From: Candidatus Porifericomitaceae bacterium
GTDB taxonomy: Bacteria > Pseudomonadota > Gammaproteobacteria > Porifericomitales > Porifericomitaceae
Direction of reading: 5' to 3'
Length of the DNA stretch: 64,000 nt
Assembly (NCBI GenBank): GCA_965212005.1
Contig: OZ243038.1
Location: 1,857,440 to 1,921,439 of the forward strand
Positions within the stretch are counted from its first letter, which is position 1. Each line of letters starts with the position of its first letter. This document shows, piece after piece, positions 1 through 64,000 of this stretch. A program made the translations under genes and the position numbers. The notes under the pieces are model-generated. The model saw only the letters and a list, made by a program, of their open reading frames with translations, searched no databases and was not told the origin of the DNA.

Positions 1-142
1 CCAACTCTCCGCCCGCCGGCACTGCCTGGTGCTGCGCTCGCCGGTTGGGTCACGCGCCGGCGCTGCATTTGGCCTCCTGCCTGGCGCCTCTCATCCCGCC
101 GGCTCCCCGGTCCACCGCAGGGCCCTGCGGTGGCGGACATCA

Positions 143-736
143 TTAGAGTTCCCGCCGTCCGCGGAAAGCCTGGCTCAGCGTGTGGCTGTCCAGGTATTCC
201 AACTCTCCGCCCACCGGCACTCCCTGGGCGATGCGCGTAGTGCGGATTCCGGAATGGCTCAGCATACGTTGGATGTAGTGTGCCGTTGCCTCTCCTTCCA
301 CGGTCGGGTTGGTGGCCAGGATCACTTCCTGCACTTCATCGCTGCGGGCCCGTTCCGCCAGCTGTTCCAGCCCCAGGTCCGAGGGGCCGACGCCGTCCAG
401 CGGCGATAAGTGCCCCATGAGCACGAAGTACTGGCCCCGGTAGCCGGTTTCCTCAATGGCGGAGACATCAGCGGGGCTTTCTACCACGCACAGCAGCGTC
501 GCGTCCCGGCGGTCGTTGCGGCAGCATTCACAAATATCAGTCTCACTGAACGTGCGGCAGGATTTGCAGTGGCCGATATGCTTGATCGCTTTTTGCAGCG
601 TGCTCGCCAGGCGGTCGGCCCCGTCCCGGTCTCGCTCCAGCAGGTGGAGGGCGGCCCGCTGAGCTGATTTTTTGCCGATTCCCGGCAGACAGCGCAGGGC
701 GTCGATCAGTTGACTGAGTAGCGGGGAACCGTTCAT
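143..736 (-). CDS. recR: Recombination protein RecR
   Basis: 197-aa ORF. N-terminal HhH region ([24 protein letters not shown]). C4 zinc finger ([16 protein letters not shown]). Toprim and C-terminal [10 protein letters not shown] motifs typical of RecR. Confidence 0.95.
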
Positions 737-985
737 CCGGGCACCGCTACGCCGGCGGGTGGGGCGCGCCCTGGCGTGCCCGCGGCACTTCCTGCGCCGT
801 CAACGGGCCGCCGTTTCCACGCTGGCCCTGCTGCCTGCACGGTGGTGCCGGGAACGCCCTGGCGGGCCGGGTGGCAGACGGCGGGCAGGGGCGTGCCCGC
901 AAAGCGCCCCGCGGTAGCTTCCGTTGCAGTCACCCGTTGCGTACTAAATTCTGCGTGAGCACTGCGTTCCCGGTGCAGGGAAGGG

Positions 986-1300
986 CTATAAGGGCAGCTT
1001 CATTCCGGAAAACAGCGGGAAGTCGCCGGAGAGCTCGGAAAATTTGTCCTTTATGGCCACTTCCAGGCACCGGTGCGCATCGTTTACTGCGGCCGCGACC
1101 AGGTCTTCCAGCATCTCCCGGTCCGTGTCGGCGGTCAGCAGCCCGGGATCGATCACGACCTGCTGTACCTTGCGGTCTCCGTTTATGCTGATTTTGATCA
1201 TGCCGGCGCCTGATTCGCCGGTCACCGTGATCTGTGCCAGGTCTTTTTTTACGCGCTCGAACTGCTGCATCAGGTTCCAAGCCTCTTTCATCCGTTCCAT
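986..1300 (-). CDS. ybaB: Nucleoid-associated protein YbaB/EbfC
   Basis: 104-aa ORF with the NLMQQ...VTGESGAGMIKISINGDRKVQQVVIDPGLL...LEDLVAAAVNDA pattern of the YbaB family. Classic dnaX-ybaB-recR synteny. Confidence 0.9.
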   Translation of the reverse strand: MERMKEAWNLMQQFERVKKDLAQITVTGESGAGMIKISINGDRKVQQVVIDPGLLTADTDREMLEDLVAAAVNDAHRCLEVAIKDKFSELSGDFPLFSGMKLPL

Positions 1301-1315
1301 CTCTTGGTTTAGCCC

Positions 1316-3382
1316 TTACTTGGGCTGGATTGTATCCTGTTCTATGGTAGCGCCAAAGAGCTGCTGCATGCGCTGTACGTTGGAGTCCTGCCGGATTGCT
1401 TCTATGGCCTGTTGCCGGCGCCCTTGCTCATCTTTCTCGTTCTGTTGTGTCGGCGTCGGGGCCGGAGGCTGCTGTATGCTGAACTCGATTTGCAGCCGCT
1501 CCGCGTTCAGATGTCTGCTCAGTGTTTCCCGCAGGCTTTTTTTGCGTTCTTCGTTGAGCAGGGAGCGCCGCGCTGGATCCAGTGCCAGTACCAGCCGGTC
1601 CCCTTCGTACGAGCAGGGCGTGCAGTCCTGGACGATCTGTTTGACCAGTCCCTGCAGCGGCAGGGTGGGGACCATCTGTTGCCACCAGGAGGAGAGCTCC
1701 GTTTGTCCGCTCGATTCAACCGGCAGGGAGGGGGCCGGCTCCGTCTTTGCTGGTGCCGGGCCGGGCGAGGGAGTCCGATTTTCCGGCGCCGGCTCCAGGG
1801 AGGGGGCTGGATCCATCTTTGCTGGTGCCGGGCCGGGTGAGGGAGTCCGATTTTCCGGCGCAGGCTCCAGGGAGGGGGCCGGATCCGTCTTTGCTGGTGC
1901 CGGGGCGGGCGAGGGAGTCCGATTTTCCGGCGCCGGCTCCAGAGAGGGGGCTGGCTCCATCTTTGCTGGTGCTGGGCCGGGCGAGGGAGTCCGATTTTCC
2001 GGCGCAGGCTCCAGGGAGGGGGCCGGATCCGTCTTTGCTGGTGCCGGGGCGGGCGAGGGAGTCCGATTTTCCGGTGCAGGCTCCAGAGAGGGGGCTGGAT
2101 CCATCTTTGCTGGTGCCGGGGCGGGCGAGGGAGTCCGATTTTCTGGCGCAGGCTCCAGGGAGGGGGCCGGATCCGTCTTTGCTGGTGCCGGGGCGGGCGA
2201 GGGAGTCCGATTTTCCGGTGCCGGCTCCAGGGAGGGGGCCGGCTCCGTCTTTGCTGGTGCCGGGGCGTCCGGGCCGCCCCGGGTTTGCACAGGCTCCAGG
2301 TCAGCCGGTCGGAAAGCCAGCATGCGCACCAGGCACATCTGGAAACCGATCTCCGGATCAGGGGCGGCTTGCAGCTCTTGTCGCCCGGTCAGCGCAATCT
2401 GGTACAGCAGTTGGGTTTCCTCCGGGCCCAGTTGTGCGGCAAAATGCCGGACCCGCTCCCATTCCGCCTCGGTGGCCCCGCTGTCGGGAGCGATCTGGCA
2501 GATCGCGATCTGCTGCAGCAGGTTCAGCAACTCCGACAGCACCACGCCAAAGTCCGGTTGGAAATCGATGATTTGGCGCATTTCCCGCAGCAGTGCCGTG
2601 CCGTCCTTTGCAATGAGCGCCTCCAGCAGCGCGTTCAGGCGCTCGCGATCCACTGTGCCCAGCATGGCTTGTACCTGTTGCTCGCCCAGTTCTCCATTGC
2701 CGTCACTGATGGCCTGGTCCAGCAGGCTGAGCGCATCGCGCAGGCTGCCCGCCGCCGCCGCCGCCAGCAATTGCACCGCCTCGATGCTGTGAGGGATTTT
2801 CTCCGACTCCAGGATGTGGATCAGCCGCTCGCTGATCTGCTTGCGGCCCAGGCCGCGCAGGTTAAGCTGCAGGCAGCGCGACAGGATCGTCACCGGAATG
2901 CGCTTGGGCTCGGTGGTGGCTAACAGGAACTTGACGTGTTCGGGCGGTTCTTCGAGTATTTTCAGCAGTGCGTTGAAGCTGTGGTTGGAGAACATGTGTA
3001 TTTCATCGATTAGGTACACTTTGCAGCGGCCCATGGTCGGCGCGTAGGGCACGTTGTCCATCAACTCGCGGGTTTCATCCACCTTGGCCCGTGAAGCCGC
3101 GTCCACCTCGATCAGATCGACGAATCGGCCGGCGTCTATGGCGTTGCAGGCGGAGCATTTTCCGCATGGGTCGGCGCTCACGCCCTGCTCGCAATTCAGG
3201 CACTTTGCCAGGATCCGCGCCAGGGTAGTCTTGCCTACGCCCCGGGTTCCGGTGAACAGGCAGGCGTGGTGGAAGCGGTCGCTGTTCAACGCGTTGCGCA
3301 GCGCACGCAATACATGCTCCTGACCGATCATTTCATCGAAGTTTCTGGGTCGCCACTTGCGGGCTAGTACTTGGTAACTCAT
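1316..3382 (-). CDS. dnaX: DNA polymerase III subunit gamma/tau
   Basis: The N-terminus MSYQVLARKWRPRNFDEMIGQEHV, Walker A (GTRGVGKTT), zinc module (CGKCSACNAIDAG) and SRC motif match DnaX. The ATG at 3382 is chosen over the upstream ORF start. The linker holds a proline-rich tandem repeat. Confidence 0.95.
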   Translation of the reverse strand: MSYQVLARKWRPRNFDEMIGQEHVLRALRNALNSDRFHHACLFTGTRGVGKTTLARILAKCLNCEQGVSADPCGKCSACNAIDAGRFVDLIEVDAASRAKVDETRELMDNVPYAPTMGRCKVYLIDEIHMFSNHSFNALLKILEEPPEHVKFLLATTEPKRIPVTILSRCLQLNLRGLGRKQISERLIHILESEKIPHSIEAVQLLAAAAAGSLRDALSLLDQAISDGNGELGEQQVQAMLGTVDRERLNALLEALIAKDGTALLREMRQIIDFQPDFGVVLSELLNLLQQIAICQIAPDSGATEAEWERVRHFAAQLGPEETQLLYQIALTGRQELQAAPDPEIGFQMCLVRMLAFRPADLEPVQTRGGPDAPAPAKTEPAPSLEPAPENRTPSPAPAPAKTDPAPSLEPAPENRTPSPAPAPAKMDPAPSLEPAPENRTPSPAPAPAKTDPAPSLEPAPENRTPSPGPAPAKMEPAPSLEPAPENRTPSPAPAPAKTDPAPSLEPAPENRTPSPGPAPAKMDPAPSLEPAPENRTPSPGPAPAKTEPAPSLPVESSGQTELSSWWQQMVPTLPLQGLVKQIVQDCTPCSYEGDRLVLALDPARRSLLNEERKKSLRETLSRHLNAERLQIEFSIQQPPAPTPTQQNEKDEQGRRQQAIEAIRQDSNVQRMQQLFGATIEQDTIQPK
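1715..2262 (-). repeat. In-frame tandem repeat of a 72-bp unit (about 7.5-8 copies) inside dnaX. It encodes the 24-aa unit PAPAKT(D/E)PAPSLEPAPENRTPSPA.
   Basis: The motif tctttgctggtgcc recurs at 72-bp spacing at 1743, 1815, 1887, 1959, 2031, 2103, 2175 and 2247. The translated protein shows 8 near-identical 24-aa units between domain III and the C-terminal domains. Confidence 0.9.
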
Positions 3383-4068
3383 GGTATTTCCGCATCGGGC
3401 CGGTGGGATCATTGCCTGCCCGGAGTATTGTACGCCGCGGCCTTAATCCCCGGTTTTTGATATGGCTCCGCCGCCCATTCCATTGTTTTTGCCGCGCCCT
3501 TCCGGGGTGGGGCAGAACACGACTGAAACCCTGGGTAGAACCAGTTCAGCCTGCTCCCGCGCTATGGTATCATGGTCGGTTGGCGGCTGCGATTTGCATG
3601 CCGCATACTGTGCACGACGATACAGAGTTGGCTTGCGGGAGCGGGCCGGCAGTGTCCGACGTCCTCCCGCAGTCCCGTGAGAGCAGGAGAAGACGCGGTG
3701 GTGTTTTTAGAATGTGTACTTGGAAAAGGTGTATCTGTCAGAATTATAAGCGCTGTGGCGGTCCCGGGAGTGATCCTGCGGTGCAAAGGGCCGGTTTCTC
3801 CTGGGACCGGTAATGAATGGGAGAGTCCGGCAGACGGGTGTACGGGCTTGCACAGGTTCCGCGGTTCGGCGCCGTATACAGAGCGTTGTGGCGGGGAGCC
3901 GAACAGGCGTTATCTATTGGGTTATGTAGGGGTTATGTGGCTTTTTAAGATGGTTGAGACAGGCAGGCGCTCGCCGGGCGCTGCTGCGCGGAGCGCTCGG
4001 CCCGGAGGGGCCCGGGGGTCTGCGGGCGGGCGCCGGGCAGCTTATGCGGCAGGTACAGAGGGACGGGA

Positions 4069-5376
4069 ATGCAGGCTCCTCTAAGCAAGCCCAGCCAAAT
4101 GCTGATTGCAGCGGCAGCGGCCGGCAACCTGGTGGCGGTGCGGGCTGCCCTTTCCGCCGATGCCGACGTGCATGCCGATGACCTTTGGGGATCGGAAGCC
4201 GCGTTGCGTAAGGCGGCGTTTCGCGGCCATACCGCGATCGTATCCTGCCTGATCCAGGCGGGATCGGATGTAAACGTCGAGGATAAGGGAGGGCCGGGCG
4301 CTCCCTTGCGCCGCGCGGTGGAGGGAGGACACGTAGAGGTCGCGAAATTATTGGTCAATGCTGGCGCCGACGTAAATGCCGGTGAGGGAACGATTCTGCG
4401 CACTGCCGCCTGGAATGGACATACGGAGCTGGTTACTTTCCTGATAAAGGTGATGGGCCAGGTAGGCCTGGTCGGACAGGCCGCATTGAACGGAGCTGCC
4501 TGGCAGGGGCACTTGGGCGTGGTATGCATCCTGCTCGCTGCGGGGGTCACTCCCAAGGTGAAAAACACCAACAACATTAAATCTCCCCAGGTTCGCAAGC
4601 TGCTGCAGGAGGCAGTTAAGAAAGCACGGAAAGCCGCCGGTTCCGCCGCGGCTTCCGGGGCCAGGGCCTCCTCCGCGTCGCCCCGGAAAGCCAGGCCTGG
4701 CGGCAAAGCTGCAGTCTCCAGTACCGCCAAGCCTGGTCGGGCAGCGGCCGCCGCCGCCCGATCCAGTGTCCCCGTGGGCTCCGGTGCCCAGAACAATGCC
4801 GCCGTACAGGCATTGACGCGGGAGTCCTTGATCGATCGGTTGCTGAGTGCGGCCAAGGGCGGCTCTGCACAGGACGTGCGCCAGGCACTTGCCGCCGGTG
4901 CCGATATACAGGCGCGCGGCAATGCCGCCTTATTGATGAGTGCCTACCATGGCCACGCCAAGGTAGTGACCACCCTGTTGGGACGCGGGGCAAACGTGCA
5001 CGCCGAGGATCGGTGGGGGCCGGAGGCGGCCCTGCGCAATGCCGCCTATTTCAATCACGTGGAGACAGTGAAGGCGTTGCTTGCCGGCGGCGCCGATCCG
5101 AATGCCCGTGACGGCATGTTGCTGGAGGTCATCGAACTGGGCAACATTGTCATTTTCAAGCTGCTGCTGGAAGCGGGTGCCGACGTGCACGTACCGGACC
5201 TGCAGGGCAAGCCGGACGCCTGTCTTTGCTTTGCCGCCGAGGAAAGTCTCACTGCGCTAACGCGGCTGCTGCTTGTGCATGGAGCGGACCCCCATGCGGT
5301 GGATATCGTTCATGTTCCCAGCAACGAGATCAAAAAGATGCTGAGACAGGCCATACGCAAGCAGGAACAAGCCTGA
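4069..5376 (+). CDS. Ankyrin-repeat protein with a central Ala/Ser/Lys-rich low-complexity linker
   Basis: Repeated 33-aa ankyrin units (GHTAIVSCLIQAGSDVNVED, GGHVEVAKLLVNAGADVNA, GHAKVVTTLLGRGANVHAED and others) on both sides of a KKARKAAGSAAASGARASSASPRKARPGGKAA linker. GAGGGA Shine-Dalgarno before the ATG. Confidence 0.85.
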   Translation: MQAPLSKPSQMLIAAAAAGNLVAVRAALSADADVHADDLWGSEAALRKAAFRGHTAIVSCLIQAGSDVNVEDKGGPGAPLRRAVEGGHVEVAKLLVNAGADVNAGEGTILRTAAWNGHTELVTFLIKVMGQVGLVGQAALNGAAWQGHLGVVCILLAAGVTPKVKNTNNIKSPQVRKLLQEAVKKARKAAGSAAASGARASSASPRKARPGGKAAVSSTAKPGRAAAAAARSSVPVGSGAQNNAAVQALTRESLIDRLLSAAKGGSAQDVRQALAAGADIQARGNAALLMSAYHGHAKVVTTLLGRGANVHAEDRWGPEAALRNAAYFNHVETVKALLAGGADPNARDGMLLEVIELGNIVIFKLLLEAGADVHVPDLQGKPDACLCFAAEESLTALTRLLLVHGADPHAVDIVHVPSNEIKKMLRQAIRKQEQA

Positions 5377-5562
5377 TCCTTGCCGTGCGTCAGGCCGCCC
5401 GCCCGGTTACTGCCTAAGGCAAGGTTCCCCGGTCGGTCGTTCCGGCTGCCTGCTCAATCCGTGAAAAGGAGTACAATGACGTAAATTCCGAGCCCCCGGG
5501 GCAGGGAAGTTGTTCCTCTGCGCATACCGTAGACTTTCCCGCCAGGCGTCGCGTGTCCCATA

Positions 5563-6663
5563 ATGTCATCCTGCACCACTGCCGCCGATAAGGCCTACCA
5601 GCAGCGCAGCCTGTTGGGAGTTTCCCGCACCTTTGCCCTGACGATTCCGCAATTGCCGGATCCATTGGCCTGGGTAGTAGGCAATGCCTACCTGCTGTGC
5701 CGCATCGCCGATACGATCGAGGATGACAAGTTCCTGGAGCCTGCGCGTAAGCGGGAGATTTTCGAGCATTTCATGCGCGTGCTTGCGGCGCAAGGCGACG
5801 CCGACGCCTTCAGCCGGGAAATCTCTCCGTTGTTGGCCCGCGGGGCTTCGGCGGAAGAGTTGAACTTAATGACTCACGTTCCCGTGGTGTTGCGCGTCAC
5901 CGGCAGCATGAACGCGGTACAGCGTGCTTCGCTGCAGCGCTGCATCCGCATCATGGTGGACGGGATGGGGTTTTATCAGCAGCACGTCTCCTGCGCGGGC
6001 CTGCCGGACTTGTCTGCCATGGAAGACTACTGTTACTGCGTGGGCGGCGTCGTAGGTGAAATGCTGACGGAGATATTTTGCGATTATTCCGGGGAAATGA
6101 AACGTCACCAAGCAGAACTGCTGCGCCTGTCAGTCTCTTTTGGCAAGGGATTGCAGATGACCAACATTCTAAAAGACGCCTGGGAGGATCGGCGGCGCGG
6201 GATTTGCTGGTTGCCGCAGGAGATCTTTCAGGCTGCCGGTTGTGACCTGTCCGCGCTCCGCCCCGGACCGACCTGCGCCGGCTACCGCCAGGGAGTGCAG
6301 CGTCTGCTGGGAGTGGCCGGCGGCCACTTGCGCGATGCGCTGCGCTACACGTTGCTGATCCCGGCGCACGAGCGGGGGCTGCGCCGCTTTTGCGCCTGGG
6401 CCTTGGGCATGGCCGCGTTGACCTTGCGCCGCATCAGCCGCAATCCTGGTTTCCAGAGCGGCCAGGAAGTGAAGATCTCGCGCTACAGCGTGTATGCGAC
6501 CGCCGGGCTGAGCAGCCTGCTGATCGGCAATGATCGGGCGCTGCGTTTTCTGTTCGAGCAGGCAACGGCTGCGCTGCCGCCGCCGGTTGATCCTCCGGCT
6601 CTGCTCCCGGATGCCGCCGCCAGCCGCCGGCGCTTTGCCGCCGTCGGCACCGATCAAGCCTGA
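5563..6663 (+). CDS. Squalene/phytoene synthase family protein (trans-isoprenyl diphosphate synthase, head-to-head; HpnC/HpnD/CrtB-like)
   Basis: 366-aa ORF. It has the SRTFALTIPQLP and YLLCRIADTIEDD (first Asp-rich) motifs, and a second conserved region (YCYCVGGVVGEML...GKGLQMTNILKD). Confidence 0.8.
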   Translation: MSSCTTAADKAYQQRSLLGVSRTFALTIPQLPDPLAWVVGNAYLLCRIADTIEDDKFLEPARKREIFEHFMRVLAAQGDADAFSREISPLLARGASAEELNLMTHVPVVLRVTGSMNAVQRASLQRCIRIMVDGMGFYQQHVSCAGLPDLSAMEDYCYCVGGVVGEMLTEIFCDYSGEMKRHQAELLRLSVSFGKGLQMTNILKDAWEDRRRGICWLPQEIFQAAGCDLSALRPGPTCAGYRQGVQRLLGVAGGHLRDALRYTLLIPAHERGLRRFCAWALGMAALTLRRISRNPGFQSGQEVKISRYSVYATAGLSSLLIGNDRALRFLFEQATAALPPPVDPPALLPDAAASRRRFAAVGTDQA

Positions 6664-6842
6664 CCGTGCCGCTCGCACCCACGCGAGTGCCGTTACGCTC
6701 CATTGCGTGATCCGGCCTTGGCGACGGTCTGGCGCCTCAAAGAGTGCGCCGGTTGGCTCTGTGCGCCGTCCGTCCCGGATCGGTTGCGCCGGTCGCCCGG
6801 GTTGACTCACGCCCCGGGGAGCTCGCAGCGCAGGTGACGGCG

Positions 6843-7361
6843 ATGGAAGAAACGGTGAAACCGAAGCAACGGCGGACGCCGGTGCCGGCGCGCCTGCTGC
6901 GCGACCCAGGTCACCTGTTGGCTTTGGGCCTGGGCCTGGGAGCATCGCCGCTGCTGCCCGGCACCCTGGGCAGCCTGCTCGCCTTCCCCCTGTACCTGCT
7001 GCTGCAGCCGCTGGCCGTTTGGCAGAGCCTGCTGGTGGTGGCGGTCCTGGCCGCAGCGGGAATATACCTGTGTGGCCGGACGGCACGGGCTCTCGATCAC
7101 TCCGACCCGGGCGCGGTGGTATGGGACGAGGTAGTGGGTTGTTTGCTGGTCCTGGTCCTGGTCCCTTCCGGCTGGCATTGGCTGTTGCTGGGCTTCGTGC
7201 TGTTCCGTTGCTTTGACATGACCAAGCCCTGGCCGGTCAGCTGGGCGGATCGTCAGGTCCCGGGAGGAACGGGCATCATGCTGGATGACCTGTTGGCGAG
7301 TGTCTACGCGGTGGGCCTTACCTGGGGAGTGGCCTGGATGGGGGGGCATCTTTGGCATTAA
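6843..7361 (+). CDS. pgpA: Phosphatidylglycerophosphatase A
   Basis: From the ATG at 6843 the product is 172 aa (METVKPKQRR...), the same length as E. coli PgpA. It carries the LALGLGLGASPLLPGTLGSL, WDEVVG and FRCFDMTKPWPVSWAD motifs. The longer upstream ORF start is unlikely. Confidence 0.85.
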   Translation: MEETVKPKQRRTPVPARLLRDPGHLLALGLGLGASPLLPGTLGSLLAFPLYLLLQPLAVWQSLLVVAVLAAAGIYLCGRTARALDHSDPGAVVWDEVVGCLLVLVLVPSGWHWLLLGFVLFRCFDMTKPWPVSWADRQVPGGTGIMLDDLLASVYAVGLTWGVAWMGGHLWH

Positions 7362-7777
7362 GCGGCAGGAAGGAGAGGGAACCATAGCCCGCATTTCCCC
7401 GGTTGCCGAAAAACCGGGGATTACACCCGGAACCGGGTGGTGGGCGCATCCGGGGAGGAAGGACGCAGTCCTGTATCGAACCCATCCCTGCATGTGAGCG
7501 CCACCGCGACCCGTGTCGGCAACCATTCCCGGCAGTCCGCGCCCGATCAACGCAGGCGGTCGGCTGGAATACAGTCATCGAAGCTCGTGATAGCCACGGG
7601 CAAACGCCCCGCTCTCCGCTCCCTCGTCACCAGCGTCTCGTCACTCCATTCGTTGTGGGCGCAAGCATCAACCAGTGGGCGGATTGTGGGGGCGGGGTGC
7701 ATTGGAGTGGGGCAGCGGGGAATGGGCGGAGTGTACGCAGCAGGAGCAAAGGCCGCCGGTTCCGGGCAGGCCAATTC

Positions 7778-7807
7778 TTGACAAACCGAAAACGGCTACA
7801 CTATAAG
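7778..7807 (+). promoter_or_regulatory. Sigma70-like promoter (TTGACA-N17/18-TATAAG) reading towards mod
   Basis: Exact TTGACA at 7778-7783. After a 17/18-nt spacer comes cTATAAG at 7801-7807. Confidence 0.4.
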
Positions 7808-7828
7808 ATACCTATCAATACTAACCCA

Positions 7829-7867
7829 CCCCGGGACCATGCCGATTTCGGACCCCCGGGGTTTTTT
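7829..7867 (+). terminator. GC hairpin (CCCCGGG...CCCGGGG) followed by a T6 run. This is an intrinsic-terminator-like element between the promoter and the mod start codon.
   Basis: 7829-7835 ccccggg pairs with 7855-7861 cccgggg. The loop contains the nested hairpin ccgatttcgg. tttttt at 7862-7867. Confidence 0.45.
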
Positions 7868-7926
7868 GTCGTTTCGGCAGGGTTTTATTTTACTATTTCA
7901 TCCAAATGCGATGGCCCTCATAAACC

Positions 7927-9582
7927 ATGCCAACCCTCGATTTCAAAGGCAAACCAATCGTTTACGCCCACCACCTTACCGTACCGTCAAGGCCGCTGGA
8001 GGTGGACGCGAAAAAATCTCTGCCGCCAAAGAGCAAAAAGCCCTCCCTCGACGATAACCTGATCATCCACGGCGACAACCTGCACGCGCTCAAGGCGTTG
8101 ATGCCGCGTTATGCGGGCAAAGTGAACTGCATTTACATTGACCCGCCCTACAACACCGGCAACGAAAAATGGATTTATAACGACAACGTGAACAGCCCGA
8201 TGATGAAGGAATGGCTGAAGGGCAAAAGCCCGGTGGACGGCGAGGATTTGGAGCGCCACGACAAATGGCTGTGCATGATGTGGCCGAGGTTGCAGTTGTT
8301 GAGGGAGTTGCTGGCAGAGGACGGGGTAATTTTTGTTTCTATTGATGATAATGAGCAGCATCGCTTGCGGATGATGATGGATGAGATTTTTGGGGAGGAG
8401 AATTTTATTTCAACTGTTATCTGGCACAAAATGGACAGCCCTAAAAATACAGCAATTCACATAAGCGAAGATCATGAAAGCGTACAGATTTTTGCAAAAA
8501 ATGCTGATATTTGGAGACCTAACAGATTACCAAGAACTGCGGAAATGCTAGCTCGGTATAAAAATCCGGATAATGACACCAGAGGACCGTGGTTGCTCAG
8601 TGATCTAGCTGCCAGAAATCGGTACTCGCGTGGACGCTACCCTATAACGACTCCTTCTGGGAACAGAATTAAAGGACCACCTGCTGGAAGTTTTTGGCGA
8701 GTAAGCAAGGAAAAATTTGATGAACTGGACGCGGATAATCGAATTTGGTGGGGAGAAACTGGTAATAACCGACCCGGGATAAAGCGATTTCTTTCAGAGG
8801 TTCAAGAAGGCGTTGTGCCTCGGTCTCTTTGGGAGTGGAAGGAGGTAGGAAGTACTCGACACTCAAAACAAGAATTGAGTGGAGTTATGTCCGCGCAGGC
8901 CTCCTCGGATATTTTCGTGACACCGAAACCTACGGGACTAATCAAACGTATCCTACAGATCGCATCAGACAAAAGCTCGGTTATCCTGGATTCTTTCGCT
9001 GGCTCTGGCACAACCGCCCATGCCATCCTTGCCCTCAACAAAGAAGACAGCGGCAACCGCAAGTTCATCCTTGTCGAATGCGAAGATAAGATCGCCGACA
9101 AAATCACCGCCGAGCGCGTCCGCCGCGTGATAAAAGGCGTCAAGCAATCAAAAGACGAAAACCTGAAAGCCGGCCTCGGCGGAAGTTTCACCTACTGCAC
9201 CCTGGGCGAAGAAATGAGCATCGAAAAAATGCTCACCGGCAAGAGACTCCCCGACTATGAAACCCTGGCCCGCCACCTTTTCTGGACCGCAACCGGACAA
9301 TCAGTAGACAAAATCCGCAACACAAGAGGCAAAGACGGCTTCTTCCATGAAACGAAAGACAGACTGTTCTACCTGGTTTACGAACCAAAACTTCCTTTCC
9401 TGCGCAGCACCGAATCCGCCCTGAACAGCGACCGCGCCGAACGGGTCGCCAAACAGGCAAAGACAAAAAAGAAAACCGCAGTCGTGTTCGCCACCCACAA
9501 ATTTGTCGGGCAAAAGGAACTAACCCGGATGGGAATAGTATTTTGCGGACTGCCATACGGGACTGCAACCAATCAAGGTTAA
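7927..9582 (+). CDS. mod: Type III restriction-modification DNA methyltransferase (Mod subunit, N6-adenine, beta class)
   Basis: The GDNLHALKAL...VNCIYIDPPYNTGNE motif IV lies near the N-terminus, and the SAM-binding motif I (ILDSFAGSGTTAHA) lies near the C-terminus. This order is typical of Type III Mod proteins (compare EcoP15I Mod). Confidence 0.85.
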   Translation: MPTLDFKGKPIVYAHHLTVPSRPLEVDAKKSLPPKSKKPSLDDNLIIHGDNLHALKALMPRYAGKVNCIYIDPPYNTGNEKWIYNDNVNSPMMKEWLKGKSPVDGEDLERHDKWLCMMWPRLQLLRELLAEDGVIFVSIDDNEQHRLRMMMDEIFGEENFISTVIWHKMDSPKNTAIHISEDHESVQIFAKNADIWRPNRLPRTAEMLARYKNPDNDTRGPWLLSDLAARNRYSRGRYPITTPSGNRIKGPPAGSFWRVSKEKFDELDADNRIWWGETGNNRPGIKRFLSEVQEGVVPRSLWEWKEVGSTRHSKQELSGVMSAQASSDIFVTPKPTGLIKRILQIASDKSSVILDSFAGSGTTAHAILALNKEDSGNRKFILVECEDKIADKITAERVRRVIKGVKQSKDENLKAGLGGSFTYCTLGEEMSIEKMLTGKRLPDYETLARHLFWTATGQSVDKIRNTRGKDGFFHETKDRLFYLVYEPKLPFLRSTESALNSDRAERVAKQAKTKKKTAVVFATHKFVGQKELTRMGIVFCGLPYGTATNQG

Positions 9583-9622
9583 CTCAAATCAACGGCAGCC
9601 ATTCCAACCCCAAAGGTAACCA

Positions 9623-11719
9623 ATGAGCAAAGAAACAGGAAAGCTCGCACAAAGAGCAAAACAGCTTTACGAAGAAGAAAATTGGAACGAATTGATCCCA
9701 GTAGCCACTGAGTGGATTGATTTGGAACAAGAACCGGAAAGGCAAGCACAGGCATACAATGACCGTGGCTTTGCCTACGCCCGAAAAGGCGATTATGACC
9801 ATGCCATTGCAGATTTTGATAAGGCAATAGCATTGGCACCCCGCGATGCGATGGCATACAGCGGGCGTGGCCTTGTCTACGCCGAAAAAGGTGATTATGA
9901 CCGTGCCATTGCAGATTGTGATAAGGCAGTAAGATTGGCACCCCGCGATGCGATAGCATACCGCCGGCGTGGCATGATCTACGCCAAAAAAGGTGATTAT
10001 GACTGTGCCATTGCAGATTTTGATAAGGCAATAGCATTGGCACCCCGCGATGCGCTGGCATATAGCCGGCGTGGCGATGCCTACTACGAAAAAGGCGATT
10101 ACGCCCGTGCTATTGCAGATTTTGATAAGGCAGTAGAATTGGCACCCCGCGATGCGCTGGCATACAGTGGGCGTGGCATGTTCTATGTTCAAACAGGAGA
10201 TTATGCCCGTGCCATTGCAGATTTGGGTAAGGCAATAAAAAGGGATCCTCGCGATGCGATGGCATACCGCTGGCGTGGCATGGCCTACGCCGAAAAAGGC
10301 AATTATGCCCGTGCCATTGCAGATTGTGATAAGGCAATAGAATTGGTTCCCCGCGATGTGATGGCATACAGCTGGCGTGTCAGGTCCTACATCGAAAAAG
10401 GCGATTATGCCCGTGCCATTGCAGATTGTGATAAGGCAATAAAATGGGATCCCTGCGATGCGATGGCATACCGCTGGCGTGTCTTTGTCTACGCCCGAAA
10501 AGGCGATTATGACTGTGCCATTGCAGATCTTAATAAGATAATAAAATTTACTCCCCAGGATGCGATGGCATACCGCTGGCGTGGCATAGCCTACGCCCGA
10601 AAAGGCGATTATGACCAGTCATTTGATGACCTAAACAAAGCGGTAAAACTTGATCCAGCACTACCATTTCGCATTCCAGAAACTTATATCGCAGATCAGA
10701 TAAAAACCATCTTTAAAACTGAGGATAAAACAAAATATGAAGCCTTTAAATTCTATTTTAGATTATCACAAGCAATTAAGGTCTTACAGAAAAAATTGTT
10801 TTATGCGAAAAAAACTGGAGTTGCCCATTACACATCCTTTCATACGATCAAACATCTTGGCCAAAAGGGGCGTTTTCGGCTTTACAACGCAGCCTATATG
10901 AATGACCCGGAAGAAGGGCGTATATTTTCTGAAATAATGAAAGAAGATCATAAGGTAGACGTAAGGAAATTTTATCCAGATAACGAAAACCTGTCTCATC
11001 TCTCTCCGGCCTATATAGGCAGTTTCGTCCAATTGGATTCCAGTGAACGGGATAAACTATTTCTGTGGCGAACGTATGGAAAACATGAGGCGAAGGAAGC
11101 GGCCGGATGCTGCCTGATCTACAGGCAGATGTGCTTTGCAAAAAGCTATCAACCCCAAATCGGCGCCATGCAACAACAACAATTGCAATATGATTCCCTA
11201 TCAACAGCGCAAACAGTAAAGAGTAAAAAACCAGAATCCAGTCGGGACACCAAACCGTGTCTTTATAAAATCATCTATAGGAACACGAAAGACCACAAAA
11301 AGCTCTCCCAAGAATTAAAAAAGCTTGCAGAATGCCTGAATAACATAAAGGATTTTATAGAAGGAATAGAACACAAAGAGGACAACAAAAACATATTAGA
11401 ACTTGCCCGTGCACTGCTTGACAGTATCCGTTTCCTTTTCAAAGGAAGCCATTACAGTGAGGAAAAGGAAGCCCGGGTGTGCAGTATTCGTTATTACAAG
11501 GCAGGTGGGACACAGGAATCGGATGAAATAAAAGTGGACACGGAACAGATTCCGCCACGTTTCTATTTGGATACCCCGGAAGCCTTCCAATTCAGCAAAG
11601 TAATACTCGGCCCGGGAGCACAGAATATCCCGGAATGGGAGCGGTGGTTCAAGGAACAATTTAAGAAGGATGTGGAAGTGCGACACTCCCAAATACCCTA
11701 CGGAACGCGTTCTTCCTAA
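9623..11719 (+). CDS. TPR-repeat protein (about 9 TPR units) with a C-terminal DUF2971-like domain
   Basis: N-terminal 34-aa repeats (GDYDRAIADCDKAIELAPRDAMAYSWRG...). The C-terminal ~350 aa carry the VAHYTSFHTIKHL...RLYNAAYMNDPEEG signature, which I associate with the DUF2971 family. AT-rich codon usage unlike the flanking genome. Confidence 0.6.
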   Translation: MSKETGKLAQRAKQLYEEENWNELIPVATEWIDLEQEPERQAQAYNDRGFAYARKGDYDHAIADFDKAIALAPRDAMAYSGRGLVYAEKGDYDRAIADCDKAVRLAPRDAIAYRRRGMIYAKKGDYDCAIADFDKAIALAPRDALAYSRRGDAYYEKGDYARAIADFDKAVELAPRDALAYSGRGMFYVQTGDYARAIADLGKAIKRDPRDAMAYRWRGMAYAEKGNYARAIADCDKAIELVPRDVMAYSWRVRSYIEKGDYARAIADCDKAIKWDPCDAMAYRWRVFVYARKGDYDCAIADLNKIIKFTPQDAMAYRWRGIAYARKGDYDQSFDDLNKAVKLDPALPFRIPETYIADQIKTIFKTEDKTKYEAFKFYFRLSQAIKVLQKKLFYAKKTGVAHYTSFHTIKHLGQKGRFRLYNAAYMNDPEEGRIFSEIMKEDHKVDVRKFYPDNENLSHLSPAYIGSFVQLDSSERDKLFLWRTYGKHEAKEAAGCCLIYRQMCFAKSYQPQIGAMQQQQLQYDSLSTAQTVKSKKPESSRDTKPCLYKIIYRNTKDHKKLSQELKKLAECLNNIKDFIEGIEHKEDNKNILELARALLDSIRFLFKGSHYSEEKEARVCSIRYYKAGGTQESDEIKVDTEQIPPRFYLDTPEAFQFSKVILGPGAQNIPEWERWFKEQFKKDVEVRHSQIPYGTRSS

Positions 11720-11753
11720 TCCCACTCAAAGCCCGCCAACAAACCACAGCGAA

Positions 11754-11850
11754 CGGCGGTCGTGTCTACCACCCACAAGTTTAGGGGGCAGAAGGAACGG
11801 ACGGAGAGGGGAGTAGTATTTTGCGAATTGAGACCCTTTTCACTACAATG
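11754..11850 (+). repeat. Diverged duplicate of the mod 3' terminus (last ~30 codons), located after the TPR/DUF2971 gene
   Basis: 11757-11832 (cggtcgtgtctaccacccacaagtttagggggcagaaggaac...gtagtattttgcg) aligns at about 70-75% identity with mod 9476-9560 (cagtcgtgttcgccacccacaaatttgtcgggcaaaaggaac...atagtattttgcg). The translation AVVSTTHKFRGQKERTERGVVFCELRPF compares with Mod AVVFATHKFVGQKELTRMGIVFCGLPYG. Confidence 0.8.
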
Positions 11851-11855
11851 AAGTA

Positions 11856-12962
11856 GTGGCAATGACTCCCTTCTCTCCATCGCACTGGGCTGCTTCCTGT
11901 ACACACCAGGAATGCTCATTACACCAGCTATCGCCATATATAGGAAAGCTAAAGAGCACGATCGCTCAAGACTTGATTCTGAAATACAGTAAACCAGGTG
12001 AGTTAGTAGTTGATGCGTTCTGTGGCAGCGGGACCGTACCATTAGAAGCTGCCCGCCTGGGGCGCAGAGTATTTGCCTCTGATACGAGTAGATATGCCGT
12101 CACACTAACTAAAGGGAAACTTAAGGCGCCAAACACAGCTAATGCTGCGCTTGCCTCTCTTGATAGTGTTTTGAAACACAGAAAGTCCCTGCCTACACCG
12201 GATATCAGGTATGTTCCTCGTTGGGTTAGAGCCTTCTTTCACCCCCACACACTCAAAGAAACGTTGCAATTTACAAGGTATCTCAAGCAGGAGCGTCAAT
12301 ATTTTCTGCTGGCATCTTTACTTGGCATTTTACATCATGAGCGTCCTGGGTTTCTATCGTTTCCAAGTAGTCACCTTGTTCCTTATCTTCGATCAAAAAA
12401 ATATCCCAGGGCAAGCTATCCTGCTCTTTATAACTATCGTCCACTGATTCCGCGCTTGACGGCAAAAATAAACCGAGCATTAAAACGACCGCCAAAAGAA
12501 GAATTGACCAAGTGGGTTGAAGGCATACGCCAGTCCTCTGTTGGATCTGTCAATTTGCCTAACTCTATTGACTGTGTTATTACAAGTCCACCCTATATGA
12601 ATGCGCTTGACTACGGGCGTGATAACCGTCTTAGGCTCTGGTTTTTGGGAGAATATGATATAGAATCATTAGATCGTCCCCTTGGGACTATTCAAGGTTT
12701 TACGCATGCAATAACGTCACTTGCCAAACAATTACAGCAAAAAGTGCGAGTGGGTGGCTATTGTATTTTTGTTATCGGCGAAAAATTGATAAGAAAGAAA
12801 GACAGGCTCCCTTCTGAAGAGTTAATGGAAATTTTTACAGTTCATGCGCCGGCAATTAGACTATGTAATATTATTAGTGACGTGATTCCTGATATTCGTC
12901 GCTCCCGCAGATATATTGCTGGAGTGAAGCAGGAAAATATTCTTGTATTTAGAAAATACTAA
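11856..12962 (+). CDS. DNA methyltransferase (N4-cytosine or N6-adenine, SPPY type)
   Basis: Motif I (ELVVDAFCGSGTVPLEAARLGRRVFASD) near the N-terminus and motif IV (ITSPPYMNALDYG) near the C-terminus. An SPPY motif is more typical of N4C methyltransferases. Start is GTG at 11856 or ATG at 11862. Confidence 0.75.
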   Translation: MAMTPFSPSHWAASCTHQECSLHQLSPYIGKLKSTIAQDLILKYSKPGELVVDAFCGSGTVPLEAARLGRRVFASDTSRYAVTLTKGKLKAPNTANAALASLDSVLKHRKSLPTPDIRYVPRWVRAFFHPHTLKETLQFTRYLKQERQYFLLASLLGILHHERPGFLSFPSSHLVPYLRSKKYPRASYPALYNYRPLIPRLTAKINRALKRPPKEELTKWVEGIRQSSVGSVNLPNSIDCVITSPPYMNALDYGRDNRLRLWFLGEYDIESLDRPLGTIQGFTHAITSLAKQLQQKVRVGGYCIFVIGEKLIRKKDRLPSEELMEIFTVHAPAIRLCNIISDVIPDIRRSRRYIAGVKQENILVFRKY

Positions 12963-12964
12963 TC

Positions 12965-15400
12965 ATGCGTAGAAATATTCCAGAGAAAACACAGTTTCTT
13001 GGAAAGAAGATAGATCGATTCCCTGACCATGAAATCAAAACGCATATTGCTACAGGGAACAATGGACATCTATTTCTTGCGTTTAATGAATCAACAAAAA
13101 GCAAACTTGCATTCAAAATTATTCCTGTCGATAATCTACTCAATGGATATTTAAATGAGGCAAAAAAACCTAACTCTTTAGAAAATCCATCCGTTGTTAA
13201 ATGCCATGATGTTGTTAAATATCCTGATTCAAAATTAAATTGCATAGTGTTCATATATGACTACGTTGAAGGTGAAAATCTTAGGGATTATATGAAGGAA
13301 AAACGATCAAATATAGATATACCATTCATTGAGAATTTTTTGAAAACCATGTTTGGATTATTATATGAACTTGATAGACGTGAATCTCAGCATGGTGATT
13401 TGCATCCTGGCAATATACTTGTTGCACACTCTGCATATGATTTATCAAGAAAAAAAACCTTCCGTGTGACAGATTTTGGTGTCGGAGAGTTAATTGGACA
13501 GGATGCTCATGCGAATGACTACCTGAATGTTGCAAACACGCTCAGGAAATTACTGGGTTGTGTAAAATATGGTGAGTGCGAGGGGCGGGACAGATATATT
13601 TACAATATTCTTAAGAATGATTTTTTGGGTAGGCACCTATTTGAAACAGACACTAGCGCAGACCCCTTGGCTTGCAACCCTTGGGGGCTGAACAACAAAC
13701 TAGAAAAATTGGATGCAGAGTGGAGAGACCAAAAACAGCCGGATCAAGATAAGCTTGAAACACCTTTTGATTATCCCAATTGTGAGCAAATTGGAAACTC
13801 TCATTTATTGCTTAAAAGTCTTTACTCAGACCGACTCCTTGGCTTATCTGAAATTCAGGAAAAAGCCAACCTCATGCTAACTGGACCTCGCGGATGCGGA
13901 AAGACAACGGTCTTTCGCGCTCTGAGTCTGGAATATTTGATTTCAACTCATGAGAGCAGTCCATCTGACTTGAAGTATATTGGCATCTATTACAGATGTG
14001 ACTACCTATACTTCTCCTTTCCTAGATATAAGCATCCCGAACGTACCGAGGCATTGGATATCCCCATGCATTTTCTTATTGTTACGCTGTTAGCGGCTAC
14101 ACTGGAGCAAATAGGTGCATGGGCAAAAGAATATTTCTCAGATCAATTAGCAAAGGAAGAGGAAGCTCTTGTTTCGGAACTGTGGAACATTTTTGAATGG
14201 GATGCCCCAGATGCTCCGAGCGGCAATCAATTGACTACTTTGGTCAATAGACTAAGAAAAGAAAGCAAGCGTGCCGTAAATAAACAACAGGTTGCTCATG
14301 TCGCAGCCGAACCTATCCAAGGCTATTTTGGCCCGGGAATTATGTTGCAAGCCTGTGCTTTTATTAGAAAAAAATTTACTTGTTTAGAAAATCGTCCTTT
14401 TTACTTCTTTATAGACGATTATTCTGCCCCAAAGATTACCAAAGAGTTGCAGGCAAATCTTAATCGATTAGTGATGCATCGCAGTCCAGATGTTTTTTTT
14501 AAACTCTCGACGGAAAGTCCTGTCTCTTTTGTGCGATATGATATTGATGGTAAGCAATTTGTTGAAAAGCGCGAATACGTTTTGTTAAATCTTGGATTAA
14601 GATATATTAAAGATGATTCAAATGATACTTTGGCTTTTCTTGAAGATCTTTTTAAGCGCCGATTTGCAGAGGTCTCAGGCTATCCTGTCGAAACACTTGA
14701 AGAGCTTTTAGGATCAAGACCACGCAATGAGAATGATACGGCTCGTGCCTTCCTAGATAAAGAAAAAAGGAATTATTATGCTGGACAAGATACAGTCGCT
14801 GCTATGTGTAGCGGTGATATTCACTATATGATTCGTCTTGTTGCCAGAATGGTAGAAGAAAATGGGGGTAAAGAAAGTCTCACGGATTGCGACACAATAC
14901 CTAAAATTTCAATGGAAAAGCAAAATGAATCAATTCGTGCTGCAGCAGGCGACTTCATGGAATCAATACGCACATTGCCTAAGACAGGCCCAATACTAAC
15001 AGAGGTTATAACTGCATTTGGAAATGTAGCACATTCTTATCTTATGCATGCAGTATCAAGAAATGAAGGAAAGGAAAATCCTCACCAGGCATCAAGGATA
15101 GAACCGTACGAAGGGTTGAATCTTTCTACTGAAGCGGAAGATATTCTTGAAGAGCTACTGCGTTACTCGGTACTCATTGAAGATCCTCGTGGAAAGAGCC
15201 GCAGAGGTGAGGTTGTCTCGAGATTTTACCTGCGACGTTACATAATCCCACATTTCCGCTTAACATTTAGTAAACGAGATTCCATTCAATTGGAAAATAG
15301 CCAGATTGAAATGCTCTTGCGTGACCCTAAAAAATTCAAAAACAGGATGATGTTGAAATTGAAAAGACATTTCAGTCAAAAGGATCTGTTTGAGTTATGA
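12965..15400 (+). CDS. Eukaryotic-like Ser/Thr protein kinase domain fused to a C-terminal P-loop NTPase (811 aa)
   Basis: Kinase subdomains in order: Gly-rich loop (IATGNNGHLFLAF), the lysine (LAFKII), the HGDLHPGNILV catalytic loop and the DFG motif (VTDFGVGE). These are followed by Walker A (LTGPRGCGKTT) and Walker B (FYFFIDDYS). AT-rich. Confidence 0.7.
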   Translation: MRRNIPEKTQFLGKKIDRFPDHEIKTHIATGNNGHLFLAFNESTKSKLAFKIIPVDNLLNGYLNEAKKPNSLENPSVVKCHDVVKYPDSKLNCIVFIYDYVEGENLRDYMKEKRSNIDIPFIENFLKTMFGLLYELDRRESQHGDLHPGNILVAHSAYDLSRKKTFRVTDFGVGELIGQDAHANDYLNVANTLRKLLGCVKYGECEGRDRYIYNILKNDFLGRHLFETDTSADPLACNPWGLNNKLEKLDAEWRDQKQPDQDKLETPFDYPNCEQIGNSHLLLKSLYSDRLLGLSEIQEKANLMLTGPRGCGKTTVFRALSLEYLISTHESSPSDLKYIGIYYRCDYLYFSFPRYKHPERTEALDIPMHFLIVTLLAATLEQIGAWAKEYFSDQLAKEEEALVSELWNIFEWDAPDAPSGNQLTTLVNRLRKESKRAVNKQQVAHVAAEPIQGYFGPGIMLQACAFIRKKFTCLENRPFYFFIDDYSAPKITKELQANLNRLVMHRSPDVFFKLSTESPVSFVRYDIDGKQFVEKREYVLLNLGLRYIKDDSNDTLAFLEDLFKRRFAEVSGYPVETLEELLGSRPRNENDTARAFLDKEKRNYYAGQDTVAAMCSGDIHYMIRLVARMVEENGGKESLTDCDTIPKISMEKQNESIRAAAGDFMESIRTLPKTGPILTEVITAFGNVAHSYLMHAVSRNEGKENPHQASRIEPYEGLNLSTEAEDILEELLRYSVLIEDPRGKSRRGEVVSRFYLRRYIIPHFRLTFSKRDSIQLENSQIEMLLRDPKKFKNRMMLKLKRHFSQKDLFEL

Positions 15401-16437
15401 ATGATACCTTATTGAAGGCAGATGAACAGTTACTTGTTATGGACTGGCCCAGTCTGCAAAAGATTGATGTACCTTCACTCAAGGCCAGTGACTTATATTT
15501 AGTATGTGTGGGCTTTGAAGATCGGGCTATAGAAACACTTCATCGAATCTGTGAGGCTGGAAGCAGGGAATTTTCGCTTGTTCTAGTGAACTATCGTCCA
15601 GAATATAAAGAGAATAGAAGAGAAGAGATTCTTGAAATCGCACGGCGGGCGGATTTGACAGTGCACGAGATTGTTTATGACCGAGAGAACCCGGCAGGTA
15701 TTGGAAAAGAGCTAGACTTCTCAGCAGATCGGATATTTGTGGATATTTCTGGCATGTCGCGTCTTCTCATAGTCCAAGTCTTGGTAGCACTAATCGGCAT
15801 TCAGGAACGGGCAATAAATATAATTTATGGTGAAGCAGCAGAATATTTCCCTTCTAAAGAACAATTCGAACGAGATCAGGCAAATGATGACAACAATTTG
15901 GAACATAGCTATCTATCTTCCGGGATTTTTGAAATAGCAATAGCGCCCGAATTAAGTTCTGTATCTATGTTAGGTGAAGCAATTAGATTGATAGCATTTC
16001 CATCACTTGATCATGTGCAACTCACCAATGTAATGCAAGAATTGCAACCTACTTATGCAGAATTTATTGATGGCATACCACCTGATGAAGGTAATGAATG
16101 GCGAACGGAAGCAATTCGAATAATTAATCATAGGACTATTAGTGCAGTTAAAAACCCTGTAACTCATCAAGCATCTACACTTGATTATAGAAAGACGTTA
16201 AAAATTTTGCTAGATATATACGAAGAGCGCAGCATGTTTGACCGACTTGTAATTGCGCCAACTGGCAGCAAAATGCAGGCTGTTGCCGTTGGTTTATTGA
16301 GATCTTTTCTTGACGATGTGCAAATTGTTTATCCAACGCCACATATTTTTACACACCCCAAGAGATATACATCTGGACTAAGTCAAATATATGAAGTCCA
16401 TATTCCATCTAAAGAAATACTTGCAAAATTAAAGTGA
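15397..16437 (+). CDS. Hypothetical protein with a Rossmann-like fold and possible CARF/SLOG-like sensor motifs. Translationally coupled to the kinase gene.
   Basis: ATGA overlap with the upstream stop. Beta-strand/Gly patterns (LYLVCVGFEDR, FVDISGMSRLLIV, LVIAPTGSKMQAV) are reminiscent of CARF D-I-T-G-G-x-K signatures. The assignment is speculative. Confidence 0.35.
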   Translation: MNDTLLKADEQLLVMDWPSLQKIDVPSLKASDLYLVCVGFEDRAIETLHRICEAGSREFSLVLVNYRPEYKENRREEILEIARRADLTVHEIVYDRENPAGIGKELDFSADRIFVDISGMSRLLIVQVLVALIGIQERAINIIYGEAAEYFPSKEQFERDQANDDNNLEHSYLSSGIFEIAIAPELSSVSMLGEAIRLIAFPSLDHVQLTNVMQELQPTYAEFIDGIPPDEGNEWRTEAIRIINHRTISAVKNPVTHQASTLDYRKTLKILLDIYEERSMFDRLVIAPTGSKMQAVAVGLLRSFLDDVQIVYPTPHIFTHPKRYTSGLSQIYEVHIPSKEILAKLK

Positions 16438-16502
16438 CTGCAGCAACCGGTAATAATGACAGTCATTTTTAAGGGAAGGAAATTGAGGTGGAAACAAAAT
16501 AA

Positions 16503-19049
16503 ATGCAACTCAAAACCTACCAACAAAAGGCCCTTGAACAATTAGACCGCTATCTTGAGGCGCTCAAAGAAGAGCGTCTGAAAAGTGAAAAAGCGGCGAC
16601 ATTTTTTGCGGAGCAGAACAGTGACGCTCCTGAAGACCTGAAAAATTATCCGCGCGCCGCATGGCAAACTCTGACGAAACAGGGCGTTCTCCCCAGCGTT
16701 GCAACGGGTCGAAATACCGAAATCCCCGACCCTATCCCCCGCACTGCAACCTCCGGCGACCCCATCCCCCACGTCTGCCTGAAAGTGCCCACCGGTGGCG
16801 GCAAGACGCTGCTGGGCGTCGCCGCCCTGGAACGTATCCAGCGGGACCCGGGCTTTGTGCTGTGGATTGTGCCGACCAGGGCGATTTACGAGCAGACTAT
16901 CATGGCTTTCCGAACCCGTGAACATCTCTACCGGCAGATGCTGGAGCAGATTTCCGGCGGCAAGGTGAAGCTGCTGCAGAAAACCGACCGCTTCACCCGG
17001 CAGGATACTGAAAACTACCTGTGCGTGATGATGCTGATGCTGCCGTCCGCCAACCGGCAGAGAGGAAAGGATTTCCTCAAGATATTCCGCGACAGCGGCA
17101 ATTACCCTTCTTTCTTTCCTGAACAGGACGACTTCGCCGCCAACCGGAAATTTGCCGAGAGGCATCCCGACCTTGAGCAAAACGAAACCGACGATTGGGC
17201 CAAACAAAGCCTTATCAATGTACTCAAACAGGTCCGCCTCACCGTGATTCTGGATGAGGCGCACAAGGCGTATGGACAAAATGACGCGAACAACAAGGAG
17301 TTTGTAAAGTCCGTCAACCGCCTGAATCCCCACTTTGTACTCGAACTTTCCGCCACGCCGAAAATCGGCATCAGTAATATCCTGGTTAACATATCGGGGA
17401 CCGAACTGTATGACGAGGAGATGATCAAACTGCCCATTGAGATTCACAGTTTCAGTAATTCCGACTGGCAGTATGCGCTTGCCCAAACCCAGGCGAAGTT
17501 AAGCCAACTGGAAAAAGAGGCGCGGCAACTAAAACAAAGAGAAAATCGCTATATTCGCCCTATCGCCCTGGTGCGGGTGCAGCGAACCGGCAAAGGGCAA
17601 AGAGAGCGGGGATACATTCATGCCGAGGATGCGCGGGAACATTTGATACAAAACCTTGCCGTGCCGGAAAATCAGATCCGGATTCAATCATCGGAACAAA
17701 AGGAACTCGAGGGTGAGGATTTGTTGAGTGAGGCCAGTCCCGTCCGCTGGATTATTACCAAAGACGCCCTGAAGGAGGGCTGGGACTGCTCGTTTGCCTA
17801 CGTGCTGGCGTTGCTGGACAACACCACGGCCACAACCGCCATGACGCAGATGGTCGGGCGGGTGATGCGGCAGCCCCATGCGCGCCGGATCGGGAACAGC
17901 AAGCCGCTGAACCAATGCTATATCTACTGCTATAACCAGGACGTGGGCAACGCGATTAAAAGTGTGAAAGCCGGCCTGGACAGAGGGGGACTGACGGGGC
18001 TTGGGGATGCCATTCTCGGCTACGGCGACGGTGAGGACGATGCGCCGAAGCCGATAACCGTGAAACGCCGGGGAAGATATAAGCGGTTGAACATCTTTCT
18101 TCCGCAGGTCTTGCACATACAGGGGAAAAAGTGGCGTCCCATTGATTACGACCGCGATATTCTGGGCGCGGTGGACTGGGGCAAGATTAACGGCGGTGGA
18201 GCGACCAATCTGGACGACAAAGACGTCATTCAGGAAATCAAGGCCACGGTTGATATTCAGGGGGAAAGTGATGTTTCCCAGAAAACGCTTGATACCGGGG
18301 AAAGTGTGACCCTGGATTATTTTGTCCGGCGGCTTACCGACATGCTTCCGAATCCGTGGCAGGCGGCGCGCGTGGCGGAGCGCTTTCTGAAACGGCACAA
18401 GGACAAAAAGCACGATGATGCGCAATTGCTGATCAACCGGATTTATCTTTCGGAAGTGCTAAGGCGCAGGGTGAAAACGGCCATTGACGGCAAGGCCGAG
18501 TCGGTGTTCCGGGGCAAGGTGCAGCAGAACCAAATCCGGTTTCATCTGGAAACCGATGAGCGGCTGGATTACGAACTGAACAGGTCGTTTGAGGTTTTTG
18601 TTTCCAGCAGAGAAAGGCGACTTCATGGTCCGCACAAGCCGATACAGCAGAGCCTTTTTTCTCCGGTTTACGAAAGCAGCTTTAACGATCTGGAAAAGGA
18701 CTTTGCGCTTTATCTGGACACGGATCAGGCAATCTATTGGTGGCACAGAATCGCTGCACGGCAGGCGTATTCCCTTCAGGGTTGGCGGCGGCATCGAGTG
18801 TATCCCGATTTTGTAGCCTGCCGGAAAAACGATGGAAAGCTGTTGATCCTGGAAACAAAAGGCATTCACCTGAAAGGCAACGAGGACACCGATTACAAGC
18901 AAAAATTACTGGAGATGCTGGAGAAAACGTATGAAACCGCCCTTGAAAGAGGCCAGTTCAAAGTACGGGAGCCGCCCGCCCAATTCAGGATGATGTTTGA
19001 GGATACATGGCCGGAGGACATGAACGAACTCCTCCAGGAAGGCAATTAG
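16503..19049 (+). CDS. res: Type III restriction endonuclease (Res subunit, SF2 helicase-like)
   Basis: Helicase motif I (LKVPTGGGKT), motif II DEAH-like (VILDEAHKAYG), and a QxxGRxxR-like motif (MTQMVGRVMRQP). The size (848 aa) and the position next to mod fit Res. Confidence 0.8.
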   Translation: MQLKTYQQKALEQLDRYLEALKEERLKSEKAATFFAEQNSDAPEDLKNYPRAAWQTLTKQGVLPSVATGRNTEIPDPIPRTATSGDPIPHVCLKVPTGGGKTLLGVAALERIQRDPGFVLWIVPTRAIYEQTIMAFRTREHLYRQMLEQISGGKVKLLQKTDRFTRQDTENYLCVMMLMLPSANRQRGKDFLKIFRDSGNYPSFFPEQDDFAANRKFAERHPDLEQNETDDWAKQSLINVLKQVRLTVILDEAHKAYGQNDANNKEFVKSVNRLNPHFVLELSATPKIGISNILVNISGTELYDEEMIKLPIEIHSFSNSDWQYALAQTQAKLSQLEKEARQLKQRENRYIRPIALVRVQRTGKGQRERGYIHAEDAREHLIQNLAVPENQIRIQSSEQKELEGEDLLSEASPVRWIITKDALKEGWDCSFAYVLALLDNTTATTAMTQMVGRVMRQPHARRIGNSKPLNQCYIYCYNQDVGNAIKSVKAGLDRGGLTGLGDAILGYGDGEDDAPKPITVKRRGRYKRLNIFLPQVLHIQGKKWRPIDYDRDILGAVDWGKINGGGATNLDDKDVIQEIKATVDIQGESDVSQKTLDTGESVTLDYFVRRLTDMLPNPWQAARVAERFLKRHKDKKHDDAQLLINRIYLSEVLRRRVKTAIDGKAESVFRGKVQQNQIRFHLETDERLDYELNRSFEVFVSSRERRLHGPHKPIQQSLFSPVYESSFNDLEKDFALYLDTDQAIYWWHRIAARQAYSLQGWRRHRVYPDFVACRKNDGKLLILETKGIHLKGNEDTDYKQKLLEMLEKTYETALERGQFKVREPPAQFRMMFEDTWPEDMNELLQEGN

Positions 19050-19189
19050 CGTATTTTTTAGGAGGCACGTATCAGGGATCATCTGCGCAGTCCAGCCTGC
19101 TGCTCCTGCCCCAGCGGGGCTTTTTGAGCATTGCCGGGGCGCACAGGTTGAGATTTCAAAAGCCATCGCCTATATTTCAGGGACCACCA

Positions 19190-21463
19190 ATGTCAACCCC
19201 TCCGAAAAAATCAACTAAGTCTATAAAAACCATTGGCGAATTCCTTGACTGGACAGGGAAACAGGAAGGCTCTTTGTTTCTCTATCGCGGAGTGTCTGCT
19301 CCCTACATGGAAATGGAAGCATCGGCATATCGCAGAATAAAGGAGAACCAGGAGGAAGATACGGTTCCTTCAAAAATATTTATCAATTATCACGAGCGAC
19401 TTCTGGATAGAGCCAGATTGGAGGGATTTGACGATCAACAGGGCAAGGATCCTTCCGACCTGGAATTACTTGCCAGGTTACAGCACTATGGCGCGGCAAC
19501 ATGCCTGATTGATTTTACCGCAGACCCTTTGATCGCATTGTGGTTTGCTTGCCAGGGAAGCGGGCAGACAAATGGAAAAGTCGTTGCCATGGCAACGGGT
19601 GATGTCCAAGACTTCGCCGCAGTGAAACACGAAGACTTGAAGAAGCCTGTCAAGGAATTCCTCAAGGAGGAAACACTGTGGAAATGGTCTCCTCGGCGCC
19701 AAAACAATCGCATTATTGCCCAGAAGTCAACGTTTATATTCGGAAAAAGTACGATCCAGGAGAGTTGCTACAAGACTGTCAAGATAGACAAAGAAAGCAA
19801 AGGAAACATTATTAATGAATTGTGGAATAGATTTGAAGTTACTGAGCAGTCCCTTTTTGGCGATTTTGTCGGTTTCTCTCTTGCCAATGCCCACGACAAA
19901 CCTTACAGCGACTATAACTCAGAAGACTATTTTATTTTTGGACTAACCTGCAGTCAGAGAAAAGAGTATCAGAAAGCGATAGATTATTACGACAAGGCGA
20001 TAGCGATTAACCCTGAATATACCGAGGCATATCACAATCGTGGTCATGCAAAGGATGCCTTGAGAAAGTATAAAGGAGCGATATCGGATTATGACAAGGC
20101 GATAGCCATTAATCCTAAATTGGCCGAGGCATATAACAATCGCGGCAATGCAAAGGATGCCATGGGCGAGCATAAAGGAGCGATAGCGGATTATGACAAA
20201 GCGATAGCCATTAATCCTAAATTGGCCGAGGCATATCACAATCGTGGCCATGCAAAGGATGCCATGGGCGAGCATAAAGGAGCGATAGCGTATTATGATA
20301 AGGCGATAGCCATTAACTCTCAATATGTCGAGGCATATACCAATCGCGGAGCTGCAAAGGATGCCTTGGGTGATCATCAAGGAGCGATAGCGGATTACGA
20401 CAAGGCGATAGCCATTAACCCTGAATATGCCGATGCATATAACAATCGCGGCAATGCAAAGAATGTCTTGGGCGAGCATAAAGGAGCGATGGTGGATTAT
20501 GGCAAGGCGATAGACATTAATCCTAAATATGCCGATGCATATTATAATCGCGGCAATGTAATGTATGCCTTGAGCGATCATCAAGGAGCGATAGCGGATT
20601 ATGACGAGGCGATAGCCATTAACTCTCAATATGCCGAGGCATATACCAATCGCGGCCATGCAAAGTATTCTCTGGGTGATCCTCAAGGAGCGATAGCGGA
20701 TTATGACAAGGCGATAGTCATTAATCCTAAATCGGCCGAGGCATATAACAATCGCGGAAATGCAAAGAATGTCTTGGGCGACCATGAAGGAGCGATAGCG
20801 GATTATGGCAATGCGATAGCCATTAATCCTCAATATGCCGAGGCATATAACAATCGCGGCAATACAAAGGGTGCCATGGGTGACCCTCAAGGGGCGATAG
20901 CGGATTATGACAAGGCGATAGTCATTAATCCTAAATTGGCCGAGGTATATAACAATCGCGGAAATGCAAAGAATGTCTTGGGCGACCATGAAGGAGCGAT
21001 AGTGGATTATGACAATGCGATAGCCATTAATCCTCAATATGCCGAGGTATATACCAATCGCGGCAATGCAAAGGGTGCCTTGGGCGACCCTCAAGGGGCG
21101 ATGGCGGATCATGATAAGGCGATAGCCATTAATTCTGAATTGGCCATGGCATATAACAATCGCGGCAATGTAAAGAATGTCTTGGGCGACCATGAAGGAG
21201 CGATGGCGGATTATGACAAGGCGATAGCCATTAATCCCCAATTGGCCATGGCATATAACAATCGCGGCAATGCAAAGAATGTCCTGGGCGACCGTGAAGG
21301 AGCGATAGCGGATTATGACAAGGCGATAGCCATTAATCCTGAATTTGCCATGGCATATAAAAATCGCGGCGATGCAAAGAAAGCCCTGGGCGACCGTGAA
21401 GGAGCGATGGCGGATTATGACCAGGCAATCGCCATTGACCCATCAATACGCCGAGGCATATAA
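19190..21463 (+). CDS. FRG-domain protein fused to a long TPR array (about 16 units)
   Basis: Start at the ATG 19190 (MSTPPKK...). The N-terminal 250 aa carry FLYRGVSAPY and LARLQHYGAATCLIDFTADPLIALWFAC, resembling the FRG-domain signature (FRGQ / QHYGLPTRLLDWT). The rest is 34-aa TPRs (AIADYDKAIAINPKLAEAYNNRGNAKDAMGEHKG). The C-terminus AIAIDPSIRRGI is shared with the downstream family. Confidence 0.7.
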   Translation: MSTPPKKSTKSIKTIGEFLDWTGKQEGSLFLYRGVSAPYMEMEASAYRRIKENQEEDTVPSKIFINYHERLLDRARLEGFDDQQGKDPSDLELLARLQHYGAATCLIDFTADPLIALWFACQGSGQTNGKVVAMATGDVQDFAAVKHEDLKKPVKEFLKEETLWKWSPRRQNNRIIAQKSTFIFGKSTIQESCYKTVKIDKESKGNIINELWNRFEVTEQSLFGDFVGFSLANAHDKPYSDYNSEDYFIFGLTCSQRKEYQKAIDYYDKAIAINPEYTEAYHNRGHAKDALRKYKGAISDYDKAIAINPKLAEAYNNRGNAKDAMGEHKGAIADYDKAIAINPKLAEAYHNRGHAKDAMGEHKGAIAYYDKAIAINSQYVEAYTNRGAAKDALGDHQGAIADYDKAIAINPEYADAYNNRGNAKNVLGEHKGAMVDYGKAIDINPKYADAYYNRGNVMYALSDHQGAIADYDEAIAINSQYAEAYTNRGHAKYSLGDPQGAIADYDKAIVINPKSAEAYNNRGNAKNVLGDHEGAIADYGNAIAINPQYAEAYNNRGNTKGAMGDPQGAIADYDKAIVINPKLAEVYNNRGNAKNVLGDHEGAIVDYDNAIAINPQYAEVYTNRGNAKGALGDPQGAMADHDKAIAINSELAMAYNNRGNVKNVLGDHEGAMADYDKAIAINPQLAMAYNNRGNAKNVLGDREGAIADYDKAIAINPEFAMAYKNRGDAKKALGDREGAMADYDQAIAIDPSIRRGI

Positions 21464-21940
21464 CAATCGCGGCGATGCAAAGAATGCCCTGGGCTACATA
21501 CAGACGGTATCCGCAGGGGAAACAGCAGGTGATGGCTGAAACGAGGGTTCCGTAGGGTAGGCCGGGACGGGTGCACTCCTATCGGACGGGCCCGGGGAGC
21601 CCCGGCGGAAAAGCGGGCAGGTGGTCATGGCCCTCAAAGAGCCAGTGCGACCTGTGCTGGCAGAACGAAACCACTGCTCTGTAACGAAGCTGAGCTGTCG
21701 ACAGCTGCGGGACTGCGCCAGGGCCCGTGCCGGCACCAGCTTACGCACTATACTTTGCTTGTTTTTGGGGGTATCTTTAAGGTTAAGCAGCGGGAAGAGG
21801 AGGCCGTCCGTAGTGGCAGCCATCTTGTTGACTGCATGGTAAAAAAAGCTTTGCGTAACGCCAGGAACGGGGTTTGCAGGCACGTCAGGCAAGAAGGCAA
21901 AGCAGGGGAGGAGCATACCCCTGCCCAAAGGAGTATCGCG
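21464..21940 (+). repeat. Conserved intergenic leader, copy 1 of 5
   Basis: About 470 bp, near-identical to 24305-24778, 27572-28045, 29327-29865 and 31198-31678. It ends with AAAGGAG-N7-GTG. Confidence 0.9.
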
Positions 21941-24304
21941 GTGTCAAAATCGACGAAAAAGCCAGCAGGGGCGAGACCCGCCGTCCGCCCGGCCGGAGGC
22001 TGGCATCCGTTGACGGGGCGCGCCCGTCGCGCCGTGTGCTGCCTGCTGTCCTGCCTGGTGTCGGGCCTGCCCGCGTTGATGCCCATCCCCTCGCTGGCTA
22101 CCGACGTCTACAAGTATCGGGACGACCATCAAGGAGCGATATCGGATTACGACAAAGCGATAGCCATTAATCCTCAAGATGCGAAGGCATATTATAATCG
22201 CGGCAATGCAAAGGATGACCTGGGCGAGCGCCAAGGAGCGATATCGGATTACGATCAGGCGATAGCCATTCACCCTCAAGATGCGAAGGCATATAGCAAT
22301 CGCGGCAATGCAAAGTATGACTTGGGCGACCATCCAGGAGCGATAGCGGATTACGACAAGGCGATAGCCATCAACCCTCAATTTTCCGAGGCATATACCA
22401 CTCGCGGAATTACAAAGAGTGACCTGGGCGACCGTCAAGGAGCGATGGCGGATTATGACAAGGCGATAGCAGAGTACGACAAGGCGATAGCCATTCACCC
22501 TCAATATGCCGAGGCATATAACTATCGCGGAGCTACAAAGCATGTCCTGGGCGACCGTCAAGGAGCGATAACGGATTACGACCAGGCGATAGCCATTCAC
22601 CCTCAATTTGCCGAGGCATATGCCACTCGCGGAGTTACAAAGACTTTCCTGGGCGACCATAAAGGAGCGATAGCGGATTACGACAAGGCGATAGCCATTA
22701 ATCCTCAAGATGTCGTGGTATATAACTTTCGCGGACACACAAAGACTTTCCTGGGCGACGATCAAGGAGCGATAACGGATTACGACCAGGCGATAGCCAT
22801 TAATCCTCAATATGCCGAGGCATATAACTATCGCGGAGCTACAAAGCATGTCCTGGGCGACCCTCAAGGAGCGATAACGGATTACGACCAGGCGATAGCT
22901 ATTAATCCTCAATATGCCGAGGCATATAACAATCGCGGAGCTACAAAGGATGCCTTGGGCGACCATCCAGGAGCGATAGCGGATTATGACAAGGCGATAG
23001 CCATTAACCCTCAATATGCCGAAGCATATAACAATCGCGGAGCTACAAAGGATGCCTTGGGCGACCGTCCAGGAGCGATGGCGGATTATGACCAGGCGAT
23101 AGCCATTAACCCTCAAGATGCTGAGGCATATAACAATCGCGGAGCTACAAAGGGTGACCTGGGCGATCCTCAAGGAGCGATATCGGTTTACGACAAGGCG
23201 ATAGCCATGGCATATTATATTCGCGGATTGATAAAGAATTTCCTGGGTGACGACCCTCAAGGAGCGATAACGGACTACGACAAGGCGATAGCCATTAACC
23301 CTCAATATGCGAAGGCATATAAAAAGCGCGGCGATGCAAAGTATTTTTGGGAAGACGACACTAAAGGAGCGATAACAGATTACGACAAGGCGATAGCCAT
23401 TAACCCTCAATATGTCGAGGCATATAAAAAGCGCAGCCTTGCAAAGCGTTTCCTGGGCGACCGTGAAGGAGCGATATCGGATTACGGCAAGGTGATAGCC
23501 ATTAACCCTCAAGATGAGAATGCATATATTATGCGCGGCTATGTAAAGCGTGACCTGGGCGACCGTGAAGGAGCGATATCGGATTACGACCAGGTGATAG
23601 CCATTAGACCTCAATATGACATTGCATATCGCTGGCGTGGCCTTGTAAAGAATGACCTGGGCGACCGTGAAGGAGCGATATCGGATTACGACCAGGCGAT
23701 AGCCATTAACCCTCAGTATGCGAATGCATATTTTAATCGCGGCTATGCAAAGAATGCCTTGGGCGACCGTGAAGGAGGGATATCAGATTACGACCAGGCG
23801 ATAGCCATTAACCCTAAATTTAACGAGGCATATCGCTTTCGTGGCCTTGTAAAGAATGACCTGGGCGACCGTGAAGGAGCGATAGCGGATTACGACCAGG
23901 CGATAGCCATTAACCCTCGATATGCGAAGGCATATAAAAATCGCGGCAATGCCAAGGATGCTCTGGGCGACCGTGAAGGAGCGATGGCGGATTATGACCA
24001 GGTGATAGCCATTTACGACAAGGAGATCGCCATTGACCCTCAATATGCCGAAGCATATTATGGTCGCGGAGTTGCAAAGGATGCCTTGGGCGATCGTGAA
24101 GGAGCGATGGCGGATTATGACCAGGCGATAGCCATTTACGACAAGGAGATCGCCATCAACCCTCAAGATGCCAAAGCATATTATAATCGCGGCGATGCAA
24201 AGTCTGCCCTGGGCGACCGTGAAGGAGCGATGGCGGATTACGACCAGGCAATCGCCATTGACCCCTCAATCGCCATTAACCCCTTAATACGCCGAGGCAT
24301 ATAA
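21941..24304 (+). CDS. Secreted TPR-array protein (family member 1, about 21 TPR units)
   Basis: GTG start 7 nt after AAGGAG. Signal peptide MSKSTKKPAG...TGRARRAVCCLLSCLVSGLPALMPIPSLA/TD, then 34-aa TPR units with the consensus AI(A/S)DYDQAIAINPQYAEAYNNRGNAKDALGDREG. Confidence 0.85.
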   Translation: MSKSTKKPAGARPAVRPAGGWHPLTGRARRAVCCLLSCLVSGLPALMPIPSLATDVYKYRDDHQGAISDYDKAIAINPQDAKAYYNRGNAKDDLGERQGAISDYDQAIAIHPQDAKAYSNRGNAKYDLGDHPGAIADYDKAIAINPQFSEAYTTRGITKSDLGDRQGAMADYDKAIAEYDKAIAIHPQYAEAYNYRGATKHVLGDRQGAITDYDQAIAIHPQFAEAYATRGVTKTFLGDHKGAIADYDKAIAINPQDVVVYNFRGHTKTFLGDDQGAITDYDQAIAINPQYAEAYNYRGATKHVLGDPQGAITDYDQAIAINPQYAEAYNNRGATKDALGDHPGAIADYDKAIAINPQYAEAYNNRGATKDALGDRPGAMADYDQAIAINPQDAEAYNNRGATKGDLGDPQGAISVYDKAIAMAYYIRGLIKNFLGDDPQGAITDYDKAIAINPQYAKAYKKRGDAKYFWEDDTKGAITDYDKAIAINPQYVEAYKKRSLAKRFLGDREGAISDYGKVIAINPQDENAYIMRGYVKRDLGDREGAISDYDQVIAIRPQYDIAYRWRGLVKNDLGDREGAISDYDQAIAINPQYANAYFNRGYAKNALGDREGGISDYDQAIAINPKFNEAYRFRGLVKNDLGDREGAIADYDQAIAINPRYAKAYKNRGNAKDALGDREGAMADYDQVIAIYDKEIAIDPQYAEAYYGRGVAKDALGDREGAMADYDQAIAIYDKEIAINPQDAKAYYNRGDAKSALGDREGAMADYDQAIAIDPSIAINPLIRRGI

Positions 24305-24778
24305 CCATCGCGACTATGCAGCCCCCTGGTCTACGATAAGACAGTATCCGCAGGGGAAACAGCAGGTGATGCCTGAAACGAGGGTTCCGTAGGGTAGGCC
24401 GGGACGGGCACACTCCTATCGGACGGCCCCGGGGAGGCCCGGCGGAAAAGCGGGCAGATGCCAGGGTCCTCAAAGAGCCAGTGCAATCTGTGTCGGCAGA
24501 ACGAAACCACTGCTCTGCAACGAAGCTGAGCCGCCGACAGCTGCGGGACTGGCACCAGGGCCCGTGCAGGCGCTGCTTACGCACTATACCTTGCTTGTTT
24601 TTTGGGGTATCTTTCAAGGTCAACGCAGCGGGAAGAGGAGGCCGTCCGTAGTGGTCGCCATCTTGTTGACTGCATGGTAAAAAAGCTTTGCGTAACGCCA
24701 GGAACGGGGTTTGCAGGCACGTCAGGCAAGAAGGACAAGCAGGGGAGGGAGCATACCCCTGCCCAAAGGAGTGCCGCA
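24305..24778 (+). repeat. Conserved intergenic leader, copy 2 of 5
   Basis: Near-identical to the other four copies. Confidence 0.9.
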
Positions 24779-27571
24779 GTGGCAAAATTGACGAACAAGC
24801 CAGCAGAGGCGGTATCCGCCGTCAGCCTGGCCCGGCGCCGGGATCCGTTGACGGGGCGCGCCCGTCGCGCCGTGTGCTGCCTGCTGTGCTGCCTGGTGTC
24901 GGGCCTGCCCGCGTTGATACCCATCCCCTCGCTGGCTACCGACGTCTACAAGTATCGGAACGACCTTCAAGGAGCGCTATCGGATTACGACAAAGCGATA
25001 GCCATTAATCCTCAAGATGCCAAGGCATATTACAAACGCGGCAATGCAAAGGCTGCCCTGGGCGACCGTGAAGGAGCGATACCGGATTACGACCAGGCGA
25101 TAGCCATTAACCCTCAATATGCCGGGGCATATTACAATCGCGGACTTACAAAGGATTCTCTGGGCGACCGTGAAGGAGCGATAGCGGATTACGACCAGGC
25201 GATAGCCATTAACCCTCAATATGCCAAGGCATATAACAATCGCGGCTATGTAAAGTCTGCCCTGGGCGACCGTGAAGGAGCGATACCGGATTATGACCAG
25301 GCGATAGCCATTAACCCTCAATATGCCGGGGCATATTACAATCGCGGCAATGCAAAGGCTGCCCTGGGCGACCGTGAAGGAGCGATAGCGGATTACGATC
25401 AGGCGATAGCCATTAACCCTCAATATGCCGAGGCATATTACAATCGCGGACTTACAAAGGATTCTCTGGGCGACCGGGAAGGAGCGATACCGGATTACGA
25501 CCAGGCGATAGCCATTAACCCTCAAGATGCCAAGGCATATAACAATCGCGGCTATGTAAAGGATGCCTTGGGCGACCGGGAAGGAGCGATAGCGGATTAC
25601 GACCAGGCGATAGCCATTAACCCTCAATATGCCGGGGCATATTACAATCGCGGCAATGCAAAGTCTGCCCTGGGCGACCGGGAAGGAGCGATACCGGATT
25701 ACGATCAGGCGATAGCCATTAACCCTCAATATGCCGAGGCATATTACAATCGCGGACTTACAAAGGATTCTCTGGGCGACCGGGAAGGAGCGATAACGGA
25801 TTACGACCAGGCGATAGCCATTAACCCTCAAGATGCCAAGGCATATAACAATCGCGGCTATGTAAAGGATGCCTTGGGCGACCGGGAAGGAGCGATAGCG
25901 GATTACGACCAGGCGATAGCCATTAACCCTCAATATGCCGGGGCATATTACAATCGCGGCAATGCAAAGGATGCTCTGGGCGACCGGGAAGGAGCGATAA
26001 CGGATTACGATCAGGCGATAGCCATTAACCCTCAAGATGCCAAGGCATATAACAATCGCGGCTATGCAAAGAAAGCCTTGGGCGACCGGGAAGGAGCGAT
26101 AACGGATTACGATCAGGCGATAGCCATTAACCCTCAAGATGCCAAGGCATATAACAATCGCGGTAATGCAAAGAAAGCCTTGGGCGACCGGGAAGGAGCG
26201 ATAACGGATTACGACCAGGCGATAGCCATTAACCCTCAATATGCCAAGGCATATAACAATCGCGGCAATGCAAAGAAAGCTCTGGGCGACCGTGAAGGAG
26301 CGATGGCGGATTATGACAAGGCGATAGCCATTAACCCTCAAGGAGCGATATCGGTTTACGACAAGGCGATAGCCATGGCATATTATATTCGCGGATTTAT
26401 AAAGGATATCCTGGGCGGCCGTGAAGGAGCGATAGCGGATTACGACAAGGCGATAGCCATTAACCCTCAATATACGAAGGCATATAAAAATCGCGGCGAT
26501 GCAAAGTTTTTCCTGGGTGACGACCCTCAAGGAGCGATAACGGATTACGATAAGGCGATAGCCATTAACCCTCAAGATGCCGAGGCATATAAAAAGCGCG
26601 GCCAAGCAAAGCGTTTCCTGGGCGACCGTGAAGGAGCGATAGCGGATTACGATAAGGCGATAGCCATTAACCCTCAAGATGCCGAGGCATATAACAATCG
26701 CAGCTCCGTGAAGCGTTCCCTGGGCGACCGTGAAGGAGCGATATCGGATTACGGCAAGGTGATAGCCATTAACCCTCAAGATGAGCATGCATATATTATG
26801 CGCGGCTATGTAAAGCGTGACCTGGGCGACCGTGAAGGAGCGATATCGGATTACGACCAGGTGATAGCCATTAGACCTCAATATGACATTGCATATCGCT
26901 GGCGTGGCCTTGTAAAGAATGACCTGGGCGACCGTGAAGGAGCGATATCGGATTACGACCAGGCGATAGCCATTAACCCTCAGTATGCGAATGCATATTT
27001 TAATCGCGGCTATGCAAAGAATGCCTTGGGCGACCGTGAAGGAGGGATATCAGATTACGACCAGGCGATAGCCATTAACCCTAAATTTAACGAGGCATAT
27101 CGCTTTCGTGGCCTTGTAAAGAATGACCTGGGCGACCGTGAAGGAGCGATAGCGGATTACGACCAGGCGATAGCCATTAACCCTCGATATGCGAAGGCAT
27201 ATAAAAATCGCGGCAATGCCAAGGATGCTCTGGGCGACCGTGAAGGAGCGATGGCGGATTATGACCAGGTGATAGCCATTTACGACAAGGAGGTCGCCAT
27301 TGACCCTCAATATGCCGAAGCATATTATGGTCGCGGAGTTGCAAAGGATGCCTTGGGCGATCGTGAAGGAGCGATGGCGGATTATGACCAGGCGATAGCC
27401 ATTTACGACAAGGAGATCGCCATCAACCCTCAAGATGCCAAAGCATATTATAATCGCGGCGATGCCAAGGATGCCCTGGGCGACCGTGAAGGAGCGATGG
27501 CGGATTACGACAAGGCAATCGCCATTGACCCCTCAATTGCCATTAACCCCTTAATACGCCGAGGCATATAA
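24779..27571 (+). CDS. Secreted TPR-array protein (family member 2, about 25 TPR units)
   Basis: Same Shine-Dalgarno/GTG start and signal peptide (MAKLTNKPAEAVSAVSLARRRDPLTGRARRAVCCLLCCLVSGLPALIPIPSLATD). It contains 306-bp higher-order repeats. The C-terminal ~300 aa are nearly identical to member 1. Confidence 0.85.
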   Translation: MAKLTNKPAEAVSAVSLARRRDPLTGRARRAVCCLLCCLVSGLPALIPIPSLATDVYKYRNDLQGALSDYDKAIAINPQDAKAYYKRGNAKAALGDREGAIPDYDQAIAINPQYAGAYYNRGLTKDSLGDREGAIADYDQAIAINPQYAKAYNNRGYVKSALGDREGAIPDYDQAIAINPQYAGAYYNRGNAKAALGDREGAIADYDQAIAINPQYAEAYYNRGLTKDSLGDREGAIPDYDQAIAINPQDAKAYNNRGYVKDALGDREGAIADYDQAIAINPQYAGAYYNRGNAKSALGDREGAIPDYDQAIAINPQYAEAYYNRGLTKDSLGDREGAITDYDQAIAINPQDAKAYNNRGYVKDALGDREGAIADYDQAIAINPQYAGAYYNRGNAKDALGDREGAITDYDQAIAINPQDAKAYNNRGYAKKALGDREGAITDYDQAIAINPQDAKAYNNRGNAKKALGDREGAITDYDQAIAINPQYAKAYNNRGNAKKALGDREGAMADYDKAIAINPQGAISVYDKAIAMAYYIRGFIKDILGGREGAIADYDKAIAINPQYTKAYKNRGDAKFFLGDDPQGAITDYDKAIAINPQDAEAYKKRGQAKRFLGDREGAIADYDKAIAINPQDAEAYNNRSSVKRSLGDREGAISDYGKVIAINPQDEHAYIMRGYVKRDLGDREGAISDYDQVIAIRPQYDIAYRWRGLVKNDLGDREGAISDYDQAIAINPQYANAYFNRGYAKNALGDREGGISDYDQAIAINPKFNEAYRFRGLVKNDLGDREGAIADYDQAIAINPRYAKAYKNRGNAKDALGDREGAMADYDQVIAIYDKEVAIDPQYAEAYYGRGVAKDALGDREGAMADYDQAIAIYDKEIAINPQDAKAYYNRGDAKDALGDREGAMADYDKAIAIDPSIAINPLIRRGI
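25090..26010 (+). repeat. Higher-order tandem repeat of 306 bp (3 TPR units: LTKDSL / YVKDAL / NAK(S/A)AL), about 3 copies, inside TPR member 2
   Basis: Near-perfect nucleotide identity between successive 306-bp blocks (for example 25130-25435 versus 25436-25741 versus 25742-26047). Confidence 0.8.
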
Positions 27572-28045
27572 CCATCGCGGTTATGCAGCCCCCTGATCTA
27601 CGATAAGACAGTATCCACAGGGGAAACGGCAGGGGATGCCTGAAACGAGGGTTCCGTAGGGTAGGCTGAGCCGGGCGCACTCCTATCGGACGGCCTCGGG
27701 GAGGCCCGGCGGAAAAGCGGGCAGATGCCGGGGTCCTCAAAGAGCCAGTGCAATCTGTGTCGGCAGAACGAAACCACTGCTCTGCAACGAAGCTGAGCCG
27801 CCGACAGCTGCGGGACTGGCACCAGGGCCCGTGCAGGCGCTGCTTACGCACTATACCTTGCTTGTTTTTTGGGGTATCTTTCAAGGTCAACGCAGCGGGA
27901 AGAGGAGGCCGCCCGTAGTGGCCGCCATCTTGTTGACTGCATGGTAAAAAAGCTTTGCGTAATGCCAGGAACGGGGTTTGCAGGCAGGTCAGGCAAGAAG
28001 GCAAAGCAGGGAAGGGAGCATACCCCTGCCCAAAGGAGTGTCGCG
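27572..28045 (+). repeat. Conserved intergenic leader, copy 3 of 5
   Basis: Near-identical to the other four copies. Confidence 0.9.
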
Positions 28046-29326
28046 GTGGCAAAATCGACGAACAAGCCAGCAGGGGCGGTATCCGCCGTCAGCCCGGCTC
28101 GGTGCCGGGATCCGTTGACGGGGCGCGCCCGTCGCGCCGTGTGCTGTCTGCTGTCCTGCCTGGTGTCGGGCCTGTCCGCGTTGATGCCCATCCCCTCGCT
28201 GGCTACCGACGTCTACAAGTATCGGGACGACCCTCAAGGAGCGCTATCGGATTACGACCAGGCGATAGCCATCAATCCTCAAGATGCCGAGGCATATTAC
28301 AATCGCGGAGTTAAAAAGCATGCCCAGGGCGACCCTCAAGGAGCGCTATCGGATTACGACCAGGCGATAGCCATCAACCCTCAAGATGCCGAGGCATATT
28401 ACAAACGCGGCAATGCAAAGAAAGCCCTGGGCGACCGTGAAGGAGCGATAACGGATTACGGCCAGGCGATAGCCATTAACCCTCAGGATTTCAAGGCATA
28501 TAACAATCGCGGCAATGCAAAGGATGATCTGGGCGACCGTGAAGGAGCGATAACGGATTATGACCAGGCGATAGCCATCAACCCTCAAGGTGTCGTGGCA
28601 TATTTCAATCGCGGCAATGCAAAGCATGACCTGGGCGACCATCAGGGAGCGATATCGGATTACGACCAGGCGATAGCCATTAACCCTCAATTGGCCGATG
28701 CATATTATGGTCGCGGAGATACAAAGCATGTCCTGGACGATTATCAAGGAGCGATAGCGGATTATGATAAGGCGATAGCTATCAACCCTCAATATGCCGA
28801 GGCATATTGGAGGCGCGGCAATTCAAAGTATATCCTAGGCGATCATCAAGGAGCGCTATCGGATTACGACCAGGCGATAGCCATTAACCCTCAAGATGCG
28901 AAGGCATATTATAATCGCGGCAATGCAAAGGATGCTCTGGGCGACCGTCAAGGAGCGATAGCGGATTACGACCAGGCGATAGCCATTAACCCTCAAGATG
29001 CGAAGGCATATAACAATCGCGGCAATGCAAAGAATGCCCTAGGCGACCCTCAAGGAGCGATGGCAGATTACGACAAGGCGATAGCCATTAATTTTCGAGA
29101 TGCCTATGCATATCACAATCGCGGACGTACAAAGCATGACCTGGGCGACCCTCAAGGAGCGATGGCAGATTACGACAAGGCGATAGCCATTAACCCTCAA
29201 TATGCCGATGCATATTACAATCGCGGAGCTACAAAGTATGCCCTGGGCGACCGTGAAGGAGCGATGGCGGATTATGACAAGGCAATCGCCATTGACCCAT
29301 CAATACGCCGAGATATATCACAATAG
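28046..29326 (+). CDS. Secreted TPR-array protein (family member 3, about 11 TPR units)
   Basis: Same Shine-Dalgarno/GTG start and signal peptide, followed by the TPR array. Confidence 0.85.
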   Translation: MAKSTNKPAGAVSAVSPARCRDPLTGRARRAVCCLLSCLVSGLSALMPIPSLATDVYKYRDDPQGALSDYDQAIAINPQDAEAYYNRGVKKHAQGDPQGALSDYDQAIAINPQDAEAYYKRGNAKKALGDREGAITDYGQAIAINPQDFKAYNNRGNAKDDLGDREGAITDYDQAIAINPQGVVAYFNRGNAKHDLGDHQGAISDYDQAIAINPQLADAYYGRGDTKHVLDDYQGAIADYDKAIAINPQYAEAYWRRGNSKYILGDHQGALSDYDQAIAINPQDAKAYYNRGNAKDALGDRQGAIADYDQAIAINPQDAKAYNNRGNAKNALGDPQGAMADYDKAIAINFRDAYAYHNRGRTKHDLGDPQGAMADYDKAIAINPQYADAYYNRGATKYALGDREGAMADYDKAIAIDPSIRRDISQ

Positions 29327-29865
29327 CGGCAATGCAAAGAAAGCCCCCTGGTCTACGATAAGACAGTATCCGCGGGGGAAACGGCGGGGATGCCTGCAAC
29401 GAGGGTTCCGTAGGGTAGGCTGAGCCGGGCGCACTCCTATCGGACGGACCTCGGGGATGCCCTGCGGAAAAGCGGGCAGATGCCAGAGCCTCAAAAGAGC
29501 CGGTGCGATCGGTGCCGGCAGAACGAAACCACTGCTCTGCAACGAAGCTAAGCCGTCGGCAGCTGCGGGACTGGCACAAGGGCTCGCGCCGGTGCCAGTT
29601 TGCGTACTATACTTTTCTTGTTTTTTTGAGGTATCTTTAAGGTAAGTGACTGTTATATTGGAGGAAGATATTACTATACTTTGCTTGTTTTTGAGGGTAT
29701 CTTTAAGTTTAAGCAGTGGGAAGAGGAGGCCGCCCGTAGTGGCCGCCATCTTGTTGACTGCATGGTAAAAAAGCTTTGCGTAATGCCAGGAACGGGGTTT
29801 GCAGGCACGTCAGGCCAGAAGGCAAAGCAGGGGAGGAGCATACCCCTGCCCAAAGGAGTGCCGCG
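29327..29865 (+). repeat. Conserved intergenic leader, copy 4 of 5 (contains an internal ~65-bp duplication)
   Basis: The module ctatacttt(g/t)cttgttttt...gtatctttaag occurs twice (29608-29650 and 29677-29720), separated by an AT-rich spacer. Confidence 0.9.
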
Positions 29866-31197
29866 GTGGCAAAATTGACGAACAAGCCAGCAGGGGCGAT
29901 ATCCGCCGTCAGCCTGGCCCGGCGCCGGCATCCGTTGACGGGGCGCGCCCGTTGCGCCGTGTGTTGCCTGCTGTCCTGCCTGGTGTCGGGCCTACCCGCG
30001 TTGACGCCCATCCCCTCGCTGGCCACCGACGTCTACAAGTATCGAGGCGACCATCAAGGATCGATAGCGGATTACGACCAGGCGATAGCCATTAACCCTC
30101 AAGATGCCGAGGCATATAACAATCGCGGAGTTAAAAAGCATGCCCAGGGCGACCTTCAGGGAGCGATAGTGGATTATGACAAGGCGATAGCCATTAACCC
30201 TCAATATGCCGAAGCATATTACAATCGCGGAGCTACAAAGGATGCCCTGGGCGACCGTCAAGGAGCGATAGTGGATTATGACAAGGCGATAGCCATTAAC
30301 CCTCAATATGCCGAAGCATATTACAATCGCGGAGCTACAAAGGTTGCCCTGCTAGACCCTCAAGGAGCGCTATCGGATTACGACCAGGCGATAGCCATTA
30401 ACCCTCAATTTAGCCCGGTATATATCTACCGCAGCGATGCAAAGGGTGCCTTGGGCGACCATGAAGGAGTGATATCAGATTACGACCAGATGATAGCCAT
30501 TAACCCTCAAGATGCTGGGGCATATGTCTCACGCGGCAGGGCAAAGTATGACCAGGGCGACCGTGAAGGAGCGCTATCGGATTACGACCAGGCGATAGCC
30601 ATTGACCCTCAATATGACATTGCATATAGCTGGCGTGGCGATGCAAAGTCTGCCCTGGGCGACCATGAAGGAGCGCTATCGGATTACGACCAGGCGATAG
30701 CCATTAGCCCTCAATATGCGAAGGCATCTAAGGCAAAGGCATATAAAAGTCGCGGCGATGCAAAGTCTGCCCTGGGCGACCATGAAGGAGCGCTATCGGA
30801 TTACGACCAGGCGATAGCCATTAGCCCTCAATATGCGAAGGCATCTAAAGCGAAGGCATATAAAAATCGCGGCGATGCAAAGAATGCCCTGAGCGACCAT
30901 GAAGGAGCGCTATCGGATTACGACGAGGCGATAGCCATTAACCCTCAATATGCGAAGGCATATATCAATCGCGGCGATGCAAAGGATGACTTGGGCGACC
31001 GTGAAGGAGCAATGGCGGATTATGACCAAGCGAGAGCCATTTACGACAAGGAGATAGCCATTGACCCTCAAGATGCCGAAGCATATAAAAATCGCGGCGA
31101 TGCCAAGGATGCCCTGGGCGACCGTGAAGGAGCGATGGCGGATTACGACCAGGCAATCGCCATTGACCCCTCAATACGCCAGGGCATATCACAATAG
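29866..31197 (+). CDS. Secreted TPR-array protein (family member 4, about 12 TPR units)
   Basis: Same Shine-Dalgarno/GTG start and signal peptide, followed by the TPR array. Confidence 0.85.
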   Translation: MAKLTNKPAGAISAVSLARRRHPLTGRARCAVCCLLSCLVSGLPALTPIPSLATDVYKYRGDHQGSIADYDQAIAINPQDAEAYNNRGVKKHAQGDLQGAIVDYDKAIAINPQYAEAYYNRGATKDALGDRQGAIVDYDKAIAINPQYAEAYYNRGATKVALLDPQGALSDYDQAIAINPQFSPVYIYRSDAKGALGDHEGVISDYDQMIAINPQDAGAYVSRGRAKYDQGDREGALSDYDQAIAIDPQYDIAYSWRGDAKSALGDHEGALSDYDQAIAISPQYAKASKAKAYKSRGDAKSALGDHEGALSDYDQAIAISPQYAKASKAKAYKNRGDAKNALSDHEGALSDYDEAIAINPQYAKAYINRGDAKDDLGDREGAMADYDQARAIYDKEIAIDPQDAEAYKNRGDAKDALGDREGAMADYDQAIAIDPSIRQGISQ

Positions 31198-31678
31198 CGG
31201 CAATGCAAAGAAAGTCTCCTGGGCTACATAAGACAGTATCCGCAGAGGAAACGGCAGGGGCGGCCTGAAACGAGGGTTCCGTAGGGTAGGCCGGGACGGG
31301 CGCACTCCTATCGGACGGGCCCCAGGCCCGGGGCCGCCCGGCTCAAAAGCGGGCAGATGCCGGGGCCCTCAAAGAGCCAGTGCGACCGGTGTCGGCAGAA
31401 CGAACCCACTGCTATGCAACGAAGCTAAGCCGCCGGCAAGGCGCGGGACTGGCACCAAGGCTCATGCAGGCACCAGCTTACGCACTATACTTTGCGTGTT
31501 TTTTGAGGTATCTTTAAGGGCAAGCAGCGGGAAGAGGAGGCCGTCCGTAGTGGCCGCCATCTTGTTGACTGCATGGTAAAAAAAGCTTTGCGTAACGCCA
31601 GGAACGGGGTTTGCAAGCACGTCAGGCAAGAAGGACAAGCAGGGGAGGGAGCATACCCCTGCCCAAAGGAGTGTCGCG
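31198..31678 (+). repeat. Conserved intergenic leader, copy 5 of 5
   Basis: Near-identical to the other four copies. It precedes the lytic transglycosylase gene. Confidence 0.9.
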
Positions 31679-32416
31679 GTGGCAAAATCGACGAACAAGC
31701 CAGCAGGGGCGGTATCCGCCGTCAGCCCGGCCCGGTGCCGGGACCCGTTGACGGGGCGCGCCCGTCGCGCCGTGTGCTGCCTGCTGTCTTGCCTGCTGTC
31801 GGGCCTGCCCGCGTTGATGCCCATCCCCTCGCTGGCTACCGACGTCTACAAGTATCGGGACGACCGGGGACGCACGCTCTTCACCGACCGTAAGAGTAGT
31901 GGGCGCTCCCTGCAATACATAGGCAAATGGAGTTGGAAGTCGTGGATGCAGCGGCGTTTCAATCCCTACTTGTGCCTGGCGAACCGCGATCGTTTCAACG
32001 CGCTGATCGAAGATGCGGCATACCGCCATCATCTGTCCGTGGCGCTCGTGCACTCGGTGATCAGCGCTGAATCCTGTTATGACCCCAAGGCCATTTCCAG
32101 GGCGGGCGCCGTCGGCTTGATGCAGCTGATGCCTGGGACCGCGCGGCGCTATGGAGTGGATGATCGGTACGATCCTGCGCAGAACTTGAACGGGGGCACC
32201 CGCTACTTGCGCGATCTTTTGAATATGTTCCGGGGCGATCTGAAGCTGGCTTTGGCGGCGTACAACGCCGGGGAGAACGTGGTCATCCGCTACGGGTTCG
32301 CGATCCCTCCTTACCCGGAGACGCAGCAGTACGTGGGGAAGGTGCTGCAAAACTACAATCAAAATCTATCCCGCTTTCCAGAGCGGCGCGCTCAGCCTGC
32401 TTCTTCCCGCAGTTAG
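31679..32416 (+). CDS. Lytic transglycosylase (SLT domain) carrying the same signal peptide as the TPR family
   Basis: GTG start after AAGGAG. Signal peptide MAKSTNKPAG...RRAVCCLLSCLLSGLPALMPIPSLATDVYKYRDD. SLT catalytic motifs (ESCYDPKAIS with the catalytic Glu, GLMQLMPGTA, AAYNAGENVV). Confidence 0.85.
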   Translation: MAKSTNKPAGAVSAVSPARCRDPLTGRARRAVCCLLSCLLSGLPALMPIPSLATDVYKYRDDRGRTLFTDRKSSGRSLQYIGKWSWKSWMQRRFNPYLCLANRDRFNALIEDAAYRHHLSVALVHSVISAESCYDPKAISRAGAVGLMQLMPGTARRYGVDDRYDPAQNLNGGTRYLRDLLNMFRGDLKLALAAYNAGENVVIRYGFAIPPYPETQQYVGKVLQNYNQNLSRFPERRAQPASSRS

Positions 32417-32459
32417 CTTGCGGGCGGCAACGGATGCACGAATTGCGAAGCAAACGCAG

Positions 32460-34391
32460 GTGACACAAGCAGCAAAGGGGAAGAAACAACTTTCCACCCG
32501 CAAGTTTAAGGCGGAAGTTCAAAAAGTCCTGGCCCTTGTTGTCCGCTCTCTCTACAGCAATAAGGAAATCTTTCTGCGCGAGTTGATTTCCAACGCCTCG
32601 GACGCGCTGGAAAAACTGCGTTTCGAGGCGTTGCGTGATGCCGACCTGTACGAGAACGACTCTGATCTGCGGATTGACGTGGAATATAACCGCGAGCGGC
32701 GCACTATTTCCGTCAGCGATAACGGCATCGGCATGAGCCTGCAGGAGGCGTCGGATAATTTGGGCACCATTGCCGGTTCTGGAACGCAAAGGCTGTTGGA
32801 ATCGTTGCAGGCCGGGGCCGATGAAGGGGCGCAGTTGATTGGCAAGTTCGGCGTGGGGTTTTATTCATCGTTTATCGTGGCTTCGAAGGTCGAGGTCTTA
32901 AGCCGACACGCGGGCGCACTGCGCAGTGAAGGGGTGCACTGGTCTTCCGGCGGCGAGTCCAGTTACTCGGTCGAGCAGGTGGAACGTCCCAGGCGCGGTA
33001 CTCGCGTCATCCTGCATTTGCGACCGGAGGAGGACTCGTTCCTGGACGGCAGGTATCTGCGTGAGATCATCCGAAGATACTCGGATCACATTTCTTTCCC
33101 CATTTCCATGGATGCGGAGCCGGACCGGGATGCCGGGGGCACCGAGGGCGACCAGGGCACCCAGGGCAGCGCCAGTGGAGGCAAGGAAGTCATCAACCAG
33201 GCCACCGCGATTTGGACCCGGCGCAGAAAAGACGTCGGCGAGCAGGAATACAACGAGTTCTATCGGCACATTTCACATGACCCGGAACCGCCGCTGGCCC
33301 ATATACACAGCAGGGTGGAAGGAGCATCCGAGTACACTTGCCTGTTGTATATTCCGTCCAAGGCGCCTTGGCTGCCGTGGGAGCGGCAGCGCCATAGCGG
33401 CATCCATCTGTACGTGCGCCGGGTATTTGTCATGGACGGCGCCGAGCAGTTCCTGCCGCCCTGGCTGCGCTTTGTGCGCGGGGTGGTGGACGCGGATGAT
33501 CTGCCACTAAACGTCTCCCGCGAGATTTTGCAGGAAAACAGGATCGTCTCGTCGATTCGCAATGGTTGTACCCGCAAGGTGCTGGATCGGCTCAGCGACC
33601 TGGCTCAAAAGGAGCCGCAGGACTACCTGCGTTTTTGGAAGGAGTTCGGTTATATGCTGCGCGAGGGTGTGGCAGACCCGTCTGGATTCCGGGACGACCT
33701 AATCAAATTGCTGCGGTTTCACTCCACTCATTCCAAGCAGGAGGATGAATTGGTTTCCCTGGTCGATTACGTAAATCGCATGGGCGCCGATCAGCACGAG
33801 ATCTATTGTATGGTCGCCGGCAACCTGGGCAGTGCGCGCAACAGCCCGCACCTGGAGATTTTCCGGGAACGCGGGATCGAGGTGTTGCTGTTTGGGGATG
33901 CGGTGGATGAATGGCTGCTCGACCAGGTTGCGGAATACGACGGCAAAAAGCTGCGCATCATTACCAGGGGCGAACTGCAGCTTCCCGGCGTGGAACCAGA
34001 GGCCGTGCCGGACTCCGCGGAGGAGCAGGAGTGGGTGAAACAGGTTGCCTCGCACTTGGGGGACCGGGTCGCCTCGGTGCGTTTCTCCCGTCGCCTGCGC
34101 GATTCCGCCTCCTGTACCGCCTATGGGGAGCAGCAACTCAGCGGCACCTTGCAGCGCGTGTTGCGCGCCGGCGGCCACCAGGTTCCGCACAGCCAGCCCA
34201 TCCTGGAGTTGAATCCGGAGCACCACCTGGTGAGTCGCCTGCGCGAGTTAAAGGACTCCGAGCAGTTGCGGGACTGGTCCCATGTGCTGCTGGACCAGGC
34301 ACTGCTGACGGAGGGCTCCATGCCGCCGGACGCGGCTGCGTTCGTGCAGCGCTTAAACCGTTTGCTGGCAGAGCCTCCGGTCAAGTCTTGA
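32460..34391 (+). CDS. htpG: Chaperone HtpG (Hsp90)
   Basis: Conserved N-terminus ([40 protein letters not shown]) and full-length Hsp90 architecture. The start is ambiguous: the ORF opens with TTG at 32418, and the GTG at 32460 aligns best with E. coli HtpG. Confidence 0.92.
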
Positions 34392-34449
34392 ACGTCCGAT
34401 GCCGGTACCGGCGGGCGCGCTGGTGTCCCTGCCGCCGCGCCGCTTGTCG

Positions 34450-35646
34450 ATGAGCGATCCGGATCTGCGTGAACTGCGCCGCGGCGCCGCTGAGATCATC
34501 CCCGAGCCGGAGCTGGCTGAGCGCCTGGAGCGAGGGGAACGTCTGCGGGTGAAAGTCGGCTTTGACCCGACCGCGCCCGATCTACACCTGGGGCACACGG
34601 TGCTGCTGAACAAGATGCGCCAATTTCAGCAGTTGGGGCACGAAGTCATTTTTCTCATCGGTGATTTTACCGGGATGATCGGGGATCCGAGCGGTAAAGA
34701 CAGCGTGCGGCGCGTTTTGTCCCGCGAGCAGGTGCAGGCCAATGCCCGCACCTACCAGGAGCAGGTCTTTAAGATCCTGGACGCCGAGACGACCCGAATC
34801 GAATTCAACTCCCGCTGGACGGAAGAGCTCGGCGCCGCCGGGCTGGTCGAGCTGGCATCTCGCTATACCGTCGCCCGAATGCTGGAACGGGACGATTTTC
34901 ATCTCCGCCACCGCGCCGGCAAAGCCATCTCGGTGCATGAATTTCTCTATCCCCTGGTGCAAGGCTACGATTCGGTTGCGTTGCAAGCCGACGTGGAACT
35001 GGGCGGCACGGATCAGAAGTTCAATCTCCTGGTGGGCCGGCACTTGCAGCAGACTTTTGGCCAGCGGCCGCAGATCGTTCTGACCATGCCGCTGCTGGAA
35101 GGGCTGGACGGCGTGCGTAAAATGTCCAAGACGTCGGATAACTTCATCGGTCTCACCGAGTCCCCGGACCAGATGTACGGCAAGCTGATGTCGATCTCTG
35201 ATGAGTTGATGTGGCGTTATTATCAGTTGCTCAGCTTTCGCACGTTGGATGCGATCGAAAAACTGCAGGCGCAAGTGGCGGAGGGGCTCAATCCGCGTGA
35301 CATAAAGCATGAACTGGCCGGGGAATTGGTGTCCCGGTACCACGACCGCCAGGCGGCAGAGCAGGCCCGGGCCGCCTTCGTCGCCCGTTTCCAGCAAGGG
35401 GAACTGCCCGAAAACATTCCCGAGCACAGGATCAAGGATCGCAAGGAGGGTTGGACGGTGGCGGGCCTGTTGCGCCAATCCAGGCTGACCGGCAGCGCCG
35501 CCGAGGCGGAGCGCATGGTACGGCAGGGTGCGGTGCGCCTGGACGGTGAGCGCCTGGCAGACAGCCGGCGGGTGCTGGCGGCCGGCGCGACCTACCTGTT
35601 CCAGGTCGGCAAGCGGCGTTTTGCCCGCATCGCCATTGAACCCTGA
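34450..35646 (+). CDS. tyrS: Tyrosine--tRNA ligase
   Basis: HIGH motif ([11 protein letters not shown]), KMSKS motif (KMSKTSDN) and a C-terminal S4-like domain. The ATG at 34450 ([18 protein letters not shown]) is preferred over 34399. Confidence 0.95.
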
Positions 35647-35853
35647 ACCCTGAACCCCGGGCTCTGAACTCTTACCGCCAGTGCCGGGAAGCGCTGCACC
35701 GCTGCCTCGAAAGCGCCGTGTTTTGTGTTTGCGGCGAGCACTCTGCAGTTATGCGATATTTCATTGATGGAAAAGGATTTTTAACGGGGCCCGGCAATGC
35801 CGGGCAAGCCTTGTGGGGTAAACGGAGGGCGGGCGGACAGGACCCCCGGGTCA

Positions 35854-35876
35854 TGCTATAATTTCCTATATATAGG
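35854..35876 (+). promoter_or_regulatory. Extended -10 promoter (TGcTATAAT) for ftsH, overlapping a perfect 12-bp palindrome CCTATATATAGG
   Basis: tgctataat at 35854-35862. cctatatatagg at 35865-35876. ftsH starts at 35914 behind a GGAG Shine-Dalgarno. Confidence 0.45.
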
Positions 35877-35913
35877 CCGCCCAGTTACGCGGCTTGGAAT
35901 TACGGAGCGTGGG

Positions 35914-37863
35914 ATGGCGAAAAATCTGCTGCTTTGGATCGTAATCGCGATAGTGTTGATGGCGGTCTTTCATAATTTTGGTTCCCGGGTGCCCTACGTG
36001 GAGATCCCGTACTCGCAGTTGATTGCGGACGTAAGGAGCGAACGCATCCGTAGCGTGACCTTTGAAGGCAACGTCCTGCGCGGCGAGCGCATGGACGGAA
36101 CGCGGTTCACGACTTTTAGCCCCGAGACCAGCAACAATGCCGTCATTGGCACCTTAATGGAGCACAGCGTCGAGATTCGCGGGCAGGAGCCGCAGCGTAA
36201 TTCCCTGTGGGCGCACATGTTGATTTCCTGGTCGCCGATTTTGCTGCTGCTGGCCCTGTTCATCTATTTCATGCGCCAGATGCAAAACAGCCTGGGCGGT
36301 CGGGGAGGCGCATTCTCCTTCGGCAAGAGCCGCGCCCGCCTGATGGGCGAAGATCAAGTGCAAATCACTTTCAAAGACGTGGCCGGAGTTGAGGAAGCCA
36401 AGGAGGAAGTGATGGAGTTGGTCGAGTTTCTGCGCGACCCGGGCAAATTCCGCAAGCTGGGCGGCAAGCTCCCGTCCGGCGTGCTGATGGTTGGTTCGCC
36501 CGGCACCGGCAAAACCCTGCTGGCAAAGGCGATTGCGGGAGAGGCCAAGGTGCCGTTCTTCAGCATTTCCGGTTCGGACTTCGTCGAGATGTTTGTCGGG
36601 GTAGGCGCCTCGCGAGTGCGCGACATGTTTGAACAAGCGAAAAAGCATGCTCCCTGTATCATCTTCATCGACGAGATAGACGCGGTGGGCCGTCACCGTG
36701 GAGCCGGCCTGGGTGGCGGGCATGATGAGCGTGAGCAGACGCTCAATCAGCTGCTGGTGGAGATGGATGGATTCGAGGGGAACGAAGGCGTGATCGTCAT
36801 TGCCGCCACCAATCGTCCGGACGTGCTGGACCCGGCCCTGCTGCGTCCGGGCCGTTTCGACCGGCAGGTGACCGTGCCTCTGCCGGACATTCGCGGTCGG
36901 GAGCAAATCATCAAGGTGCATATGCGCAAGGTGTCCCTGGCGGACAACGTGCAACCGTCGATTATTGCCCGTGGCACGCCGGGCTTCTCCGGCGCAGATC
37001 TTTCCAACCTGGTGAACGAAGCGGCACTGCTGGCGGCCCGGGCGGATAAAACCCGGGTGGACATGGAAGACTTCGAGAACGCCAAGGACAAGATTATGAT
37101 GGGCACTGAGCGCCGCTCGATGGTCATGAGCGAAGAGGAAAAGCGTCTGACTGCCTATCACGAGTCCGGGCACGCCATCGTAGGGCTGAAAATGCCCGTG
37201 CATGATCCGGTGTACAAGGTGACCATTATTCCGCGGGGCCGCGCCCTGGGCGTAACCACGTTTTTGCCGGAGACTGACCGCTTGAGTTACAGCAGGGAGT
37301 ACCTGGAAAGCAGAATATGCAGCTTGTTTGGGGGGCGTATTGCCGAGGAGTTGATCTTTGGCAAGAAAGCGGTTACCACCGGTGCCAACAACGACATCTA
37401 CCAGGCCACTAAGCTGGCCCGCGATATGGTGACCAAGTGGGGACTTTCCGATAAGCTGGGCCCGCTCACTTACAGCGAGGAGGAGGGCGAGGTGTTTCTC
37501 GGCCATTCCGTCACCCAGCATAAGCTGATTTCCGACGAGACCGCGCACCTTGTTGACTTGGAAGTGCGCTCTTTGATTGATCGGAATTACCAGGGCGCTG
37601 AACAGATCCTGCGCGAGCAGTTGGACAAGCTGCACAAGATGGCCGATGCGCTGATGAAGTATGAGACCATCGACAAGGAGCAGATCAAGCGGATCATGGC
37701 GGGTAAAGAGCCCGGCGATCCGGCCGACTGGAGTTCCGACAGCGGCGACCTGGACGCGCCCGCCGGGCCTTCCACGACTGCGGATACGGATGACGAATCG
37801 TCCGGGATAGACAGCGGCACCGCGACGCCGCCATCGGTAAAGGGGCAGGTCGGAACCGCCTGA
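35914..37863 (+). CDS. ftsH: ATP-dependent zinc metalloprotease FtsH
   Basis: N-terminal TM helix ([19 protein letters not shown]), AAA Walker A (GSPGTGKT), the SRH region, the zinc motif HESGHAIVG, and a C-terminal acidic tail. Confidence 0.95.
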
Positions 37864-37985
37864 GGGGTGCGTTGTCACCCTTGCGGATGAGCATTAAGCA
37901 GGGAACCCGCCGGGTGATCATCGTACCTCGTTGCCGCCGTTGGCGCGGCGCCGGTTTGGCCGCGAAATAGCACGGGAAGTCTGTC

Positions 37986-39353
37986 ATGCCGGCGCGACGC
38001 TATTTCGGCACGGACGGGATCCGTGGCTGCCTCGGCGAGTCGCCGATTACCCCCGAGTTTGTGTTGCGTTTGGGCTGGGCCGCGGGCCGGGTGTTATCCC
38101 GCACTCCCCAGGGTAGCGAGGTCTCCGGCAACGCGCCAATCCTGATCGGCAAAGACACCCGGATCTCCGGTTACATGTTGGAATCAGCGCTGGAGAGCGG
38201 TCTTTCCGCCGCCGGCGTGGATATACGGTTGCTCGGACCGATGCCGACCCCGGCCATCGCTTATCTCGCCCGCAGTATCCGTGCCCGCGCCGGGATCGTC
38301 ATCAGTGCCTCGCATAACCCTTATTCCGACAACGGGATCAAGTTTTTCTATGGTGACGGCAGCAAGCTGTCGGAAGAAACGGAAGCGGCCATTGAGGCTG
38401 AGTTGGATAAGCCGTGCCGCGTGGTGGCGCCGGAGCAGTTGGGCAAGGCCAGCCGCATCATAGACGCACCACGCCGTTACATGGAGTTCTGCAAGGATCT
38501 GTTTCACCGCTCGCTGTACCTGGACGGGATCCACCTGGTTGTGGATTGTGCCCACGGCGCCACCTACCAGATCGCTCCCCTGTTGTTCGAAGAGTTGGGG
38601 GCCAAGGTGGACCCAATCGGCGTTTCGCCCGATGGCTTTAATATCAATCGGCAGTGCGGCGCAGCAATGCCGGACGCCCTGCGCGGGGAAATGAAAAGGA
38701 CCGGCGCCGATCTCGGGATCGCTTTTGACGGTGACGGCGACCGCGTCACGATGGTGGATGGAAAAGGCGCCGTAGTGGATGGGGACGCGCTGCTGTATAT
38801 TCTCGCCCGTGCCCGGCGTGAGCGCCTGAATGGAGCCGTGGTCGGCACCTCAATGAGCAGCCTGAGCCTGGAGCAGGCCCTGAAAAAACTGGACCTGGCG
38901 TTGCTGCGGGCCCGCGTCGGCGACCGCTACATTGCCCAGTTGATGTCGCGCGAGGCACTGCGTCTGGGAGGCGAATCCTCGGGGCATATCATCGATCTGG
39001 ATTACACGACCACCAGTGACGGCATCGTAACCGCCCTGCAGATACTGAACATAATGGGTAGAACGGGACGTGCCCTGGGAGAACTGCAGGACGGATTGAG
39101 CATTTTGCCGCTGCAGGTAGTGAATCTGCCGCTGCGTCGTCGGATCGACGTAACCGGACTGCCGGAAGTGAAAGAGGCAGTGCGCGCCGTGGAGAACGAG
39201 CTGGGCCCGAACGGCCGGGTACTGCTGCGCGTTTCCGGCACCGAGGCTGTGCTGCGGATCCTGGTGGAGGGTCCGGAAGCCGGCCAGGTGCAGCGTTTAA
39301 GTGCGCAGATCTCCAGTGCCGTGAATAGCGCCCTGGAGCACCACTCCTGCTAA
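37986..39353 (+). CDS. glmM: Phosphoglucosamine mutase
   Basis: N-terminal YFGTDGIRG, the active-site serine loop (SASHNPYSDNGIKFF), and the GDGDR metal-binding motif. Confidence 0.95.
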   Translation: MPARRYFGTDGIRGCLGESPITPEFVLRLGWAAGRVLSRTPQGSEVSGNAPILIGKDTRISGYMLESALESGLSAAGVDIRLLGPMPTPAIAYLARSIRARAGIVISASHNPYSDNGIKFFYGDGSKLSEETEAAIEAELDKPCRVVAPEQLGKASRIIDAPRRYMEFCKDLFHRSLYLDGIHLVVDCAHGATYQIAPLLFEELGAKVDPIGVSPDGFNINRQCGAAMPDALRGEMKRTGADLGIAFDGDGDRVTMVDGKGAVVDGDALLYILARARRERLNGAVVGTSMSSLSLEQALKKLDLALLRARVGDRYIAQLMSREALRLGGESSGHIIDLDYTTTSDGIVTALQILNIMGRTGRALGELQDGLSILPLQVVNLPLRRRIDVTGLPEVKEAVRAVENELGPNGRVLLRVSGTEAVLRILVEGPEAGQVQRLSAQISSAVNSALEHHSC

Positions 39354-39354
39354 A

Positions 39355-40719
39355 TCAGCGCACGGATTTGAGTATTTGCCATATCCGATCGATCCATTCC
39401 CAGTGCTCAGGCTTCATTAGGCAGGAACGCAGGCAGCTCACCGTGGCTTGATCATATTGGACGTCGGGCCAGCGCCGTCTTAGCAGATCGGCGGGCAAAC
39501 GGATCAGTGCCAGGTGCAGTTGCCTGGCCGCGGCGTCGGTGAACACTTGCTGGGACCGGGCCGATATTTCCGAGGCGAGCGGTGCCGCGGTGCCGCCTGT
39601 GGCGATCTCTTGCGGTGCCCAGATGACAATGTCCAATTCGGGTGCCAGCAGGGTCCGCTCGCTCGGGTCTGCGTCCAGTTTGTTGTAAAGCTGCAACGCG
39701 GCGCGGCGGGATTTCTCCAGGCCGGCGGCGAATTCGCCTCCTTTTTCCATGGGCAGCAATTGCTGGGTGGCCCACAACGCCACGGCGCTGGCCCCGGCGC
39801 GCGAACATTCCAGGCTGATCTCTCCCAGGTGCAGTTCATCTGAGCTGAAATAGGTATAAGGAGAATCATGTTTGTAGATGGAACCCACGGATGGATCCTG
39901 AAACAGGACGCAGCCGCATCCGTAGGGCTGCAATCCGTGTTTGTGCGGATCGATGACGATGGAGTCCGCCTGGTGCATGCACTCGTAGCTTGCGCGCGTG
40001 TCCGCTTCCAGTAATTCCGTCAGCTTGAAGTATCCTCCGTAGGCGGCGTCTACGTGCACCCTGAAACCGTATTTTTCCCGCAGCGAGAGGATCAACGGCA
40101 ACGGGTCAACGGAGCCCGTGCCCGTGGTGCCCAGGGTAACGACTACCGTGCCTATGGTTCCATTTTTGAGTTTGTCTTCCAGCGCGTTCAGGTCCATCCT
40201 GAATTTCGCGTCGGAGGCAATGGAGTGGAAAGGCAGCCCCAGGACTTCGGTCACGCGGGCGTGCGTGTAGTGAGCCTGGGAGGACGCCACTATCGTTTTG
40301 CCGGGGTGCAGTTTCCCGGCGATCCACAGGGCTTCGAGATTTGCCATGGTGCCGCCACCGGTAAGGTGCCCTAAATGTGCATCGCTCCAGCCGCACATGC
40401 GGGCAATGTTGGCCACGGCCTCTTTCTCCATGGCTGAACTGGCGCGACCGCCGTCCAGCGCGTGGTTGTTCGGGTTAATCCAGATCGACAGCATGTAGGC
40501 CAGGCGCGCGATCGGATGGGGAGGTTTCAGCATTTGTCCCGCGTAGAGCGGGTGCGGGTAAGGGTAGTTGTCCTGCATGCGCTCGGCGGTTCGCAGCAAG
40601 ACCTCGCGCATCTGCTCCAGGTTCGTTTTGACTTCAAAGCCGGGCATGCCGTCGAAGGTTTCTTCCAGCTTCAGCAAGCCGTCGCTCAGCAGGCTTAAAC
40701 TGTCTTTTTCCAGGACCAC
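39355..40719 (-). CDS. PLP-dependent group II amino-acid decarboxylase (454 aa)
   Basis: The HLTGGGTMANLEALWIAGKL and HVDAAYGGY motifs are typical of group II decarboxylases (Glu/Asp/Tyr/CSA decarboxylase family). Confidence 0.8.
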   Translation of the reverse strand: MVLEKDSLSLLSDGLLKLEETFDGMPGFEVKTNLEQMREVLLRTAERMQDNYPYPHPLYAGQMLKPPHPIARLAYMLSIWINPNNHALDGGRASSAMEKEAVANIARMCGWSDAHLGHLTGGGTMANLEALWIAGKLHPGKTIVASSQAHYTHARVTEVLGLPFHSIASDAKFRMDLNALEDKLKNGTIGTVVVTLGTTGTGSVDPLPLILSLREKYGFRVHVDAAYGGYFKLTELLEADTRASYECMHQADSIVIDPHKHGLQPYGCGCVLFQDPSVGSIYKHDSPYTYFSSDELHLGEISLECSRAGASAVALWATQQLLPMEKGGEFAAGLEKSRRAALQLYNKLDADPSERTLLAPELDIVIWAPQEIATGGTAAPLASEISARSQQVFTDAAARQLHLALIRLPADLLRRRWPDVQYDQATVSCLRSCLMKPEHWEWIDRIWQILKSVR

Positions 40720-40720
40720 G

Positions 40721-42058
40721 TCAGTTTACGAAGGAACGGTAAAACGCGATGATAATCATGAGCGGGCAGAAAATTCGTATGTAGCCCGGCCATATTTTCC
40801 AGAACAGGCTGTTTGCGGCTTCCGGAAATCCTTCCCGTATCTCCTCCAGCATCCGGTCGCGGCGCCAGAGCCATCCGGCAAAGATGCAGATGGCAAGCCC
40901 CAATAATGGCTGGCTGTACCGGGTGGTGGCAGTAATGGTGGCCGCAAACAGCAGTTCAAAATTCAAAACGATACACGTGCTGAACAGAAATATGGCAGTG
41001 CTGATGACCCAGGTCGCGCGCCGGCGGCGCATGGCGTATTTTTCAACCGCGTAAGCTACCGGCACTTCCAGCATCGATATGGATGAAGTCAAGGCGGCCA
41101 CGATCATCAATAGAAAAAAGGCAATCGGCACCAGCTCCCCCAGGCCGCTCATGGTGTTAAACAATGCCGGCAGCACGGTAAAAATGAGACCGTCTCCTCC
41201 GATCAACTTTCCCGCCTCGGTGTATATTGGTATGCCGTTGGCCTGGGCCACGTACATGGCAGGAATGATCAGCAAACCCGCCAGTATGGCAATGCCGATG
41301 TCCACGATGGCCACGGAAGCGCCGATGAACACTAAATTTTCCCTGCGGCTGATGTAGGAACCGTATACCAGCATGGTTCCAACGGCCAGGGAGAGCGAGA
41401 AAAACGACTGCCCCATTGCGCCGACGATCAGATCGGGCTCCAGCACCTTGGAAAAATCCGGGAATATATAGGCTCTCCAACCGGCGAGCGCGCCCTCCAA
41501 CGTGGCCACGTAGAGGATGAGACCGGTGATAATGAAGAATAACAGCGGCATCAGTCTTTTGGCCCAGCGCTCTATGCCGGCGTTGACGCCGCTGCTGATG
41601 ATCATTGCCGTTACGGCGGAGAAGAGGGCGCAGAAAATGATGTTTCGAGGTACGGAGAAAGAGATCAACCAGTCAGCCGCCGGGTTTACGTTTACCAGTC
41701 TGAGCAGGTATTGCAAAGAGTACGCGATCATCCAGCCGCCGACGATTGCGTAAAAACTCAAGATCAGGCTGACCGTCAGTATGCCCCAATACCCGGTCAA
41801 GGGGCCGATGAAGTTCCTGGTGATTTTGGCGTAAGCATCAACGGGGTTGGCCTTGGCGTATCGGCCAATCAGCAGTTCCGCCATCAGGACGGGATAGGCC
41901 ATCGAGAATGCCAGTACCAGGTAGACGAGCACGAACGCGGCGCCCCCGTTCTCTGCCACCTGGATCGGAAAGCTCCACACGTTGCCCAGTCCCACTGCCG
42001 CCCCGGCGGCGGCCATGATAAATCCCAGCCGGGAAGAAAATTCACCGCGCGCCGCCAT
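40721..42058 (-). CDS. Sodium-dependent transporter, NSS (SNF) family
   Basis: N-terminal LGFIMAAAGAAVGLGNVWSFP motif and 11-12 predicted TM helices. The ATG at 42058 (MAARGEF...) is preferred. Confidence 0.85.
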   Translation of the reverse strand: MAARGEFSSRLGFIMAAAGAAVGLGNVWSFPIQVAENGGAAFVLVYLVLAFSMAYPVLMAELLIGRYAKANPVDAYAKITRNFIGPLTGYWGILTVSLILSFYAIVGGWMIAYSLQYLLRLVNVNPAADWLISFSVPRNIIFCALFSAVTAMIISSGVNAGIERWAKRLMPLLFFIITGLILYVATLEGALAGWRAYIFPDFSKVLEPDLIVGAMGQSFFSLSLAVGTMLVYGSYISRRENLVFIGASVAIVDIGIAILAGLLIIPAMYVAQANGIPIYTEAGKLIGGDGLIFTVLPALFNTMSGLGELVPIAFFLLMIVAALTSSISMLEVPVAYAVEKYAMRRRRATWVISTAIFLFSTCIVLNFELLFAATITATTRYSQPLLGLAICIFAGWLWRRDRMLEEIREGFPEAANSLFWKIWPGYIRIFCPLMIIIAFYRSFVN

Positions 42059-42417
42059 CAGGACTGATCGACCGTGCGTTGTGTGGGGTGGTGCGGGAAC
42101 GTTGCCTGGTGTTGGTGACCGAAAGCGTGAACACCGGCAGCGCCGGGGAAGCAGACGTCTTGCGAGCGTGGGCGAAATGAGAACACCAATGGCATGCTTC
42201 GGCAGTATTTCCCGAAGCATTGGCACCGGACGACGGTAACCAGGACGGAAACCAGGCCGGTCATGAACAGGCTGAACCCTCGTCCAAGGCAGTCATTCTT
42301 CAAGCTAAAGATTTCGCTGACAGTTGCACTGACAAGTTGAATCGGCGTGTTCCTGTGTTTGACTGAGCGTAAGGTTTTGCAGCTTGCCGCGCCATCGGAT
42401 CCATTCGGCGGGCCGGG

Positions 42418-43893
42418 TCAGGTCCCGCTTTCCATGATTTGGTTTGCCTTGTCAATCAACACCTCGATAAATCGGTCGATCGTTTCCTTGTGGGTGCGGA
42501 TGGATAATATCGCCAGTCTAAGGGTAATCTGATTGTCAATGCGCGTGGTGGAAACAAAAAAGCCGCTCTCCCTGAAGATCCGCTGGATCAAGTCGTGATT
42601 TACTTGGTCTCGTTCTTCCGGAGTGCGGGCACCGTTGTGGCGAAAGACTACGATCGATAGTTCCGGTTCCGGCCCCACCCAGAAATCCGGTAATTGGGAC
42701 AAGCGCCGGTGCGCGTAACGGGCCAGCAGCATTTTTTCCTCCAGGGCGGCGCAGAAAGTCTGTTCCCCATGCACCAGCAGCGGCATCCACAGGTGTAATG
42801 CGCGAAAGGGCCGCGTCAGTTCAGCGGATACGTTGGTCGGAGATGGGGCGTGCCGTTCTGATACATCCTGCATGTAGCTACCGCTGAAATGATGTGCTTT
42901 TTCGATCAGGTCCGCATCCTTGACCAGCACGGCCCCGCAGCCCCATGGGACAAACAGGCTTTTATGCGGGTCCAGGGTTACCGAATCTGCCAGGTGCAGT
43001 CCCTTTAATGCCTTCCGGCCTTCCTGGCAGAGTGCGAAGCAGGCACCGTAGGCGCCGTCCACGTGCAGCCAGCAGTGGTACCGTTCGGCTATATCCGCCA
43101 GGGTCTCCAAGTCGTCGATGGAGCCGGTGTCGGTGGTGCCCGCGTTCCCAACGATCAGCCAGGGTTTGAATCCTTTCCGTGCGTCGCGCTCGATGCATCG
43201 CCGCAGTTCATCCGTGTCGATCCGAAACCGGTCGTCGGTGGGCAGCATTTGTGCGGAACAACTGTCCAGGCCGGCGATGTGTAGCGCCTTGCGCACGGAA
43301 TGGTGTGCCTGGTCGGAGAAATAGGCGGCGCATTTTTCGATTTTGCGAGCCCGGATGCCGTGCGTTTCGCGCGCCGTCACCACGGCATTCAGGTTAGCGA
43401 TGCTGCCGCCCGAAGTAATGTCTCCGCCGCATGGGTTGCGATAGCCAATGATCTTTTTTCCCATCCACTGGATCAGCACGTCCTGCATGACGCCCCCTCC
43501 CGGACACATTTCGGTGATGCCGGAAAAGGCGTTGCTGATCGAGCTGATATAGTCCGCCAGCGCAGACAAGTAGTTGTCGTTCCCCGGGATGTAGGAGAAA
43601 TTGCCGGCGTTGCCCTGGCGAACGCCGTGCGGGTCCACGTTACGGCGCAGCAGGTCCAGGACTTGCGACAGCTCCATGCCTTGTCGCGGGATGCCGACGT
43701 GGCGTAATTCGTCGCAAGCTGCTTCTTCCGTTACCGAAAAGGCGGGCGCCGCCGTTTTCTTTTTCAGCATCTCCTCTGCGTATTGAGCGGTTTCGCCCAG
43801 CCATTGCTTTCTTTGTGCAGCGGAAGGTTGCAGGGCGCGCATGCCTCGGTAAAGATCGTCCAGGCCGGGATCGTCAGGTGGCCGCTTACTCAT
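42418..43893 (-). CDS. PLP-dependent group II amino-acid decarboxylase (aromatic/DABA decarboxylase-like, about 490 aa)
   Basis: GGDITSGGSIANLNAVVTARE and HVDGAYGACFALC motifs. The ATG at 43893 (MSKRPPDDPG) is preferred. It gives an 8-bp overlap with the upstream sulfatase stop, rather than the 68-bp overlap of the longer ORF. Confidence 0.8.
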   Translation of the reverse strand: MSKRPPDDPGLDDLYRGMRALQPSAAQRKQWLGETAQYAEEMLKKKTAAPAFSVTEEAACDELRHVGIPRQGMELSQVLDLLRRNVDPHGVRQGNAGNFSYIPGNDNYLSALADYISSISNAFSGITEMCPGGGVMQDVLIQWMGKKIIGYRNPCGGDITSGGSIANLNAVVTARETHGIRARKIEKCAAYFSDQAHHSVRKALHIAGLDSCSAQMLPTDDRFRIDTDELRRCIERDARKGFKPWLIVGNAGTTDTGSIDDLETLADIAERYHCWLHVDGAYGACFALCQEGRKALKGLHLADSVTLDPHKSLFVPWGCGAVLVKDADLIEKAHHFSGSYMQDVSERHAPSPTNVSAELTRPFRALHLWMPLLVHGEQTFCAALEEKMLLARYAHRRLSQLPDFWVGPEPELSIVVFRHNGARTPEERDQVNHDLIQRIFRESGFFVSTTRIDNQITLRLAILSIRTHKETIDRFIEVLIDKANQIMESGT

Positions 43894-45691
43894 CAATGAT
43901 ATGCCGCATATATTCGGGTTTTGCGGGATACGCCGTGACGCCGTCAGGCTCATCGATCACTCCATTTTTCAATGCATAGGCTGAGAACGCGTCGATCATC
44001 CGTTCGAGTTGAGAGGCCTGCTGCCCGCCCAAGTCCACGCTTTCCGCCGGGTCTGCGTCGAGATCGTACAATTTCCACTGATTCTGATCCCAGGGTGGGC
44101 GTATGCGGACCGCTTTCCATTTCCCCATAAATACCGAAGCGTGTCCAAATAACTCAAATGCAACCGCTTCGTCCGGCGCGTATACTTGTGCACGTTCTTC
44201 CCTGAGGTAGGGGAGCATTGAGCGTCCCTGGGGCGTGTGGACCTCGCGCCCCCGGTACCTGTTGCCGGGATGCTCGAGCCCCGCCATGTCAAGCAGGGTT
44301 GGCGTTATGTCCAGAACGGAAGCAAACGCCGAAAGCGTCTCTGGCCTTTGCTTCATTTTCGGATAATGAATGATAAAAGGTACCCTGGTTCCTCCCTCAT
44401 AGGGCAAAAATTTGTAATAGCGCAGATGCACGGATCCAGTTTGAGCCCATCCCGGTCCCTGGAAAATATACGAATCCGCATTGCCCATGTTTTCCAGGCT
44501 GTTATCGTAGCCCTGCTCTGATACGTAATCCTTGTAGATGGCGCGCCTGCTGCGGTCGTAGGGATCGGTTCCATTGTCAGACATAAAAATGATAACCGTG
44601 TTGTCGTACTGCCCGATCGATTCCAGGTATTGCAGCAGGCGGCCCACGTTGGCGTCGATATTGTCCACCATGGCGGCGTAAACCGCCATTTTCTTCGCTT
44701 CGATCTGCCGCTCGGCGGCAGACAGTTCGGTCCACGCGGGCACTTCGTCCAATCGATCCGGCTGCGTCAGCTCAGCGGAGATAAGTCCCCTTTCGCGCAA
44801 TCGCTGAAAGCGTTCCGCTCGCAGGAGGTCCCAGCCTTTGGCGTAAGAGTGCCGGTATTTTTCTATGTACTCGGCGGGAGCCTGCAAAGGAAAGTGCGGG
44901 GCGCTAAATGCCAGGTAGGCGAAAAAGGGGCGCCGGTCCCCCTCATGCGCGGCTATTTGCTGAATTAATTGATCCGTAAACAGGTCGCTGGAAAATCCCT
45001 CCGGTCTCTGGATGCTTTCTCCGTCGCGGGTATAGGAGGCCCTGGGGACCATGGCATTTGGGCCATCGTCATTAAAATGATTGCCCAATCCGTCCAGCAT
45101 GACGAAGCTGCTTTCAAATCCTCTTTGGGCCGGATTCTGCTGTTTTCCGTACCCCAGGTGCCATTTGCCGGCCACGTAGGTGTGGTAGCCTGCGTCCCGT
45201 AACAAGCTTGCCACCGTCACCACGCGGTTATTCAGGTAACCCGAGTAGCCGGGCACGTTCCGGTGATGCGGCAGCAGGTCTTCGGCCATCGTACCCAGGC
45301 CGTTCAGGTGATTGTCAACGCCGGTCAGCATCATGGCGCGGGTGGGCGAGCACGTCGCCTGCGTATGAAAACCGGTAAAGAGCAGCCCTTTCCTGGCCAA
45401 CTCGTTGATGTGAGGAGTCTGGATCTCGCCGCCGTAGGCACCGACGTCTCCGTAGCCCAGATCGTCAGCGACCATGAGCACAAAATTGGGGCGCCCGGCG
45501 GGCTCTGTATTTTGACGGCTTTCGCCTGCATGGCCATCGCCGGTCACCAGCGCGCCGCAGAGCAGCAGGATAAAGCAGGTCCTGGTGCAGGGCGGAGCAC
45601 GCCGGCCGGGGCAAAGGCGGAGTGCACAAGCGTCCGGAGGAAGCTCGGCTAGCGTCAACTGTTGCCGCTTTTCCTGCTGCGAAGAAAACAA
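43886..45691 (-). CDS. Arylsulfatase-family sulfatase (Cys-type)
   Basis: VLMVADDLGYGDVGAYGG followed by the CSPTRAMMLTG formylglycine motif. N-terminal hydrophobic signal. The exact start is uncertain. Confidence 0.85.
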   Translation of the reverse strand: MFSSQQEKRQQLTLAELPPDACALRLCPGRRAPPCTRTCFILLLCGALVTGDGHAGESRQNTEPAGRPNFVLMVADDLGYGDVGAYGGEIQTPHINELARKGLLFTGFHTQATCSPTRAMMLTGVDNHLNGLGTMAEDLLPHHRNVPGYSGYLNNRVVTVASLLRDAGYHTYVAGKWHLGYGKQQNPAQRGFESSFVMLDGLGNHFNDDGPNAMVPRASYTRDGESIQRPEGFSSDLFTDQLIQQIAAHEGDRRPFFAYLAFSAPHFPLQAPAEYIEKYRHSYAKGWDLLRAERFQRLRERGLISAELTQPDRLDEVPAWTELSAAERQIEAKKMAVYAAMVDNIDANVGRLLQYLESIGQYDNTVIIFMSDNGTDPYDRSRRAIYKDYVSEQGYDNSLENMGNADSYIFQGPGWAQTGSVHLRYYKFLPYEGGTRVPFIIHYPKMKQRPETLSAFASVLDITPTLLDMAGLEHPGNRYRGREVHTPQGRSMLPYLREERAQVYAPDEAVAFELFGHASVFMGKWKAVRIRPPWDQNQWKLYDLDADPAESVDLGGQQASQLERMIDAFSAYALKNGVIDEPDGVTAYPAKPEYMRHIIDE

Positions 45692-45698
45692 AGGCCGG

Positions 45699-48221
45699 TT
45701 AGAAGTTGAATTTAACCTTCAGGTAGGGGAAAGCGCCGTTATAACCATAAGGCACCGCCCGGATTGGGTATCGGAAGCCGCCATTGCTGATCACGTGCAG
45801 CACTTCATCCGTTCCCAGTCGGTCCGGCCTGTCGTTGAAGACGTTGTCTACGCCGGCGACAACGGTAAAGTTTTCCGTCACGTCGCAGGCAACGCTGAAG
45901 TCAACCGGGATAGCCCGTTCCACCACGCTGGTGGGCCGAGTCCCCGGGATGCCGATGTGGTTTGCACCGAAGAAGTCAATTTCCGTTGACCCGTAATAGC
46001 TGATGCGCAATACGCTTTTGAAAGCGGCCCTGCTCCAGTCAAAGGACAGTGTTGCGCGCTCTTGCGGTTGCCCGCCGGTTAGAAATGAACGGGTTTCGTT
46101 TGGATATATCTGATCAATCGACGTTCCGGCCGGCACGTTGAAGCCGTCGATGTTGGTGTCGTTGAGGTTGCCGGCAAACGTTACGTCCAAATCACCGTCA
46201 AACAGGCTGATGGCGCCGTAAGTGAGGATTACGTCCAAGCCTTCGGTAGAGGTGTTGACGGCATTGGAGAAAAAGCTGATGCCGTTCACGCCCCTGGCAT
46301 CCAGTTCGGCCAGTGCGGCGGGGTTGTCGGCCACGCTCTCGCGGTTTATCAAGCCTCCTAAAACGATGCGGTCGTCAATGGAAATCCGGTAAAAATCAAC
46401 GGTCAGCAACAAGGTGTCGGTTGGAGACCAGACAAATCCAATGCTTACGCTGTCGGAAGTCTCGATGTCCAGGCCATCCACGCCCAGTGCCCTGGGAAAG
46501 GCACTGCCGGCGGCAGCTGTAAATGAGCGCTCCAGCACCCCGGCATCGTTGATATTGGTTTGAAAGGCACTGTATGCCGCCTGCTGCAGGGAAGGGGCGC
46601 GAAAGCCCGTTGCCGCTGCCCCGCGCAGGGCAAAGCTGTCGGTGAAGTCAAATCGCGTGGAAATTTTCCCGGTCAGTTCGCTGCCTACCCCCGCGCTGTA
46701 TTTTTCGAAGCGAGAGGCAACGCCCAACAGCCAAATATCGGTCAGATTGCTTTCCAGATCGATGTATGCCGCATAACTGCTCCGGTCTGCCTCGCCGGCT
46801 TCTGCCGGTGAAATGCCACTAAAAGCCTGAAATCCGCAGCCGGCAAACGCGCGGGGCACGTTGGGATCGGAAGGTATCACCACGGAAGGAATGCCTCCGC
46901 TGGCGTCTTCCGGGCTTTGGCTGCCGCATGAATACGATGCAAGAATGCCGGGACGGACCTGGTAGTTTTCGTCGCGGGCCTCGGCACCCAATGCCACGTT
47001 CAACGTTGTCTCTGCCATCTCAATGCTGCCGACAAGGTCCAGGTTAAAGGTCACTTGCTCGAAAGAGCGCCCCCCGGCATGGCCGGCAGTAGGTCCGGCG
47101 TTGGCGGCAATGTCTTCGTCAGTGGCCCCCGGGTTATCTCGAAGATACTCAGCGGCGATCGATGCATTGATCGTATTGCTGCTGCCGAAGTCGTATTCGT
47201 TCTCTCCGTACGTCACTGAAAAATCCATGTTCCAGTCGGAAGTCAGGTCCACCAGGTAGCCCAGGGAGAATGAGACGTCAGTCGCCTCGTTATCGATGTT
47301 GGGCAAAAATCCGTCCGGGTGGACTTGGGGCACGACTTGCGCCGCGCTGCCGGCTTGCCGGCGAAAGCCGGAGCCTGTGGCGGTCCGGTCGGAGACGCCG
47401 CCAAAGGAATAGAGCGCCCCGTTGTAGAGCGGCAGCCTGGCATTGTAGAAGCCCGAGGCGAATTCTCCTTCCGCACTGCCCTGGAACCAGCCGGGGCTGG
47501 CGCGATTGGTTGAGTCAAAGTCGCGGTATTCCGCGGAAATATTGATAAAGCCGCCGCTGTTGCCCAGTTCAAAGCCTGTATTAAATCCCAGGGGGAGCGT
47601 TTCGCCGTCTCCCGATCCGGTTTGCCCATACTGGATGAACCCGCTGGTCTGGCCCGTGCTTTCTTTCAGATTGATGTTGATCACGCCGGCGATTGCGTCC
47701 GATCCATATTGTGCGGCGGCACCGTCACGCAAAATCTCCACGCTACGCAGCGCGGTTATCGGAATCGAGTTCAGGTCGGTGCCTGCCGCGCCGCCGCCGA
47801 TGCTGTTGGACAACTGGAATACCGCTTGGGTATGACGTCGCTTGCCGTTGATCAGCACCAGTACCTGGTCGGGTTGCAGTCCCCGCAAGGTGGCAGGCAG
47901 AAACAGGTCATTCCCGTCCGAGATTTGCGTGCGCGAAAAGTTGAAGGAGGGGGCAACCGTCTGCAAAGCCTGCCCGAGTTCGGAAAAGCCTCCGTCGCTT
48001 AACGTATCGCTTTTGATGATGTCGACCGGGACGGCTGATTCCGCCGCCGTGCGCCCCTTCACGCGGCTTCCGATGGTGATCACTTCTTCCACTACTTTTT
48101 CATCCGATCGTGACTGTGAATGGGCGCCGGCTGAATAGGCAAACAATACGCTGCCGGCGACGCACACCAGGCATAAGACTCTCTGCGCCTGGACTGAGCT
48201 TTCGCATGAGTTGGTTATCAT
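45699..48221 (-). CDS. TonB-dependent outer-membrane receptor
   Basis: Signal peptide, TonB-box/plug region (DEKVVEEVITIGSR), and a beta-barrel ending in the C-terminal ...YLKVKFNF. The ATG at 48221 follows a GAGGAG Shine-Dalgarno. Confidence 0.85.
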   Translation of the reverse strand: MITNSCESSVQAQRVLCLVCVAGSVLFAYSAGAHSQSRSDEKVVEEVITIGSRVKGRTAAESAVPVDIIKSDTLSDGGFSELGQALQTVAPSFNFSRTQISDGNDLFLPATLRGLQPDQVLVLINGKRRHTQAVFQLSNSIGGGAAGTDLNSIPITALRSVEILRDGAAAQYGSDAIAGVININLKESTGQTSGFIQYGQTGSGDGETLPLGFNTGFELGNSGGFINISAEYRDFDSTNRASPGWFQGSAEGEFASGFYNARLPLYNGALYSFGGVSDRTATGSGFRRQAGSAAQVVPQVHPDGFLPNIDNEATDVSFSLGYLVDLTSDWNMDFSVTYGENEYDFGSSNTINASIAAEYLRDNPGATDEDIAANAGPTAGHAGGRSFEQVTFNLDLVGSIEMAETTLNVALGAEARDENYQVRPGILASYSCGSQSPEDASGGIPSVVIPSDPNVPRAFAGCGFQAFSGISPAEAGEADRSSYAAYIDLESNLTDIWLLGVASRFEKYSAGVGSELTGKISTRFDFTDSFALRGAAATGFRAPSLQQAAYSAFQTNINDAGVLERSFTAAAGSAFPRALGVDGLDIETSDSVSIGFVWSPTDTLLLTVDFYRISIDDRIVLGGLINRESVADNPAALAELDARGVNGISFFSNAVNTSTEGLDVILTYGAISLFDGDLDVTFAGNLNDTNIDGFNVPAGTSIDQIYPNETRSFLTGGQPQERATLSFDWSRAAFKSVLRISYYGSTEIDFFGANHIGIPGTRPTSVVERAIPVDFSVACDVTENFTVVAGVDNVFNDRPDRLGTDEVLHVISNGGFRYPIRAVPYGYNGAFPYLKVKFNF

Positions 48222-48389
48222 TATTAAACTCCTCTTGAGTTTCAGGTACCCCAGGTACTTTTGGATACCTATAGGGATAGGTTTCCAAGATACCAAATCC
48301 GGGACGGCATTTCAAAAATTACACAGGCACTTTCGACCTCGGCGGAGCCTGCGCAATGGCAGCAATCCGGGCATCCCGAGGTGCCGATG

Positions 48390-51300
48390 CTAGCGCTCGA
48401 GTTTGCCGCAGGCACCGCCGCCCGGTGTCTCAATGCGCAGACGGTCCCCTGCCGCCACCTGTGCCTGGCAGCTGCCGGGCAGCTTTTCCACTGTGCCGTC
48501 CGCCCGGAGCAGCGTGTTGCGGCCCGCGGCACCGGGAGCACCGCCTTGCAGGCCGAAAGTCCCCCTTTTCCGGTGTCCGCTGAGCAGAGAAATCTCCATC
48601 GCTTCCAGAAAACGCAGCTCCCGTGTCACCCCGTTACCGCCGCGGTAACGGCCCTGTCCACCGCTGCCGTAACGTATGGCAAATCGTTCCAGCAATACCG
48701 GGAAGCGCCACTCCAATATCTCTGGATCGGTGATCCGGGAGTTTGTCATATGCGTATGCACCGCATCGGCGCCATCAAAACCAGGACCCGCCCCGGCTCC
48801 GCCGCAGATGGTCTCGTAATACTGGCAGCGATCGTTGCCAAAGCTGACGTTGTTCATGGTGCCCTGGGAGGCTGCCAGCGCCTCGAACGCCAGAAACAGC
48901 GCGTTGCTGATCGCTTGCGAAGTCTCGACGTTGCCCGCCGCCACGGCATCCGGAAAGCGCGGGCTCAGCAGGCTGTCCGCAGGCAGTATGATGCGGACCG
49001 GCTTCAGACAACCGTCGTTTAACGGAATGGGTTCATCCACCAGGGTGCGAAACACGTACAATACTGCGGCGCGTGTGACCGCGGGAGGCGTGTTGAAATT
49101 GTCTGCGGCGCGCGCCGACGTGCCGCTGAAATCCACCACTGCGGAGCCGGCTGCCGGATCGATCTGCACCTGCACCTGAATATGCGCGCCGTTGTCCATC
49201 GGATAACGCACGTGCCGCCCGCCGTGCAGTTTGCGTAGCATATTACGCACCGCCTGTTCGGCGTTGTCCTGCACGTGGCGTGCGTAAGCGCACACGGTGC
49301 TTTCGCCAAAGCGTTCCGCCAGGCGGCGCAGCTCCAGGACTCCGGTTTGATTGGCTGCCGTCTGTGCTTTCAGGTCGGCGACGTTGCGCTCGATATTGCG
49401 CGCCGGATGAGGCCCCGTGCCTAGCAGACCGTGCAGCTCCCGCTGGCGCAGGCGTCCGTCTTGCACCAGCAGGAAACAGTCGATGAGCACTCCCTCTTGT
49501 TCCAGGTGGGTACTGTAGGCCGGCATGGAGCCAGGGGTGATGCCGCCGACGTCGGCGTGGTGGCCGCGGGAGGCAACGTAAAACAGGGGAGTTTGGGCGC
49601 CGTTTCCAAGAAACACCGGGGTGACGGTGGTAATGTCCGGCAAATGAGTACCGCCGTTGTATGGATTGTTCAGCGCGTATACTTCCCCCGGGCGCAGCGG
49701 GCTGCGGCGGATCACGCTGCGCACAGTCTCGCCCATGGAACCTAAATGCACCGGCACATGCGGAGCATTGGCGATCAGGCTGCCACCGGCGTCAAACAGC
49801 GCGCAGGAAAAATCCAGCCGTTCCTTGATGTTGACTGAATAAGCGGTGTTTTGCAGTGTGGCGCCCATTTGTTCTGCGATCGACAGGAACAAGTTGTTGA
49901 ATATTTCCAGGCGCACCGGGTCGGCCTGGTCGCTGTCCCGCGGGCGCGAGCGCGGCCTTGCCGTGCGCGACAACAGCAGGTTGCGGTGCTCATCGAGCCG
50001 GGCGCTCCATGCAGGATCCACGACGGTAGTGGAATTATGTTCGGCGATGATGGCGGGCCCCGCCACCGATTGGCCGGGAGCAAGCAGCGTTCGCCAGTGC
50101 AGCGGGACGCGGCGCAGGCGTCCGTCCACGTACATCGGGACTTGGGCCGATCCGTTCTCCGGTCGCGTTTCCGCCAGTTCCTGCGTCAGCTCGCCATCCG
50201 GATTCAATGTGCCCACGGCCTCCGCCAGGACCGCGTCCACGACCAGCGAGGTCTCTTTCATGGTAAATCCAAAGCGTTCCTGGTGGCGTTCCTCGAAACG
50301 CCGCCGCATGTCCGCGGCACTGGCCGCTTCGACCTGCAGGATCGAGTCGGAATCGGCGTAGTGCAGGTGGGCGCGCCGCAGGCAGCGGATGGCCGCCGCG
50401 GGAATGCTCTGTTGACGCACGTCCTGGCACGCCAGCTCCTGCAACTCCTGCCAGGTGGCGGCCAATTGGGGCTCCAGGGACTGATCCAGCCTGGCAGTGA
50501 TCGCCCGCTGCCTGGTTTTGCGCACTTGAGCCAATCCCATGCCGTAGGCGGACAGCACGCCGGCCAGCGGATGAATCAAAACCTGGCGCAATCCCAGTTC
50601 ATCGGCTACCCGGCAGGCGTGTTGGCCGCCGGCTCCGCCAAAGCAGCACAGCACGTAATCGCTGACGTCGTGGCCGCGTTGTACGGAGATGCGCTTGATG
50701 GCAGTGGCCATGTTGGCGACGGCTATGCGTAGAAACCCTTCCGCCGCCTGGTACAGGTCCGGGTCTGCACGGGCAGGGTCGATCTCCCGCGCCAATCGCT
50801 TGAAAGCTGTCCTGACCCCCTGCTGGTCCAACTCCTGGTTGCCGTCGGGACCAAAGATCCTGGGGAAATACCCGGATTGCAGCCGCCCGAGCAGCAAGTT
50901 GCAATCCGTCACCGTGAGCGGCCCTCCCCGCCGGTAGCAGAGTGGCCCGGGATCGGCTCCCGCGGAATGCGGTCCCACCTGGCACCGGCCATCGCGGAAT
51001 TTGAGTATGGAGCCGCCACCGGCGGCGATGGTATGGATGCGCAGCGCAGGCACGCGCAGGCGAATCCCCGCGTGCACCGATTCAAAATCGCGCTCCAGTT
51101 CGCCCGCATAGTGCGCCACGTCGGTGGAAGTGCCGCCCATGTCAAAGCTGATCACATGCTCAAAGCCCACCCTGCGGCAGCTTTCCACCGCGCCGACGAT
51201 CCCTCCTGCCGGCCCGGACAGAATGCTGTCGCGGCCCCGAAAGTGTGCGGCTTCGCTGAGGCCACCGTTTGACTGCATGAAAAACAGGCGCGTGCCACTC

Positions 51301-51995
51301 AGTGCCTGCGATACCTGCTCCACGTAGCGGCGCAGCACCGGTGACAGGTAAGCGTCTGCCACGGTGGTGTCTGCGCGCCCGACGATCTTCATCAGCGGGC
51401 TGACCTGATGAGAAACGGATACCTGGCTGAAGCGAAGCTCGCGGGCCCAGGCAGCGAGCTTTTGTTCGTGTTGAGGGTAACGGTAGCCGTGCATCAGGCA
51501 GATCGCACAGGCGTGAATCCCGTCCCGTCGTGCCTCCTCCAGCCCCTGCCGTGCCTGCTCCTCGTCCAGGGGCAGCAATACCTCTCCGCGGGCGTTGATC
51601 CGTTCATTGATTTCCAGTACGCGCGCATAGAGCGGTTCCGGCAACACGATCCGGCGCGCAAACAGGTCCGGTCGATTCTGGTAGGCAATGCGCAGGATAT
51701 CGGCGAAGCCGCTCGTGGTCACCAGCAGCGTCCGCGCCCCTTGCCGCTCCAGCAACGCGTTGGTGGCCGCCGTAGTCCCCATGCGCACCGATTCAATGCG
51801 CTCGGTCGCCGGGATCGGTGCTCCGTCCTCAAGGCCCAGCAAGATCCGGATCCCGCGCAGCGCTGCGTCCTCGCGGTACAGCGGACTCTCCGATAGCAGC
51901 TTGCAGGAGATCAGCCTGCCGTCAGGACGCCGCCCCACCACGTCGGTAAAGGTTCCGCCCCGATCGATCCAGAATTGCCATCTTTCGCTGTCCAT
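48390..51995 (-). CDS. 5-oxoprolinase / N-methylhydantoinase (fused HyuA-HyuB, ATP-hydrolysing)
   Basis: About 1200 aa. N-terminal MDSERWQFWIDRGGTFTDVV (hydantoinase A N-terminus), then the hydantoinase B region. The ATG at 51995 is preferred over the longer ORF. Confidence 0.85.
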   Translation of the reverse strand: MDSERWQFWIDRGGTFTDVVGRRPDGRLISCKLLSESPLYREDAALRGIRILLGLEDGAPIPATERIESVRMGTTAATNALLERQGARTLLVTTSGFADILRIAYQNRPDLFARRIVLPEPLYARVLEINERINARGEVLLPLDEEQARQGLEEARRDGIHACAICLMHGYRYPQHEQKLAAWARELRFSQVSVSHQVSPLMKIVGRADTTVADAYLSPVLRRYVEQVSQALSGTRLFFMQSNGGLSEAAHFRGRDSILSGPAGGIVGAVESCRRVGFEHVISFDMGGTSTDVAHYAGELERDFESVHAGIRLRVPALRIHTIAAGGGSILKFRDGRCQVGPHSAGADPGPLCYRRGGPLTVTDCNLLLGRLQSGYFPRIFGPDGNQELDQQGVRTAFKRLAREIDPARADPDLYQAAEGFLRIAVANMATAIKRISVQRGHDVSDYVLCCFGGAGGQHACRVADELGLRQVLIHPLAGVLSAYGMGLAQVRKTRQRAITARLDQSLEPQLAATWQELQELACQDVRQQSIPAAAIRCLRRAHLHYADSDSILQVEAASAADMRRRFEERHQERFGFTMKETSLVVDAVLAEAVGTLNPDGELTQELAETRPENGSAQVPMYVDGRLRRVPLHWRTLLAPGQSVAGPAIIAEHNSTTVVDPAWSARLDEHRNLLLSRTARPRSRPRDSDQADPVRLEIFNNLFLSIAEQMGATLQNTAYSVNIKERLDFSCALFDAGGSLIANAPHVPVHLGSMGETVRSVIRRSPLRPGEVYALNNPYNGGTHLPDITTVTPVFLGNGAQTPLFYVASRGHHADVGGITPGSMPAYSTHLEQEGVLIDCFLLVQDGRLRQRELHGLLGTGPHPARNIERNVADLKAQTAANQTGVLELRRLAERFGESTVCAYARHVQDNAEQAVRNMLRKLHGGRHVRYPMDNGAHIQVQVQIDPAAGSAVVDFSGTSARAADNFNTPPAVTRAAVLYVFRTLVDEPIPLNDGCLKPVRIILPADSLLSPRFPDAVAAGNVETSQAISNALFLAFEALAASQGTMNNVSFGNDRCQYYETICGGAGAGPGFDGADAVHTHMTNSRITDPEILEWRFPVLLERFAIRYGSGGQGRYRGGNGVTRELRFLEAMEISLLSGHRKRGTFGLQGGAPGAAGRNTLLRADGTVEKLPGSCQAQVAAGDRLRIETPGGGACGKLER

Positions 51996-52203
51996 CTCTC
52001 TATGATAATGCAGTCTGGTCCGCCCCCCCTCTGTTGGTGTATCCCAGGGCGCTGGGAATGGTCTTGCTGACCGGGGTATCGTTAAAGGTAACGGAAGCCG
52101 GATTTTCCTGGCTGGCCCAACTCCGCTCCGCTCTGCCGGGCAGGCGGGGTGATACAATGAGCTCTGCCGTCCGGCCGGCGGCGGCAGTGCAAGTGGAGCA
52201 TGA

Positions 52204-52671
52204 ATGAAGACCAAGCGCCCCGAGGACGCCGATAAAGCGGACGTGATTGACGCGTTGTTGCCGCAGACACAGTGCGGACAATGCGGCTTTCCCGGTTGCC
52301 GGCCTTACGCCCAGGCCATTGCGGCGGGACGGGCCGGGATCAATCGTTGCCCGCCCGGCGGCACAGTGACCATTACCGCCCTGGCCGAGTTGTTGGGCCG
52401 GGAGCCGGAAGCGCCGAACTTTCTCCCGACGCCGCCGCGGCGGGTCCGGATCGAGGAGCCGGACTGCATCGGTTGCACCAAGTGCATCCAAGTGTGCCCG
52501 GTGGACGCTATTGTCGGCGCGCAGGGGAAGATGCACACCGTGATCGAGTCAGATTGCACCGGCTGCGGCCTGTGTCTGCCTCCTTGTCCGGTGGACTGCA
52601 TTCATTGGCTGCTCGTCCCGGTGCCGGCGCGGCATTGGCTGCATCCGGCGAGCGTTGCGGAGGATCGTTGA
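52204..52671 (+). CDS. rnfB: RnfB-type ferredoxin (Rnf complex subunit B-like, lacking the N-terminal membrane anchor)
   Basis: [22 protein letters not shown]...INRCPPGG and two 4Fe-4S motifs ([24 protein letters not shown]), closely matching RsxB/RnfB. Confidence 0.8.
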
Positions 52672-54161
52672 AGTCCTACCGCAACGCCTTTCCCGGCGGG
52701 CTGGACCTGCCGACGCACAAGGAGCTGTCCAACAATTCGCCTGCTATCCTGGTTCCGTTGCCGGAGCGGATCATTTTACCTTTACAGCAGCATATCGGTT
52801 TGCCGGCACTGCCGCAGGTGCGGGTGGGGGATCGGGTGCTCAAGGGTCAGCCGGTGGCGCGCTCCGAGCGTTTCGTCAGCGTGCCTTTGCACGCCAGCAC
52901 TTCGGGCAAGGTGATCGACATAGGAGATTACCCGGTGCCGCATCCTCCCGGTCAGAAAGCGCCCTGCATTGTGATCGAACCGGATGGGGAAGACAGCTGG
53001 TTTGATATTCAGCCCACGTTGTCCTATGAGCAGAAGGATCCGGCACAGCTGCATCGTTTGATCCAGGAATGCGGAATCGTCGGCCTGGGCGGCGCAGGGT
53101 TTCCGGCGCACGTCAAGATCCAGGAAGGAGTTGAGAACGAAGTCGATACGCTGATTATCAACGGCGTCGAATGTGAGCCCTACATTACCTGTGATGATCG
53201 CCTGATCCGGGAAAAGGCCCAGTACGTGGTAGCCGGAACCAACATCATTGCCCACGCGGTGCAGACCAGCCGCAGCATCATCGCGGTGGAAGAGGACATG
53301 CCCGAGGCCGCGCAGGCCTTGCAGGAACAGTTGCAGGGAGACATTGAACTGGTCACGGTACCCAGCCGTTTTCCGGCCGGCGGAGAGAAACAGTTGGTGC
53401 AAACGCTGACCGGTCGCGAGGTGCCCAGCGGCGGCCTGGCGATCCATATAGGCGTGGTAGTGCACAACGTGGCGACCGCGGCGGCAGTTTTTCGGGCCGT
53501 CACCCGGGGAGAGCCTATCGTTTCCCGCTACCTGACCGTGACCGGGGAGGTGGAGCAGCCGCGCAACGTGCAGGTGCTGCTTGGTACTCCGGTGGCCGAT
53601 TGCGTGCGCCTATGCGATCAAAGGCCGCTCGATGATCGGGAGATCATCGTTGGTGGACCCATGATGGGCAGCCGGCTGCAAAGCATGGATGTGCCTATCA
53701 CAAAGATGACGAACTGTGTGATGGTCGTCATGGAGAAGCATCGCGAGGCGGCCCAGCCTTGTATCCGTTGTGATCGCTGCGCGGACGTGTGTCCGGTACG
53801 GCTGCAGCCGCAGGAGCTTTATCGCCTGATCGATGCCGATGCCCTGGAGAATGCCCGCGACTATCATCTGTTTGACTGCATTGAGTGCGGCTGCTGCGCT
53901 TACGTTTGCCCCAGTCAGATCCCGCTGGTGCATTACTATCGTTACGCCAAGTCAGGCCTGGCCATGCGCGAGCGCAACCGCGAGGGCGCCGACCGCGCCA
54001 GGGCGCGTTTCCTGGCCAGGGAAGAACGGTTGCAGCGCGAACGGGAGCAGCAGCTGGGTGCTCCGGTGCCGCGCTCGCCGGAGCAGCGCCGTGCTTACGT
54101 GGAAGAGGCGGTGGACCGAGCCCGAAAGCGCCGCACGGAAGACGACTCCGCGGATCCCTGA
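52668..54161 (+). CDS. rnfC: RnfC-like NADH-binding / 4Fe-4S subunit
   Basis: TTG start at 52668 after GGAGG, giving a 4-bp overlap with rnfB. The RnfC N-terminal pattern ([14 protein letters not shown]...[15 protein letters not shown]), ferredoxin Cys clusters ([24 protein letters not shown]), and a basic/acidic C-terminal tail. Confidence 0.8.
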
Positions 54162-54470
54162 GCGCTTGCCTGCCGCCTCGCGACCGTTTTACCTGGTGCG
54201 GAGGCGTTTGCCTGAAAAAGAGCCGCCGCCGTGCCCACCCGCCGGCCATTCGCTATTGGATGCGGTCGATCATCGGTGCACGGACCAGGGTGGCCGGCTT
54301 CTTTGCAATCTCCATGCCGAGGCGAAGCAGCGCAAATCTCCCCGCTGTCCCGGTGCGCTCCGGGCGCCGATGAACGCAGTTTGAATAGATGCTGCGGCTT
54401 ATATTGAATGAACACCGGGCGCGCTGACAGGTGCCTGGAACCTTGCACCACGTTGCCGCCGGAAGACAGT

Positions 54471-55292
54471 TCAGCGGTGTCGCAGCCAATGGACACTGCA
54501 ACTGGCCAGCAGGTACACGCTGACGGTCAATAGCGTGATGGTGGCTCCGGCAGGCAGGTTGGGCGAATAGGAAATGGCAATGCCCAGGGTGGAAGTGGCG
54601 ATGCCGATCAGAATAGCCGAAATCATCGCGCTCGCGAGTGTGCTGGCGAACAGCAGGGCGGTTGCCGCCGGCAGGGCGAGCAGGGCAACCATCAGGGTGA
54701 TGCCGACCAGGCGCATCATCAATACCACGGTAAAAGAGACCAGGAACATCAGCAGCAGGTAGAAACTGTTGACCGGCACCCCGCGTGAGCGGGCAAAGTC
54801 CTCGTCCAGCACGCAGGCGTTGAGTTGGCGATAGAACAGCAAAACCAGGATCACGATCGCCACGTCCAGGATGATCATCATGACCAGGTCTGTTTGACTC
54901 ACCAGCAGAATATTGCCGAACAGGTAATTTTCCAGTTCCATCCCGAGTTCAGGCCGATCAGAGATCAGCAGTACGCCGATCGCCATGCCGGCAGGCCAGA
55001 GTGCGGCCAACATCACGTCCTGCTCCTGTTGCAGGCGCAAGTGGATCAGCCACGCCAGCGAGGCGGCCACCAGGCCTGCCGCAAGCGCGCCCCACAGCGG
55101 GGGCCAATCAAACAGCAGGGACACCCCCACGCCTGCCAGCAAGCTGTGTGCAATGCCGCCGGAAAGCAGGCTGGCGCGTTTGATCACGACCAGCGGGCCG
55201 ATCAATCCGCAGCCGATACCGGCCAACAGGCCGGCCAGAAGCGCACGTTGCAGGAAATTGTATTGAGGCAGCGCCTGTAGAAACTCAGGCAT
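54471..55292 (-). CDS. znuB: Zinc ABC transporter permease
   Basis: MPEFLQALPQYNFLQRALLAGLLAGIGCGLIGPLVV matches ZnuB. 8 TM helices. Confidence 0.85.
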   Translation of the reverse strand: MPEFLQALPQYNFLQRALLAGLLAGIGCGLIGPLVVIKRASLLSGGIAHSLLAGVGVSLLFDWPPLWGALAAGLVAASLAWLIHLRLQQEQDVMLAALWPAGMAIGVLLISDRPELGMELENYLFGNILLVSQTDLVMMIILDVAIVILVLLFYRQLNACVLDEDFARSRGVPVNSFYLLLMFLVSFTVVLMMRLVGITLMVALLALPAATALLFASTLASAMISAILIGIATSTLGIAISYSPNLPAGATITLLTVSVYLLASCSVHWLRHR

Positions 55293-56037
55293 CGTCCAGC
55301 GAAAGGCGCCGCTCGTGCTTGACCGCGCGCAGCTCCCGTCCATAAAGCTCTTTAATGTGTTTACCTTCCAGGCTGTCAGTATAGTGGCAGATCAAGGTGT
55401 TGTTCAGGCAGGCCACGCGACGAATCGAGGAGATGATAAAGCTGATATCGTGCGAGACCAGCAGCACCGTCAGGTGCTGCAAGTGATCCTGCAGCAGTGC
55501 CAAAAAATCTTCCTCGCTTCTCGCGTCAATATTGGCAGTGGGTTCATCCAGCAGGACCAGGTCCGGACGCCCGGCCAGGGCGCGTGCGATCAGCACTCGC
55601 TGCAATTCGCCGCCCGAGAGCAGGCGCAGGGCCTTGGCGGCATGATCCTGCAGGCCCACGAGTTGCAGCATCTCCAGCGCATAGTCCCGCATTTGCCGCG
55701 TTTGGAACCAGGAATACCAGCGGTGCGGCATGTTGCCCAGCAGCACGGCCTCAATCACACTGATAGACAGATCGCGGCGAAAGCCCGGATGCTGGGGCAC
55801 GTAGCCGACGCGGTGCCGGACTTTCTCGGGCGGCTGGCCGAAAATTTCCACCTGCCCCTGCCTGGGGGTCAGCAGGCCCAGCAGTATCCGCAGCAAGGTG
55901 GTCTTGCCGCCGCCGTTAGGGCCGATGATGCCGATGTGCTCCCCCGGATCAACGCGCAGATCCACGCTTTTCAGTATCGATGCAGTGCCGGGATAAGAGA
56001 AGCTGATCTGCCGCAGGTGGACGGCGGGAGTGCTCAA
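55285..56037 (-). CDS. znuC: Zinc ABC transporter ATP-binding protein
   Basis: Walker A (GPNGGGKTT), ABC signature (LSGGELQRV), Walker B (LVLLDEP). Confidence 0.85.
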   Translation of the reverse strand: MSTPAVHLRQISFSYPGTASILKSVDLRVDPGEHIGIIGPNGGGKTTLLRILLGLLTPRQGQVEIFGQPPEKVRHRVGYVPQHPGFRRDLSISVIEAVLLGNMPHRWYSWFQTRQMRDYALEMLQLVGLQDHAAKALRLLSGGELQRVLIARALAGRPDLVLLDEPTANIDARSEEDFLALLQDHLQHLTVLLVSHDISFIISSIRRVACLNNTLICHYTDSLEGKHIKELYGRELRAVKHERRLSLDDA

Positions 56038-56891
56038 GGCAGGTATTCTGCGAACAAGTCTGCGGCCCGCAGCAGGTTTTTGGGATAGTCCGCTGCCAGC
56101 GGGTCAAGCTGTATGATGGGCACTTGCAGAGTCTCGCTGAAAATCTGGCTGGATTTGTAACTGAATTGGGGCGAGACAAAGACAGCTCTGGCGTCCAGCG
56201 TTCGGGCCTGTTCGATGACTTCCACCAGCCGCCGCGCCATTGGTTCGTGACCGTGGTATTCCAGGCTGATTTGCACCAGTCCGTAGCGCTTGGCGAAGTG
56301 TCCCCATGCGGGGTGTGCGGTAAAAAAAGACGCTCCCTCCGCAACTCCGGCCAATCGCTGCTGAATATCCCGGTGGATCCGGTCCAGCTTTTCTTTCAGG
56401 GCCTCGTAGTTGTTTCGGTAGGCGGCGGCGTGCTCCGGATCGATTTCCTGAAGGGCGTTCGTGATGTGCTCGGCCGCCTGCAGCGCGAGCAGGGGATCGG
56501 TCCAGAAATGCAGGTCCTGGTCGGTGTTGTGGTGTGCGTGCCCGGCATGCGGCTGGTCCGTGCCGGCCCGCGGCAGGCAGCAATCGATCACCCGCAGAGT
56601 GGATTGTTCAGTGTGCAGCCGGGGCAGCCAGGCGTTCTCGAAAGGCATGCCGCTGCGCGCATAGAGCCTGGCTTCACTCAGTGAGGCGAGTTGACTGGAT
56701 TTGATCTCATAATTCTCAGGGCTGGCCTGGGCAGGCACCAGGATTTCGACCTGTACCCGTTTTCCACCGATTTGTTGGGCCAGGTACTGCTGTGGCTGAA
56801 TGCCAACGTAGATGAGCAGGGGAGGCTGCGCCTGGGCAATACGGGCACCGGCTTGCAGGGCCAGCAACAAAGCCGCGGCGCATACCTTCAT
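56034..56891 (-). CDS. znuA: Zinc ABC transporter periplasmic substrate-binding protein (TroA/ZnuA family)
   Basis: Signal peptide MKVCAAALLLALQAGARIAQA, then cluster-9 SBP features including His-rich metal ligands (HAGHAHHNTDQDLHFW). The start is 56891 or 56915. Confidence 0.8.
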   Translation of the reverse strand: MKVCAAALLLALQAGARIAQAQPPLLIYVGIQPQQYLAQQIGGKRVQVEILVPAQASPENYEIKSSQLASLSEARLYARSGMPFENAWLPRLHTEQSTLRVIDCCLPRAGTDQPHAGHAHHNTDQDLHFWTDPLLALQAAEHITNALQEIDPEHAAAYRNNYEALKEKLDRIHRDIQQRLAGVAEGASFFTAHPAWGHFAKRYGLVQISLEYHGHEPMARRLVEVIEQARTLDARAVFVSPQFSYKSSQIFSETLQVPIIQLDPLAADYPKNLLRAADLFAEYLP

Positions 56892-56999
56892 TTGGGCATT
56901 GGTAGGGCACGTCATTTACATGTATCTCTGGCAGCGGGCGCCCGGCGGAACCTGTGGCAGTTGGTCATTGAGTATATAGGTCCACAGAGGAACCTCGGA

Positions 57000-57014
57000 T
57001 TGTAATATTATCAA
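57000..57014. promoter_or_regulatory. Near-palindromic AT-rich site TTGTAATATTATCAA upstream of znuA. Possible Zur-type operator.
   Basis: The central TAATATTA is a perfect palindrome. It lies about 85-110 bp upstream of the znuA start. Confidence 0.3.
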
Positions 57015-57441
57015 CGGCTTTTCTTCAAGCGGGTGCATCTTTGGCACGGGTGGCGGTGCGCTCCTGGCAATACGCTGTGTAGCGTTCTTTCTGGATCGGT
57101 ACATTTTGTCACGCCCGCGGTCGCCCCGCGATCGAGTGGGAAAGGCAGGTACCCGTGCCACGGTGCGGGAGGCGATGGGATACGAACACCGCCCGCCCCC
57201 CGCGTGCCAGTGCGGATCGCGCCATCAATAATAGGGTTTCAGCACCGCTGAACGCGATTGAGCCTTGGTGCTTGACAAGCTCGGGGAGTAACGGGCATTG
57301 TTCTGAGTCAGAACTATCAAGCCAGCGCCTGATTGTCAGGCCTTGGAAGAACCGTGATGCCGGAGGCGCGGAACACGTCCGCAAAAGTGGAGTTTGTCTA
57401 AGTCGGGCCGCATCGGAGATTCCGGCGCACCACGCGCCGAT

Positions 57442-57672
57442 ATGTATTTGGACGCCAGGGGACTGGATTGCCCCTTGCCTGTGTTGAAAGCCAAAGTAGT
57501 GTTGAACCGCTTGGAGCCGGGACAGGTTTTGTGTGTTGAAGCTACCGATCCGCATGCTTCAGTTGACTTCGCGGCGTATTGCGCCCGCTCCGGACATGAG
57601 CTCCTGGCTGTCAATCAGCAGGAATCGGCGGTTCTTGCGCTGTATATCCGGCGCGCAGCCGCTCCTGAGTAG
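57442..57672 (+). CDS. TusA-family sulfurtransferase (SirA/YedF/YeeD-like)
   Basis: LDARGLDCPLPVLKAK with the CPxP active-site motif. About 76 aa from the ATG at 57442. Confidence 0.7.
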   Translation: MYLDARGLDCPLPVLKAKVVLNRLEPGQVLCVEATDPHASVDFAAYCARSGHELLAVNQQESAVLALYIRRAAAPE

Positions 57673-58088
57673 ATTGCCTTTCGGCATGTGCCGGGACTGC
57701 CCGACTTTTACATGCTTCCCTTTTTCCTGACGTGGTAATTTCTGAATGCGTCCAGAGATAGTCAGGGCAGTCATTGGGATACGATTTTATTTGTCTCACG
57801 CGTGTAGCGGCTTATTAACTATTGAACGCAGTGCAGCACGTTCCTGTGCCGCGGAATCCACCCGAATGAATCGGGGTTCCTTGAGTTGGTGTGCGTCCAT
57901 GCCGTTATGGCGTGCGCCGTAGTCTGGTGCCGGGAGCTGTCCGGCAGGGATATCAACGCATAAGGTTTATCGCCTCGATCCATGCCTGACGCGATCTTTG
58001 CGCCAGCAAGTGGGATTGCACAAACCGGTTTTGGCATCCTACTTTTTTAACCTTAGTTCCAGCAAAGTAAAATCAAGGAGGCACGCAC

Positions 58089-59162
58089 ATGGAGAAATTA
58101 AGCTGTTTGATTATCAGCGAAGACTTTAAGTTGTCACAGTGGCTACGCCACCAGTTGGAAGAAATGGGCCACTCGGTTGCCGATTTGGCACCGACGTCGG
58201 AAGAGGGCATATTCAGAGAAACTCGTCTGCAATTGGACTTGGCTCTGATTGATATGCAATGGGATACCTGGCAGGGCAGCATTGACGTTGCCCGGAAGAT
58301 CCGCAAGCGATGTCGGCTGCCCGTGATCTACACGGTATCCAAGGCTACCCGGGAACTATTGCGCCATGCTCGCTCTACTTGTCCCCTGGGATACCTGAAC
58401 AAGCCGGTGCGCAGTGCCGATCTGCTGACTGTGATGGAGATCGCACTCAACCATTCTGCCAGGACGAGAGAGCGGTATCACGAATCCGATCAACCGCTGG
58501 TTCGGGAGGCCAATCCGGATTGGTTCCCGAAGGAGGAGCCAGGGGGAGATTTAGCCGTAGCGCGGGCACAGAAGGAGAAACTTCTGAGCCAGGCGCTGGA
58601 TTATCTGTCCATAGGCGTGCTCGCAGTGGATGCCGACTTGTCTGTCCAGTTTTCCAATTTCACCGGAAAGCGCATTTTGCGCGATGGCAGTCTGCTGCAG
58701 CAGCGCCAAGGCAAGTTGTGTTGTTCCAACGCGGAATGGTTCTCCCGGATGCCGGCAATGATCAGGCAAGGAGGCAATCTGATCCTGGAGCGTGACAACT
58801 GTGCGCCCATGCAGCTGCGGGTCTGTCCGGCTTCGTCCGCCACGGAGCACTCATCCGCGATCCTTTACTTGTTCGATCGGGCATTGTGTTCGGTCGAAGC
58901 AGAGCCGTTGTTAAGGGAAATCTACGGCCTCTCTCCGGCGGAAGCCAGGGTGGCTGCCGGCCTGCTTGAGAATCCGGACCTGTGCGGCGTGGCGGAGCGC
59001 TTGTTCATCAGCCGCGCAACAGTGCGCACGCACCTGAAGCGGATTTTCCTGAAGACGGGCACCCACAGCCAGTCCAGTCTACTGCACTCGATCCTCACCG
59101 GGCCTGCCGGGGGAGTGTTGCGCTCGCACGTCATCGGTGGATCAGGAAAACATCCGCTTTGA
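58089..59162 (+). CDS. LuxR-family transcriptional regulator with an N-terminal receiver (REC) domain
   Basis: REC features (acidic SED, phospho-Asp in LALIDMQWD, YTVS, NKP). C-terminal LuxR HTH (LSPAEARVAAGLLENPDLCGVAERLFISRATVRTHLKRIFLKTG). Confidence 0.7.
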   Translation: MEKLSCLIISEDFKLSQWLRHQLEEMGHSVADLAPTSEEGIFRETRLQLDLALIDMQWDTWQGSIDVARKIRKRCRLPVIYTVSKATRELLRHARSTCPLGYLNKPVRSADLLTVMEIALNHSARTRERYHESDQPLVREANPDWFPKEEPGGDLAVARAQKEKLLSQALDYLSIGVLAVDADLSVQFSNFTGKRILRDGSLLQQRQGKLCCSNAEWFSRMPAMIRQGGNLILERDNCAPMQLRVCPASSATEHSSAILYLFDRALCSVEAEPLLREIYGLSPAEARVAAGLLENPDLCGVAERLFISRATVRTHLKRIFLKTGTHSQSSLLHSILTGPAGGVLRSHVIGGSGKHPL

Positions 59163-59413
59163 AGCGGCGGGGGTTCCGTAACAGGTAAAGTCAGCCCGCA
59201 AGGGGCGGACTGCGTCGGGAATGCACAGGATTTTCCGTGCCGGCGCCGGCAGCATGGCGGCCGCCTGCGTCAAGGCCATGTGCCCGTTGCGGGTGGCAAA
59301 GACCCGCACGGGCAGGAAGGCGCCCTCTGCGCAGAGGGCGCCTGGTGCTTACTGGAGACTGGGTGAGCGGACCGGCTGCCCCGGCCCCTGTGCGGGGTGA
59401 CGGTGCTGACGGA

Positions 59414-59839
59414 TTATGCCGCCGACGCGGCGATGATCTCGTAGTCGTGCGTGATATTGGCTGTTTTGCCCAGCATGATCGAAGCGGAGCAGTATTTTTC
59501 CGCGGACAGGGAGATGGCTCTTTGCACTTGCGCCTCTCCCAGTTTGGCCCCCGAGAGAATGAAATGGGCGTGGATGGAGGTGAAGACCTGCGGGGGCTCG
59601 GCAGCGCGTTGGCTATTCAGCTGTACTTCGCAGCGGCTGATTTCCTGCCGGGACTTTTTGAGAATGTAGACTACGTCGTATGCGGCGCAGGCAGCCATTC
59701 CCAGCAACAGCAATTCCATCGGGCGGGCGCCCAGGTTGCGCCCTCCGCCCTCCGCCGGGCCGTCGATAATCATGCGGTGCCCCGAACCGGACTCGCCAGC
59801 AAAAGCCGCCTCGGCGATCCAGTTTACGCTCACTTGCAC
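59414..59839 (-). CDS. OsmC/Ohr-family peroxiredoxin-like protein
   Basis: 141 aa with the GARPMELLLLGMAACAAYDV pattern (catalytic Cys region) of OsmC-like proteins. Confidence 0.8.
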   Translation of the reverse strand: MQVSVNWIAEAAFAGESGSGHRMIIDGPAEGGGRNLGARPMELLLLGMAACAAYDVVYILKKSRQEISRCEVQLNSQRAAEPPQVFTSIHAHFILSGAKLGEAQVQRAISLSAEKYCSASIMLGKTANITHDYEIIAASAA

Positions 59840-60218
59840 GCCGCTGACCCTGGTCCATTCATGCCGATGATCCTAAGCGATTACAGCCGCGTGCTCAACG
59901 AACGGTATCCGGCCGGGGCGGCACCGTGAAGTCTGCGGGACCGGGGGAGGATGGGCCGGCCGGCATACAGGCCGGCCAGGGATTTATCGGGTACAATACA
60001 CGGCCTGTATGAATTAGTAGAGTGGCTTGTAGTGCGTAAAATCCTGAACCGGTTGCGGTCATTCAAATGCGTGATGTATGGCTTCCCGCGTTTTACCGGC
60101 CGGACTTGCGAGCCACCGGCAAGCGGTAGGCCCGGCTTGCGCGTTGTCTGTGTGCCGCCCTGTGTGCGGCGTGCGGCCCGGCGGCGCGGGGAACAGGCTG
60201 CCGGCAGTCGGACCATGA

Positions 60219-60653
60219 GTGCCTCCCGTGCTTTGGCTTAAGGCGTTCCACCTGATCTTTTCTTTCACCTGGTTTGCGGGTTTACTGTACCTGCCGCGCC
60301 TGTTTGTTTATCACGCCCTGTGTACCGACCTGCCGGGCCAGGAACGTTTCAAGGTCATGGAGCGCAAGCTGTATTTCGGCATCCTCATGCCCGGGGGCAT
60401 TCTAACCATCGTCTTCGGTTTATGGATGCTGGTATCTTATGCTTGGGAGCTTTATGCCGGCAGCTTGTGGCTGCACGTAAAGCTGGGGTTGATCCTGCTG
60501 CTGATTGCCTATCACGTTTATTGCGGCAAGCTGGTGATGACTTTCCGCCGGGATCGCAACACAAAGTCTCACGTTTTTTACCGCTGGTTCAATGAAATTC
60601 CAGCTTTGTTGTTGGTTGCGATCGTGATATTGGCGGTAGTGAGGCCTTTCTGA
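60219..60653 (+). CDS. hemJ: Protoporphyrinogen IX oxidase HemJ (UPF0093 membrane protein)
   Basis: The WLKAFHLIFSFTWFAGLLYLPRLFVYHA signature. About 144 aa with 4 TM helices. Confidence 0.75.
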   Translation: MPPVLWLKAFHLIFSFTWFAGLLYLPRLFVYHALCTDLPGQERFKVMERKLYFGILMPGGILTIVFGLWMLVSYAWELYAGSLWLHVKLGLILLLIAYHVYCGKLVMTFRRDRNTKSHVFYRWFNEIPALLLVAIVILAVVRPF

Positions 60654-60888
60654 GCCCGCCTCCGTTGCTACAGCGCTCATGATTCTGCTGCCACCCGTTG
60701 CCGGCAGTGTCCTGTCGGACCAATGTTGATTGCGGCGCCGGCGCAAAGCGCCCCCGGCGTCCAGGCCGGCTTGTGTTGCCTGTAGCGGGCGCATGGTTTC
60801 CATAAGGCGTAATTTTCGTTGTGTCGTCGGCGGCAAACCTTGCGGCTTGATAAAGATGCTGCGCATTTGTCGCACCATTCAGTGAGCT

Positions 60889-61671
60889 ATGCAGGCCGGG
60901 CGCGTCACCTCCAAGGCTGCGCCACGGTCGCAGGTGCGGTCTACGCCGTTGGTACTGGCGATCTCTGCTCACGATCCCACTGGTGGCGCCGGCATTCAGG
61001 CGGATATACAGACGATTGCCGCCTTGGGCTGCCGTCCAGTCAGCCTGATCACTTCCCTGAGCGCCCAGAACAGGCGGCATTTTTCTTTTTTACGCCCCCA
61101 GAGGCCGGAGGATCTGTTGGAGCAGGCGCGATGCCTGTTCGCGGAGGCGCAGGTCACGGCCCTCAAGATCGGTGCCATTGGAGACATACGGCTGGTGGAG
61201 ACGATCCGGCGCATCATCGCCCTGTCCGGAACGGAGCGAGTGGTGCTGGATCCGGTACTTTGCAGTACGACCGGCGGAGTATTCGCCGATGCGACCTGCC
61301 GCCGCGCCCTGTTGGAACGGCTGTTCGATCAATGCATGCTGGTGACCCCGAATCGGGAAGAGGCGCTGTTGCTGGGCGGCGTTTCGGAGCCGGACGCCGC
61401 CGCCGCTGCTTTGTGCGCCGCGGGTGCCGGCAACGTCCTCATCACTGACGTGCGCCCGCGGGACAAACAGTGGTTGACGCATTGCTGCTACCCGGCGCAA
61501 GGACCGGTACGACGCTATCAGCACCGGCGCCTGCCGGGCTGTTATCATGGATCGGGGTGCCGGCTGGCGGCCGCGATTGCCGCTTTCCTGGCGCGGGGCG
61601 AGACCTTGTTACGTGCCGTGAAAAAAGGGCTGGACCATACGCGGCAGGCACTGGAGAGCAGCCGGACCTGA
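60889..61671 (+). CDS. thiD: Hydroxymethylpyrimidine/phosphomethylpyrimidine kinase
   Basis: VLAISAHDPTGGAGIQADIQT N-terminal motif and the ribokinase-like fold. The start may be a few codons downstream. Confidence 0.9.
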   Translation: MQAGRVTSKAAPRSQVRSTPLVLAISAHDPTGGAGIQADIQTIAALGCRPVSLITSLSAQNRRHFSFLRPQRPEDLLEQARCLFAEAQVTALKIGAIGDIRLVETIRRIIALSGTERVVLDPVLCSTTGGVFADATCRRALLERLFDQCMLVTPNREEALLLGGVSEPDAAAAALCAAGAGNVLITDVRPRDKQWLTHCCYPAQGPVRRYQHRRLPGCYHGSGCRLAAAIAAFLARGETLLRAVKKGLDHTRQALESSRT

Positions 61672-61708
61672 GTCCCGGCTGGAGGATTGAGGCAATGCCG
61701 GGAATAGG

Positions 61709-62413
61709 ATGCGCGGCGCGCAAGTAACGGCGGCAGGCCTGGGGCGATCTGCCGGACGTGCGCGGCGGCTGCGCAGAGGACTGTACGCGATTGCTGACGC
61801 CGGCATCGTGGCGGCACGGCTTCTGCCGGCGCTGGTAGCCGAGATTCTGGCTGGTGGGGCCAGTGCGGTGCAATACCGGGATAAAAACAGCCCCCTCTGC
61901 GAGCGGCACGCGTGCGCCGTTGCCTTGCGCAACCTGTGCCGCCGCCGCCAGGTGCCGTTTTTGATCAATGATGACGTCGCGCTGGCTTTGCGGGTGAGCG
62001 CGGACGGCGTGCATTTGGGGCACGGTGACCTGAGCTGCACGCGGGCGCGCGCCCGGCTTGGTGCCACGGCGCTGATCGGGATCTCCTGTTACGCCCGCCT
62101 GGAACGGGCAGTGCAGGCGCAGGAGGCGGGAGCGGACTATGTTGCTTTCGGCAGTTTCTACGCTTCGCCGGGTAAGCCAGGTGCGGCGCGCGCCCGGCCG
62201 GAACTGCTTTCCATCGCGCGGCAGCGCTTGTCGATTCCTTTGGTTGCCATCGGCGGGATCACCTTGAAGCGTGCTCCTGGGCTGCTGCGGCATGGCGCGG
62301 ACCTGGTGGCGGTGATCCGCGATCTGTCTTTGGCGCCTGCCGTCCGGCGGCGGGCACGGGCCTACCAGGCCTTGTTCGAGGCGGACGAGGGATTAGCGGA
62401 GGGAATATCGTGA
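61709..62413 (+). CDS. thiE: Thiamine-phosphate synthase
   Basis: GLYAIAD...AVQYRDK...INDDVALA...DGVHLGHGD...VAIGGI pattern of ThiE. Adjacent to thiD. Confidence 0.9.
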
Positions 62414-63702
62414 ATACCATGGAGGCACGCCTGCAACAGGCGCAGCGTTACCTTGCCGGCGGGGTCAATTCGCCGGTGCGAGCTTTTCGTTACGTAGGCG
62501 GCAAGCCCCGCTTCATGGAGCGGGGTGAGGGAGCACGCCTTTATGACGCCGATGGCCGTTCCTATATCGACTACGTTTGCTCCTGGGGAGCCATGATCGT
62601 CGGTCATGCCCATCCCGCGGTAGTCGATCAGGTTCGGGAATACAGCGGACGCGGCCTGAGCTTCGGCACTCCCACGGAACTGGAGACTGCCCTGGCTGAG
62701 TGCATCTGCAACCGGGTCCGCTCTATCGACAAACTGCGCCTGGTCAATTCCGGCACCGAGGCGGTCATGAGCGCGGTACGCCTGGCAAGGGGCTGGACCG
62801 GGCGCGAACATATCATCAAGTTCGAGGGCTGCTATCATGGGCATGCCGATTCCATGCTGGTCAAAGCCGGGTCTGGCGCACTGACACTGGGCATCCCTGA
62901 CTCGCCCGGTGTTCCCGCTTCCCTGGCGCAGCTTACGTTGAACTTGCCGTATAACGACAGTGACGTTTTGGAACGGGGGTTTGCGCGCCACGGCGAGCAC
63001 GTCGCCGCCGTCATCGTGGAGCCGATAGCGGGCAACATGGGCTGTGTGCCGCCGCTGCCGGGGTTTTTGCAGCGGATCCGTGCGCTTTGCAGTCAATACG
63101 GCAGCCTGTTGATCTTTGATGAGGTCATGACGGGCTTTCGCGTTGCCGCCGGAGGTGCCCAGGCACTCTACCAGGTGCAGCCGGACCTGACGACCCTGGG
63201 CAAGGTCATCGGCGGCGGCTTGCCGGTGGGAGCATTTGGCGGGCGGGCAGAGTTAATGGATCACGTCGCTCCGGACGGTCCGGTCTATCAGGCGGGCACG
63301 CTCGCCGGCAACCCCGTTGCCATGGCGGCTGGACTCGCTACCCTGGAATTGTGTGACGCGGACGGTTTCTATGCGCGCCTGTCGGAAACGACCGCCGGCC
63401 TGGTGGCCGGATTCAAGGAGCAGGCCAACGCCGCCGGCATTCCGCTGGCAGTGCACCAGGCAGGCGGCATGTTCGGCTTTTTCTTCAGCGAGGAGGAATC
63501 CATTGCCCGCCTGGACCAGGTCGCCGCCTGTGACCAGGACGCCTTTCGCGCTTTCTTTCACGGTATGTTGGAGCGCGGCGTCTACCTGGCCCCCTCGCCG
63601 TACGAAGCAGGCTTTGTCAGCAGCGCGCACCAGGCAGTTGATCGGTCGCAAACGCTGGAGGCGGCTCGGGACGCTTTCGCCTGCTGCCGCCCGACGCCGT
63701 GA
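62410..63702 (+). CDS. hemL: Glutamate-1-semialdehyde 2,1-aminomutase
   Basis: [12 protein letters not shown]-terminal motif and the class-III aminotransferase fold with the PLP lysine region ([15 protein letters not shown]). GTG at 62410 or ATG at 62419. Confidence 0.95.
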
Positions 63703-63765
63703 TTGATCCGCGCCCGCCACTAAGCGGTGCGGCGGCCTGAAAGCTGATGCCTGGGCGGGCGGGCG

Positions 63766-63975
63766 TTATTCTGACCGGTACAGCGCAGACTTGGCTCCAA
63801 CGGACACTGCCGCGAAGGCGATCCGGGTAATCAGCAGCAACAGCAGAATGGCGATGATCCAGGCGAGAAAATAGGAAATGCGGAACACTTCCGGCTCGTT
63901 CCCGTCTTGTACCAGTGGGGGTATAGCTAACTCTTCTTGCGTTGCCAGTCCCTTGCGGACTGCGTTGGCGAGCAA
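63766..63975 (-). CDS. Hypothetical small membrane protein (possibly the 3' part of a gene starting beyond the window)
   Basis: The ORF reaches the window edge. It has one strongly hydrophobic helix (ISYFLAWIIAILLLLLITRIAFAAV). No family recognised. Confidence 0.2.
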   Translation of the reverse strand: MLANAVRKGLATQEELAIPPLVQDGNEPEVFRISYFLAWIIAILLLLLITRIAFAAVSVGAKSALYRSE

Positions 63976-64000
63976 CTGATCGATGTGCGAGGAATGTTCT

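Follow-up and report, generated by a model that had tools for sequence, protein, structure and literature searches.

A putative CARF-gated kinase/ATPase and methyltransferase module nested between mod and res of a Type III restriction-modification locus

To our knowledge, nearly all CARF sensors described so far respond to cyclic oligoadenylates made by Cas10. A fused architecture of a kinase, an AAA ATPase with an Arg within the P-loop and a CARF domain (STK-AAA-CARF) was described computationally in 2014, with an N-terminal Zn ribbon and a C-terminal wHTH, and was proposed to perform CARF-mediated kinase signalling (Makarova et al., PMC4012209). In the Pgl system, the activities of the methyltransferase PglX, the kinase PglW and the ATPase PglY are all required (PMC4365076). 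The DUF499-centred BREX-related systems are methylation-based restriction systems, and BR type 2, which is related to the DUF499-centred BR type 1, is MANTIS (PMC12839542; bioRxiv 10.64898/2026.09.23.753747).

Here we analysed a stretch of 64,000 nucleotides from Candidatus Porifericomitaceae bacterium (GCA_965212005.1 OZ243038.1:1857440-1921439), in the following called the window. It contains a Type III restriction-modification (R-M) locus, of which a preliminary description had stated that mod and res are split by four genes. This was borne out with exact coordinates and with both flanking ORFs at full length. Since the Mod ORF lies at 7927-9582 and the Res ORF at 16503-19049, positions 9583-16502 are precisely the gap between them, which comprises 6,920 bp and four genes, all on the plus strand. 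The features of the locus are as follows:

7844..7882, plus strand: terminator-like hairpins upstream of mod (consensus scan), where the left end of the transcription unit may lie
7927..9582, plus strand: Type III R-M methyltransferase Mod, intact and full length (PADLOC MTase_III, 2e-179 and 2e-169)
9623..11719, plus strand: TPR-repeat protein with a C-terminal DUF2971-like domain (TPR_1, 5e-63)
11737..11832, plus strand: decayed second copy of the mod 3' end (cf. 9470-9555), left as a scar by the insertion of the TPR gene
11821-11849, plus strand: promoter-like site TTGCGA-17-TACAAT preceding MT2 (consensus scan)
11862..12962, plus strand: amino-methyltransferase MT2, first gene of the conserved module (PF01555, 8e-11; UPF0020, 2e-10)
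12965..15400, plus strand: Hanks-type kinase fused to an ORC/Cdc6-like AAA+ ATPase (Pkinase and PF24389, ORC-CDC6-like)
15397..16437, plus strand: tandem-CARF sensor protein of two Rossmann-like halves, coupled translationally to the kinase gene via an ATGA overlap
16503..19049, plus strand: Type III R-M restriction subunit Res, intact (PADLOC REase_III, 1e-208; ResIII and DEAD domains)
19100..19128, plus strand: terminator-like hairpin, GCCCCAGCGGGGC with a T run behind it, shortly 3' of res (consensus match), possible right boundary

The window Mod matches PF01555 (3e-39, residues 66-392) and has the features of a Type III Mod subunit, namely a beta-class N6-adenine methyltransferase with a central target-recognition domain (TRD). 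Its middle part, the target-recognition region at about aa 150-330 (nt 8405-8983, approximately), is variable, with TRD blocks only 0.28-0.56 identical, and the protein as a whole is 61-72% identical to Mod of the related loci L001, L003, L011, L012, and L017. According to the profile match, Res is a full-length subunit with an SF2 helicase-like ATPase and an endonuclease domain, whose residues 1-840 align to positions 1-878 of 883 in the REase_III model, and it is 70-73% identical to Res of related loci. The four genes in between had been called AT-rich compared to the genome of ~62% GC, which holds true with 39-46% GC (TPR gene 0.457, MT2 0.437, kinase 0.390, CARF 0.393; flanks 0.638 and 0.605). 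However, Mod (0.50) and Res (0.54) are below genome GC as well, and the lower-GC island is the entire stretch of 7.5-31.2 kb and not the cassette alone. MT2 and the kinase gene are separated by 2 nt, and the previously noticed ATGA overlap of the kinase and CARF genes was confirmed at 15397-15400. Terminator-like hairpins were found by the consensus scan only around the whole mod-to-res unit and not inside it; because the numbers of promoter and terminator sites do not exceed those in shuffled sequence, these operon boundaries are tentative. The locus is chromosomal and lies amid housekeeping genes, and neither an integrase nor a tRNA was found near it in the 64-kb window. The window also harbors ankyrin and TPR genes as well as a sulfatase, and relatives occur in sponge-derived MAGs, which may point to a symbiont of sponges.

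The domain assignments of the preliminary description were confirmed for all four genes, with the DUF2971 match of the window protein itself remaining below threshold. The ORF of MT2 opens at GTG 11856, but ATG 11862 is likelier to be the start. The protein has a length of about 366 aa, with motif I (DAFCGSG) at residue 53 ahead of motif IV (SPPY) at residue 244, the latter kept in 68 of 70 orthologues, and its best PDB matches are N4-cytosine methyltransferases (3e-5). In contrast to the self-marking methylases of R-M and BREX systems, the conservation profile of the MT2 orthologues revealed no hypervariable TRD, and therefore a role as a diversifying self-marking methylase is not supported and was rejected. 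The second protein consists of a kinase (aa 1-260) and an AAA+ part (aa 290-700) with Walker A GPRGCGKT and Walker B DD, and ends with an alpha/beta region rich in Arg, possibly a winged helix. The kinase residues K51, E65, D145, N150, and D170 and the Walker A and B residues are invariant in 67 members, and the P-loop GPRGCGKT, which contains an Arg, is invariant. The structure model of the ATPase is of moderate confidence (pLDDT 74.6, pTM 0.42), and no solved relative was found beyond P-loop matches. The third protein has the Rossmann-like fold typical of the CARF superfamily, in which strands 1 and 4 are each followed by a conserved loop; both halves retain these loops, the fold matches Can1 over both domains, and no effector domain is present. 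Furthermore, there is no nuclease or obvious toxic effector inside the three-gene module, and no cyclase or cas gene (Cas10, CD-NTase) was found among the scanned window proteins or as a recurrent neighbor in 80 related loci.

These 80 bacterial and archaeal genomes or loci carrying the kinase-ATPase, together with the further examples L081-L083 and L085-L087, were used for comparison. The CARF gene follows the kinase-ATPase gene in 78/80 loci, and MT2 precedes it in 69/80 loci with order and strand kept; beyond these three no other gene is conserved. MT2-kinase/ATPase-CARF is a conserved three-gene module, and it is the split form of the STK-AAA-CARF (PADLOC CARF6) family. The druantia-type protein DruA (PF14236, 6e-89) stands in for MT2 only in a deep clade (L072, L074, L075, L078-L080) and occurs together with MT2 in L024, and ThyX adjoins the module in 14 loci. 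In 62 of 69 loci the GC content of the module is below that of its flanks, with a median of -9 points. Neighbors of the module across the loci are Type I, MmeI-like IIG, Type III, GmrSD, MTase-HNH, and DUF499/DUF1156 BREX-related systems, but in most loci there is no Mod, Res or other R-M gene on either side and neighbors on the opposite strand are common. The module is nested between Mod and Res in the window as well as in L003, L011, L012, L017, L081-L083, and L087, so that the interruption of a Type III locus by the three genes recurs in at least eight other genomes or contigs. A second nesting, between a helicase and a DUF1156 methylase, is found in L002, L006, L085, and L086, and a DUF1156 methylase directly follows the CARF gene also in L015, L018, L031, and L032. 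In the window's clade, the nested arrangements are on the same strand with short gaps. Since the Type III and DUF1156 contexts are intermixed in the neighbor-joining (NJ) tree, the same module has joined two distinct restriction systems. Outside chromosomes, only one distant match was obtained among 72,556 plasmids, and no match in the phage collection; the copy on a plasmid of Bradyrhizobium quebecense (NZ_CP088025) adjoins thyX and a recombinase. Cultured hosts of the module family are Bradyrhizobium (plasmid), Citreicoccus inhibens, Natrinema zhouii, and Halosimplex aquaticum.

In L003, L011, L012, and L017, a block of five genes is colinear with the window at 68-82% nucleotide identity, and the five block proteins diverge to a similar extent (61-74%). 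The ancestral block most likely was Mod-MT2-Kin/ATPase-CARF-Res, whose five genes have been passed on, vertically and by transfer, as a single unit. The TPR gene has no counterpart in these four loci or in L001, and a homolog adjoins the module in 0/80 loci, the sole match being a minus-strand ORF ~8 kb off in L079. The degenerate duplicate of the mod 3' end flanks the TPR gene, and within it window positions 11752-11825 are 75.7% identical to the mod 3' end of L017 (blastn). The TPR-DUF2971 gene is a later, window-specific insertion at the mod/MT2 junction outside the conserved module; this junction tolerates insertions, namely an IS and a HicB-like gene besides the TPR gene. The four genes were therefore not accepted as one unit, given that the TPR gene is missing from the other loci and lies next to the duplicated mod end. 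With respect to its domains, the DUF2971 match (PF11185) is sub-threshold in the window protein (E=0.013, 17.2 bits versus the 22-bit cutoff), but PF11185 is recorded on several full-length homologs of the same architecture that are 40-50% identical. Of the composite anti-phage module that had been suggested for the interval, the three genes conserved together (~69/80) in defence-like neighborhoods therefore remain, while the TPR gene is not part of it; likewise, a search for co-occurrence with or without Type III genes found MT2, kinase-ATPase, and CARF recurring together, but no TPR gene beside them in the 80 loci.

The interval contains two things, a mobile three-gene module, which is probably self-contained and directed against phages or other mobile genetic elements, with a defence role derived from its genomic association, and the TPR-DUF2971 gene that was inserted later. 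We read the module as a CARF-gated, Pgl-like kinase/ATPase defence module captured in an R-M operon. The double-CARF protein would bind a nucleotide-type signal arising on infection and would in turn control the AAA+/kinase protein, which is probably seated on DNA through its ORC/Cdc6-like part. ATP-dependent activation of the kinase could then lead to phosphorylation of host, phage or partner proteins and thereby to growth arrest or restriction. MT2 would provide a fixed, non-diversifying methyl mark or serve as a regulated output. Such a logic would resemble that of Pgl, where methyltransferase, kinase, and ATPase act without a nuclease. Nesting in the Type III operon would bring about co-transcription and co-transfer. 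A direct biochemical coupling to Mod and Res is possible, but not required.

Functional coupling of the module to restriction is also conceivable, with the module being a signalling plug-in for restriction systems made up of a methyltransferase and an SF2 helicase-type motor; it could license or boost restriction, or stand guard and respond once the host R-M is disabled by anti-restriction factors of a phage. We regard this as rather unlikely. It would fit the same-strand, short-gap position inside Type III or DUF1156/DUF499/SNF2 operons in the window's clade, the mixture of both contexts in the NJ tree, the similar divergence of all five genes, and the terminator-like hairpins found only around the whole unit. 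However, most loci have no R-M gene on either side and often have flanks on the opposite strand, the mod/MT2 junction tolerates insertions, and a promoter-like site lies ahead of MT2. Moreover, the module is elsewhere located beside the unrelated GmrSD, MmeI-like, and MTase-HNH systems, which fits general defence-island clustering. The idea of an arm layered on restriction did consequently not hold as a general rule and is at best clade-specific, because most loci have no Mod or Res.

That the module has no defence function at all, but serves a mobile element as a cassette for maintenance, addiction or epigenetic control, in which ATPase, kinase, and methyltransferase regulate replication or expression and CARF senses a metabolic nucleotide, appears distinctly improbable. 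The ORC/Cdc6-like class of the ATPase and the absence of a nuclease, the fixed specificity of MT2, the plasmid copy next to thyX and a recombinase, the adjacency to ThyX as an enzyme of nucleotide metabolism, and the low GC as a mark of mobile DNA are in agreement with such a cassette. On the other hand, the neighbors are overwhelmingly restriction or defence genes and not replication or conjugation genes, phages gave no match and plasmids a single one, the window copy is chromosomal amid housekeeping genes, and other known CARF proteins take part in immune signalling. Even less probable, to a degree that we consider it very remote, is a divergent member of a named kinase system, i.e., BREX type 2/Pgl, MADS or the single-gene kinases Stk2 and PD-T4-6. 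PADLOC matches of the kinase domain to mad6 (9e-15), PD-T4-6 (2e-12), and MkoA, of MT2 to mad2 (9e-7) and PglX (only 1e-6, over 48 residues), and of the P-loop to mad8 (2e-4) are weak and span generic kinase, methyltransferase or P-loop cores only, although the enzyme trio is the same as in Pgl. The NCBIfam MADS6 match reaches 31 bits versus a cutoff of 460, neither the locus nor the 80 related loci contain PglZ, BrxC/PglY or further MADS genes, and none of Pgl, MADS, Stk2, and PD-T4-6 is known to include a CARF protein. Membership in BREX type 2/Pgl or MADS was ruled out, as defining components are absent and scores stay below the family cutoffs.

For the module, a wider proposal can be made, which we put forward as speculative and doubtful. 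It would represent a new class of CARF-dependent immune signalling without CRISPR or CBASS, in which the tandem-CARF protein reads a nucleotide signal of phage origin or arising during restriction and switches on the DNA-bound AAA+/kinase; this could be a portable second arm or guard for methyltransferase-plus-helicase restriction (Type III R-M, DUF499/DUF1156), with MT2, DruA, and ThyX as interchangeable modification or nucleotide-metabolism partners. Hundreds of lineages of Bacteria and Archaea, with roughly 850 clusters of the CARF protein, link a conserved double-CARF protein to a kinase-AAA+ ATPase and a methyltransferase, while a linked cyclase is absent. Should the module serve in defence, a kinase-based, CARF-gated mechanism would be added, and the question of the CARF ligand would be raised. 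The recurrent nesting in two methylation-based restriction operons makes it possible to study on a concrete example how defence modules become joined and travel together, and the cultured hosts in the family allow testing of the module.

Compared with known systems, the window Mod and Res resemble an EcoP15I-like Type III R-M system, as neither protein is truncated, their genes share a strand, and the Mod TRD is variable, but mod and res do not show the operon adjacency of such systems, since four genes spanning 6.9 kb separate them. No named defence system matches the module in PADLOC 2.0, NCBIfam, and Pfam, where only generic or CARF6 matches were obtained, in accordance with what had been stated before for named systems; RefSeq annotates the module genes as hypothetical, and no publication naming or testing the module was found in open-access text. 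Like Pgl/BREX type 2, the module does without a dedicated nuclease and brings together an amino-methyltransferase of the DNA type, a Ser/Thr kinase, and an ATPase of the ORC/Cdc6 class. In contrast to Pgl, MT2 comprises about 366 aa and lacks a variable TRD, a CARF sensor is present, the kinase-fused ATPase has intact Walker motifs, similarity is confined to catalytic cores, and neither PglZ nor a BrxC-type large ATPase was matched by any protein in 7927-29326 (Pfam, PADLOC) or recurs in the 80 loci. The multi-gene mad set of MADS is likewise absent, with no other mad genes besides the low-scoring MADS6 match, and the combination of DruA with DruB-E or DruE that defines Druantia is missing, as the window contains no DruA. 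Unlike Can1, Card1, and Can2, to which its identity is 10-16%, the CARF polypeptide carries no nuclease or other effector, and the window encodes no type III CRISPR, Cas10 or other cyclase, nor is any of these a conserved neighbor of the module. To the DUF499-centred BREX-related systems (BR type 1) there is a likeness in related loci only, which nest the module among an SNF2/NOV_C helicase, a DUF1156 methylase, and a DUF499 ATPase, none of which is encoded in the window. An already described relative is the STK-AAA-CARF family, with which the window shares the kinase, the AAA+ ATPase with Arg in the P-loop, and CARF in adjacent genes. The PADLOC model PDLC01925 "CARF6--CARF_STK_AAA" (1187 positions) matches both window proteins (1e-28 and 4e-14), which cover consecutive parts of it, the ATPase region positions 329-734 and the CARF protein positions 875-1183. 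The novelty that had been claimed thus stands in so far as no named system applies, but the kinase-AAA-CARF architecture as such is already contained in PMC4012209 and in this PADLOC model. Different from the described form, the window architecture is split over two overlapping genes, a second CARF-like half takes the place of the wHTH, and the N-terminal Zn ribbon is missing, as no Cys occurs up to residue 60 of the kinase protein. In the 80 loci, a methyltransferase is seen as a conserved partner, together with DruA and ThyX as alternatives.

All long ORFs between 7.3 and 19.1 kb of the window lie on the plus strand, and the Type III restriction-modification (R-M) locus is composed of the following genes:

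7927-9582, plus strand, Mod, the methyltransferase subunit (PADLOC Type III models, 2e-179/2e-169, full length)
9623-11719, plus strand, TPR protein
11856/11862-12962, plus strand, the SPPY methyltransferase MT2
12965-15400, plus strand, kinase-ATPase
15397-16437, plus strand, 346-aa protein (CARF)
16503-19049, plus strand, Res, the restriction subunit (PADLOC Type III model, 1e-208, full length)

The gap between mod and res is exactly the interval 9583-16502 flagged in the preliminary description, and its claim of four AT-rich genes between mod and res, with domains as annotated, was borne out by the ORFs, the PADLOC searches and the GC values. The four inner genes have a GC content of 0.39-0.46, Mod of 0.50 and Res of 0.54, and the chromosome left and right of the locus of 0.64 and 0.61, respectively. 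The MT2 stop codon is followed after 2 nt by the ATG of the kinase-ATPase gene, the end of which is joined to the CARF gene by an ATGA overlap. Housekeeping genes are located on the left (RecR, DnaX, an ankyrin protein, a squalene-synthase-like gene, PgpA) as well as on the right (HtpG, a class I (Trp/Tyr-type) tRNA synthetase, FtsH, a phosphoglucomutase-family gene), and no tRNA genes were found in the window. The window holds an ankyrin-repeat protein (4069-5376), a sulfatase (43886-45691) and many TPR genes. Directly after res, an FRG-domain protein is fused to ~15 TPR units (ORF 19007-21463; the true start is probably after a terminator-like hairpin at 19108-19120), and its FRG part matches the PADLOC candidate single-gene system PDC-S15 (1e-27) and Pfam FRG (7e-16). 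From 19850 to 31200, a 102-nt (34-aa) unit is repeated ~70 times through five TPR genes in a row, mostly with 75-87% mutual DNA identity, which makes an unusually homogeneous array across several genes.

Scanning one genome per species with a degenerate pattern yielded 80 loci with a kinase-ATPase relative (L001-L080) in many bacterial phyla and 14 archaeal genomes, and their flanking ORFs (up to ±10 kb) were compared with the window proteins and clustered all against all. MT2 precedes the kinase-ATPase in 69 of the 80 loci with order and strand unchanged, the CARF gene follows it in 78, and flank clustering of the 80 loci revealed no other conserved genes. These three genes, proposed earlier as parts of a possibly novel anti-phage module, thus do recur together and form a conserved operon, which we refer to as the module; its closest relatives are from sponge-associated MAGs of Nitrospirales, Poribacteria, Binatia and Latescibacterota. 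Taken with the ankyrin-repeat protein, the sulfatase and the many TPR genes, this hints at a sponge symbiont as the source of the window. With the CARF profile, 856 clusters (50% identity) were recovered from 1.84 billion representatives at a threshold of E≤1e-3, and 191 at the stricter E≤1e-30; the family is real and of moderate size. In the deepest clade (L072, L074, L075, L078-L080) DruA (PF14236, 6e-89) is present instead of MT2, and L024 holds both; a comparable alternation of DruA and methylase occurs among Druantia subtypes. Moreover, the flavin-dependent thymidylate synthase ThyX (PF02511, 1e-49) adjoins the module in 14 of the 80 loci (L013, L024, L025, L030, L034, L039, L041, L045, L056, L060, L064, L066, L069, L073) and is found on a Bradyrhizobium plasmid (L088, 9905-10828). 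ThyX may be an optional fourth component tied to nucleotide metabolism.

The four-gene cassette of the preliminary description has to be reduced to these three, since no TPR-DUF2971 homolog lies beside the module in the 80 loci, the sole match being a minus-strand ORF ~8 kb away in L079. The TPR protein has ~8 TPR units, which fall outside the 102-nt DNA repeat family, and the DUF2971 match of its C-terminal domain is below threshold (E=0.013); homologs combining TPR and C-domain are numerous, several with PF11185. By DNA comparison, 9583-11750 has no counterpart in L003, L011, L012 and L017, and right behind the TPR gene, at 11737-11832, the final ~85 nt of mod are present a second time in degenerate form. 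As shown by the missing counterpart and the duplicated mod 3' end, this gene was inserted secondarily between mod and MT2. Insertions have occurred repeatedly at this junction, with three different genes in the window, in L003 (an IS-like, duplicated gene at 7429-8220, second copy at 4133-4924) and in L087 (a HicB-like antitoxin gene, 5484-5693).

Mod, module and Res of the window are colinear with those of L003, L011, L012 and L017, which are Nitrospirales, Nitrospira and Binatia MAGs, with a DNA identity of 68-82%. All five proteins are 61-74% identical to their relatives, and the arrangement fits inheritance or transfer as one block. Mod has a hypervariable central target-recognition domain (TRD), and MT2 has no such TRD. 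The Mod center (8405-8983, aa ~150-330) cannot be aligned as DNA with relatives that are otherwise 72-83% identical; it is a swapped TRD, which implies that the Type III specificity differs from genome to genome.

The same nesting between Mod and Res is found in L081/L082, L083 and L087, which are further examples, and rearranged in L001; L081 (11850-12686) and L082 (6344-7180) carry a 278-aa CBS-domain protein between the CARF gene and res. Specificity for Type III R-M did not hold. In sister lineages the module is nested in a DUF499-centered BREX-related system, and L002, L006, L085 and L086 show the complete arrangement of SNF2/NOV_C helicase, then module, then DUF1156 methylase and further on DUF499; in L015, L018, L031 and L032 the gene right after CARF is likewise the DUF1156 methylase, the helicase being elsewhere or not seen. 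In a NJ tree of the kinase-ATPase, Type III and BREX-related contexts are intermixed. Other neighbors are Type I R-M, a MmeI-like Type IIG enzyme, GmrSD, a MTase-HNH protein and AAA-PDDEXK_9 proteins, and in many loci the module stands alone between opposite-strand genes. The recurrent nesting could reflect a true functional coupling of the module with restriction, which we consider unlikely.

A non-defense role for a mobile element would go along with the mobility signatures of the module. Its GC lies below that of the flanks in 62 of 69 loci (median difference -9 points), and one plasmid, Bradyrhizobium quebecense NZ_CP088025, carries a split kinase together with MTase, ATPase, CARF and thyX; of these, RefSeq labels kinase, ATPase and CARF as "hypothetical protein". 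There (NZ_CP088025.1 70761-73456) a 246-aa ORF between MT2 and a 652-aa ATPase is presumably the separate kinase, although it lay outside the tblastn match; several MAG loci likewise have kinase and ATPase as separate ORFs, which may be an assembly frameshift. The module was not found in phage records, and it shows a defense-island context and recurrent nesting in restriction operons. We regard a non-defense role as quite improbable and favor, with reasonable but not high confidence, an autonomous CARF-gated kinase/ATPase defense module captured in the R-M operon. The module is a widespread, unusual sensor-effector combination, and its placement within restriction operons is both reproducible and open to testing.

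The active sites of kinase, ATPase and methyltransferase are intact. In MT2, motif I (DAFCGSG, residue 53) is upstream of motif IV (SPPY, residue 244; present in 68 of 70 orthologs); its nearest solved relatives are N4-cytosine DNA methyltransferases, yet at only 3e-5, and UPF0020 (RNA m2G-type) also scores. The ATPase part matches PF24389 "ORC-CDC6-like" (3e-53), with GPRGCGKT as Walker A and DD as Walker B. In 67 full-length members, K51, E65, D145, N150 and D170 of the kinase are (near-)invariant, as are all of Walker A and the aspartates of Walker B. The ATPase part is followed by a C-terminal Arg-rich alpha/beta region, which may be a winged helix according to AF2 secondary structure and conserved arginines. 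The CARF protein is a Can1-like double CARF, both halves of which retain conserved loops where they are expected to face the ligand. It would sense a nucleotide-type signal, although no cyclase linked to the module was found as possible ligand source, and gate the probably DNA-bound AAA+/kinase, whose phosphorylation activity could lead to growth arrest or restriction; MT2 might supply a fixed mark or be a regulated output.

As had been supposed, no named system in PADLOC 2.0 or NCBIfam fits the locus. Matches to mad6, mad2, mad8, PD-T4-6, MkoA and PglX cover catalytic cores only, MADS6 reaches 31 bits versus a cutoff of 460, and PglZ and BrxC are absent; that the module belongs to a named system is very unlikely. 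No experimental paper on the module was found in the open-access literature. The kinase-AAA-CARF architecture itself has already been described and is modeled in PADLOC, so that the gene set is not entirely without precedent. Its closest description is a "small family" with Zn ribbon, Ser/Thr/Tyr kinase, an AAA+ ATPase whose P-loop carries an arginine finger, CARF domain and wHTH, for which CARF-linked kinase signaling was proposed (Makarova et al., 2014; PMC4012209). The PADLOC model CARF6--CARF_STK_AAA (1187 positions) aligns consecutively to the kinase-ATPase and then the CARF protein, and therefore the window holds a split form of this family, in which, however, the Zn ribbon is missing and a second CARF half replaces the wHTH. 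As a working analogy, Pgl/BREX type 2 comes nearest, since it requires methyltransferase, kinase and ATPase alike (PMC4365076) and its PglW combines a kinase with an ORC/Cdc6-like domain (PMC4365076; PMC12839542).

Follow-up and report, generated by a model that had tools for sequence, protein, structure and literature searches.

A TPR-DUF2971 gene in the mod-res interval of a type III restriction-modification locus of a Candidatus Porifericomitaceae bacterium and its possible role in phage defence

Introduction

[quoted passage not shown] What would such a protein do in this place? The analyzed stretch of DNA, herein referred to as the window, comprises 64,000 nucleotides (positions 1,857,440 to 1,921,439 of the contig, forward strand), and all coordinates below are those of the window.

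DUF2971 has been reported from about 6,000 species. The preliminary description of this DNA considered the family to have no known function, a view that is now outdated: a prediction places the family among the DarT/AbiGi-like ADP-ribosyltransferases (ARTs) (PMC12522546), and one member, Aristaios, has been validated by experiment in abortive infection (PMC11381338). According to the same prediction, DUF2971 belongs to the H-Y-E clade of ARTs, with DarT, AbiGi, and Tox-ART-HYD1 as its nearest relatives, and has strands 4 and 5 separated by a large helical insert; about 18% of its proteins are predicted secreted effectors (PMC12522546).

Results

Architecture of the TPR-DUF2971 protein

The gene and the parts of its product are as follows.

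9623..11719, + strand: TPR-DUF2971 gene (ORF with an ATG start, 698 aa; Pfam)
9623..9745, + strand: N-terminal cap, aa 1-41 (MSKETGKLAQRAKQLYEEENWNEL...), found too in homologues, e.g., P0116 and L072
9746..10663, + strand: nine TPR units, aa 42-347 (34-aa register, Pfam TPR_1)
9764..10616, + strand: 102-bp DNA tandem repeat under the TPR array (8.4 copies, 83% matches)
10664..10807, + strand: two long linker helices, aa 348-395, leading from the TPR array to the catalytic-type domain (residues 8-19 and 24-48 of the AlphaFold2 model)
10808..11716, + strand: DUF2971/ART-like domain, aa 396-698 (AlphaFold2; hhalign; PF11185 match at aa 481-619)
10826..10837, + strand: HYTS, aa 402-405, in the first core strand (H402 invariant in 139 relatives; candidate motif I histidine)
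10901..10918, + strand: NDPEEG, aa 427-432 (E431 and G432 invariant; D428 in at least 90% of the sequences)
11063..11080, + strand: LWRTYG, aa 481-486 (W482 and Y485 invariant, with Y485 as candidate tyrosine of motif II; start of the PF11185 match)
11459..11476, + strand: EEKEAR, aa 613-618 (E614, E616, and R618 invariant; candidate for motif III, ExE; end of the PF11185 match)

The encoded protein is identical to the database protein P0121. Nine TPRs followed by a domain of about 350 aa with the HYTS and NDPEEG motifs had been recognized in the preliminary description, and this architecture stands, with the C-terminal part corresponding to aa 348-698. The reading frame is uninterrupted over the 698 codons and spans the domain from end to end. 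No hydrophobic segment was seen at the N-terminus when the sequence was read, and the protein is therefore probably cytoplasmic.

Repeat units of the TPR array

The 698-aa protein matches the Pfam families TPR_1 (E=5.2e-63) and TPR_2 (E=7.5e-62). Laid out manually, aa 42-347 form nine 34-aa units in exact register, without indels, and with the consensus AMAYswRGxaYAeKGDYDRAIADxDKAIkLaPRD. The units were compared with the scaffold pattern of TPR_1/TPR_2/TPR_11 repeats (positions 4, 7, 8, 11, 20, 24, 27, and 32). Y4, Y11, and P32 are invariant, and G8, A20, and A27 are found in seven to eight of the nine units; units 7 and 8 have V instead of the canonical G8. Variation is found mostly at positions 2, 5, 6, 9, 10, 12, and 13, i.e., in helix A. 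Units are more similar within proteins (mean identity 0.46, and 0.615 in the window protein) than between proteins (0.35), and the number of detected units varies from 4 to 14 per protein across the homologues.

The island contains five large TPR genes, four of which share a signal-peptide-like leader. A shared origin of the array with this downstream family had been suggested on account of the pattern AIADxDKAI...P...AY..RG. This likeness turned out to involve general TPR scaffold positions, and the nine focal units score 45-60 bits with a unit HMM of the orthologous TPR-DUF2971 proteins vs. 18-41 bits with the downstream-family HMM. A specific common origin was also rejected at the DNA level, where the consensus units are 53% identical, with only 32% identity at third codon positions. 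By these sequence comparisons, the window TPRs are assigned to a subfamily different from that of the leader-bearing downstream proteins. The difference in nucleotide composition that had been noted between the two is limited to GC3 (0.44 vs. 0.50 downstream), since the G+C content of the TPR segments is 0.508 in both.

Assignment of the C-terminal domain to DUF2971

The proposed relation to DUF2971 was upheld at the family level and not by the direct Pfam scan of the C-terminal domain, in which PF11185 scored 17.2 bits (E=0.014) against a gathering score of 22 bits. The match covers the whole 89-position profile at aa 481-619 and is split by a helical insertion of about 50 residues. Among close homologues, 13 of 15 match PF11185 at E<=1, the limit of the search (best 1.2e-5), and among 60 diverse relatives 36 do so at E<=1e-3 (best 1.1e-8). 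Entries annotated at NCBI as 'DUF2971 domain-containing protein' were found by tblastn at E=4e-18 (over 96% of the domain), 1e-15, and 6e-12. Additionally, hhalign of the family profile A1 with WP_100908708.1 of Lacticaseibacillus paracasei, a bona fide DUF2971 protein (38.4 bits to PF11185), gave 98.8% and E=6.1e-17 over 271 columns. The link to DUF2971 thus follows from the matches of the homologues to PF11185, from tblastn, and from hhalign.

All the DUF2971 motifs that were looked for (the [H/x]YTS strand, the NDPxE loop, WxxY, and ExExR) are present and aligned with those of WP_100908708.1. The latter has Q at the histidine position of the hhalign alignment, a replacement that has been described for DUF2971 (PMC12522546). 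Ten residues are invariant in 139 relatives with 23-53% identity to the window domain, and the window protein has every one of them.

Other searches with the C-terminal domain produced no competing assignment. The Pfam scan at E up to 10 returned DUF2971 and one spurious family, with no ART family; NCBIfam returned one chance match only (YciH, E=0.018, 15 bits vs. a cut-off of 142); PADLOC and PHROGs gave no match; and the profile search of PDB sequences gave chance matches only (YacP and designed coiled coils, E>0.3).

Predicted fold and candidate catalytic residues

The model of the domain computed by AlphaFold2 from the 139-sequence alignment (A3) has a mean pLDDT of 91.5 and a pTM of 0.90; it replaced a poor first model (pLDDT 50) made from the 15-sequence alignment (A1). 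In this model, a long helical insertion (aa ~514-603) lies between the fourth and the fifth core strands. Foldseek searches with the model found no match at E<=1e-3 in the PDB and no significant match in BFVD. The list of weak, non-significant PDB matches (37 rows) includes DarT four times, CteC four times, and Tpt1 once, and the best DarT structures (7omv, 7yk3, 7omx, and 7omu) have target-normalised TM-scores of 0.38-0.45, also not significant.

The H-Y-E set of residues is kept: H402, Y485, and E614/E616 are invariant in the 139 sequences. Following the published analysis, we infer that these residues correspond to ART motifs I-III (PMC12522546). The literature and the motifs together suggest an ART fold and ART chemistry of the C-terminal domain, a fold that the Foldseek searches did not significantly confirm.

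The mod-res locus in the window

The gene is surrounded by the following features.

7927..9582, + strand: Mod methyltransferase (type III), 551 aa, bounding the cargo slot on the left (Pfam N6_N4_Mtase E=2.9e-39; PADLOC MTase_III E=2e-179)
11726..11830, + strand: mod 3'-end remnant, Mod aa 508-542 (tblastn E=5.7e-8; blastn 77% over 74 nt, E=1.3e-10)
11856..16437, + strand: second cassette, three genes, of lower G+C (0.39-0.44)
11856-12962, + strand: methyltransferase of the second cassette
12965-15400, + strand: Ser/Thr-kinase and ORC/CDC6-like ATPase of the second cassette
15397-16437, + strand: CARF-like protein of the second cassette
16503..19049, + strand: Res subunit (type III), 848 aa, bounding the cargo slot on the right (Pfam ResIII/DEAD)
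19108..19120, + strand: terminator-like hairpin (GCCCCAGCGGGGC then TTTTT) directly after the res stop (consensus match only)

Mod contains the DPPY and FAGSGTT motifs, and its catalytic motifs are intact; in the conservation profile, the arms are conserved and the central target-recognition region (aa 151-349) is hypervariable. In Res, GGGKT, DEAH, and a C-terminal PD...ETK nuclease motif were read from the sequence, and Res homologues with 71-76% identity are found in many genomes, the Res clade comprising more than 120 clusters at an identity of at least 71%. Thus, a Mod with a variable target-recognition region and a Res helicase-nuclease are encoded on the same strand, as in a type III R-M system, with an atypical 6.9 kb of cargo between them. 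The TPR-DUF2971 gene, which had been described as the first cassette gene, is the first cargo gene of the mod-res slot but not the first gene of the low-GC island, being preceded by Mod at a distance of 40 nt. The G+C content is 0.457 (GC3 0.433) for the TPR-DUF2971 gene, 0.499 for Mod, and 0.539 for Res.

Judging from its sequence, the mod 3'-end remnant marks the junction of the TPR-DUF2971 cassette with the next cassette. The three-gene second cassette was absent from the other loci examined. The hairpin after res is likely to be the end of the operon; scans of the region for promoters and terminators gave no more sites than expected from shuffled sequence, and the hairpin is therefore taken with caution. 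A candidate internal promoter is placed at 11821-11849. Pfam found neither a macrodomain nor another reversing enzyme among the products of the neighboring genes, so any control of the enzyme, if it is toxic, must be intramolecular.

Homologues and the cargo slot in other genomes

The fusion is widespread. A profile of the TPR-fused DUF2971 proteins gave 2390 matches at E<=1e-3, counted as clusters at 50% identity, among 1.84 billion representative proteins. TPRs are carried by 48 of the 60 diverse relatives. The TPR-fused branch carries no other annotation in databases than "tetratricopeptide repeat protein". Of the TPR-less, "domain-only" homologues, at least P0014 was dismissed as an artefact of assembly, since a stretch of N interrupts its TPR array. 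On a plasmid of L. paracasei, a separate TPR gene is located immediately 5' of a bona fide DUF2971 gene, and this pair reads, from its gene order, as a split form of the fusion.

The closest homologues come from several phyla, and the type III R-M systems whose mod and res flank them form a single clade. The order Mod, TPR-DUF2971, Res was found in nine distinct loci (the window, L003/L008, L004, L005, L007/L027, L009, L011, L013, and L037), and partial versions of it were found in L012, L029, L002/L006, L014, L028, and L033. L009 and L011 are operons of three genes. The named genomes among these are annotated as MAGs of Nitrospirales, Dehalococcoidia, Gammaproteobacteria, and Binatia. A gap of at least 1 kb between mod and res was seen in each of the 14 distinct complete loci examined, nine with TPR-DUF2971 (including the window) and five without it. 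Most loci have the Res start 3-6 nt past the stop of the cargo gene.

The content of the slot is variable. Close Res homologues lacking TPR-DUF2971 have Trypsin_2 and PIN, Lipase_3, HicB, or DUF1828 genes in this place. The slots contain one to three tandem paralogues each, and the cargo domain is 42-55% identical across loci in which Res is 62-73% identical. Remnants of the mod 3' end like that of the window were found in nine other distinct loci; remnants and gaps were also seen in the slots of other loci. A dedicated recombination element at the mod 3' end was considered and rejected, since synonymous sites are not better conserved there (0.46-0.63) than they are in the N-terminal arm (0.51-0.63).

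The gene is found outside the slot as well. The R-M genes have been lost in L001 and L002, yet the TPR-DUF2971 homologue keeps every invariant residue. In Fulvitalea axinellae, a sponge isolate, a homologue occurs alone on a plasmid, and relatives were also found in Streptococcus and on Lacticaseibacillus plasmids. More distant relatives are located amid housekeeping genes, and the association with defence islands is therefore not universal.

Discussion

Proposed function

We infer a defence function for the TPR-DUF2971 gene, and any regulatory link between its product and the R-M enzyme would be putative as well. On balance, we lean toward the reading that the gene forms a defence cassette sufficient in itself, as Aristaios does, with a cytoplasmic TPR module for sensing or autoinhibition and an ART-type effector. 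The array of nine TPRs would bind proteins, as a sensor or as an autoinhibitory module, and may evolve fast through amplification of its own repeat units; of these roles, that of a sensor is presumed for the array. The DUF2971 domain would be a DarT/AbiGi-like effector with the conserved H...Y...ExE residues. Binding of a phage-derived protein by the TPR module, or loss of a partner, would be the trigger, upon which the ART domain would use NAD+ and ADP-ribosylate a nucleic-acid or protein target. Phage gene expression would thereby be shut down, probably at a cost to the cell. The locus would then provide two layers of defence, restriction first and the abortive-infection effector after it.

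Comparison with known systems

Aristaios is a 316-aa DUF2971 protein and a validated single-gene abortive-infection system, which blocks phage transcription or protein production (PMC11381338, PMC13064643, PMC12967558). Like the window gene, Aristaios has no partner antitoxin and is located on mobile DNA among defence genes (PMC11381338, PMC13064643). Both also have DUF2971 (PF11185) with a predicted ART-like fold, PF11185 being the only family link to this protein of the Lactococcus plasmid pUCCL641_199. In contrast to the window protein, Aristaios is only 316 aa long, has no TPR array, and stands alone on a plasmid instead of being located inside an R-M operon. The window protein is a distant member of DUF2971 by comparison, with an extra insertion of about 50 residues and a score below the Pfam threshold.

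DarT of the DarTG system is a thymidine ADP-ribosyltransferase acting on single-stranded DNA. Its structures are the best real fold matches to the window model, although not significant ones, with TM-scores of 0.38-0.45 only. The window domain differs by its large helical insertions and by the N-terminal TPR array. Furthermore, no DarG macrodomain antitoxin adjoins the window gene, and no match to the DarT family (DUF4433/PF14487) was found in Pfam (E up to 10), nor any match in PADLOC. In TPR-sensor defence proteins such as Avs/STAND NTPases, a fast-evolving repeat array senses phage proteins and is fused to a toxic effector. The window protein would share this combination of repeat array and effector, the sensor role of its TPRs being presumed, whereas it lacks the NTPase switch domain between sensor and effector and has an ART-like effector in place of a nuclease, protease, or Sir2 domain.

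The R-M subunits correspond to those of EcoP15I and EcoP1I: Mod has the N6_N4 methylase fold with a variable target-recognition region, and Res has SF2 helicase motifs and a PD-(D/E)xK nuclease. In canonical type III systems, mod and res abut. The window differs in its 6.9 kb mod-res gap and in the interchangeable cargo bounded by mod 3'-end remnants. Third proteins of unknown role are present in other type III systems (PMC8259958). In our literature searches, we found no report of cargo between mod and res in type III systems, and the sole third protein described there was a helicase-like ATPase encoded 5' of mod.

Alternative explanations

The nearest parallel for a toxin-like effector gene inside an R-M operon is PrrC of EcoprrI, which the R-M enzyme keeps silent until a phage anti-restriction peptide releases it (PMC12707154, PMC3458546). 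By analogy, the TPR array might be silenced by Mod2Res, with an anti-restriction factor freeing the ART effector and causing abortion, and the gene would then be a functional third subunit. We regard this as rather unlikely. The position between mod and res in nine distinct loci (including the window) speaks for it, as do the close spacing of the Res start and the cargo stop (3-6 nt), which suggests translational coupling, and the likewise toxin-like nature of the remaining slot cargo (PIN, protease, and lipase). The precedent for it, PrrC, is encoded within the type Ic EcoprrI locus and becomes active upon inhibition of the enzyme by T4 Stp (PMC12707154; PMC3458546). PrrC is, however, an ABC-ATPase with a HEPN nuclease in a type I R-M system, whereas the window has a predicted TPR-ART protein in a type III system and a variable slot with many alternative cargo genes. 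HicAB is a toxin-antitoxin family, and sister slots contain unrelated cargo including a HicB antitoxin-like gene, which a hotspot fits better than a dedicated partnership does. Obligate masking is also argued against by the intact catalytic residues where mod and res have been deleted (L001 and L002). Moreover, the gene is found alone on a plasmid and in other contexts, and in the window the three genes of the second cassette lie between it and res.

The operon position would also be in keeping with an ART that modifies Res, Mod, or DNA and so tunes or delays restriction, for example during establishment in a new host, or adds a second self-mark. DarT-type enzymes do modify DNA bases (PMC12522546, citing DarT work), and third proteins are known for other type III systems (PMC8259958). 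Regulation of restriction is nevertheless very improbable in our estimate: the PIN nuclease, protease, or lipase of the sister slots cannot perform the same regulatory chemistry, TPR-DUF2971 persists without R-M genes, no substitute mark is needed where the catalytic motifs of Mod are intact, and no reversing hydrolase is present. That the gene is an inactive, decaying hitch-hiker, kept only because it lies between two selected genes, we hold to be the least probable reading of all. Its G+C content unlike those of Mod and Res, the V residues at position 8 of TPR units 7 and 8, and the remnants and gaps in slots elsewhere are in keeping with decay, but the intact 698-codon frame, the retention of ten out of ten invariant residues, and the very confident AlphaFold2 model all contradict it.

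A role outside the bacterial cell has also to be weighed. In such a case, the TPRs would target proteins of a sponge host, as in an 'eukaryotic-like protein', the ART toxin would modify them, and the proximity to R-M genes would be incidental. Several relatives have names pointing to sponges (Candidatus Spongiihabitans, Candidatus Porisulfidus, and Fulvitalea axinellae); judging from the names, these organisms and 'Nitrospira sp. SB0675_bin_23' are presumably sponge associates. The leader-bearing TPR genes of the island and the share of predicted secreted effectors in DUF2971 (about 18%; PMC12522546) would agree with this explanation as well. It is very improbable, however, given that the TPR-DUF2971 protein has neither a signal peptide nor a hydrophobic N-terminus, that its TPRs belong to another subfamily than those of the leader-bearing proteins, and that relatives in Streptococcus and on Lacticaseibacillus plasmids have no sponge host. 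The tight, recurrent position in R-M operons of free-standing bacterial genomes from several phyla points to an intracellular, phage-related role.

Implications

A broader reading, which we consider doubtful, concerns the whole R-M clade. The clade may be a widely transferred cassette platform, in which the mod-res interval collects interchangeable abortive-infection effectors (TPR-ART, PIN, protease, lipase, and kinase/CARF). The mod 3'-end copy brought or left by each cassette would serve as a recombination arm and perhaps as an internal promoter, and the TPR-DUF2971 protein would be a guardian that senses phage interference with restriction and ADP-ribosylates nucleic acid. If true, PrrC/EcoprrI would have its first counterpart among type III systems.

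Only one member of the very large DUF2971 family has been tested so far, and the platform reading, if true, would give a function to its TPR-fused branch. The recurrence of TPR-DUF2971 in a type III R-M operon offers a concrete experimental handle on the family. The mod-res slot, with its changing content and its mod 3'-end scars, would be a new hotspot in which defence genes could easily be looked for, and would exemplify how R-M systems carry other immune genes from one phylum to another.

Genomic Context and Protein Layout

The TPR-DUF2971 gene lies in a low-GC island (~7.9-31.3 kb; G+C 0.38-0.55) flanked by pgpA on one side and an SLT/htpG pair on the other (G+C ~0.6-0.68). The following features were found:

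[quoted passage not shown]
9623-11719, + strand: TPR-DUF2971 gene (ATG start, 698 aa)
9764-10616: 102-bp DNA tandem repeat under the TPR array (8.4 copies, 83% matches)
11726-11830: Mod C-terminus remnant (tblastn E = 5.7e-8; blastn 77% over 74 nt, E = 1.3e-10)
11821-11849: promoter-like site
11856-12962: methyltransferase, N6_N4/UPF0020-type
12965-15400: Ser/Thr kinase + ORC/CDC6-like ATPase (PADLOC CARF6--CARF_STK_AAA, E = 1e-28)
15397-16437: CARF-like protein (no Pfam match)
16503-19049: type III Res (GGGKT, DEAH, and PD...ETK motifs)
19007-21463: N-terminal FRG domain (PF08867, E = 3.5e-15) fused to ~15 TPRs
21755-31197: four paralogous TPR genes (849, 989, 485, and 473 aa)

The TPR array consists of nine 34-residue units with zero indels (aa 42-347, written out in 34-residue lines), has the consensus AMAYswRGxaYAeKGDYDRAIADxDKAIkLaPRD, and is matched very strongly by Pfam TPR families (TPR_1, E = 5.2e-63). 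The C-terminal ~350 aa contain the motifs HYTS (aa 402), NDPEEG (aa 427), LWRTYG (481), and EEKEAR (613), confirming the preliminary description of nine TPRs and a ~350-aa domain with HYTS and NDPEEG. Because the array is a 102-bp DNA tandem repeat, spurious periodic ORFs appear on the opposite strand. The N-terminus lacks a hydrophobic segment; thus, the protein is probably cytoplasmic.

The kinase-ATPase also has weaker matches to mad6, mad8, and PD-T4-6. Together with the methyltransferase and the CARF-like protein, it forms a module (11856-16437) that has the lowest G+C of the island (0.39-0.44), is preceded by the promoter-like site, and was found in none of the other loci examined. As annotated, the FRG-TPR ORF overlaps the 3' end of res; a true start further downstream, near 19190, is suggested by a hairpin resembling a terminator (19108-19120) and by a promoter-like site (19148-19176). 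The N-terminal part of this protein matches two PHROGs of unknown function. The four TPR paralogues have a common, signal-peptide-like N-terminal leader, ending in ...RARRAVCCLLSCLVSGLPAL..SLATD. Their 102-bp units share 81-89% DNA identity, with occasional 123-bp units containing a 7-residue duplication, and the genes fit the 'eukaryotic-like' TPR proteins of symbionts.

Assignment of the C-Terminal Domain to DUF2971

Scanned alone, the C-terminal domain falls narrowly below the Pfam threshold for DUF2971 (PF11185; E = 0.014, 17.2 bits versus a gathering score of 22), the 89-position profile being stretched across aa 481-619 by a long insertion. No match for the domain was found in PADLOC or PHROGs, and NCBIfam gave one chance match only. 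The association with DUF2971 made in the preliminary description, unsupported by this direct scan, was upheld at the family level. With the domain as query, 229 relatives were found in a search of 5.8 billion proteins; in nearly all of them the domain is fused to TPRs, and for a minority a PF11185 match had already been precomputed. Among 1.84 billion cluster representatives, a profile search detected 2390 proteins at E<=1e-3; among diverse representatives, TPRs were found in 48 of 60 and PF11185 at E<=1e-3 in 36 of 60 (best 1.1e-8). In a tblastn search against plasmids, matches annotated by NCBI as "DUF2971 domain-containing protein" (E = 4e-18, 1e-15, and 6e-12) covered 77-96% of the domain. 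Finally, the close-homologue profile was aligned by hhalign (probability 98.8%, E = 6.1e-17, 271 columns), with all four motifs in register, to a 318-aa Lacticaseibacillus paracasei protein that is a bona fide DUF2971 member (38.4 bits to PF11185). This family-level evidence is decisive; the domain can therefore be classified, by sequence, as a divergent DUF2971 member, although the window protein itself remains below the Pfam threshold. The focal protein is a TPR-fused variant of a known, barely studied family.

In the L. paracasei plasmid pL11434-1 (fetched locus L073, 1955-3906), a 318-aa TPR gene is located directly upstream of the 318-aa DUF2971 gene, a split version of the window's fusion; a further upstream TPR gene is interrupted by an IS5 element. 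An apparently TPR-less, "domain-only" database homologue (P0014; L072 5900-7100) is an assembly artefact: a run of N interrupts its TPR array, upstream of which the cap at the N-terminus and the first TPRs can be read. Short database homologues are not to be taken for natural TPR-less forms.

Predicted ADP-Ribosyltransferase Fold

The view in the preliminary description that DUF2971 has no known function is outdated. A 2025 survey placed DUF2971 in the H-Y-E clade of ADP-ribosyltransferases (ARTs), nearest to DarT, AbiGi, and Tox-ART-HYD1; in its description, the motif-I histidine is poorly conserved and the tyrosine strictly so, an ExE motif is present, and similarity between structures is obscured by large helical inserts (PMC12522546). 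Moreover, the 316-aa DUF2971 protein Aristaios, which has a predicted ART fold, is an experimentally validated single-gene abortive-infection system that prevents transcription or protein production by the phage (PMC11381338, PMC13064643, PMC12967558).

When 139 relatives, 23-53% identical to the window domain, were aligned, ten residues proved invariant (H402, E431, G432, W482, Y485, Y552, K607, E614, E616, and R618), a set that fits an H...Y...ExE enzyme. With 15 sequences, AlphaFold2 gave a poor model (pLDDT 50); the confident model obtained with 139 sequences (pLDDT 91.5, pTM 0.90) has a β-core with HYTS on the first strand and, between the fourth strand and the ExE-bearing strand, an insertion of three helices (aa ~514-603). 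Foldseek gave no significant match for this model in PDB; its non-significant list is enriched for ART folds, including DarT (7omv, 7yk3, 7omx, and 7omu; weak TM-scores of 0.38-0.45, normalised to target), CteC (8ux2 and 8hte), and Tpt1 (7yw4). An ART fold is likely, although not confirmed independently by this fold search.

Evolution of the TPR Units

The nine focal units were compared with 79 units from the downstream family, i.e., the five large TPR genes 3' of res, and 862 units from homologous TPR-DUF2971 proteins (orthologues). The downstream consensus is AeAYxNRGxaKxALGDrEGAIaDYDQAIAINPQy and the orthologue consensus AxAYxxRGxAYxxKGdyDxAIaDFxKAIeLxPxx. The focal units carry the orthologue-specific Y11, K14, Y17-D18, and L30 and have none of the residues typical of the downstream family (K11, L14, G19, and I30-N31). 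With the orthologue HMM, every focal unit reaches 45-60 bits; with the downstream HMM, only 18-41. The focal and downstream 102-bp consensus units, equal in G+C (0.508), are 53% identical, and only 32% at third codon positions. Judging by these scores, residues, and DNA identities, the two arrays belong to distinct TPR subfamilies, and their likeness is confined to general TPR scaffold positions. The shared origin proposed in the preliminary description was therefore rejected.

Within TPR-DUF2971 proteins, average unit identity is 0.46 (0.615 in the focal protein) versus 0.35 between proteins, and 4 to 14 units were detected per protein, which points to local amplification of units. Variation among the focal units is concentrated at helix-A positions 2, 5, 6, 9, 10, 12, and 13, the ligand-binding face of TPRs.

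Cargo Slot of Type III R-M Systems

Loci were fetched around domain homologues from genomes and metagenomes; the named genomes were annotated as Nitrospirales, Dehalococcoidia, Gammaproteobacteria, and Binatia MAGs. The TPR-DUF2971 gene was found between Mod and Res homologues in L003/L008, L004, L005, L007/L027, L009, L011, L013, and L037, giving, with the window, nine distinct complete loci. Partial versions (Mod only, Mod remnant, or contig end) were found in L012, L029, L002/L006, L014, L028, and L033. Each slot, i.e., mod-res interval, contains one to three tandem copies, and Res starts 3-6 nt past the cargo stop in most fetched loci. Identity to the window counterparts is 62-73% for Res, 57-72% for Mod, and only 42-55% for the cargo domain. 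Across phyla, Res is 62-76% identical, while the host HtpG has no relative above 56%, the nearest named ones being Gammaproteobacteria. Among 12 loci, Mod identity is 74-92% over residues 1-150 and 349-551 (69% over the last ~20) but only 17-42% over the hypervariable target-recognition region (151-349). Mod is thus a classic mosaic, which implies many recognition sequences on one conserved scaffold. Since the conserved arms retain ~80% nucleotide identity across phyla, they offer ample homology for cassette exchange.

More than 120 Res cluster representatives have at least 71% identity. In all five examined loci with Res unlinked to a TPR-DUF2971 gene, mod and res are at least 1 kb apart, and the slots contain Trypsin_2, a 263-aa protein, and PIN (L067); a 179-aa protein and Lipase_3 (L068); a 1-kb gap with no called gene (L069); a HicB-like protein and an 81-aa protein (L070); or Lipase_3, a HicB-like protein, 271-aa and 174-aa proteins, and DUF1828 (L071). 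Mod and res are never adjacent in this clade (window, L003-L005, L007, L009, L011-L013, L029, L037, and L067-L071), and their interval is a variable slot with interchangeable cargo, to which the window adds the methyltransferase/kinase-ATPase/CARF module.

Inside the slots, cassette junctions repeatedly carry short copies of the Mod C-terminus (~aa 480-545). These remnants were found between tandem TPR-DUF2971 copies (L004 7480-7566; L029 9101-9202; also L005, with remnants at 5800-5955, 8035-8121, 11324-11413, and 14619-14751), before the gene (L002, L003, and L014), after it (L012), and between cargo genes (L068 and L071). L071 has mod 3'-end remnants at 3556-3624, 3954-4064, and 5546-5644 and a Res N-terminus remnant at 3436-3543. 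In the window, the remnant lies exactly between the TPR-DUF2971 stop and the start of the lower-G+C kinase/CARF cassette. The remnants look like scars of successive insertions or recombinations; no extra synonymous-site conservation, as for a dedicated DNA site, was found at the mod 3' end. In the searchable literature, no description of a mod-cargo-res arrangement in type III systems was found, the only third component reported being a helicase-like ATPase 5' of mod.

Around more distant relatives, with less than ~45% identity, Mod and Res are missing; some of these genes are located beside a GmrSD-type restriction gene and others amid housekeeping genes. In the MAGs of Candidatus Porisulfidus sp. 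(L018 3208-9413) and Candidatus Oxydemutatoraceae (L021 3119-9330), such a homologue follows a conserved trio (a 1096-aa protein without Pfam match, a PAPS-reductase-like protein, and a GmrSD-type (DUF262) restriction enzyme) and precedes an AAA ATPase, which is another restriction-linked context.

Proposed Function

The TPR-DUF2971 pairing is functional rather than accidental, since thousands of proteins contain both parts as a fusion and the L. paracasei plasmid has them as neighbouring genes. The operon position makes a PrrC-like guardian role within the R-M system attractive by analogy (PMC12707154, PMC3458546). This role is weakened by the interchangeable slot cargo and by the survival of the gene without R-M. 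Thus, at one chromosomal site common to three genomes, between radical-SAM genes and a DUF3047 gene, L003 has the full Mod-cargo-Res, L002 a Mod remnant and the gene, and L001 the gene alone; the gene therefore persists where the R-M system has been lost and keeps its invariant residues. It also occurs alone, e.g., on a plasmid of Fulvitalea axinellae, a sponge isolate. Other roles are unlikely and have little support: a secreted host-directed effector would need a signal peptide, which the focal protein lacks; as a regulator of restriction, it would not be replaced in sister loci by unrelated enzymes; and a dead passenger would hardly keep an intact reading frame, the invariant residues, and a confident AlphaFold2 model.

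Of the readings considered, the best supported is that of a self-contained defence gene of Aristaios type that combines sensor and effector. Its TPR array would bind a phage or cellular protein and control the ART-type DUF2971 effector. The gene itself would be a cassette carried between mod and res of a mobile type III R-M system, to which it may add a second defence layer. That the gene repeatedly occupies a variable mod-res slot bearing remnants of the mod 3' end is, to our knowledge, undescribed and can be tested directly.

Follow-up and report, generated by a model that had tools for sequence, protein, structure and literature searches.

The window analysed here, a 64 kb stretch of DNA, carries a Type III restriction-modification (RM) operon in which, most probably, two cargo modules have been stacked between mod and res by recombination at conserved gene ends, with no integrase taking part. 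Sequence comparison points to this origin through the seam between the modules: because a relic of the res start is fused there to a relic of the mod 3′ end, and both parent arrangements are known from related loci, the seam can be read as the joint between two operons. An earlier note on this DNA had taken a repeat of the mod tail as the boundary of an inserted cassette; the copy is statistically significant and appears to mark the edge of a stacked cargo module.

Organization of the Type III operon

In Type III RM systems, Mod is a beta-class N6/N4 DNA methyltransferase and Res combines an SF2 helicase with an endonuclease. The type is defined by ATP-dependent cleavage and hemimethylation, and its canonical operon consists of mod followed directly by res. 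Domain analysis recovered both subunits in the window (Table 1). Mod matched Pfam N6_N4_Mtase (PF01555; 2.9e-39), and the PADLOC model MTase_III (PDLC03644) spans residues 1-545 of its 551 residues (E 2e-169). Res matched Pfam ResIII (PF04851; 1.5e-13) as well as PADLOC REase_III (PDLC03653) over residues 1-840 (E 1e-208). On these matches both proteins are predicted to be full-length Type III subunits, each with the hallmarks of its own subunit. The canonical adjacency is missing from the window, where four genes and two relics, 6.9 kb in all, lie between mod and res.

The cargo genes of the window point the same way as mod and res, those of cargo unit 2 are closely spaced, and the cargo is probably co-transcribed with the RM operon. 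GC content is 60-70% in the flanking chromosome, ~50-55% in mod and res, and 35-46% in the MT2-kinase-CARF block (12400-16600 vs 4000-7600). This composition indicates an operon foreign to its present genome, with cargo that is itself unlike the mod/res frame around it.

The product of the cargo unit 1 gene aligned with DUF2971 (PF11185) over profile positions 1-89 of 89, at 17.1 bits (E 0.014) against a gathering score of 22. Its homologues in related loci (numbered with the prefix L throughout) scored 24.9 bits in L021, above the gathering score, 14.4 in L094 and 11 in L002. We treat the DUF2971 label of the window gene as weakly supported.

In cargo unit 2, the second methyltransferase gene, MT2, is 72-74% identical to the gene lying directly 3′ of mod in L005, L006 and L030. 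The kinase/ATPase gene matched Pkinase (4.9e-13) and ORC-CDC6-like (2.9e-53) in Pfam and CARF_STK_AAA (1e-28) in PADLOC, and the CARF-like protein gave no Pfam match.

Table 1. Features of the Type III operon and of the adjoining TPR-repeat array (positions in the window)
Feature	Position	Strand	Remarks
mod, Type III DNA methyltransferase, intact	7927..9582	+	N6_N4_Mtase; functional tail 9474-9582
Cargo unit 1, TPR-repeat protein with C-terminal DUF2971-like domain	9623..11719	+	TPR families E 1e-63
Candidate res-start relic (res codons 1 to ~9)	11719..11744	+	overlaps TAA stop of TPR gene
Predicted mod 3′-end relic	11745..11830	+	~last 35 codons, without the final ~6 codons; blastn E 1e-10, nhmmer E 7e-13
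Predicted deletion scar, MT2 5′-end remnant (codons ..YNEV) joined to truncated tail relic	11831..11855	+	alignment
Cargo unit 2, gene 1: MT2, second DNA methyltransferase	11856..12962	+	Pfam N6_N4_Mtase, UPF0020
Cargo unit 2, gene 2: Ser/Thr kinase + ORC/CDC6-like AAA ATPase	12965..15400	+	Pfam/PADLOC
Cargo unit 2, gene 3: CARF-like protein	15397..16437	+	PADLOC CARF6 models 2e-14
res, Type III restriction helicase-endonuclease, intact	16503..19049	+	ResIII; REase_III
TPR-repeat gene with N-terminal FRG domain	19007-21463	+	overlaps res end by 43 nt
TPR-repeat genes 2-5	21755-24304, 24602-27571, 27869-29326, 29776-31197	+	tandem array

Beyond res, the region 19007-31510 holds five tandem plus-strand TPR-repeat genes, each followed by a conserved spacer of ~330 nt. 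The 13-mer TACCCTACGGAAC occurs at 11694-11706 on the plus strand, in the 3′ end of the TPR/DUF2971 gene, and once on the minus strand in each of the five spacers (21547-31288), giving six matches vs 0.03 expected. We considered it as a meaningful link and set it aside: no similarity extends past the 13-mer, and with a repeat present in five copies the match is probably fortuitous.

A decayed copy of the mod tail

Comparison of the window with itself, by local alignment and blastn, paired 9474-9547 with 11752-11825 over 74 nt, ungapped, at 77.0% identity (E 1.1e-10), which bears out the repeat of the mod tail that the earlier note had placed at about 11757-11850. The blastn self-comparison detected no further repeat of comparable strength for the mod tail region in the 64 kb. 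A DNA profile of the mod tail, built from the last 150 nt of mod at 22 related loci and run with nhmmer, matched the window at exactly two places, 9427-9565 (E 1e-36) and 11752-11830 (E 7e-13). Weaker homology, ~69% to the clade consensus, extends the copy upstream to ~11745. The longest identical run shared by tail and copy is 13 nt.

The reading frame of the copy runs from 11756 to a stop codon at 11849-11851, and its peptide TAVVSTTHKFRGQKERTERGVVFCELRPFSLQ is the counterpart of KTAVVFATHKFVGQKELTRMGIVFCGLPYG in Mod. The peptide comparison made earlier is sound in substance, with a frame start (11757) that has to be shifted by one base. To gauge decay we scored 15 tail positions, each at least 90% conserved among 119 Mod homologues and covered by the copy. 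The functional tail keeps 14 of the 15 conserved residues and the copy 9, the changes in the latter including F to S, A to T, L to R and G to E. The copy is thus predicted to be a decayed, non-functional pseudogene fragment from the 3′ end of a second mod gene.

We sought a donor by pairwise identity with 22 functional tails and 11 relics; all values fell between 48% and 77%, none of them prominent. The relic is 60-77% identical to all functional tails examined, and because it is about equally distant from every one of them, its donor is not identifiable.

The TPR gene and the tail copy lie in a common frame. Read-through or fusion was considered as the reason and rejected, since the res-start relic between the two is in another frame; as homologues of the TPR gene also end at the same stop, we regard the shared frame as coincidental.

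A composite seam between the two cargo modules

The 2.1-kb TPR gene had been described as lying exactly between the two tail copies. Its position stands, although "exactly" does not, since 26 nt of what appears to be a decayed res start intervene. Within this stretch, ATCCCACTCAAAGCCCGCCAACA matches the res start ATGCAACTCAAAACCTACCAACA at 17 of 23 positions. At that stringency, the plus strand of the whole window contains only the relic site and the true res start (16503), and shuffled windows yield 0.03 res-start matches on average. When the cargo region was compared by plain blastn with the res of the window itself, the match was 20 nt at 85%, which is not significant (E 2.2).

Related loci place a res start at the same point. 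The window reads TAATC at the TPR stop and its relatives TAATG, and the window junction TAATCCCACTCAAAGCCCGCCAACA corresponds in position to TAATGCAACTCAAAACCTACCAACA in the relatives. The homologous TPR/DUF2971 gene of L021 ends in TAATG, the ATG of which is the res start, and in L094 a TAATG res start likewise follows the homologous gene; both coincide in position with the window relic. In L002 and L004 a DUF2971-type gene directly adjoins res, whose ATG lies two bases past the stop. Taken together, the exact position, the parallels in other loci and the shuffle test make a short, decayed res-start relic credible. The switch from res to mod tail falls at about 11745, and we read the order across the seam as the stop of cargo 1, res codons 1 to ~9, mod tail, a deletion, and cargo 2.

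The deletion is apparent from alignment with L005, L006, L030 and L017, relative to which ~90 nt are gone from the window, running from the last codons of the tail through its stop codon and the intergenic region to the start codon and ~6 opening codons of MT2. MT2 homologues start MYDIKKYNEV, and the window retains ..YNEVVAM with an in-frame stop ahead of it, so that MT2 must start at GTG 11856 or ATG 11862, with an N terminus ~10 codons shorter than that of its homologues. Because those ~90 nt are missing, the 5-nt spacing between the stop of the copy and MT2 reflects a secondary deletion and not a native junction. The alignment does not support a clean displaced tail as the nature of the second copy, since the 3′ end of the copy has been deleted together with the start of MT2.

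Cargo in the mod-res slot of related loci

To place the seam in an evolutionary context, we compared loci from two scans with the Mod protein, one covering one genome per species (80 loci) and one covering metagenomes (80 more), together 160 loci kept from more than 1,000 matches. The 80 genome-scan loci come mostly from uncultured bacteria, many of them of sponge-associated lineages. No same-species genome was found, nothing among the scan matches listed being closer than 72%, and the comparison loci are all ~70% identical to the window. Because no same-species genome was found, the event is not reconstructable from the empty site of a near relative. Among the matches listed, the closest proteins, P0002 and P0005, sit in different contexts.

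Canonical mod-res adjacency (~30 nt spacing) was observed in 41 of the 70 scorable loci among those listed. Where res is less than 60% identical (distant relatives), it lies ~30 nt past mod in 40/49 scorable loci, and the other 9/49 have intervening DNA. Where res is at least 60% identical (the close clade), mod and res stand 0.5-6.7 kb apart in 20 of 21 loci.

The content of the slot varies by locus. The MT2-kinase-CARF trio is present as cargo in L005, L006, L017 and L030, and three of these loci (L005, L006 and L030) have the order mod-MT2-STK-CARF-res without a TPR gene. TPR/DUF2971 homologues lie between mod and res in L002, L004, L021, L083, L084 and L094, and directly upstream of mod in L010; the cargo of L027 includes a TPR protein in which the DUF2971 part was not detected. 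Lipase_3 proteins, DUF6978+DUF1828 pairs, a PIN-containing pair and a HicAB-like toxin-antitoxin pair also occur. Both parent arrangements of the window locus therefore appear to exist separately: the search for an empty site recovered relatives without the TPR gene, and L005, L006 and L030 represent the locus in that state.

Several further features of these loci were observed. In L017, three ORFs in ~2 kb (11626-13566) have been inserted past the mod stop, ahead of the MT2 upstream region, and the tail is not duplicated there, so not every insertion in the mod-res slot leaves a relic. A HicB antitoxin/HicA toxin-like pair, recognized by eye at 7800-8270 of L019, is frequent in the slot or at its edge, and was also seen in L001, L006, L012, L015, L044, L045, L046, L055, L081 and L083. 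In a Poriferihabitaceae MAG (L010, 1-14206) the window's cargo genes are arranged differently. The stretch upstream of the current mod begins with MT2-kinase-CARF and continues with an N-terminal fragment of mod, three tail relics and a TPR/DUF2971 gene; between the current mod and res stand another TPR gene, a relic of the res head and an ORF of 268 aa.

The subunit genes themselves also vary. Across the Mod proteins P0001-P0120, near-identical N- and C-terminal regions surround at least four unrelated central (target-recognition) segments, as judged by eye, and the central segment of the window Mod groups with proteins of a different C-terminal type; mod itself looks mosaic. On the 3.9-Mb contig of L082, which encodes the 75%-identical Mod P0005, gene calling splits res into two overlapping ORFs of 182 aa and 693 aa (11868-14440), which suggests a frameshifted and possibly inactive gene.

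Recurrent relics and recombination between them

Extra mod-tail copies were found in L002, L010 (three), L019, L045 (three), L055 (two), L094 and L103, always in the orientation of mod and nearly all 5′-truncated. Duplicated tails near other Type III mod genes, as foreseen in the earlier note, are thus present in seven related loci. In the window, L002, L010, L019, L045, L055 and L094, 5′-truncated tail copies lie downstream of an intact mod, with different genes after each. Extra res-head copies occur in L002, L004, L006, L010, L012, L019, L021, L044, L045, L055, L083 and L084. Two loci present the mirror image of the window, a cargo block between two res heads; the repeat measures 73 nt in L021, 97% identical to the locus's own res, and 69 nt at 90% in L010. 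L019 carries mod1, cargo, a tail relic, more cargo, a 157 nt res head and then a complete mod2-res2, which we regard as an intermediate arrangement.

The res-head/mod-tail seam of the window recurs three times in L045 and once each in L055 and L094. L094 reproduces the window architecture, with mod, TPR/DUF2971, a TAATG res head joined to a tail relic that is well preserved, and then a second TPR/DUF2971 gene. Breakpoints are diverse, ranging over tail-profile positions 1-75 and res nt 21-191, and the seams of the window, L094, L045 (j2/j3) and L055 break within ~10 nt of one another. This ~10-nt clustering of four seams could reflect common descent, microhomology or site preference.

The pair L055 and L045, whose distal cargo is ~97% identical, captures recombination between relics. 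The left part of the L055 seam and its upstream flank correspond to L045 j2, and the right part and its downstream flank to L045 j3; the switch point lies inside the tail relic, and L045 has 1.5 kb extra between j2 and j3. Because the L055 seam is a hybrid of the two L045 seams, a 1.5-kb cassette was lost or gained via homologous crossover between tail copies. The proposal that the mod 3′ end is a hotspot of recombination and cassette exchange gains support from this crossover and from the recurrence of such relics in related Type III loci.

Origin of the seam

Cargo that lies between mod and res is framed by a mod tail on the left and a res head on the right, and we infer that these two conserved gene ends serve as portable homology arms when cargo moves between related operons. 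The first seam would have formed when a mod-TPR/DUF2971-res operon and a mod-MT2-STK-CARF-res operon were joined and the res body and mod body between them were lost. The break would have fallen in an A-rich stretch, where res codons 7-9 (CAA CAA AAG) resemble the lysine-rich mod tail (AAG AAA AAG CAG AAA). A tail-flanked unit of this kind could be copied into a related locus by a RecA-type double crossover, one exchange joining mod body to mod body and the other joining the downstream relic to the recipient's functional tail; Campbell-type insertion would be an alternative mode of entry. The unit would be removable again through crossover between tail copies. The window would later have shed ~90 nt at the relic/MT2 junction. 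Its relic would now be a scar and not an active site, being too diverged to recombine efficiently (77% identity, longest identical run 13 nt). Possible routes to the present arrangement are tandem operons followed by deletion, as in L019, one-ended homology-facilitated illegitimate recombination, and acquisition of a pre-formed unit by homologous recombination.

A purely local origin, in which tandem Type III operons underwent one microhomology-mediated deletion of ~4 kb covering res1 and mod2 with no cassette mobility, is an unlikely account of the whole. Tandem mod genes do occur in L019 and L031, and in L019 a truncated res1 stands directly before a complete mod2; further mod fragments lie upstream of the current mod in L010 and L055, and the junction in the window offers A-rich microhomology. 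This account leaves unexplained, however, why the same type of seam follows the same TPR/DUF2971 gene in L094 with other content downstream, and the hybrid seam of L055, set against L045, requires recombination within relics. Tandem operons with a deletion are best seen as a possible first step towards stacking by recombination at gene ends rather than as an alternative to it.

Much less probable is site-specific integration, which the earlier note had named first: a cassette with its own mod tail would have entered an att site at the mod 3′ end, regenerated the gene and displaced the old tail. Such an event would account for a gene lying between two same-orientation tail copies, the upstream one completing an intact mod, and for several seams breaking within ~10 nt of each other. 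Yet the insert is a single 2.1-kb TPR ORF without a recombinase, and no integrase, transposase or resolvase domain was detected in the window ORFs tested (those from 7.9 kb onward, save a few), in line with the earlier remark that no recombinase is visible. The two tails share no identical core; this point is weak alone, as decay could have erased one. The res-start relic between cargo and tail copy is not predicted by att duplication, breakpoints differ among the other loci, the res-head duplications of L021 and L010 run in mirror image, and the insertion at this place in L017 came with no tail duplication. The proposed att-site integration consequently did not hold up.

Equally, there is little to recommend the idea that the tail copy has been kept for a present function, as a promoter or translation-initiation region for MT2 or as a small ORF, and we consider it very improbable. 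The deletion junction did create a promoter-like pair (TTGCGA, 17-nt spacer, TACAAT; 11821-11849) just before the shortened MT2 start, and the relic frame is open from 11720 to 11851. However, it was the deletion junction, rather than conserved tail sequence, that gave rise to these hexamers; promoter-like sites in the region are not enriched (22 found vs 16.5 +/- 4.2 expected), and the promoter and terminator scan gave a signal no higher than background. The copy has moreover lost conserved residues and offers no plausible start codon or ribosome-binding context, and the extent of the relic varies among other loci.

Chance similarity or a low-complexity artefact, which the shortness of the segment (74-86 nt) and its partly A-rich 5′ end might suggest, is refuted by the E values (1e-10 in the self-comparison of the window, 7e-13 with the clade profile), by the shared orientation, frame and position-specific conserved codons, and by parallel relics in at least seven other loci.

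Comparison with known modular loci

Displacement and orphan-module arrays were reportedly described in Rhs and CDI loci by Jackson in 2009 and Poole in 2011. In the serial displacement of T6SS effector-immunity modules, recombination is anchored in a conserved segment upstream, and the 3′ fragments that it displaces pile up downstream; homology-facilitated illegitimate recombination and plain homologous recombination have been proposed as mechanisms (Kirchberger 2017, PMC5361080). The operons studied here share with Rhs, CDI and T6SS loci a conserved anchor at which a new module enters, leaving the old 3′ fragment and its companions downstream in the same orientation and 5′-truncated, and recombination in the repeated ends adds or removes modules, as between L055 and L045 (1.5 kb). 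Unlike those loci, the anchors here are the genes for both subunits of a Type III restriction enzyme and not for a toxin, and both ends are conserved, giving two-sided res-head/mod-tail fusions. What is displaced here is a methyltransferase C-terminus that does not vary, with no polymorphic toxin tip and cognate immunity gene, and the cargo is unrelated to toxin-immunity pairs, except for the HicAB-like pair and PIN modules in some loci.

The gene for PrrC sits in the Type IC locus EcoprrI as one fixed insertion, and a guardian function has been demonstrated for the protein (review PMC12707154). As there, non-RM genes are lodged here in an RM operon, with co-transcription probable; unlike PrrC, the slot lies between Type III mod and res and takes many cargoes across genomes, and any coupling to the enzyme is putative.

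Alleles of Type III mod, for example in Haemophilus, reportedly exchange the central target-recognition region via conserved 5′ and 3′ flanks (PMC1557822). The conserved mod 3′ region is a recombination substrate in both cases. That exchange is a specificity swap inside mod with no duplicated tails or cargo, whereas here whole genes downstream of mod move.

An integron comprises an intI integrase, an attI site and attC sites with imperfect inverted repeats. The Type III operons resemble integron arrays in that unrelated genes stand in one orientation, with short composite boundaries, downstream of a fixed platform. They differ in that no integrase was found in the tested ORFs and that attI/attC structure and site-specific breakpoints appear to be lacking; the boundaries here appear to be fossils of coding sequence and not palindromic attC sites, and exchange appears to be homology-dependent. 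A literature search, incomplete in its coverage, brought up no account of cargo being stacked between the mod and res genes of a Type III system, which is weak evidence of absence.

Implications

By itself the relic is an ordinary pseudogene scar, and its interest lies in what the locus reveals: unrelated accessory genes have repeatedly settled in the mod-res slot of one widespread Type III lineage, with the conserved ends of both enzyme genes apparently serving as handles for recombination. As a tentative generalization, one that may well prove too broad, the close-clade Type III operons could form a homology-armed cassette platform in sponge-associated and other uncultured bacteria, on which cargo is stacked, swapped and lost by homologous recombination alone, with no dedicated recombinase. 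The cargo would then consist of accessory genes, probably for defence; they might be co-expressed with the restriction enzyme and possibly coupled to it functionally.

If the pattern is general, it would provide a recombinase-free route by which defence genes spread and accumulate, and position inside an RM operon would mark uncharacterised genes as defence candidates. By this token, examples would be the TPR-DUF2971, DUF6978+DUF1828 and Lipase_3 proteins and the trio of methyltransferase, kinase/ATPase and CARF-like protein. Tools that demand adjacency of mod and res will miss such systems or split them.

Follow-up and report, generated by a model that had tools for sequence, protein, structure and literature searches.

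What does a eukaryotic-like protein kinase, fused to a P-loop ATPase and coupled to a putative CARF sensor, do inside a restriction-modification (R-M) locus? The question arises from one region of the genome of Candidatus Porifericomitaceae bacterium, analysed here as a window of 64,000 nucleotides (contig OZ243038.1). A first-pass annotation of this DNA had described two translationally coupled reading frames and had taken the kinase-ATPase and sensor pair as the functional unit. Re-reading the window returned both frames on the + strand, encoding proteins of 811 and 346 aa, with exact coordinates and with all the quoted motifs re-translated in place; the second frame starts within the stop codon of the first, gagTTATGAatgat (Table 1), and this pattern, judged from the sequence, is far beyond chance. 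The pair was also found to be syntenic in other genomes, where it is kept in essentially all loci. Every element of this first reading was borne out, but the unit needs correcting: the methylase upstream had been missed, and the unit is a triad.

A three-gene cassette between mod and res

The conserved unit begins one gene earlier than the kinase, at a methyltransferase gene whose stop codon is separated from the kinase ATG by a gap of 2 nt, while the kinase-ATPase and 2xCARF genes overlap by 4 nt; overlapping or abutting triad genes are also found in relatives, e.g., in L082-L084 and L081. The copy in the window is intact, with every catalytic motif present within 4.6 kb, and it lies inside a low-GC island within a type III R-M operon, likewise intact, where mod precedes it and res follows. 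The methyltransferase carries motif I as FCGSGT and motif IV as SPPY, matches Pfam N6_N4_Mtase (8.2e-11) and PADLOC MTase_II (1.3e-20), and keeps SPPY and FxGxG in at least 98% of 60 orthologues. Because it also weakly matches RNA and protein methyltransferase families, we infer DNA only as its likely target.

Table 1. Features of the triad and of the operon around it, in window coordinates
Feature	Positions	Strand	Basis
Type III R-M Mod methyltransferase, 551 aa (context)	7927..9582	+	PADLOC MTase_III 2.1e-169, full profile length
Inserted gene, TPR repeats and 358-aa C-terminal domain (context)	9623..11719	+	Pfam TPR matches
Triad gene 1, predicted SAM-dependent N6/N4-type DNA methyltransferase, 368 aa	11856..12962	+	Pfam, PADLOC, synteny
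Triad gene 2, kinase-ATPase, 811 aa	12965..15400	+	re-read frame
Kinase domain, Hanks-type, about aa 1-260	12965..13744	+	non-RD catalytic loop HGDLHPGN
K51	13115..13117	+	re-translation
HGDLHPGN	13391..13414	+	re-translation
DFG	13472..13480	+	re-translation
ORC/Cdc6-type AAA+ ATPase and C-terminal helical/winged-helix-like region, aa 294-811	13844..15400	+	Walker A GPRGCGKT, Walker B IDDY
GPRGCGKT	13883..13906	+	re-translation
IDDY	14411..14422	+	re-translation
ATGA stop/start overlap, kinase-ATPase gene/2xCARF gene	15397..15400	+	direct sequence reading
Triad gene 3, 2xCARF protein, 346 aa	15397..16437	+	re-read frame
CARF domain 1, about aa 31-165	15487..15891	+	GFEDR after strand 1, DISGMSR after strand 4
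DISGMSR	15742..15762	+	re-translation
CARF domain 2, about aa 191-340	15967..16416	+	invariant loop TGSKMQ after strand 4
PTGSKMQ	16258..16278	+	re-translation
Type III R-M Res helicase-nuclease, 848 aa (context)	16503..19049	+	PADLOC REase_III 1.4e-208, full length; Pfam ResIII
Terminator-like GC hairpin and T-run, just 3' of res	19108..19125	+	consensus scan

The kinase-ATPase protein

The eukaryotic-like kinase core and the Walker motifs attributed to the 811-aa protein were borne out by Pfam matches to Pkinase (4.9e-13) and to ORC-CDC6-like (PF24389, 2.9e-53). The kinase domain has the bilobal fold, the Gly-rich loop, the AxK lysine, the alpha-C glutamate, the catalytic Asp and Asn, and the DFG aspartate of Hanks-type kinases, and its residues G31, K51, E65, H143, D145, N150, D170, and F171 are kept in at least 98% of the 60 orthologues (29-67% identity). 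Specificity for protein substrates is tied to two determinants, a catalytic loop of the Ser/Thr consensus HRDxKxxN and an APE motif closing the activation segment. Here, the loop is HGDLHPGN, non-RD and with His replacing Lys, and the activation segment (aa 174-183) is short, is modelled at a pLDDT below 50, and has no APE motif, so the substrate is perhaps not a protein; weak ABC1/UbiB matches were also found.

The ATPase part belongs with the ORC/Cdc6-type AAA+ proteins, as its PF24389 match lies above the curated cut-off, its Walker A and B motifs are intact, and a helical/winged-helix region follows at the C-terminus. The Walker A core (T306, G307, and R309-K313, which includes the P-loop arginine R309 of GPRGCGKT) and Walker B (I483-Y486) are kept in at least 98% of the 60 orthologues. 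On these sequence features, gene 2 probably encodes an active Hanks-type kinase joined to a BrxC-like ORC/Cdc6 AAA+ ATPase whose C-terminus is basic and winged-helix-like.

The tandem-CARF protein

The proposal that the second protein is a CARF/Rossmann sensor agrees with its structure, given that the Rossmann-like six-stranded core superposes on solved CARF domains and that the best structural matches are the cOA receptors Can1, Card1, Can2, Csm6, and SAVED proteins; sensing itself is suggested by this likeness. The CARF signature is [DN]X[ST]XXX[RK], with the basic residue just after strand 4 (PMC4012209). Domain 1 carries it as D116-I-S118-G-M-S-R122, right after strand 112-116 and kept in at least 98% of sequences, and domain 2 matches it in part, as A-P-T289-G-S-K292, with the T and the K at a shorter spacing; both loops are kept in at least 98% of the 60 orthologues. 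Two PADLOC CARF6 profiles match the protein at 2e-14 and 3.8e-14, their name presumably being the one defined in the 2020 CARF classification (Makarova et al. 2020). Pfam Csa3_N stays under its cut-off with this protein (0.046) and reaches 9.9e-06 with one family member, and the NCBIfam search of the protein gave no fitting model.

The chain ends right after CARF domain 2 and contains no effector domain. By comparison with Can1 or SAVED, the protein would be a stand-alone tandem-CARF receptor working as an intramolecular pseudo-dimer, and the alignment of its two domains to Can1, together with the conservation of the pocket loops, suggests that a nucleotide-derived ligand may be bound at the (pseudo-)dimer interface. 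Relatives of the protein in the database number 985, and an exhaustive profile search yielded 856 representative clusters at 50% identity, a count that is a lower bound for the family; in genomes, relatives were recovered by scanning with the family alignment, the 346-aa sequence by itself having given none that was confirmed.

Conservation, variants, and mobility of the triad

Of the 66 informative loci, i.e., those with enough upstream sequence, 60 carry the full series of methylase, kinase-ATPase, and 2xCARF in this order, and the hosts comprise Nitrospirota, Binatia, Acidobacteriota, Verrucomicrobiota, Myxococcota, Planctomycetota, Proteobacteria, and others. When the flanking ORFs were clustered, only the three triad genes were common to the loci, and neither a partner gene shared within 10 kb in most loci nor a common integrase or transposase was found. 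Among orthologues with 29-67% identity, at least 98% keep the catalytic residues of all three enzymes. Compared with its flanks, the triad is poorer in GC in 43 of 44 loci, the difference having a median of -9 points; its distribution is patchy, and several copies are truncated or interrupted (L014, L026, L070, L076, and L079). The plasmid search returned one match only, the phage collection searched held no cassette homologue, and the BFVD structural search gave no meaningful match (TM <0.3). Judging from these sequences, the triad is widespread and appears to move horizontally across many phyla.

The arrangement of the modules also varies. A single PADLOC profile, CARF6--CARF_STK_AAA (1187 positions), matches the ATPase at 329-734 and the CARF protein at 875-1183; on a Bradyrhizobium plasmid, the kinase and the ATPase are separate genes; and in some variants, still within the same cassette, the 2xCARF protein carries a fused histidine kinase or calcineurin-like phosphoesterase, which supports a sensor feeding phospho-signalling.

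Relationship to known systems

The architecture is not unprecedented, contrary to the initial impression: a computational study described a fused form in 2014, and profiles for it exist in PADLOC. The protein described then joins a Zn ribbon, an S/T/Y kinase, an AAA+ domain with a P-loop arginine, CARF, and wHTH (Makarova et al. 2014, PMC4012209). This family, and PADLOC PDLC01925, which matches both window proteins, share with the window the kinase, the AAA+ domain with its P-loop arginine, and CARF, and the same three modules recur in the PADLOC profiles CARF6--CARF_STK_AAA and CARF6--CARF_CARF_CARF. In contrast to the fused family, the window has two translationally coupled genes, a tandem CARF, and a preceding methylase, and it has neither the N-terminal Zn ribbon nor the post-CARF wHTH, its N-terminus being devoid of a cysteine cluster. 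By its module content, then, the window copy is a split variant of the fused STK-AAA-CARF family.

BREX type 2/Pgl likewise has a methylase (PglX), an ORC/Cdc6-type ATPase (PglY/BrxC), and a kinase (PglW), in addition to PglZ. The triad differs in having no PglZ, BrxB, BrxA, or BrxL, in a kinase fused to the ATPase instead of to a NERD nuclease, in a methylase that is a small SPPY enzyme and not PglX, and in the added CARF sensor; the PglX profile matches the methyltransferase only at 1.2e-06 over 48 residues, and the best that the PglW profile reaches is E 0.014. Membership in BREX/Pgl was rejected because PADLOC and Pfam gave no PglZ match for any of the seven proteins examined from 7927 to 21463; no PglZ family was found among the commonest neighbour families either. 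The methylation-associated defence system MADS (mad1-8) is also methylation-linked and needs a protein kinase, but its eight genes encode a type I-like methylase and a specificity subunit and no CARF protein. It was rejected as well, since MAD6, MAD7, and MAD8 are all mandatory, yet the window offers only a generic kinase-domain match to mad6 (8.6e-15, with NCBIfam MAD6 at 31 bits vs. a cut-off of 460) and a match to mad8 confined to the P-loop (2.4e-04).

Compared with Can1 (6sce), a tandem-CARF nuclease activated by cA4, and with the SAVED receptors of CBASS, the 346-aa protein (15% identical to Can1) has no nuclease or other effector and no CRISPR or CBASS link. RtcR and other cyclase-free CARF proteins couple CARF to AAA+ outside CRISPR, some of them adjoining R-M genes, with a ligand that is not a cOA (PMC4012209). 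RtcR itself has one divergent CARF without the basic residue, an NtrC-type ATPase driving sigma-54 transcription, and neither the kinase nor the methylase of the triad. No experimental study of a system combining CARF, a kinase, an ATPase, and a methylase turned up in the literature search; where CARF or kinases come up in the CoCoNuT and BREX papers, the context is a different one. The cassette is catalogued in computational surveys and PADLOC but, as far as we found, experimentally uncharacterised.

Genomic neighbourhood and alternative explanations

The R-M embedding noted at first holds for this window, where a type III mod and res pair flanks the triad, but it is not general: type III orthologues flank the triad in L001, L002, L003, and L007 and adjoin it in L065, all of them among the closest relatives, while most relatives carry the triad without mod/res. 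Mod and the Res SF2 helicase-nuclease, which define type III R-M, are encoded by the flanking genes and not by those of the triad. These loci could nevertheless mean that the triad is not autonomous and serves as a plug-in sensor or regulator of an adjacent helicase-nuclease (in this window type III Res, at other loci HmaA or HsdR), with the kinase switching the nuclease according to the CARF ligand. Such a role would be in keeping with the triads located between HmaA and HmaB/HmaC in L005, L006, L012, L015, and L016, with ResIII-type helicases leading the list of nearest large neighbours (9 of 65 loci downstream, 9 of 55 upstream), and with the six co-directional, closely spaced genes from mod to res, after which the sole convincing terminator-like hairpin is found. 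We consider it unlikely, given that most loci have no common partner gene within 10 kb and that the triad brings its own methylase; its GC content, unlike that of the surrounding mod/res or Hma genes, points to a separate origin, and because the same mod-res gap in relatives holds unrelated insertions, namely an IS transposase and a PIN toxin, the position looks like an insertion hot spot and not like a designed operon.

The cOA receptors among the structural matches, the strand-4 basic-residue signature tied to nucleotide ligands, and the CARF-classification names of the PADLOC profiles, with CasR and Csa3 profiles also among the matches, would suit an ancillary effector pair that acts in trans for a type III CRISPR-Cas or CBASS system elsewhere in the genome, its tandem CARF binding cA3, cA4, or cA6 and thereby turning the kinase-ATPase on. 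This we judge quite improbable, since Cas10, CD-NTase, and SMODS are missing from the commonest neighbours across about 66 loci, nor are they present in the fully annotated neighbourhoods of L086-L089, and since the invariable partner is a methylase instead of cas genes; the 25 families most often found as nearest large neighbours (the single largest neighbour per side per locus) include no cyclase, and RtcR shows that CARF can act without a cyclase (Makarova 2014, PMC4012209). We give very little credence to a function outside immunity, be it a module by which a mobile element exerts addiction or epigenetic control, the methylase acting as "antitoxin" to a kinase-ATPase "toxin", or a housekeeping phospho-signalling circuit. 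The low GC, the patchy distribution, the frequent decay, the one plasmid copy, and the lack of a nuclease would agree with it, but restriction, toxin-antitoxin, and defence-candidate genes consistently surround the triad (PbeA, HEPN-MNT, Schlafen, and PIN genes are among its neighbours), which shares no integrase or transposase across loci and occurs in no phage searched, and simple addiction needs no ligand-sensing CARF subunit.

Proposed mechanism

From the observed domain identities, motif conservation, triad synteny, fusion and split variants, and mobility signature, and by analogy with better-known systems, we lean towards the triad being an autonomous, horizontally mobile three-gene defence cassette, in which a CARF-gated kinase is linked to methylation in a BREX/Pgl-like manner. 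The gene 1 methyltransferase would mark host DNA, its presumed target, and the methylase and the ATPase together would tell self from foreign DNA, as in BREX/Pgl systems. A small nucleotide-type ligand arising during infection would be bound by the tandem CARF protein, which, through a putative complex with the ATPase, would license the kinase; the latter would then phosphorylate host or phage targets, or possibly a neighbouring helicase-nuclease, and infection would stop. Against this reading stand the departures of the kinase from the Ser/Thr consensus, the partial strand-4 signature of CARF domain 2, and a cassette in which neither a recognisable nuclease or other classical effector nor a signal synthase was found.

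More specifically, and only tentatively, as we regard this form as doubtful, the triad may be a self-contained immune system in which a cyclase-independent tandem CARF directly gates a kinase on a BrxC-like, DNA-scanning ATPase. What is sensed would then be an infection- or metabolism-derived nucleotide, with SAM-related compounds, modified nucleotides, and RNA ends as candidates, and helicase-nucleases next to the triad, type III Res or HmaA for example, may be licensed by it as well.

CARF and SAVED sensors control nucleases, proteases, deaminases, pores, and transcription factors; control of a protein kinase by a CARF sensor has, to our knowledge, been predicted and never demonstrated. If the proposal is true, the triad would provide the first CARF-to-kinase signalling route and would link methylation self-marking with second-messenger-type sensing. 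Its study would address what CARF domains sense without a cyclase, how BREX-like ATPase and methylase systems stop phage without a nuclease, and whether bacteria generally use phosphorylation as an immune output, all of this in a compact cassette that travels with its own methylase and without a signal synthase, and that is small enough to clone.

Other features of the operon

The hairpin just 3' of res possibly ends a mod-to-res transcription unit; the evidence is weak, as terminator-like sites in total are not above the shuffled expectation and the promoter and terminator scan of the window is at background overall. No tRNA that could mark an integration site was found within the window. The C-terminal part of the TPR-repeat gene gave no match in the Pfam search, and a homologue of this gene adjoins Mod in L004.

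Gene Organization of the Triad

The kinase-ATPase and CARF genes singled out by the first-pass annotation are real and were rightly read, and all of the motifs quoted there translate at their coordinates. Together with an SPPY methyltransferase gene, they form a triad in a tight gene run within a low-GC island (~8–32 kb), where the 811-aa and 346-aa genes have 39% GC vs. about 61–64% in the host flanks. Only 2 nt separate the methyltransferase stop from the start of the 811-aa ORF, and the 346-aa ORF starts inside an ATGA overlap with the latter.

Features in the window (positions in nt)
Feature	Position	Strand	Remark
Ankyrin-repeat protein	4069-5376
mod	7927-9582	+	tight gene run
TPR gene	9623-11719	+	tight gene run
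C-terminal domain of TPR protein	10643-11719		358 aa, no Pfam match
Methyltransferase gene	11856-12962	+	tight gene run
811-aa ORF (kinase-ATPase)	12965-15400	+	tight gene run
346-aa ORF (2xCARF)	15397-16437	+	tight gene run
res	16503-19049	+	tight gene run
Five paralogous TPR-repeat genes	19007-31200
First TPR-repeat gene (FRG domain)	19007-21463
GC-rich hairpin + T-run	19108-19125		~60 nt past res stop
Promoter-like site	19148-19176		10-of-12, after hairpin
Antisense ORF across TPR repeats	19943-21241	-

The Kinase-ATPase and Tandem CARF Proteins

For the 811-aa protein, Pfam reports a protein kinase domain (residues 24–185, 4.9e-13) and PF24389, “ORC-CDC6-like” (2.9e-53), a second stretch of which reaches residue 776, so that all of the protein past the kinase is one ATPase family. 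Given that the kinase residues G31, A49, K51, E65, H143, D145, H147, N150, D170, and F171, the Walker A core (T306, G307, and R309–K313), and Walker B (I483–Y486) are kept in at least 98% of 60 aligned orthologues of 29–67% identity, both the kinase and the ATPase look active. The catalytic loop, HGDLHPGN, is of the non-RD type with His at the Lys position of Hanks Ser/Thr kinases, and the activation segment is short, poorly modelled, and devoid of the APE motif; because of these features, a protein substrate is likely but not certain. In the methylase, the residues of motif I and of the SPPY motif IV are also kept in at least 98% of the sequences.

The CARF/Rossmann fold guessed for the 346-aa protein was right. 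No Pfam or NCBIfam family scores above threshold, and the PADLOC defence profiles CARF6--CARF_CARF_CARF match it end to end (2e-14); it also matches the C-terminal third of CARF6--CARF_STK_AAA (1187 positions, 3.8e-14), the middle of which hits the 811-aa protein at its ATPase (1e-28). The AF2 model (32 homologues, pLDDT 83.6, pTM 0.88) has two Rossmann-like halves, with residues 171–190 forming a disordered linker between them. After strand 4, the first half carries D116-I-S-G-M-S-R122, matching the CARF signature [DN]X[ST]XXX[RK], whose basic residue has been linked with nucleotide ligands (PMC4012209), and the second half carries the invariant loop T289-G-S-K-M-Q. With no effector domain, it ranks as a sensor-only tandem CARF protein (2xCARF). 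A word-indexed search returned 985 relatives, and 1.84 billion representatives, searched exhaustively with a profile, gave 856 clusters (189 at ≤1e-30), nearly all of them stand-alone proteins of ~350 aa.

Conservation, Fusions, and Mobility

Scanning one genome per species with a pattern revealed 80 loci in many phyla, and tblastn with the window proteins showed that the order and strand of methylase, kinase-ATPase, and 2xCARF are kept almost everywhere. The lack of synteny in other genomes that would have refuted the first-pass reading is thus not seen, with all three genes complete in 60 of the 66 loci having enough upstream sequence, and therefore the true unit is the triad including the methylase, not the pair. 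The other six (L014, L026, L070, L075, L076, and L079) are decayed or interrupted by truncation of the kinase-ATPase, multi-kb insertions, or a missing methylase or kinase-ATPase, which fits the frequent loss of costly defence genes. All-against-all clustering of flank ORFs revealed no further gene common to more than 16 loci.

The PADLOC profile shows that a fully fused kinase-AAA-CARF form exists. A diverged cassette on a Bradyrhizobium plasmid has the kinase (246 aa) and ATPase (652 aa) as separate overlapping genes. The 2xCARF carries a C-terminal HisKA-HATPase_c histidine kinase in a groundwater lineage, still in the triad, and a calcineurin-like phosphoesterase in another, both remaining downstream of the kinase-ATPase gene; variants with such an extra domain are P0371 in L082–L084 (4047–6166) and P0319 in L081 (264–2438). 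These fusions and splits link the three modules functionally and point to a sensor feeding phosphorylation chemistry. In L089 the kinase-ATPase is called as two genes; its L088 counterpart is shortened.

The GC content of the triad is below that of its flanks in 43/44 loci, and also below that of the enclosing mod/res or Hma genes; this marks the triad as a mobile module of its own. The mod-res gap also holds the TPR gene in the window, an IS-type transposase in L007 (4965–5750), and a PIN/VapC toxin in L003 (12013–12405), with mod and res intact; these unrelated insertions suggest an insertion hot spot.

Proposed Mechanism and Relation to Known Systems

With the three enzyme/sensor identities, conservation, coupling, and mobility of the triad established here, its mode of action may be proposed from BREX/Pgl, where a methylase and an ORC/Cdc6-type ATPase act together, plus a kinase in type 2. 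The methylase would mark self DNA, the ATPase would use a basic, winged-helix-like C-terminus to read DNA status, a small nucleotide-type ligand sensed by the tandem CARF would be the second input, and the kinase would be the output. The triad would work most like this methylation-linked type with a CARF sensor added; BREX membership was rejected because PglZ is absent, and MADS was rejected as well.

As the main alternatives, the triad could serve neighbouring helicase-nucleases as a plug-in regulator, act in trans as an effector of cOA or CBASS signalling, or be a non-immune module for addiction or regulation. Real support for the plug-in reading comes from about a quarter of the loci: in the window, L001, L002, L003, and L007, the triad has type III mod on one side and res on the other, in L065 both adjoin it, and in L005, L006, L012, L015, and L016 it sits between HmaA (SNF2 helicase with NOV_C) and HmaB/HmaC (DUF1156 methylase and DUF499 ATPase). 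A ResIII-type helicase is the commonest nearest large neighbour (9/65 loci downstream, 9/55 upstream), and most loci have other large neighbours. As for cOA or CBASS signalling, the 25 commonest families of the largest neighbour on each side include no cyclase (Cas10, SMODS/CD-NTase, GGDEF). Also among the neighbouring genes are PbeA, HEPN-MNT, Schlafen-like, PIN, and UvrD-type ones.

The window cassette is a split member of the CARF “STK-AAA” family, which has been catalogued computationally, and unlike the fused form it lacks the Zn ribbon and terminal wHTH; the P-loop arginine of the fused protein of Makarova 2014 (PMC4012209), who suggested a role for CARF in a kinase-mediated pathway, is also present in its GPRGCGKT. 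This kind is known as already catalogued but uncharacterised, and our literature search, whose scope excluded the 2020 CARF classification, found no experimental work on the cassette. The present analysis adds the methylase partner and the location inside R-M operons to this picture.

Additional Observations

ThyX (PF02511, flavin-dependent thymidylate synthase) directly adjoins the triad, in the same orientation, in five distant lineages and on a Bradyrhizobium plasmid (L019, 12081–13013; L027, 5206–6189; L031, 826–2259; L041, 5305–6240; L067, 1353–2279; L085, 10160–11083), and one further locus has a ThyA-type neighbour, which may hint at a link to pyrimidine/modified-nucleotide metabolism. 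In one lineage (L086–L089), the island with the triad also contains a UvrD-type helicase with MJ0043_C, a Schlafen/AlbA_2 protein with HATPase_c_4, an MNT-HEPN pair, DUF433, and a nucleoside 2-deoxyribosyltransferase.

The TPR protein whose gene separates mod from the triad ends in the 358-aa domain, and a homologue (38% identity) adjoins a Mod gene in L004 (16165–17229). In the five paralogous TPR-repeat genes, a 102-nt (34-aa) unit recurs >70 times with ~80% DNA identity, and long antisense ORFs across the repeats look like artefacts of the repetition. The FRG domain of the first matches the PADLOC defence candidate PDC-S15; from the hairpin and promoter-like site, this gene probably starts near 19190, not 19007. 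The ankyrin-repeat protein and, in the island at 8000–32000, many TPR proteins have housekeeping genes as neighbours (squalene/phytoene synthase, PgpA, and an HSP90-like gene at 32418–34391), and many of the closest triad relatives are MAGs with sponge-associated names (Poriferihabitaceae, Porisulfidus); these repeat proteins and names suggest that the window comes from a sponge symbiont.
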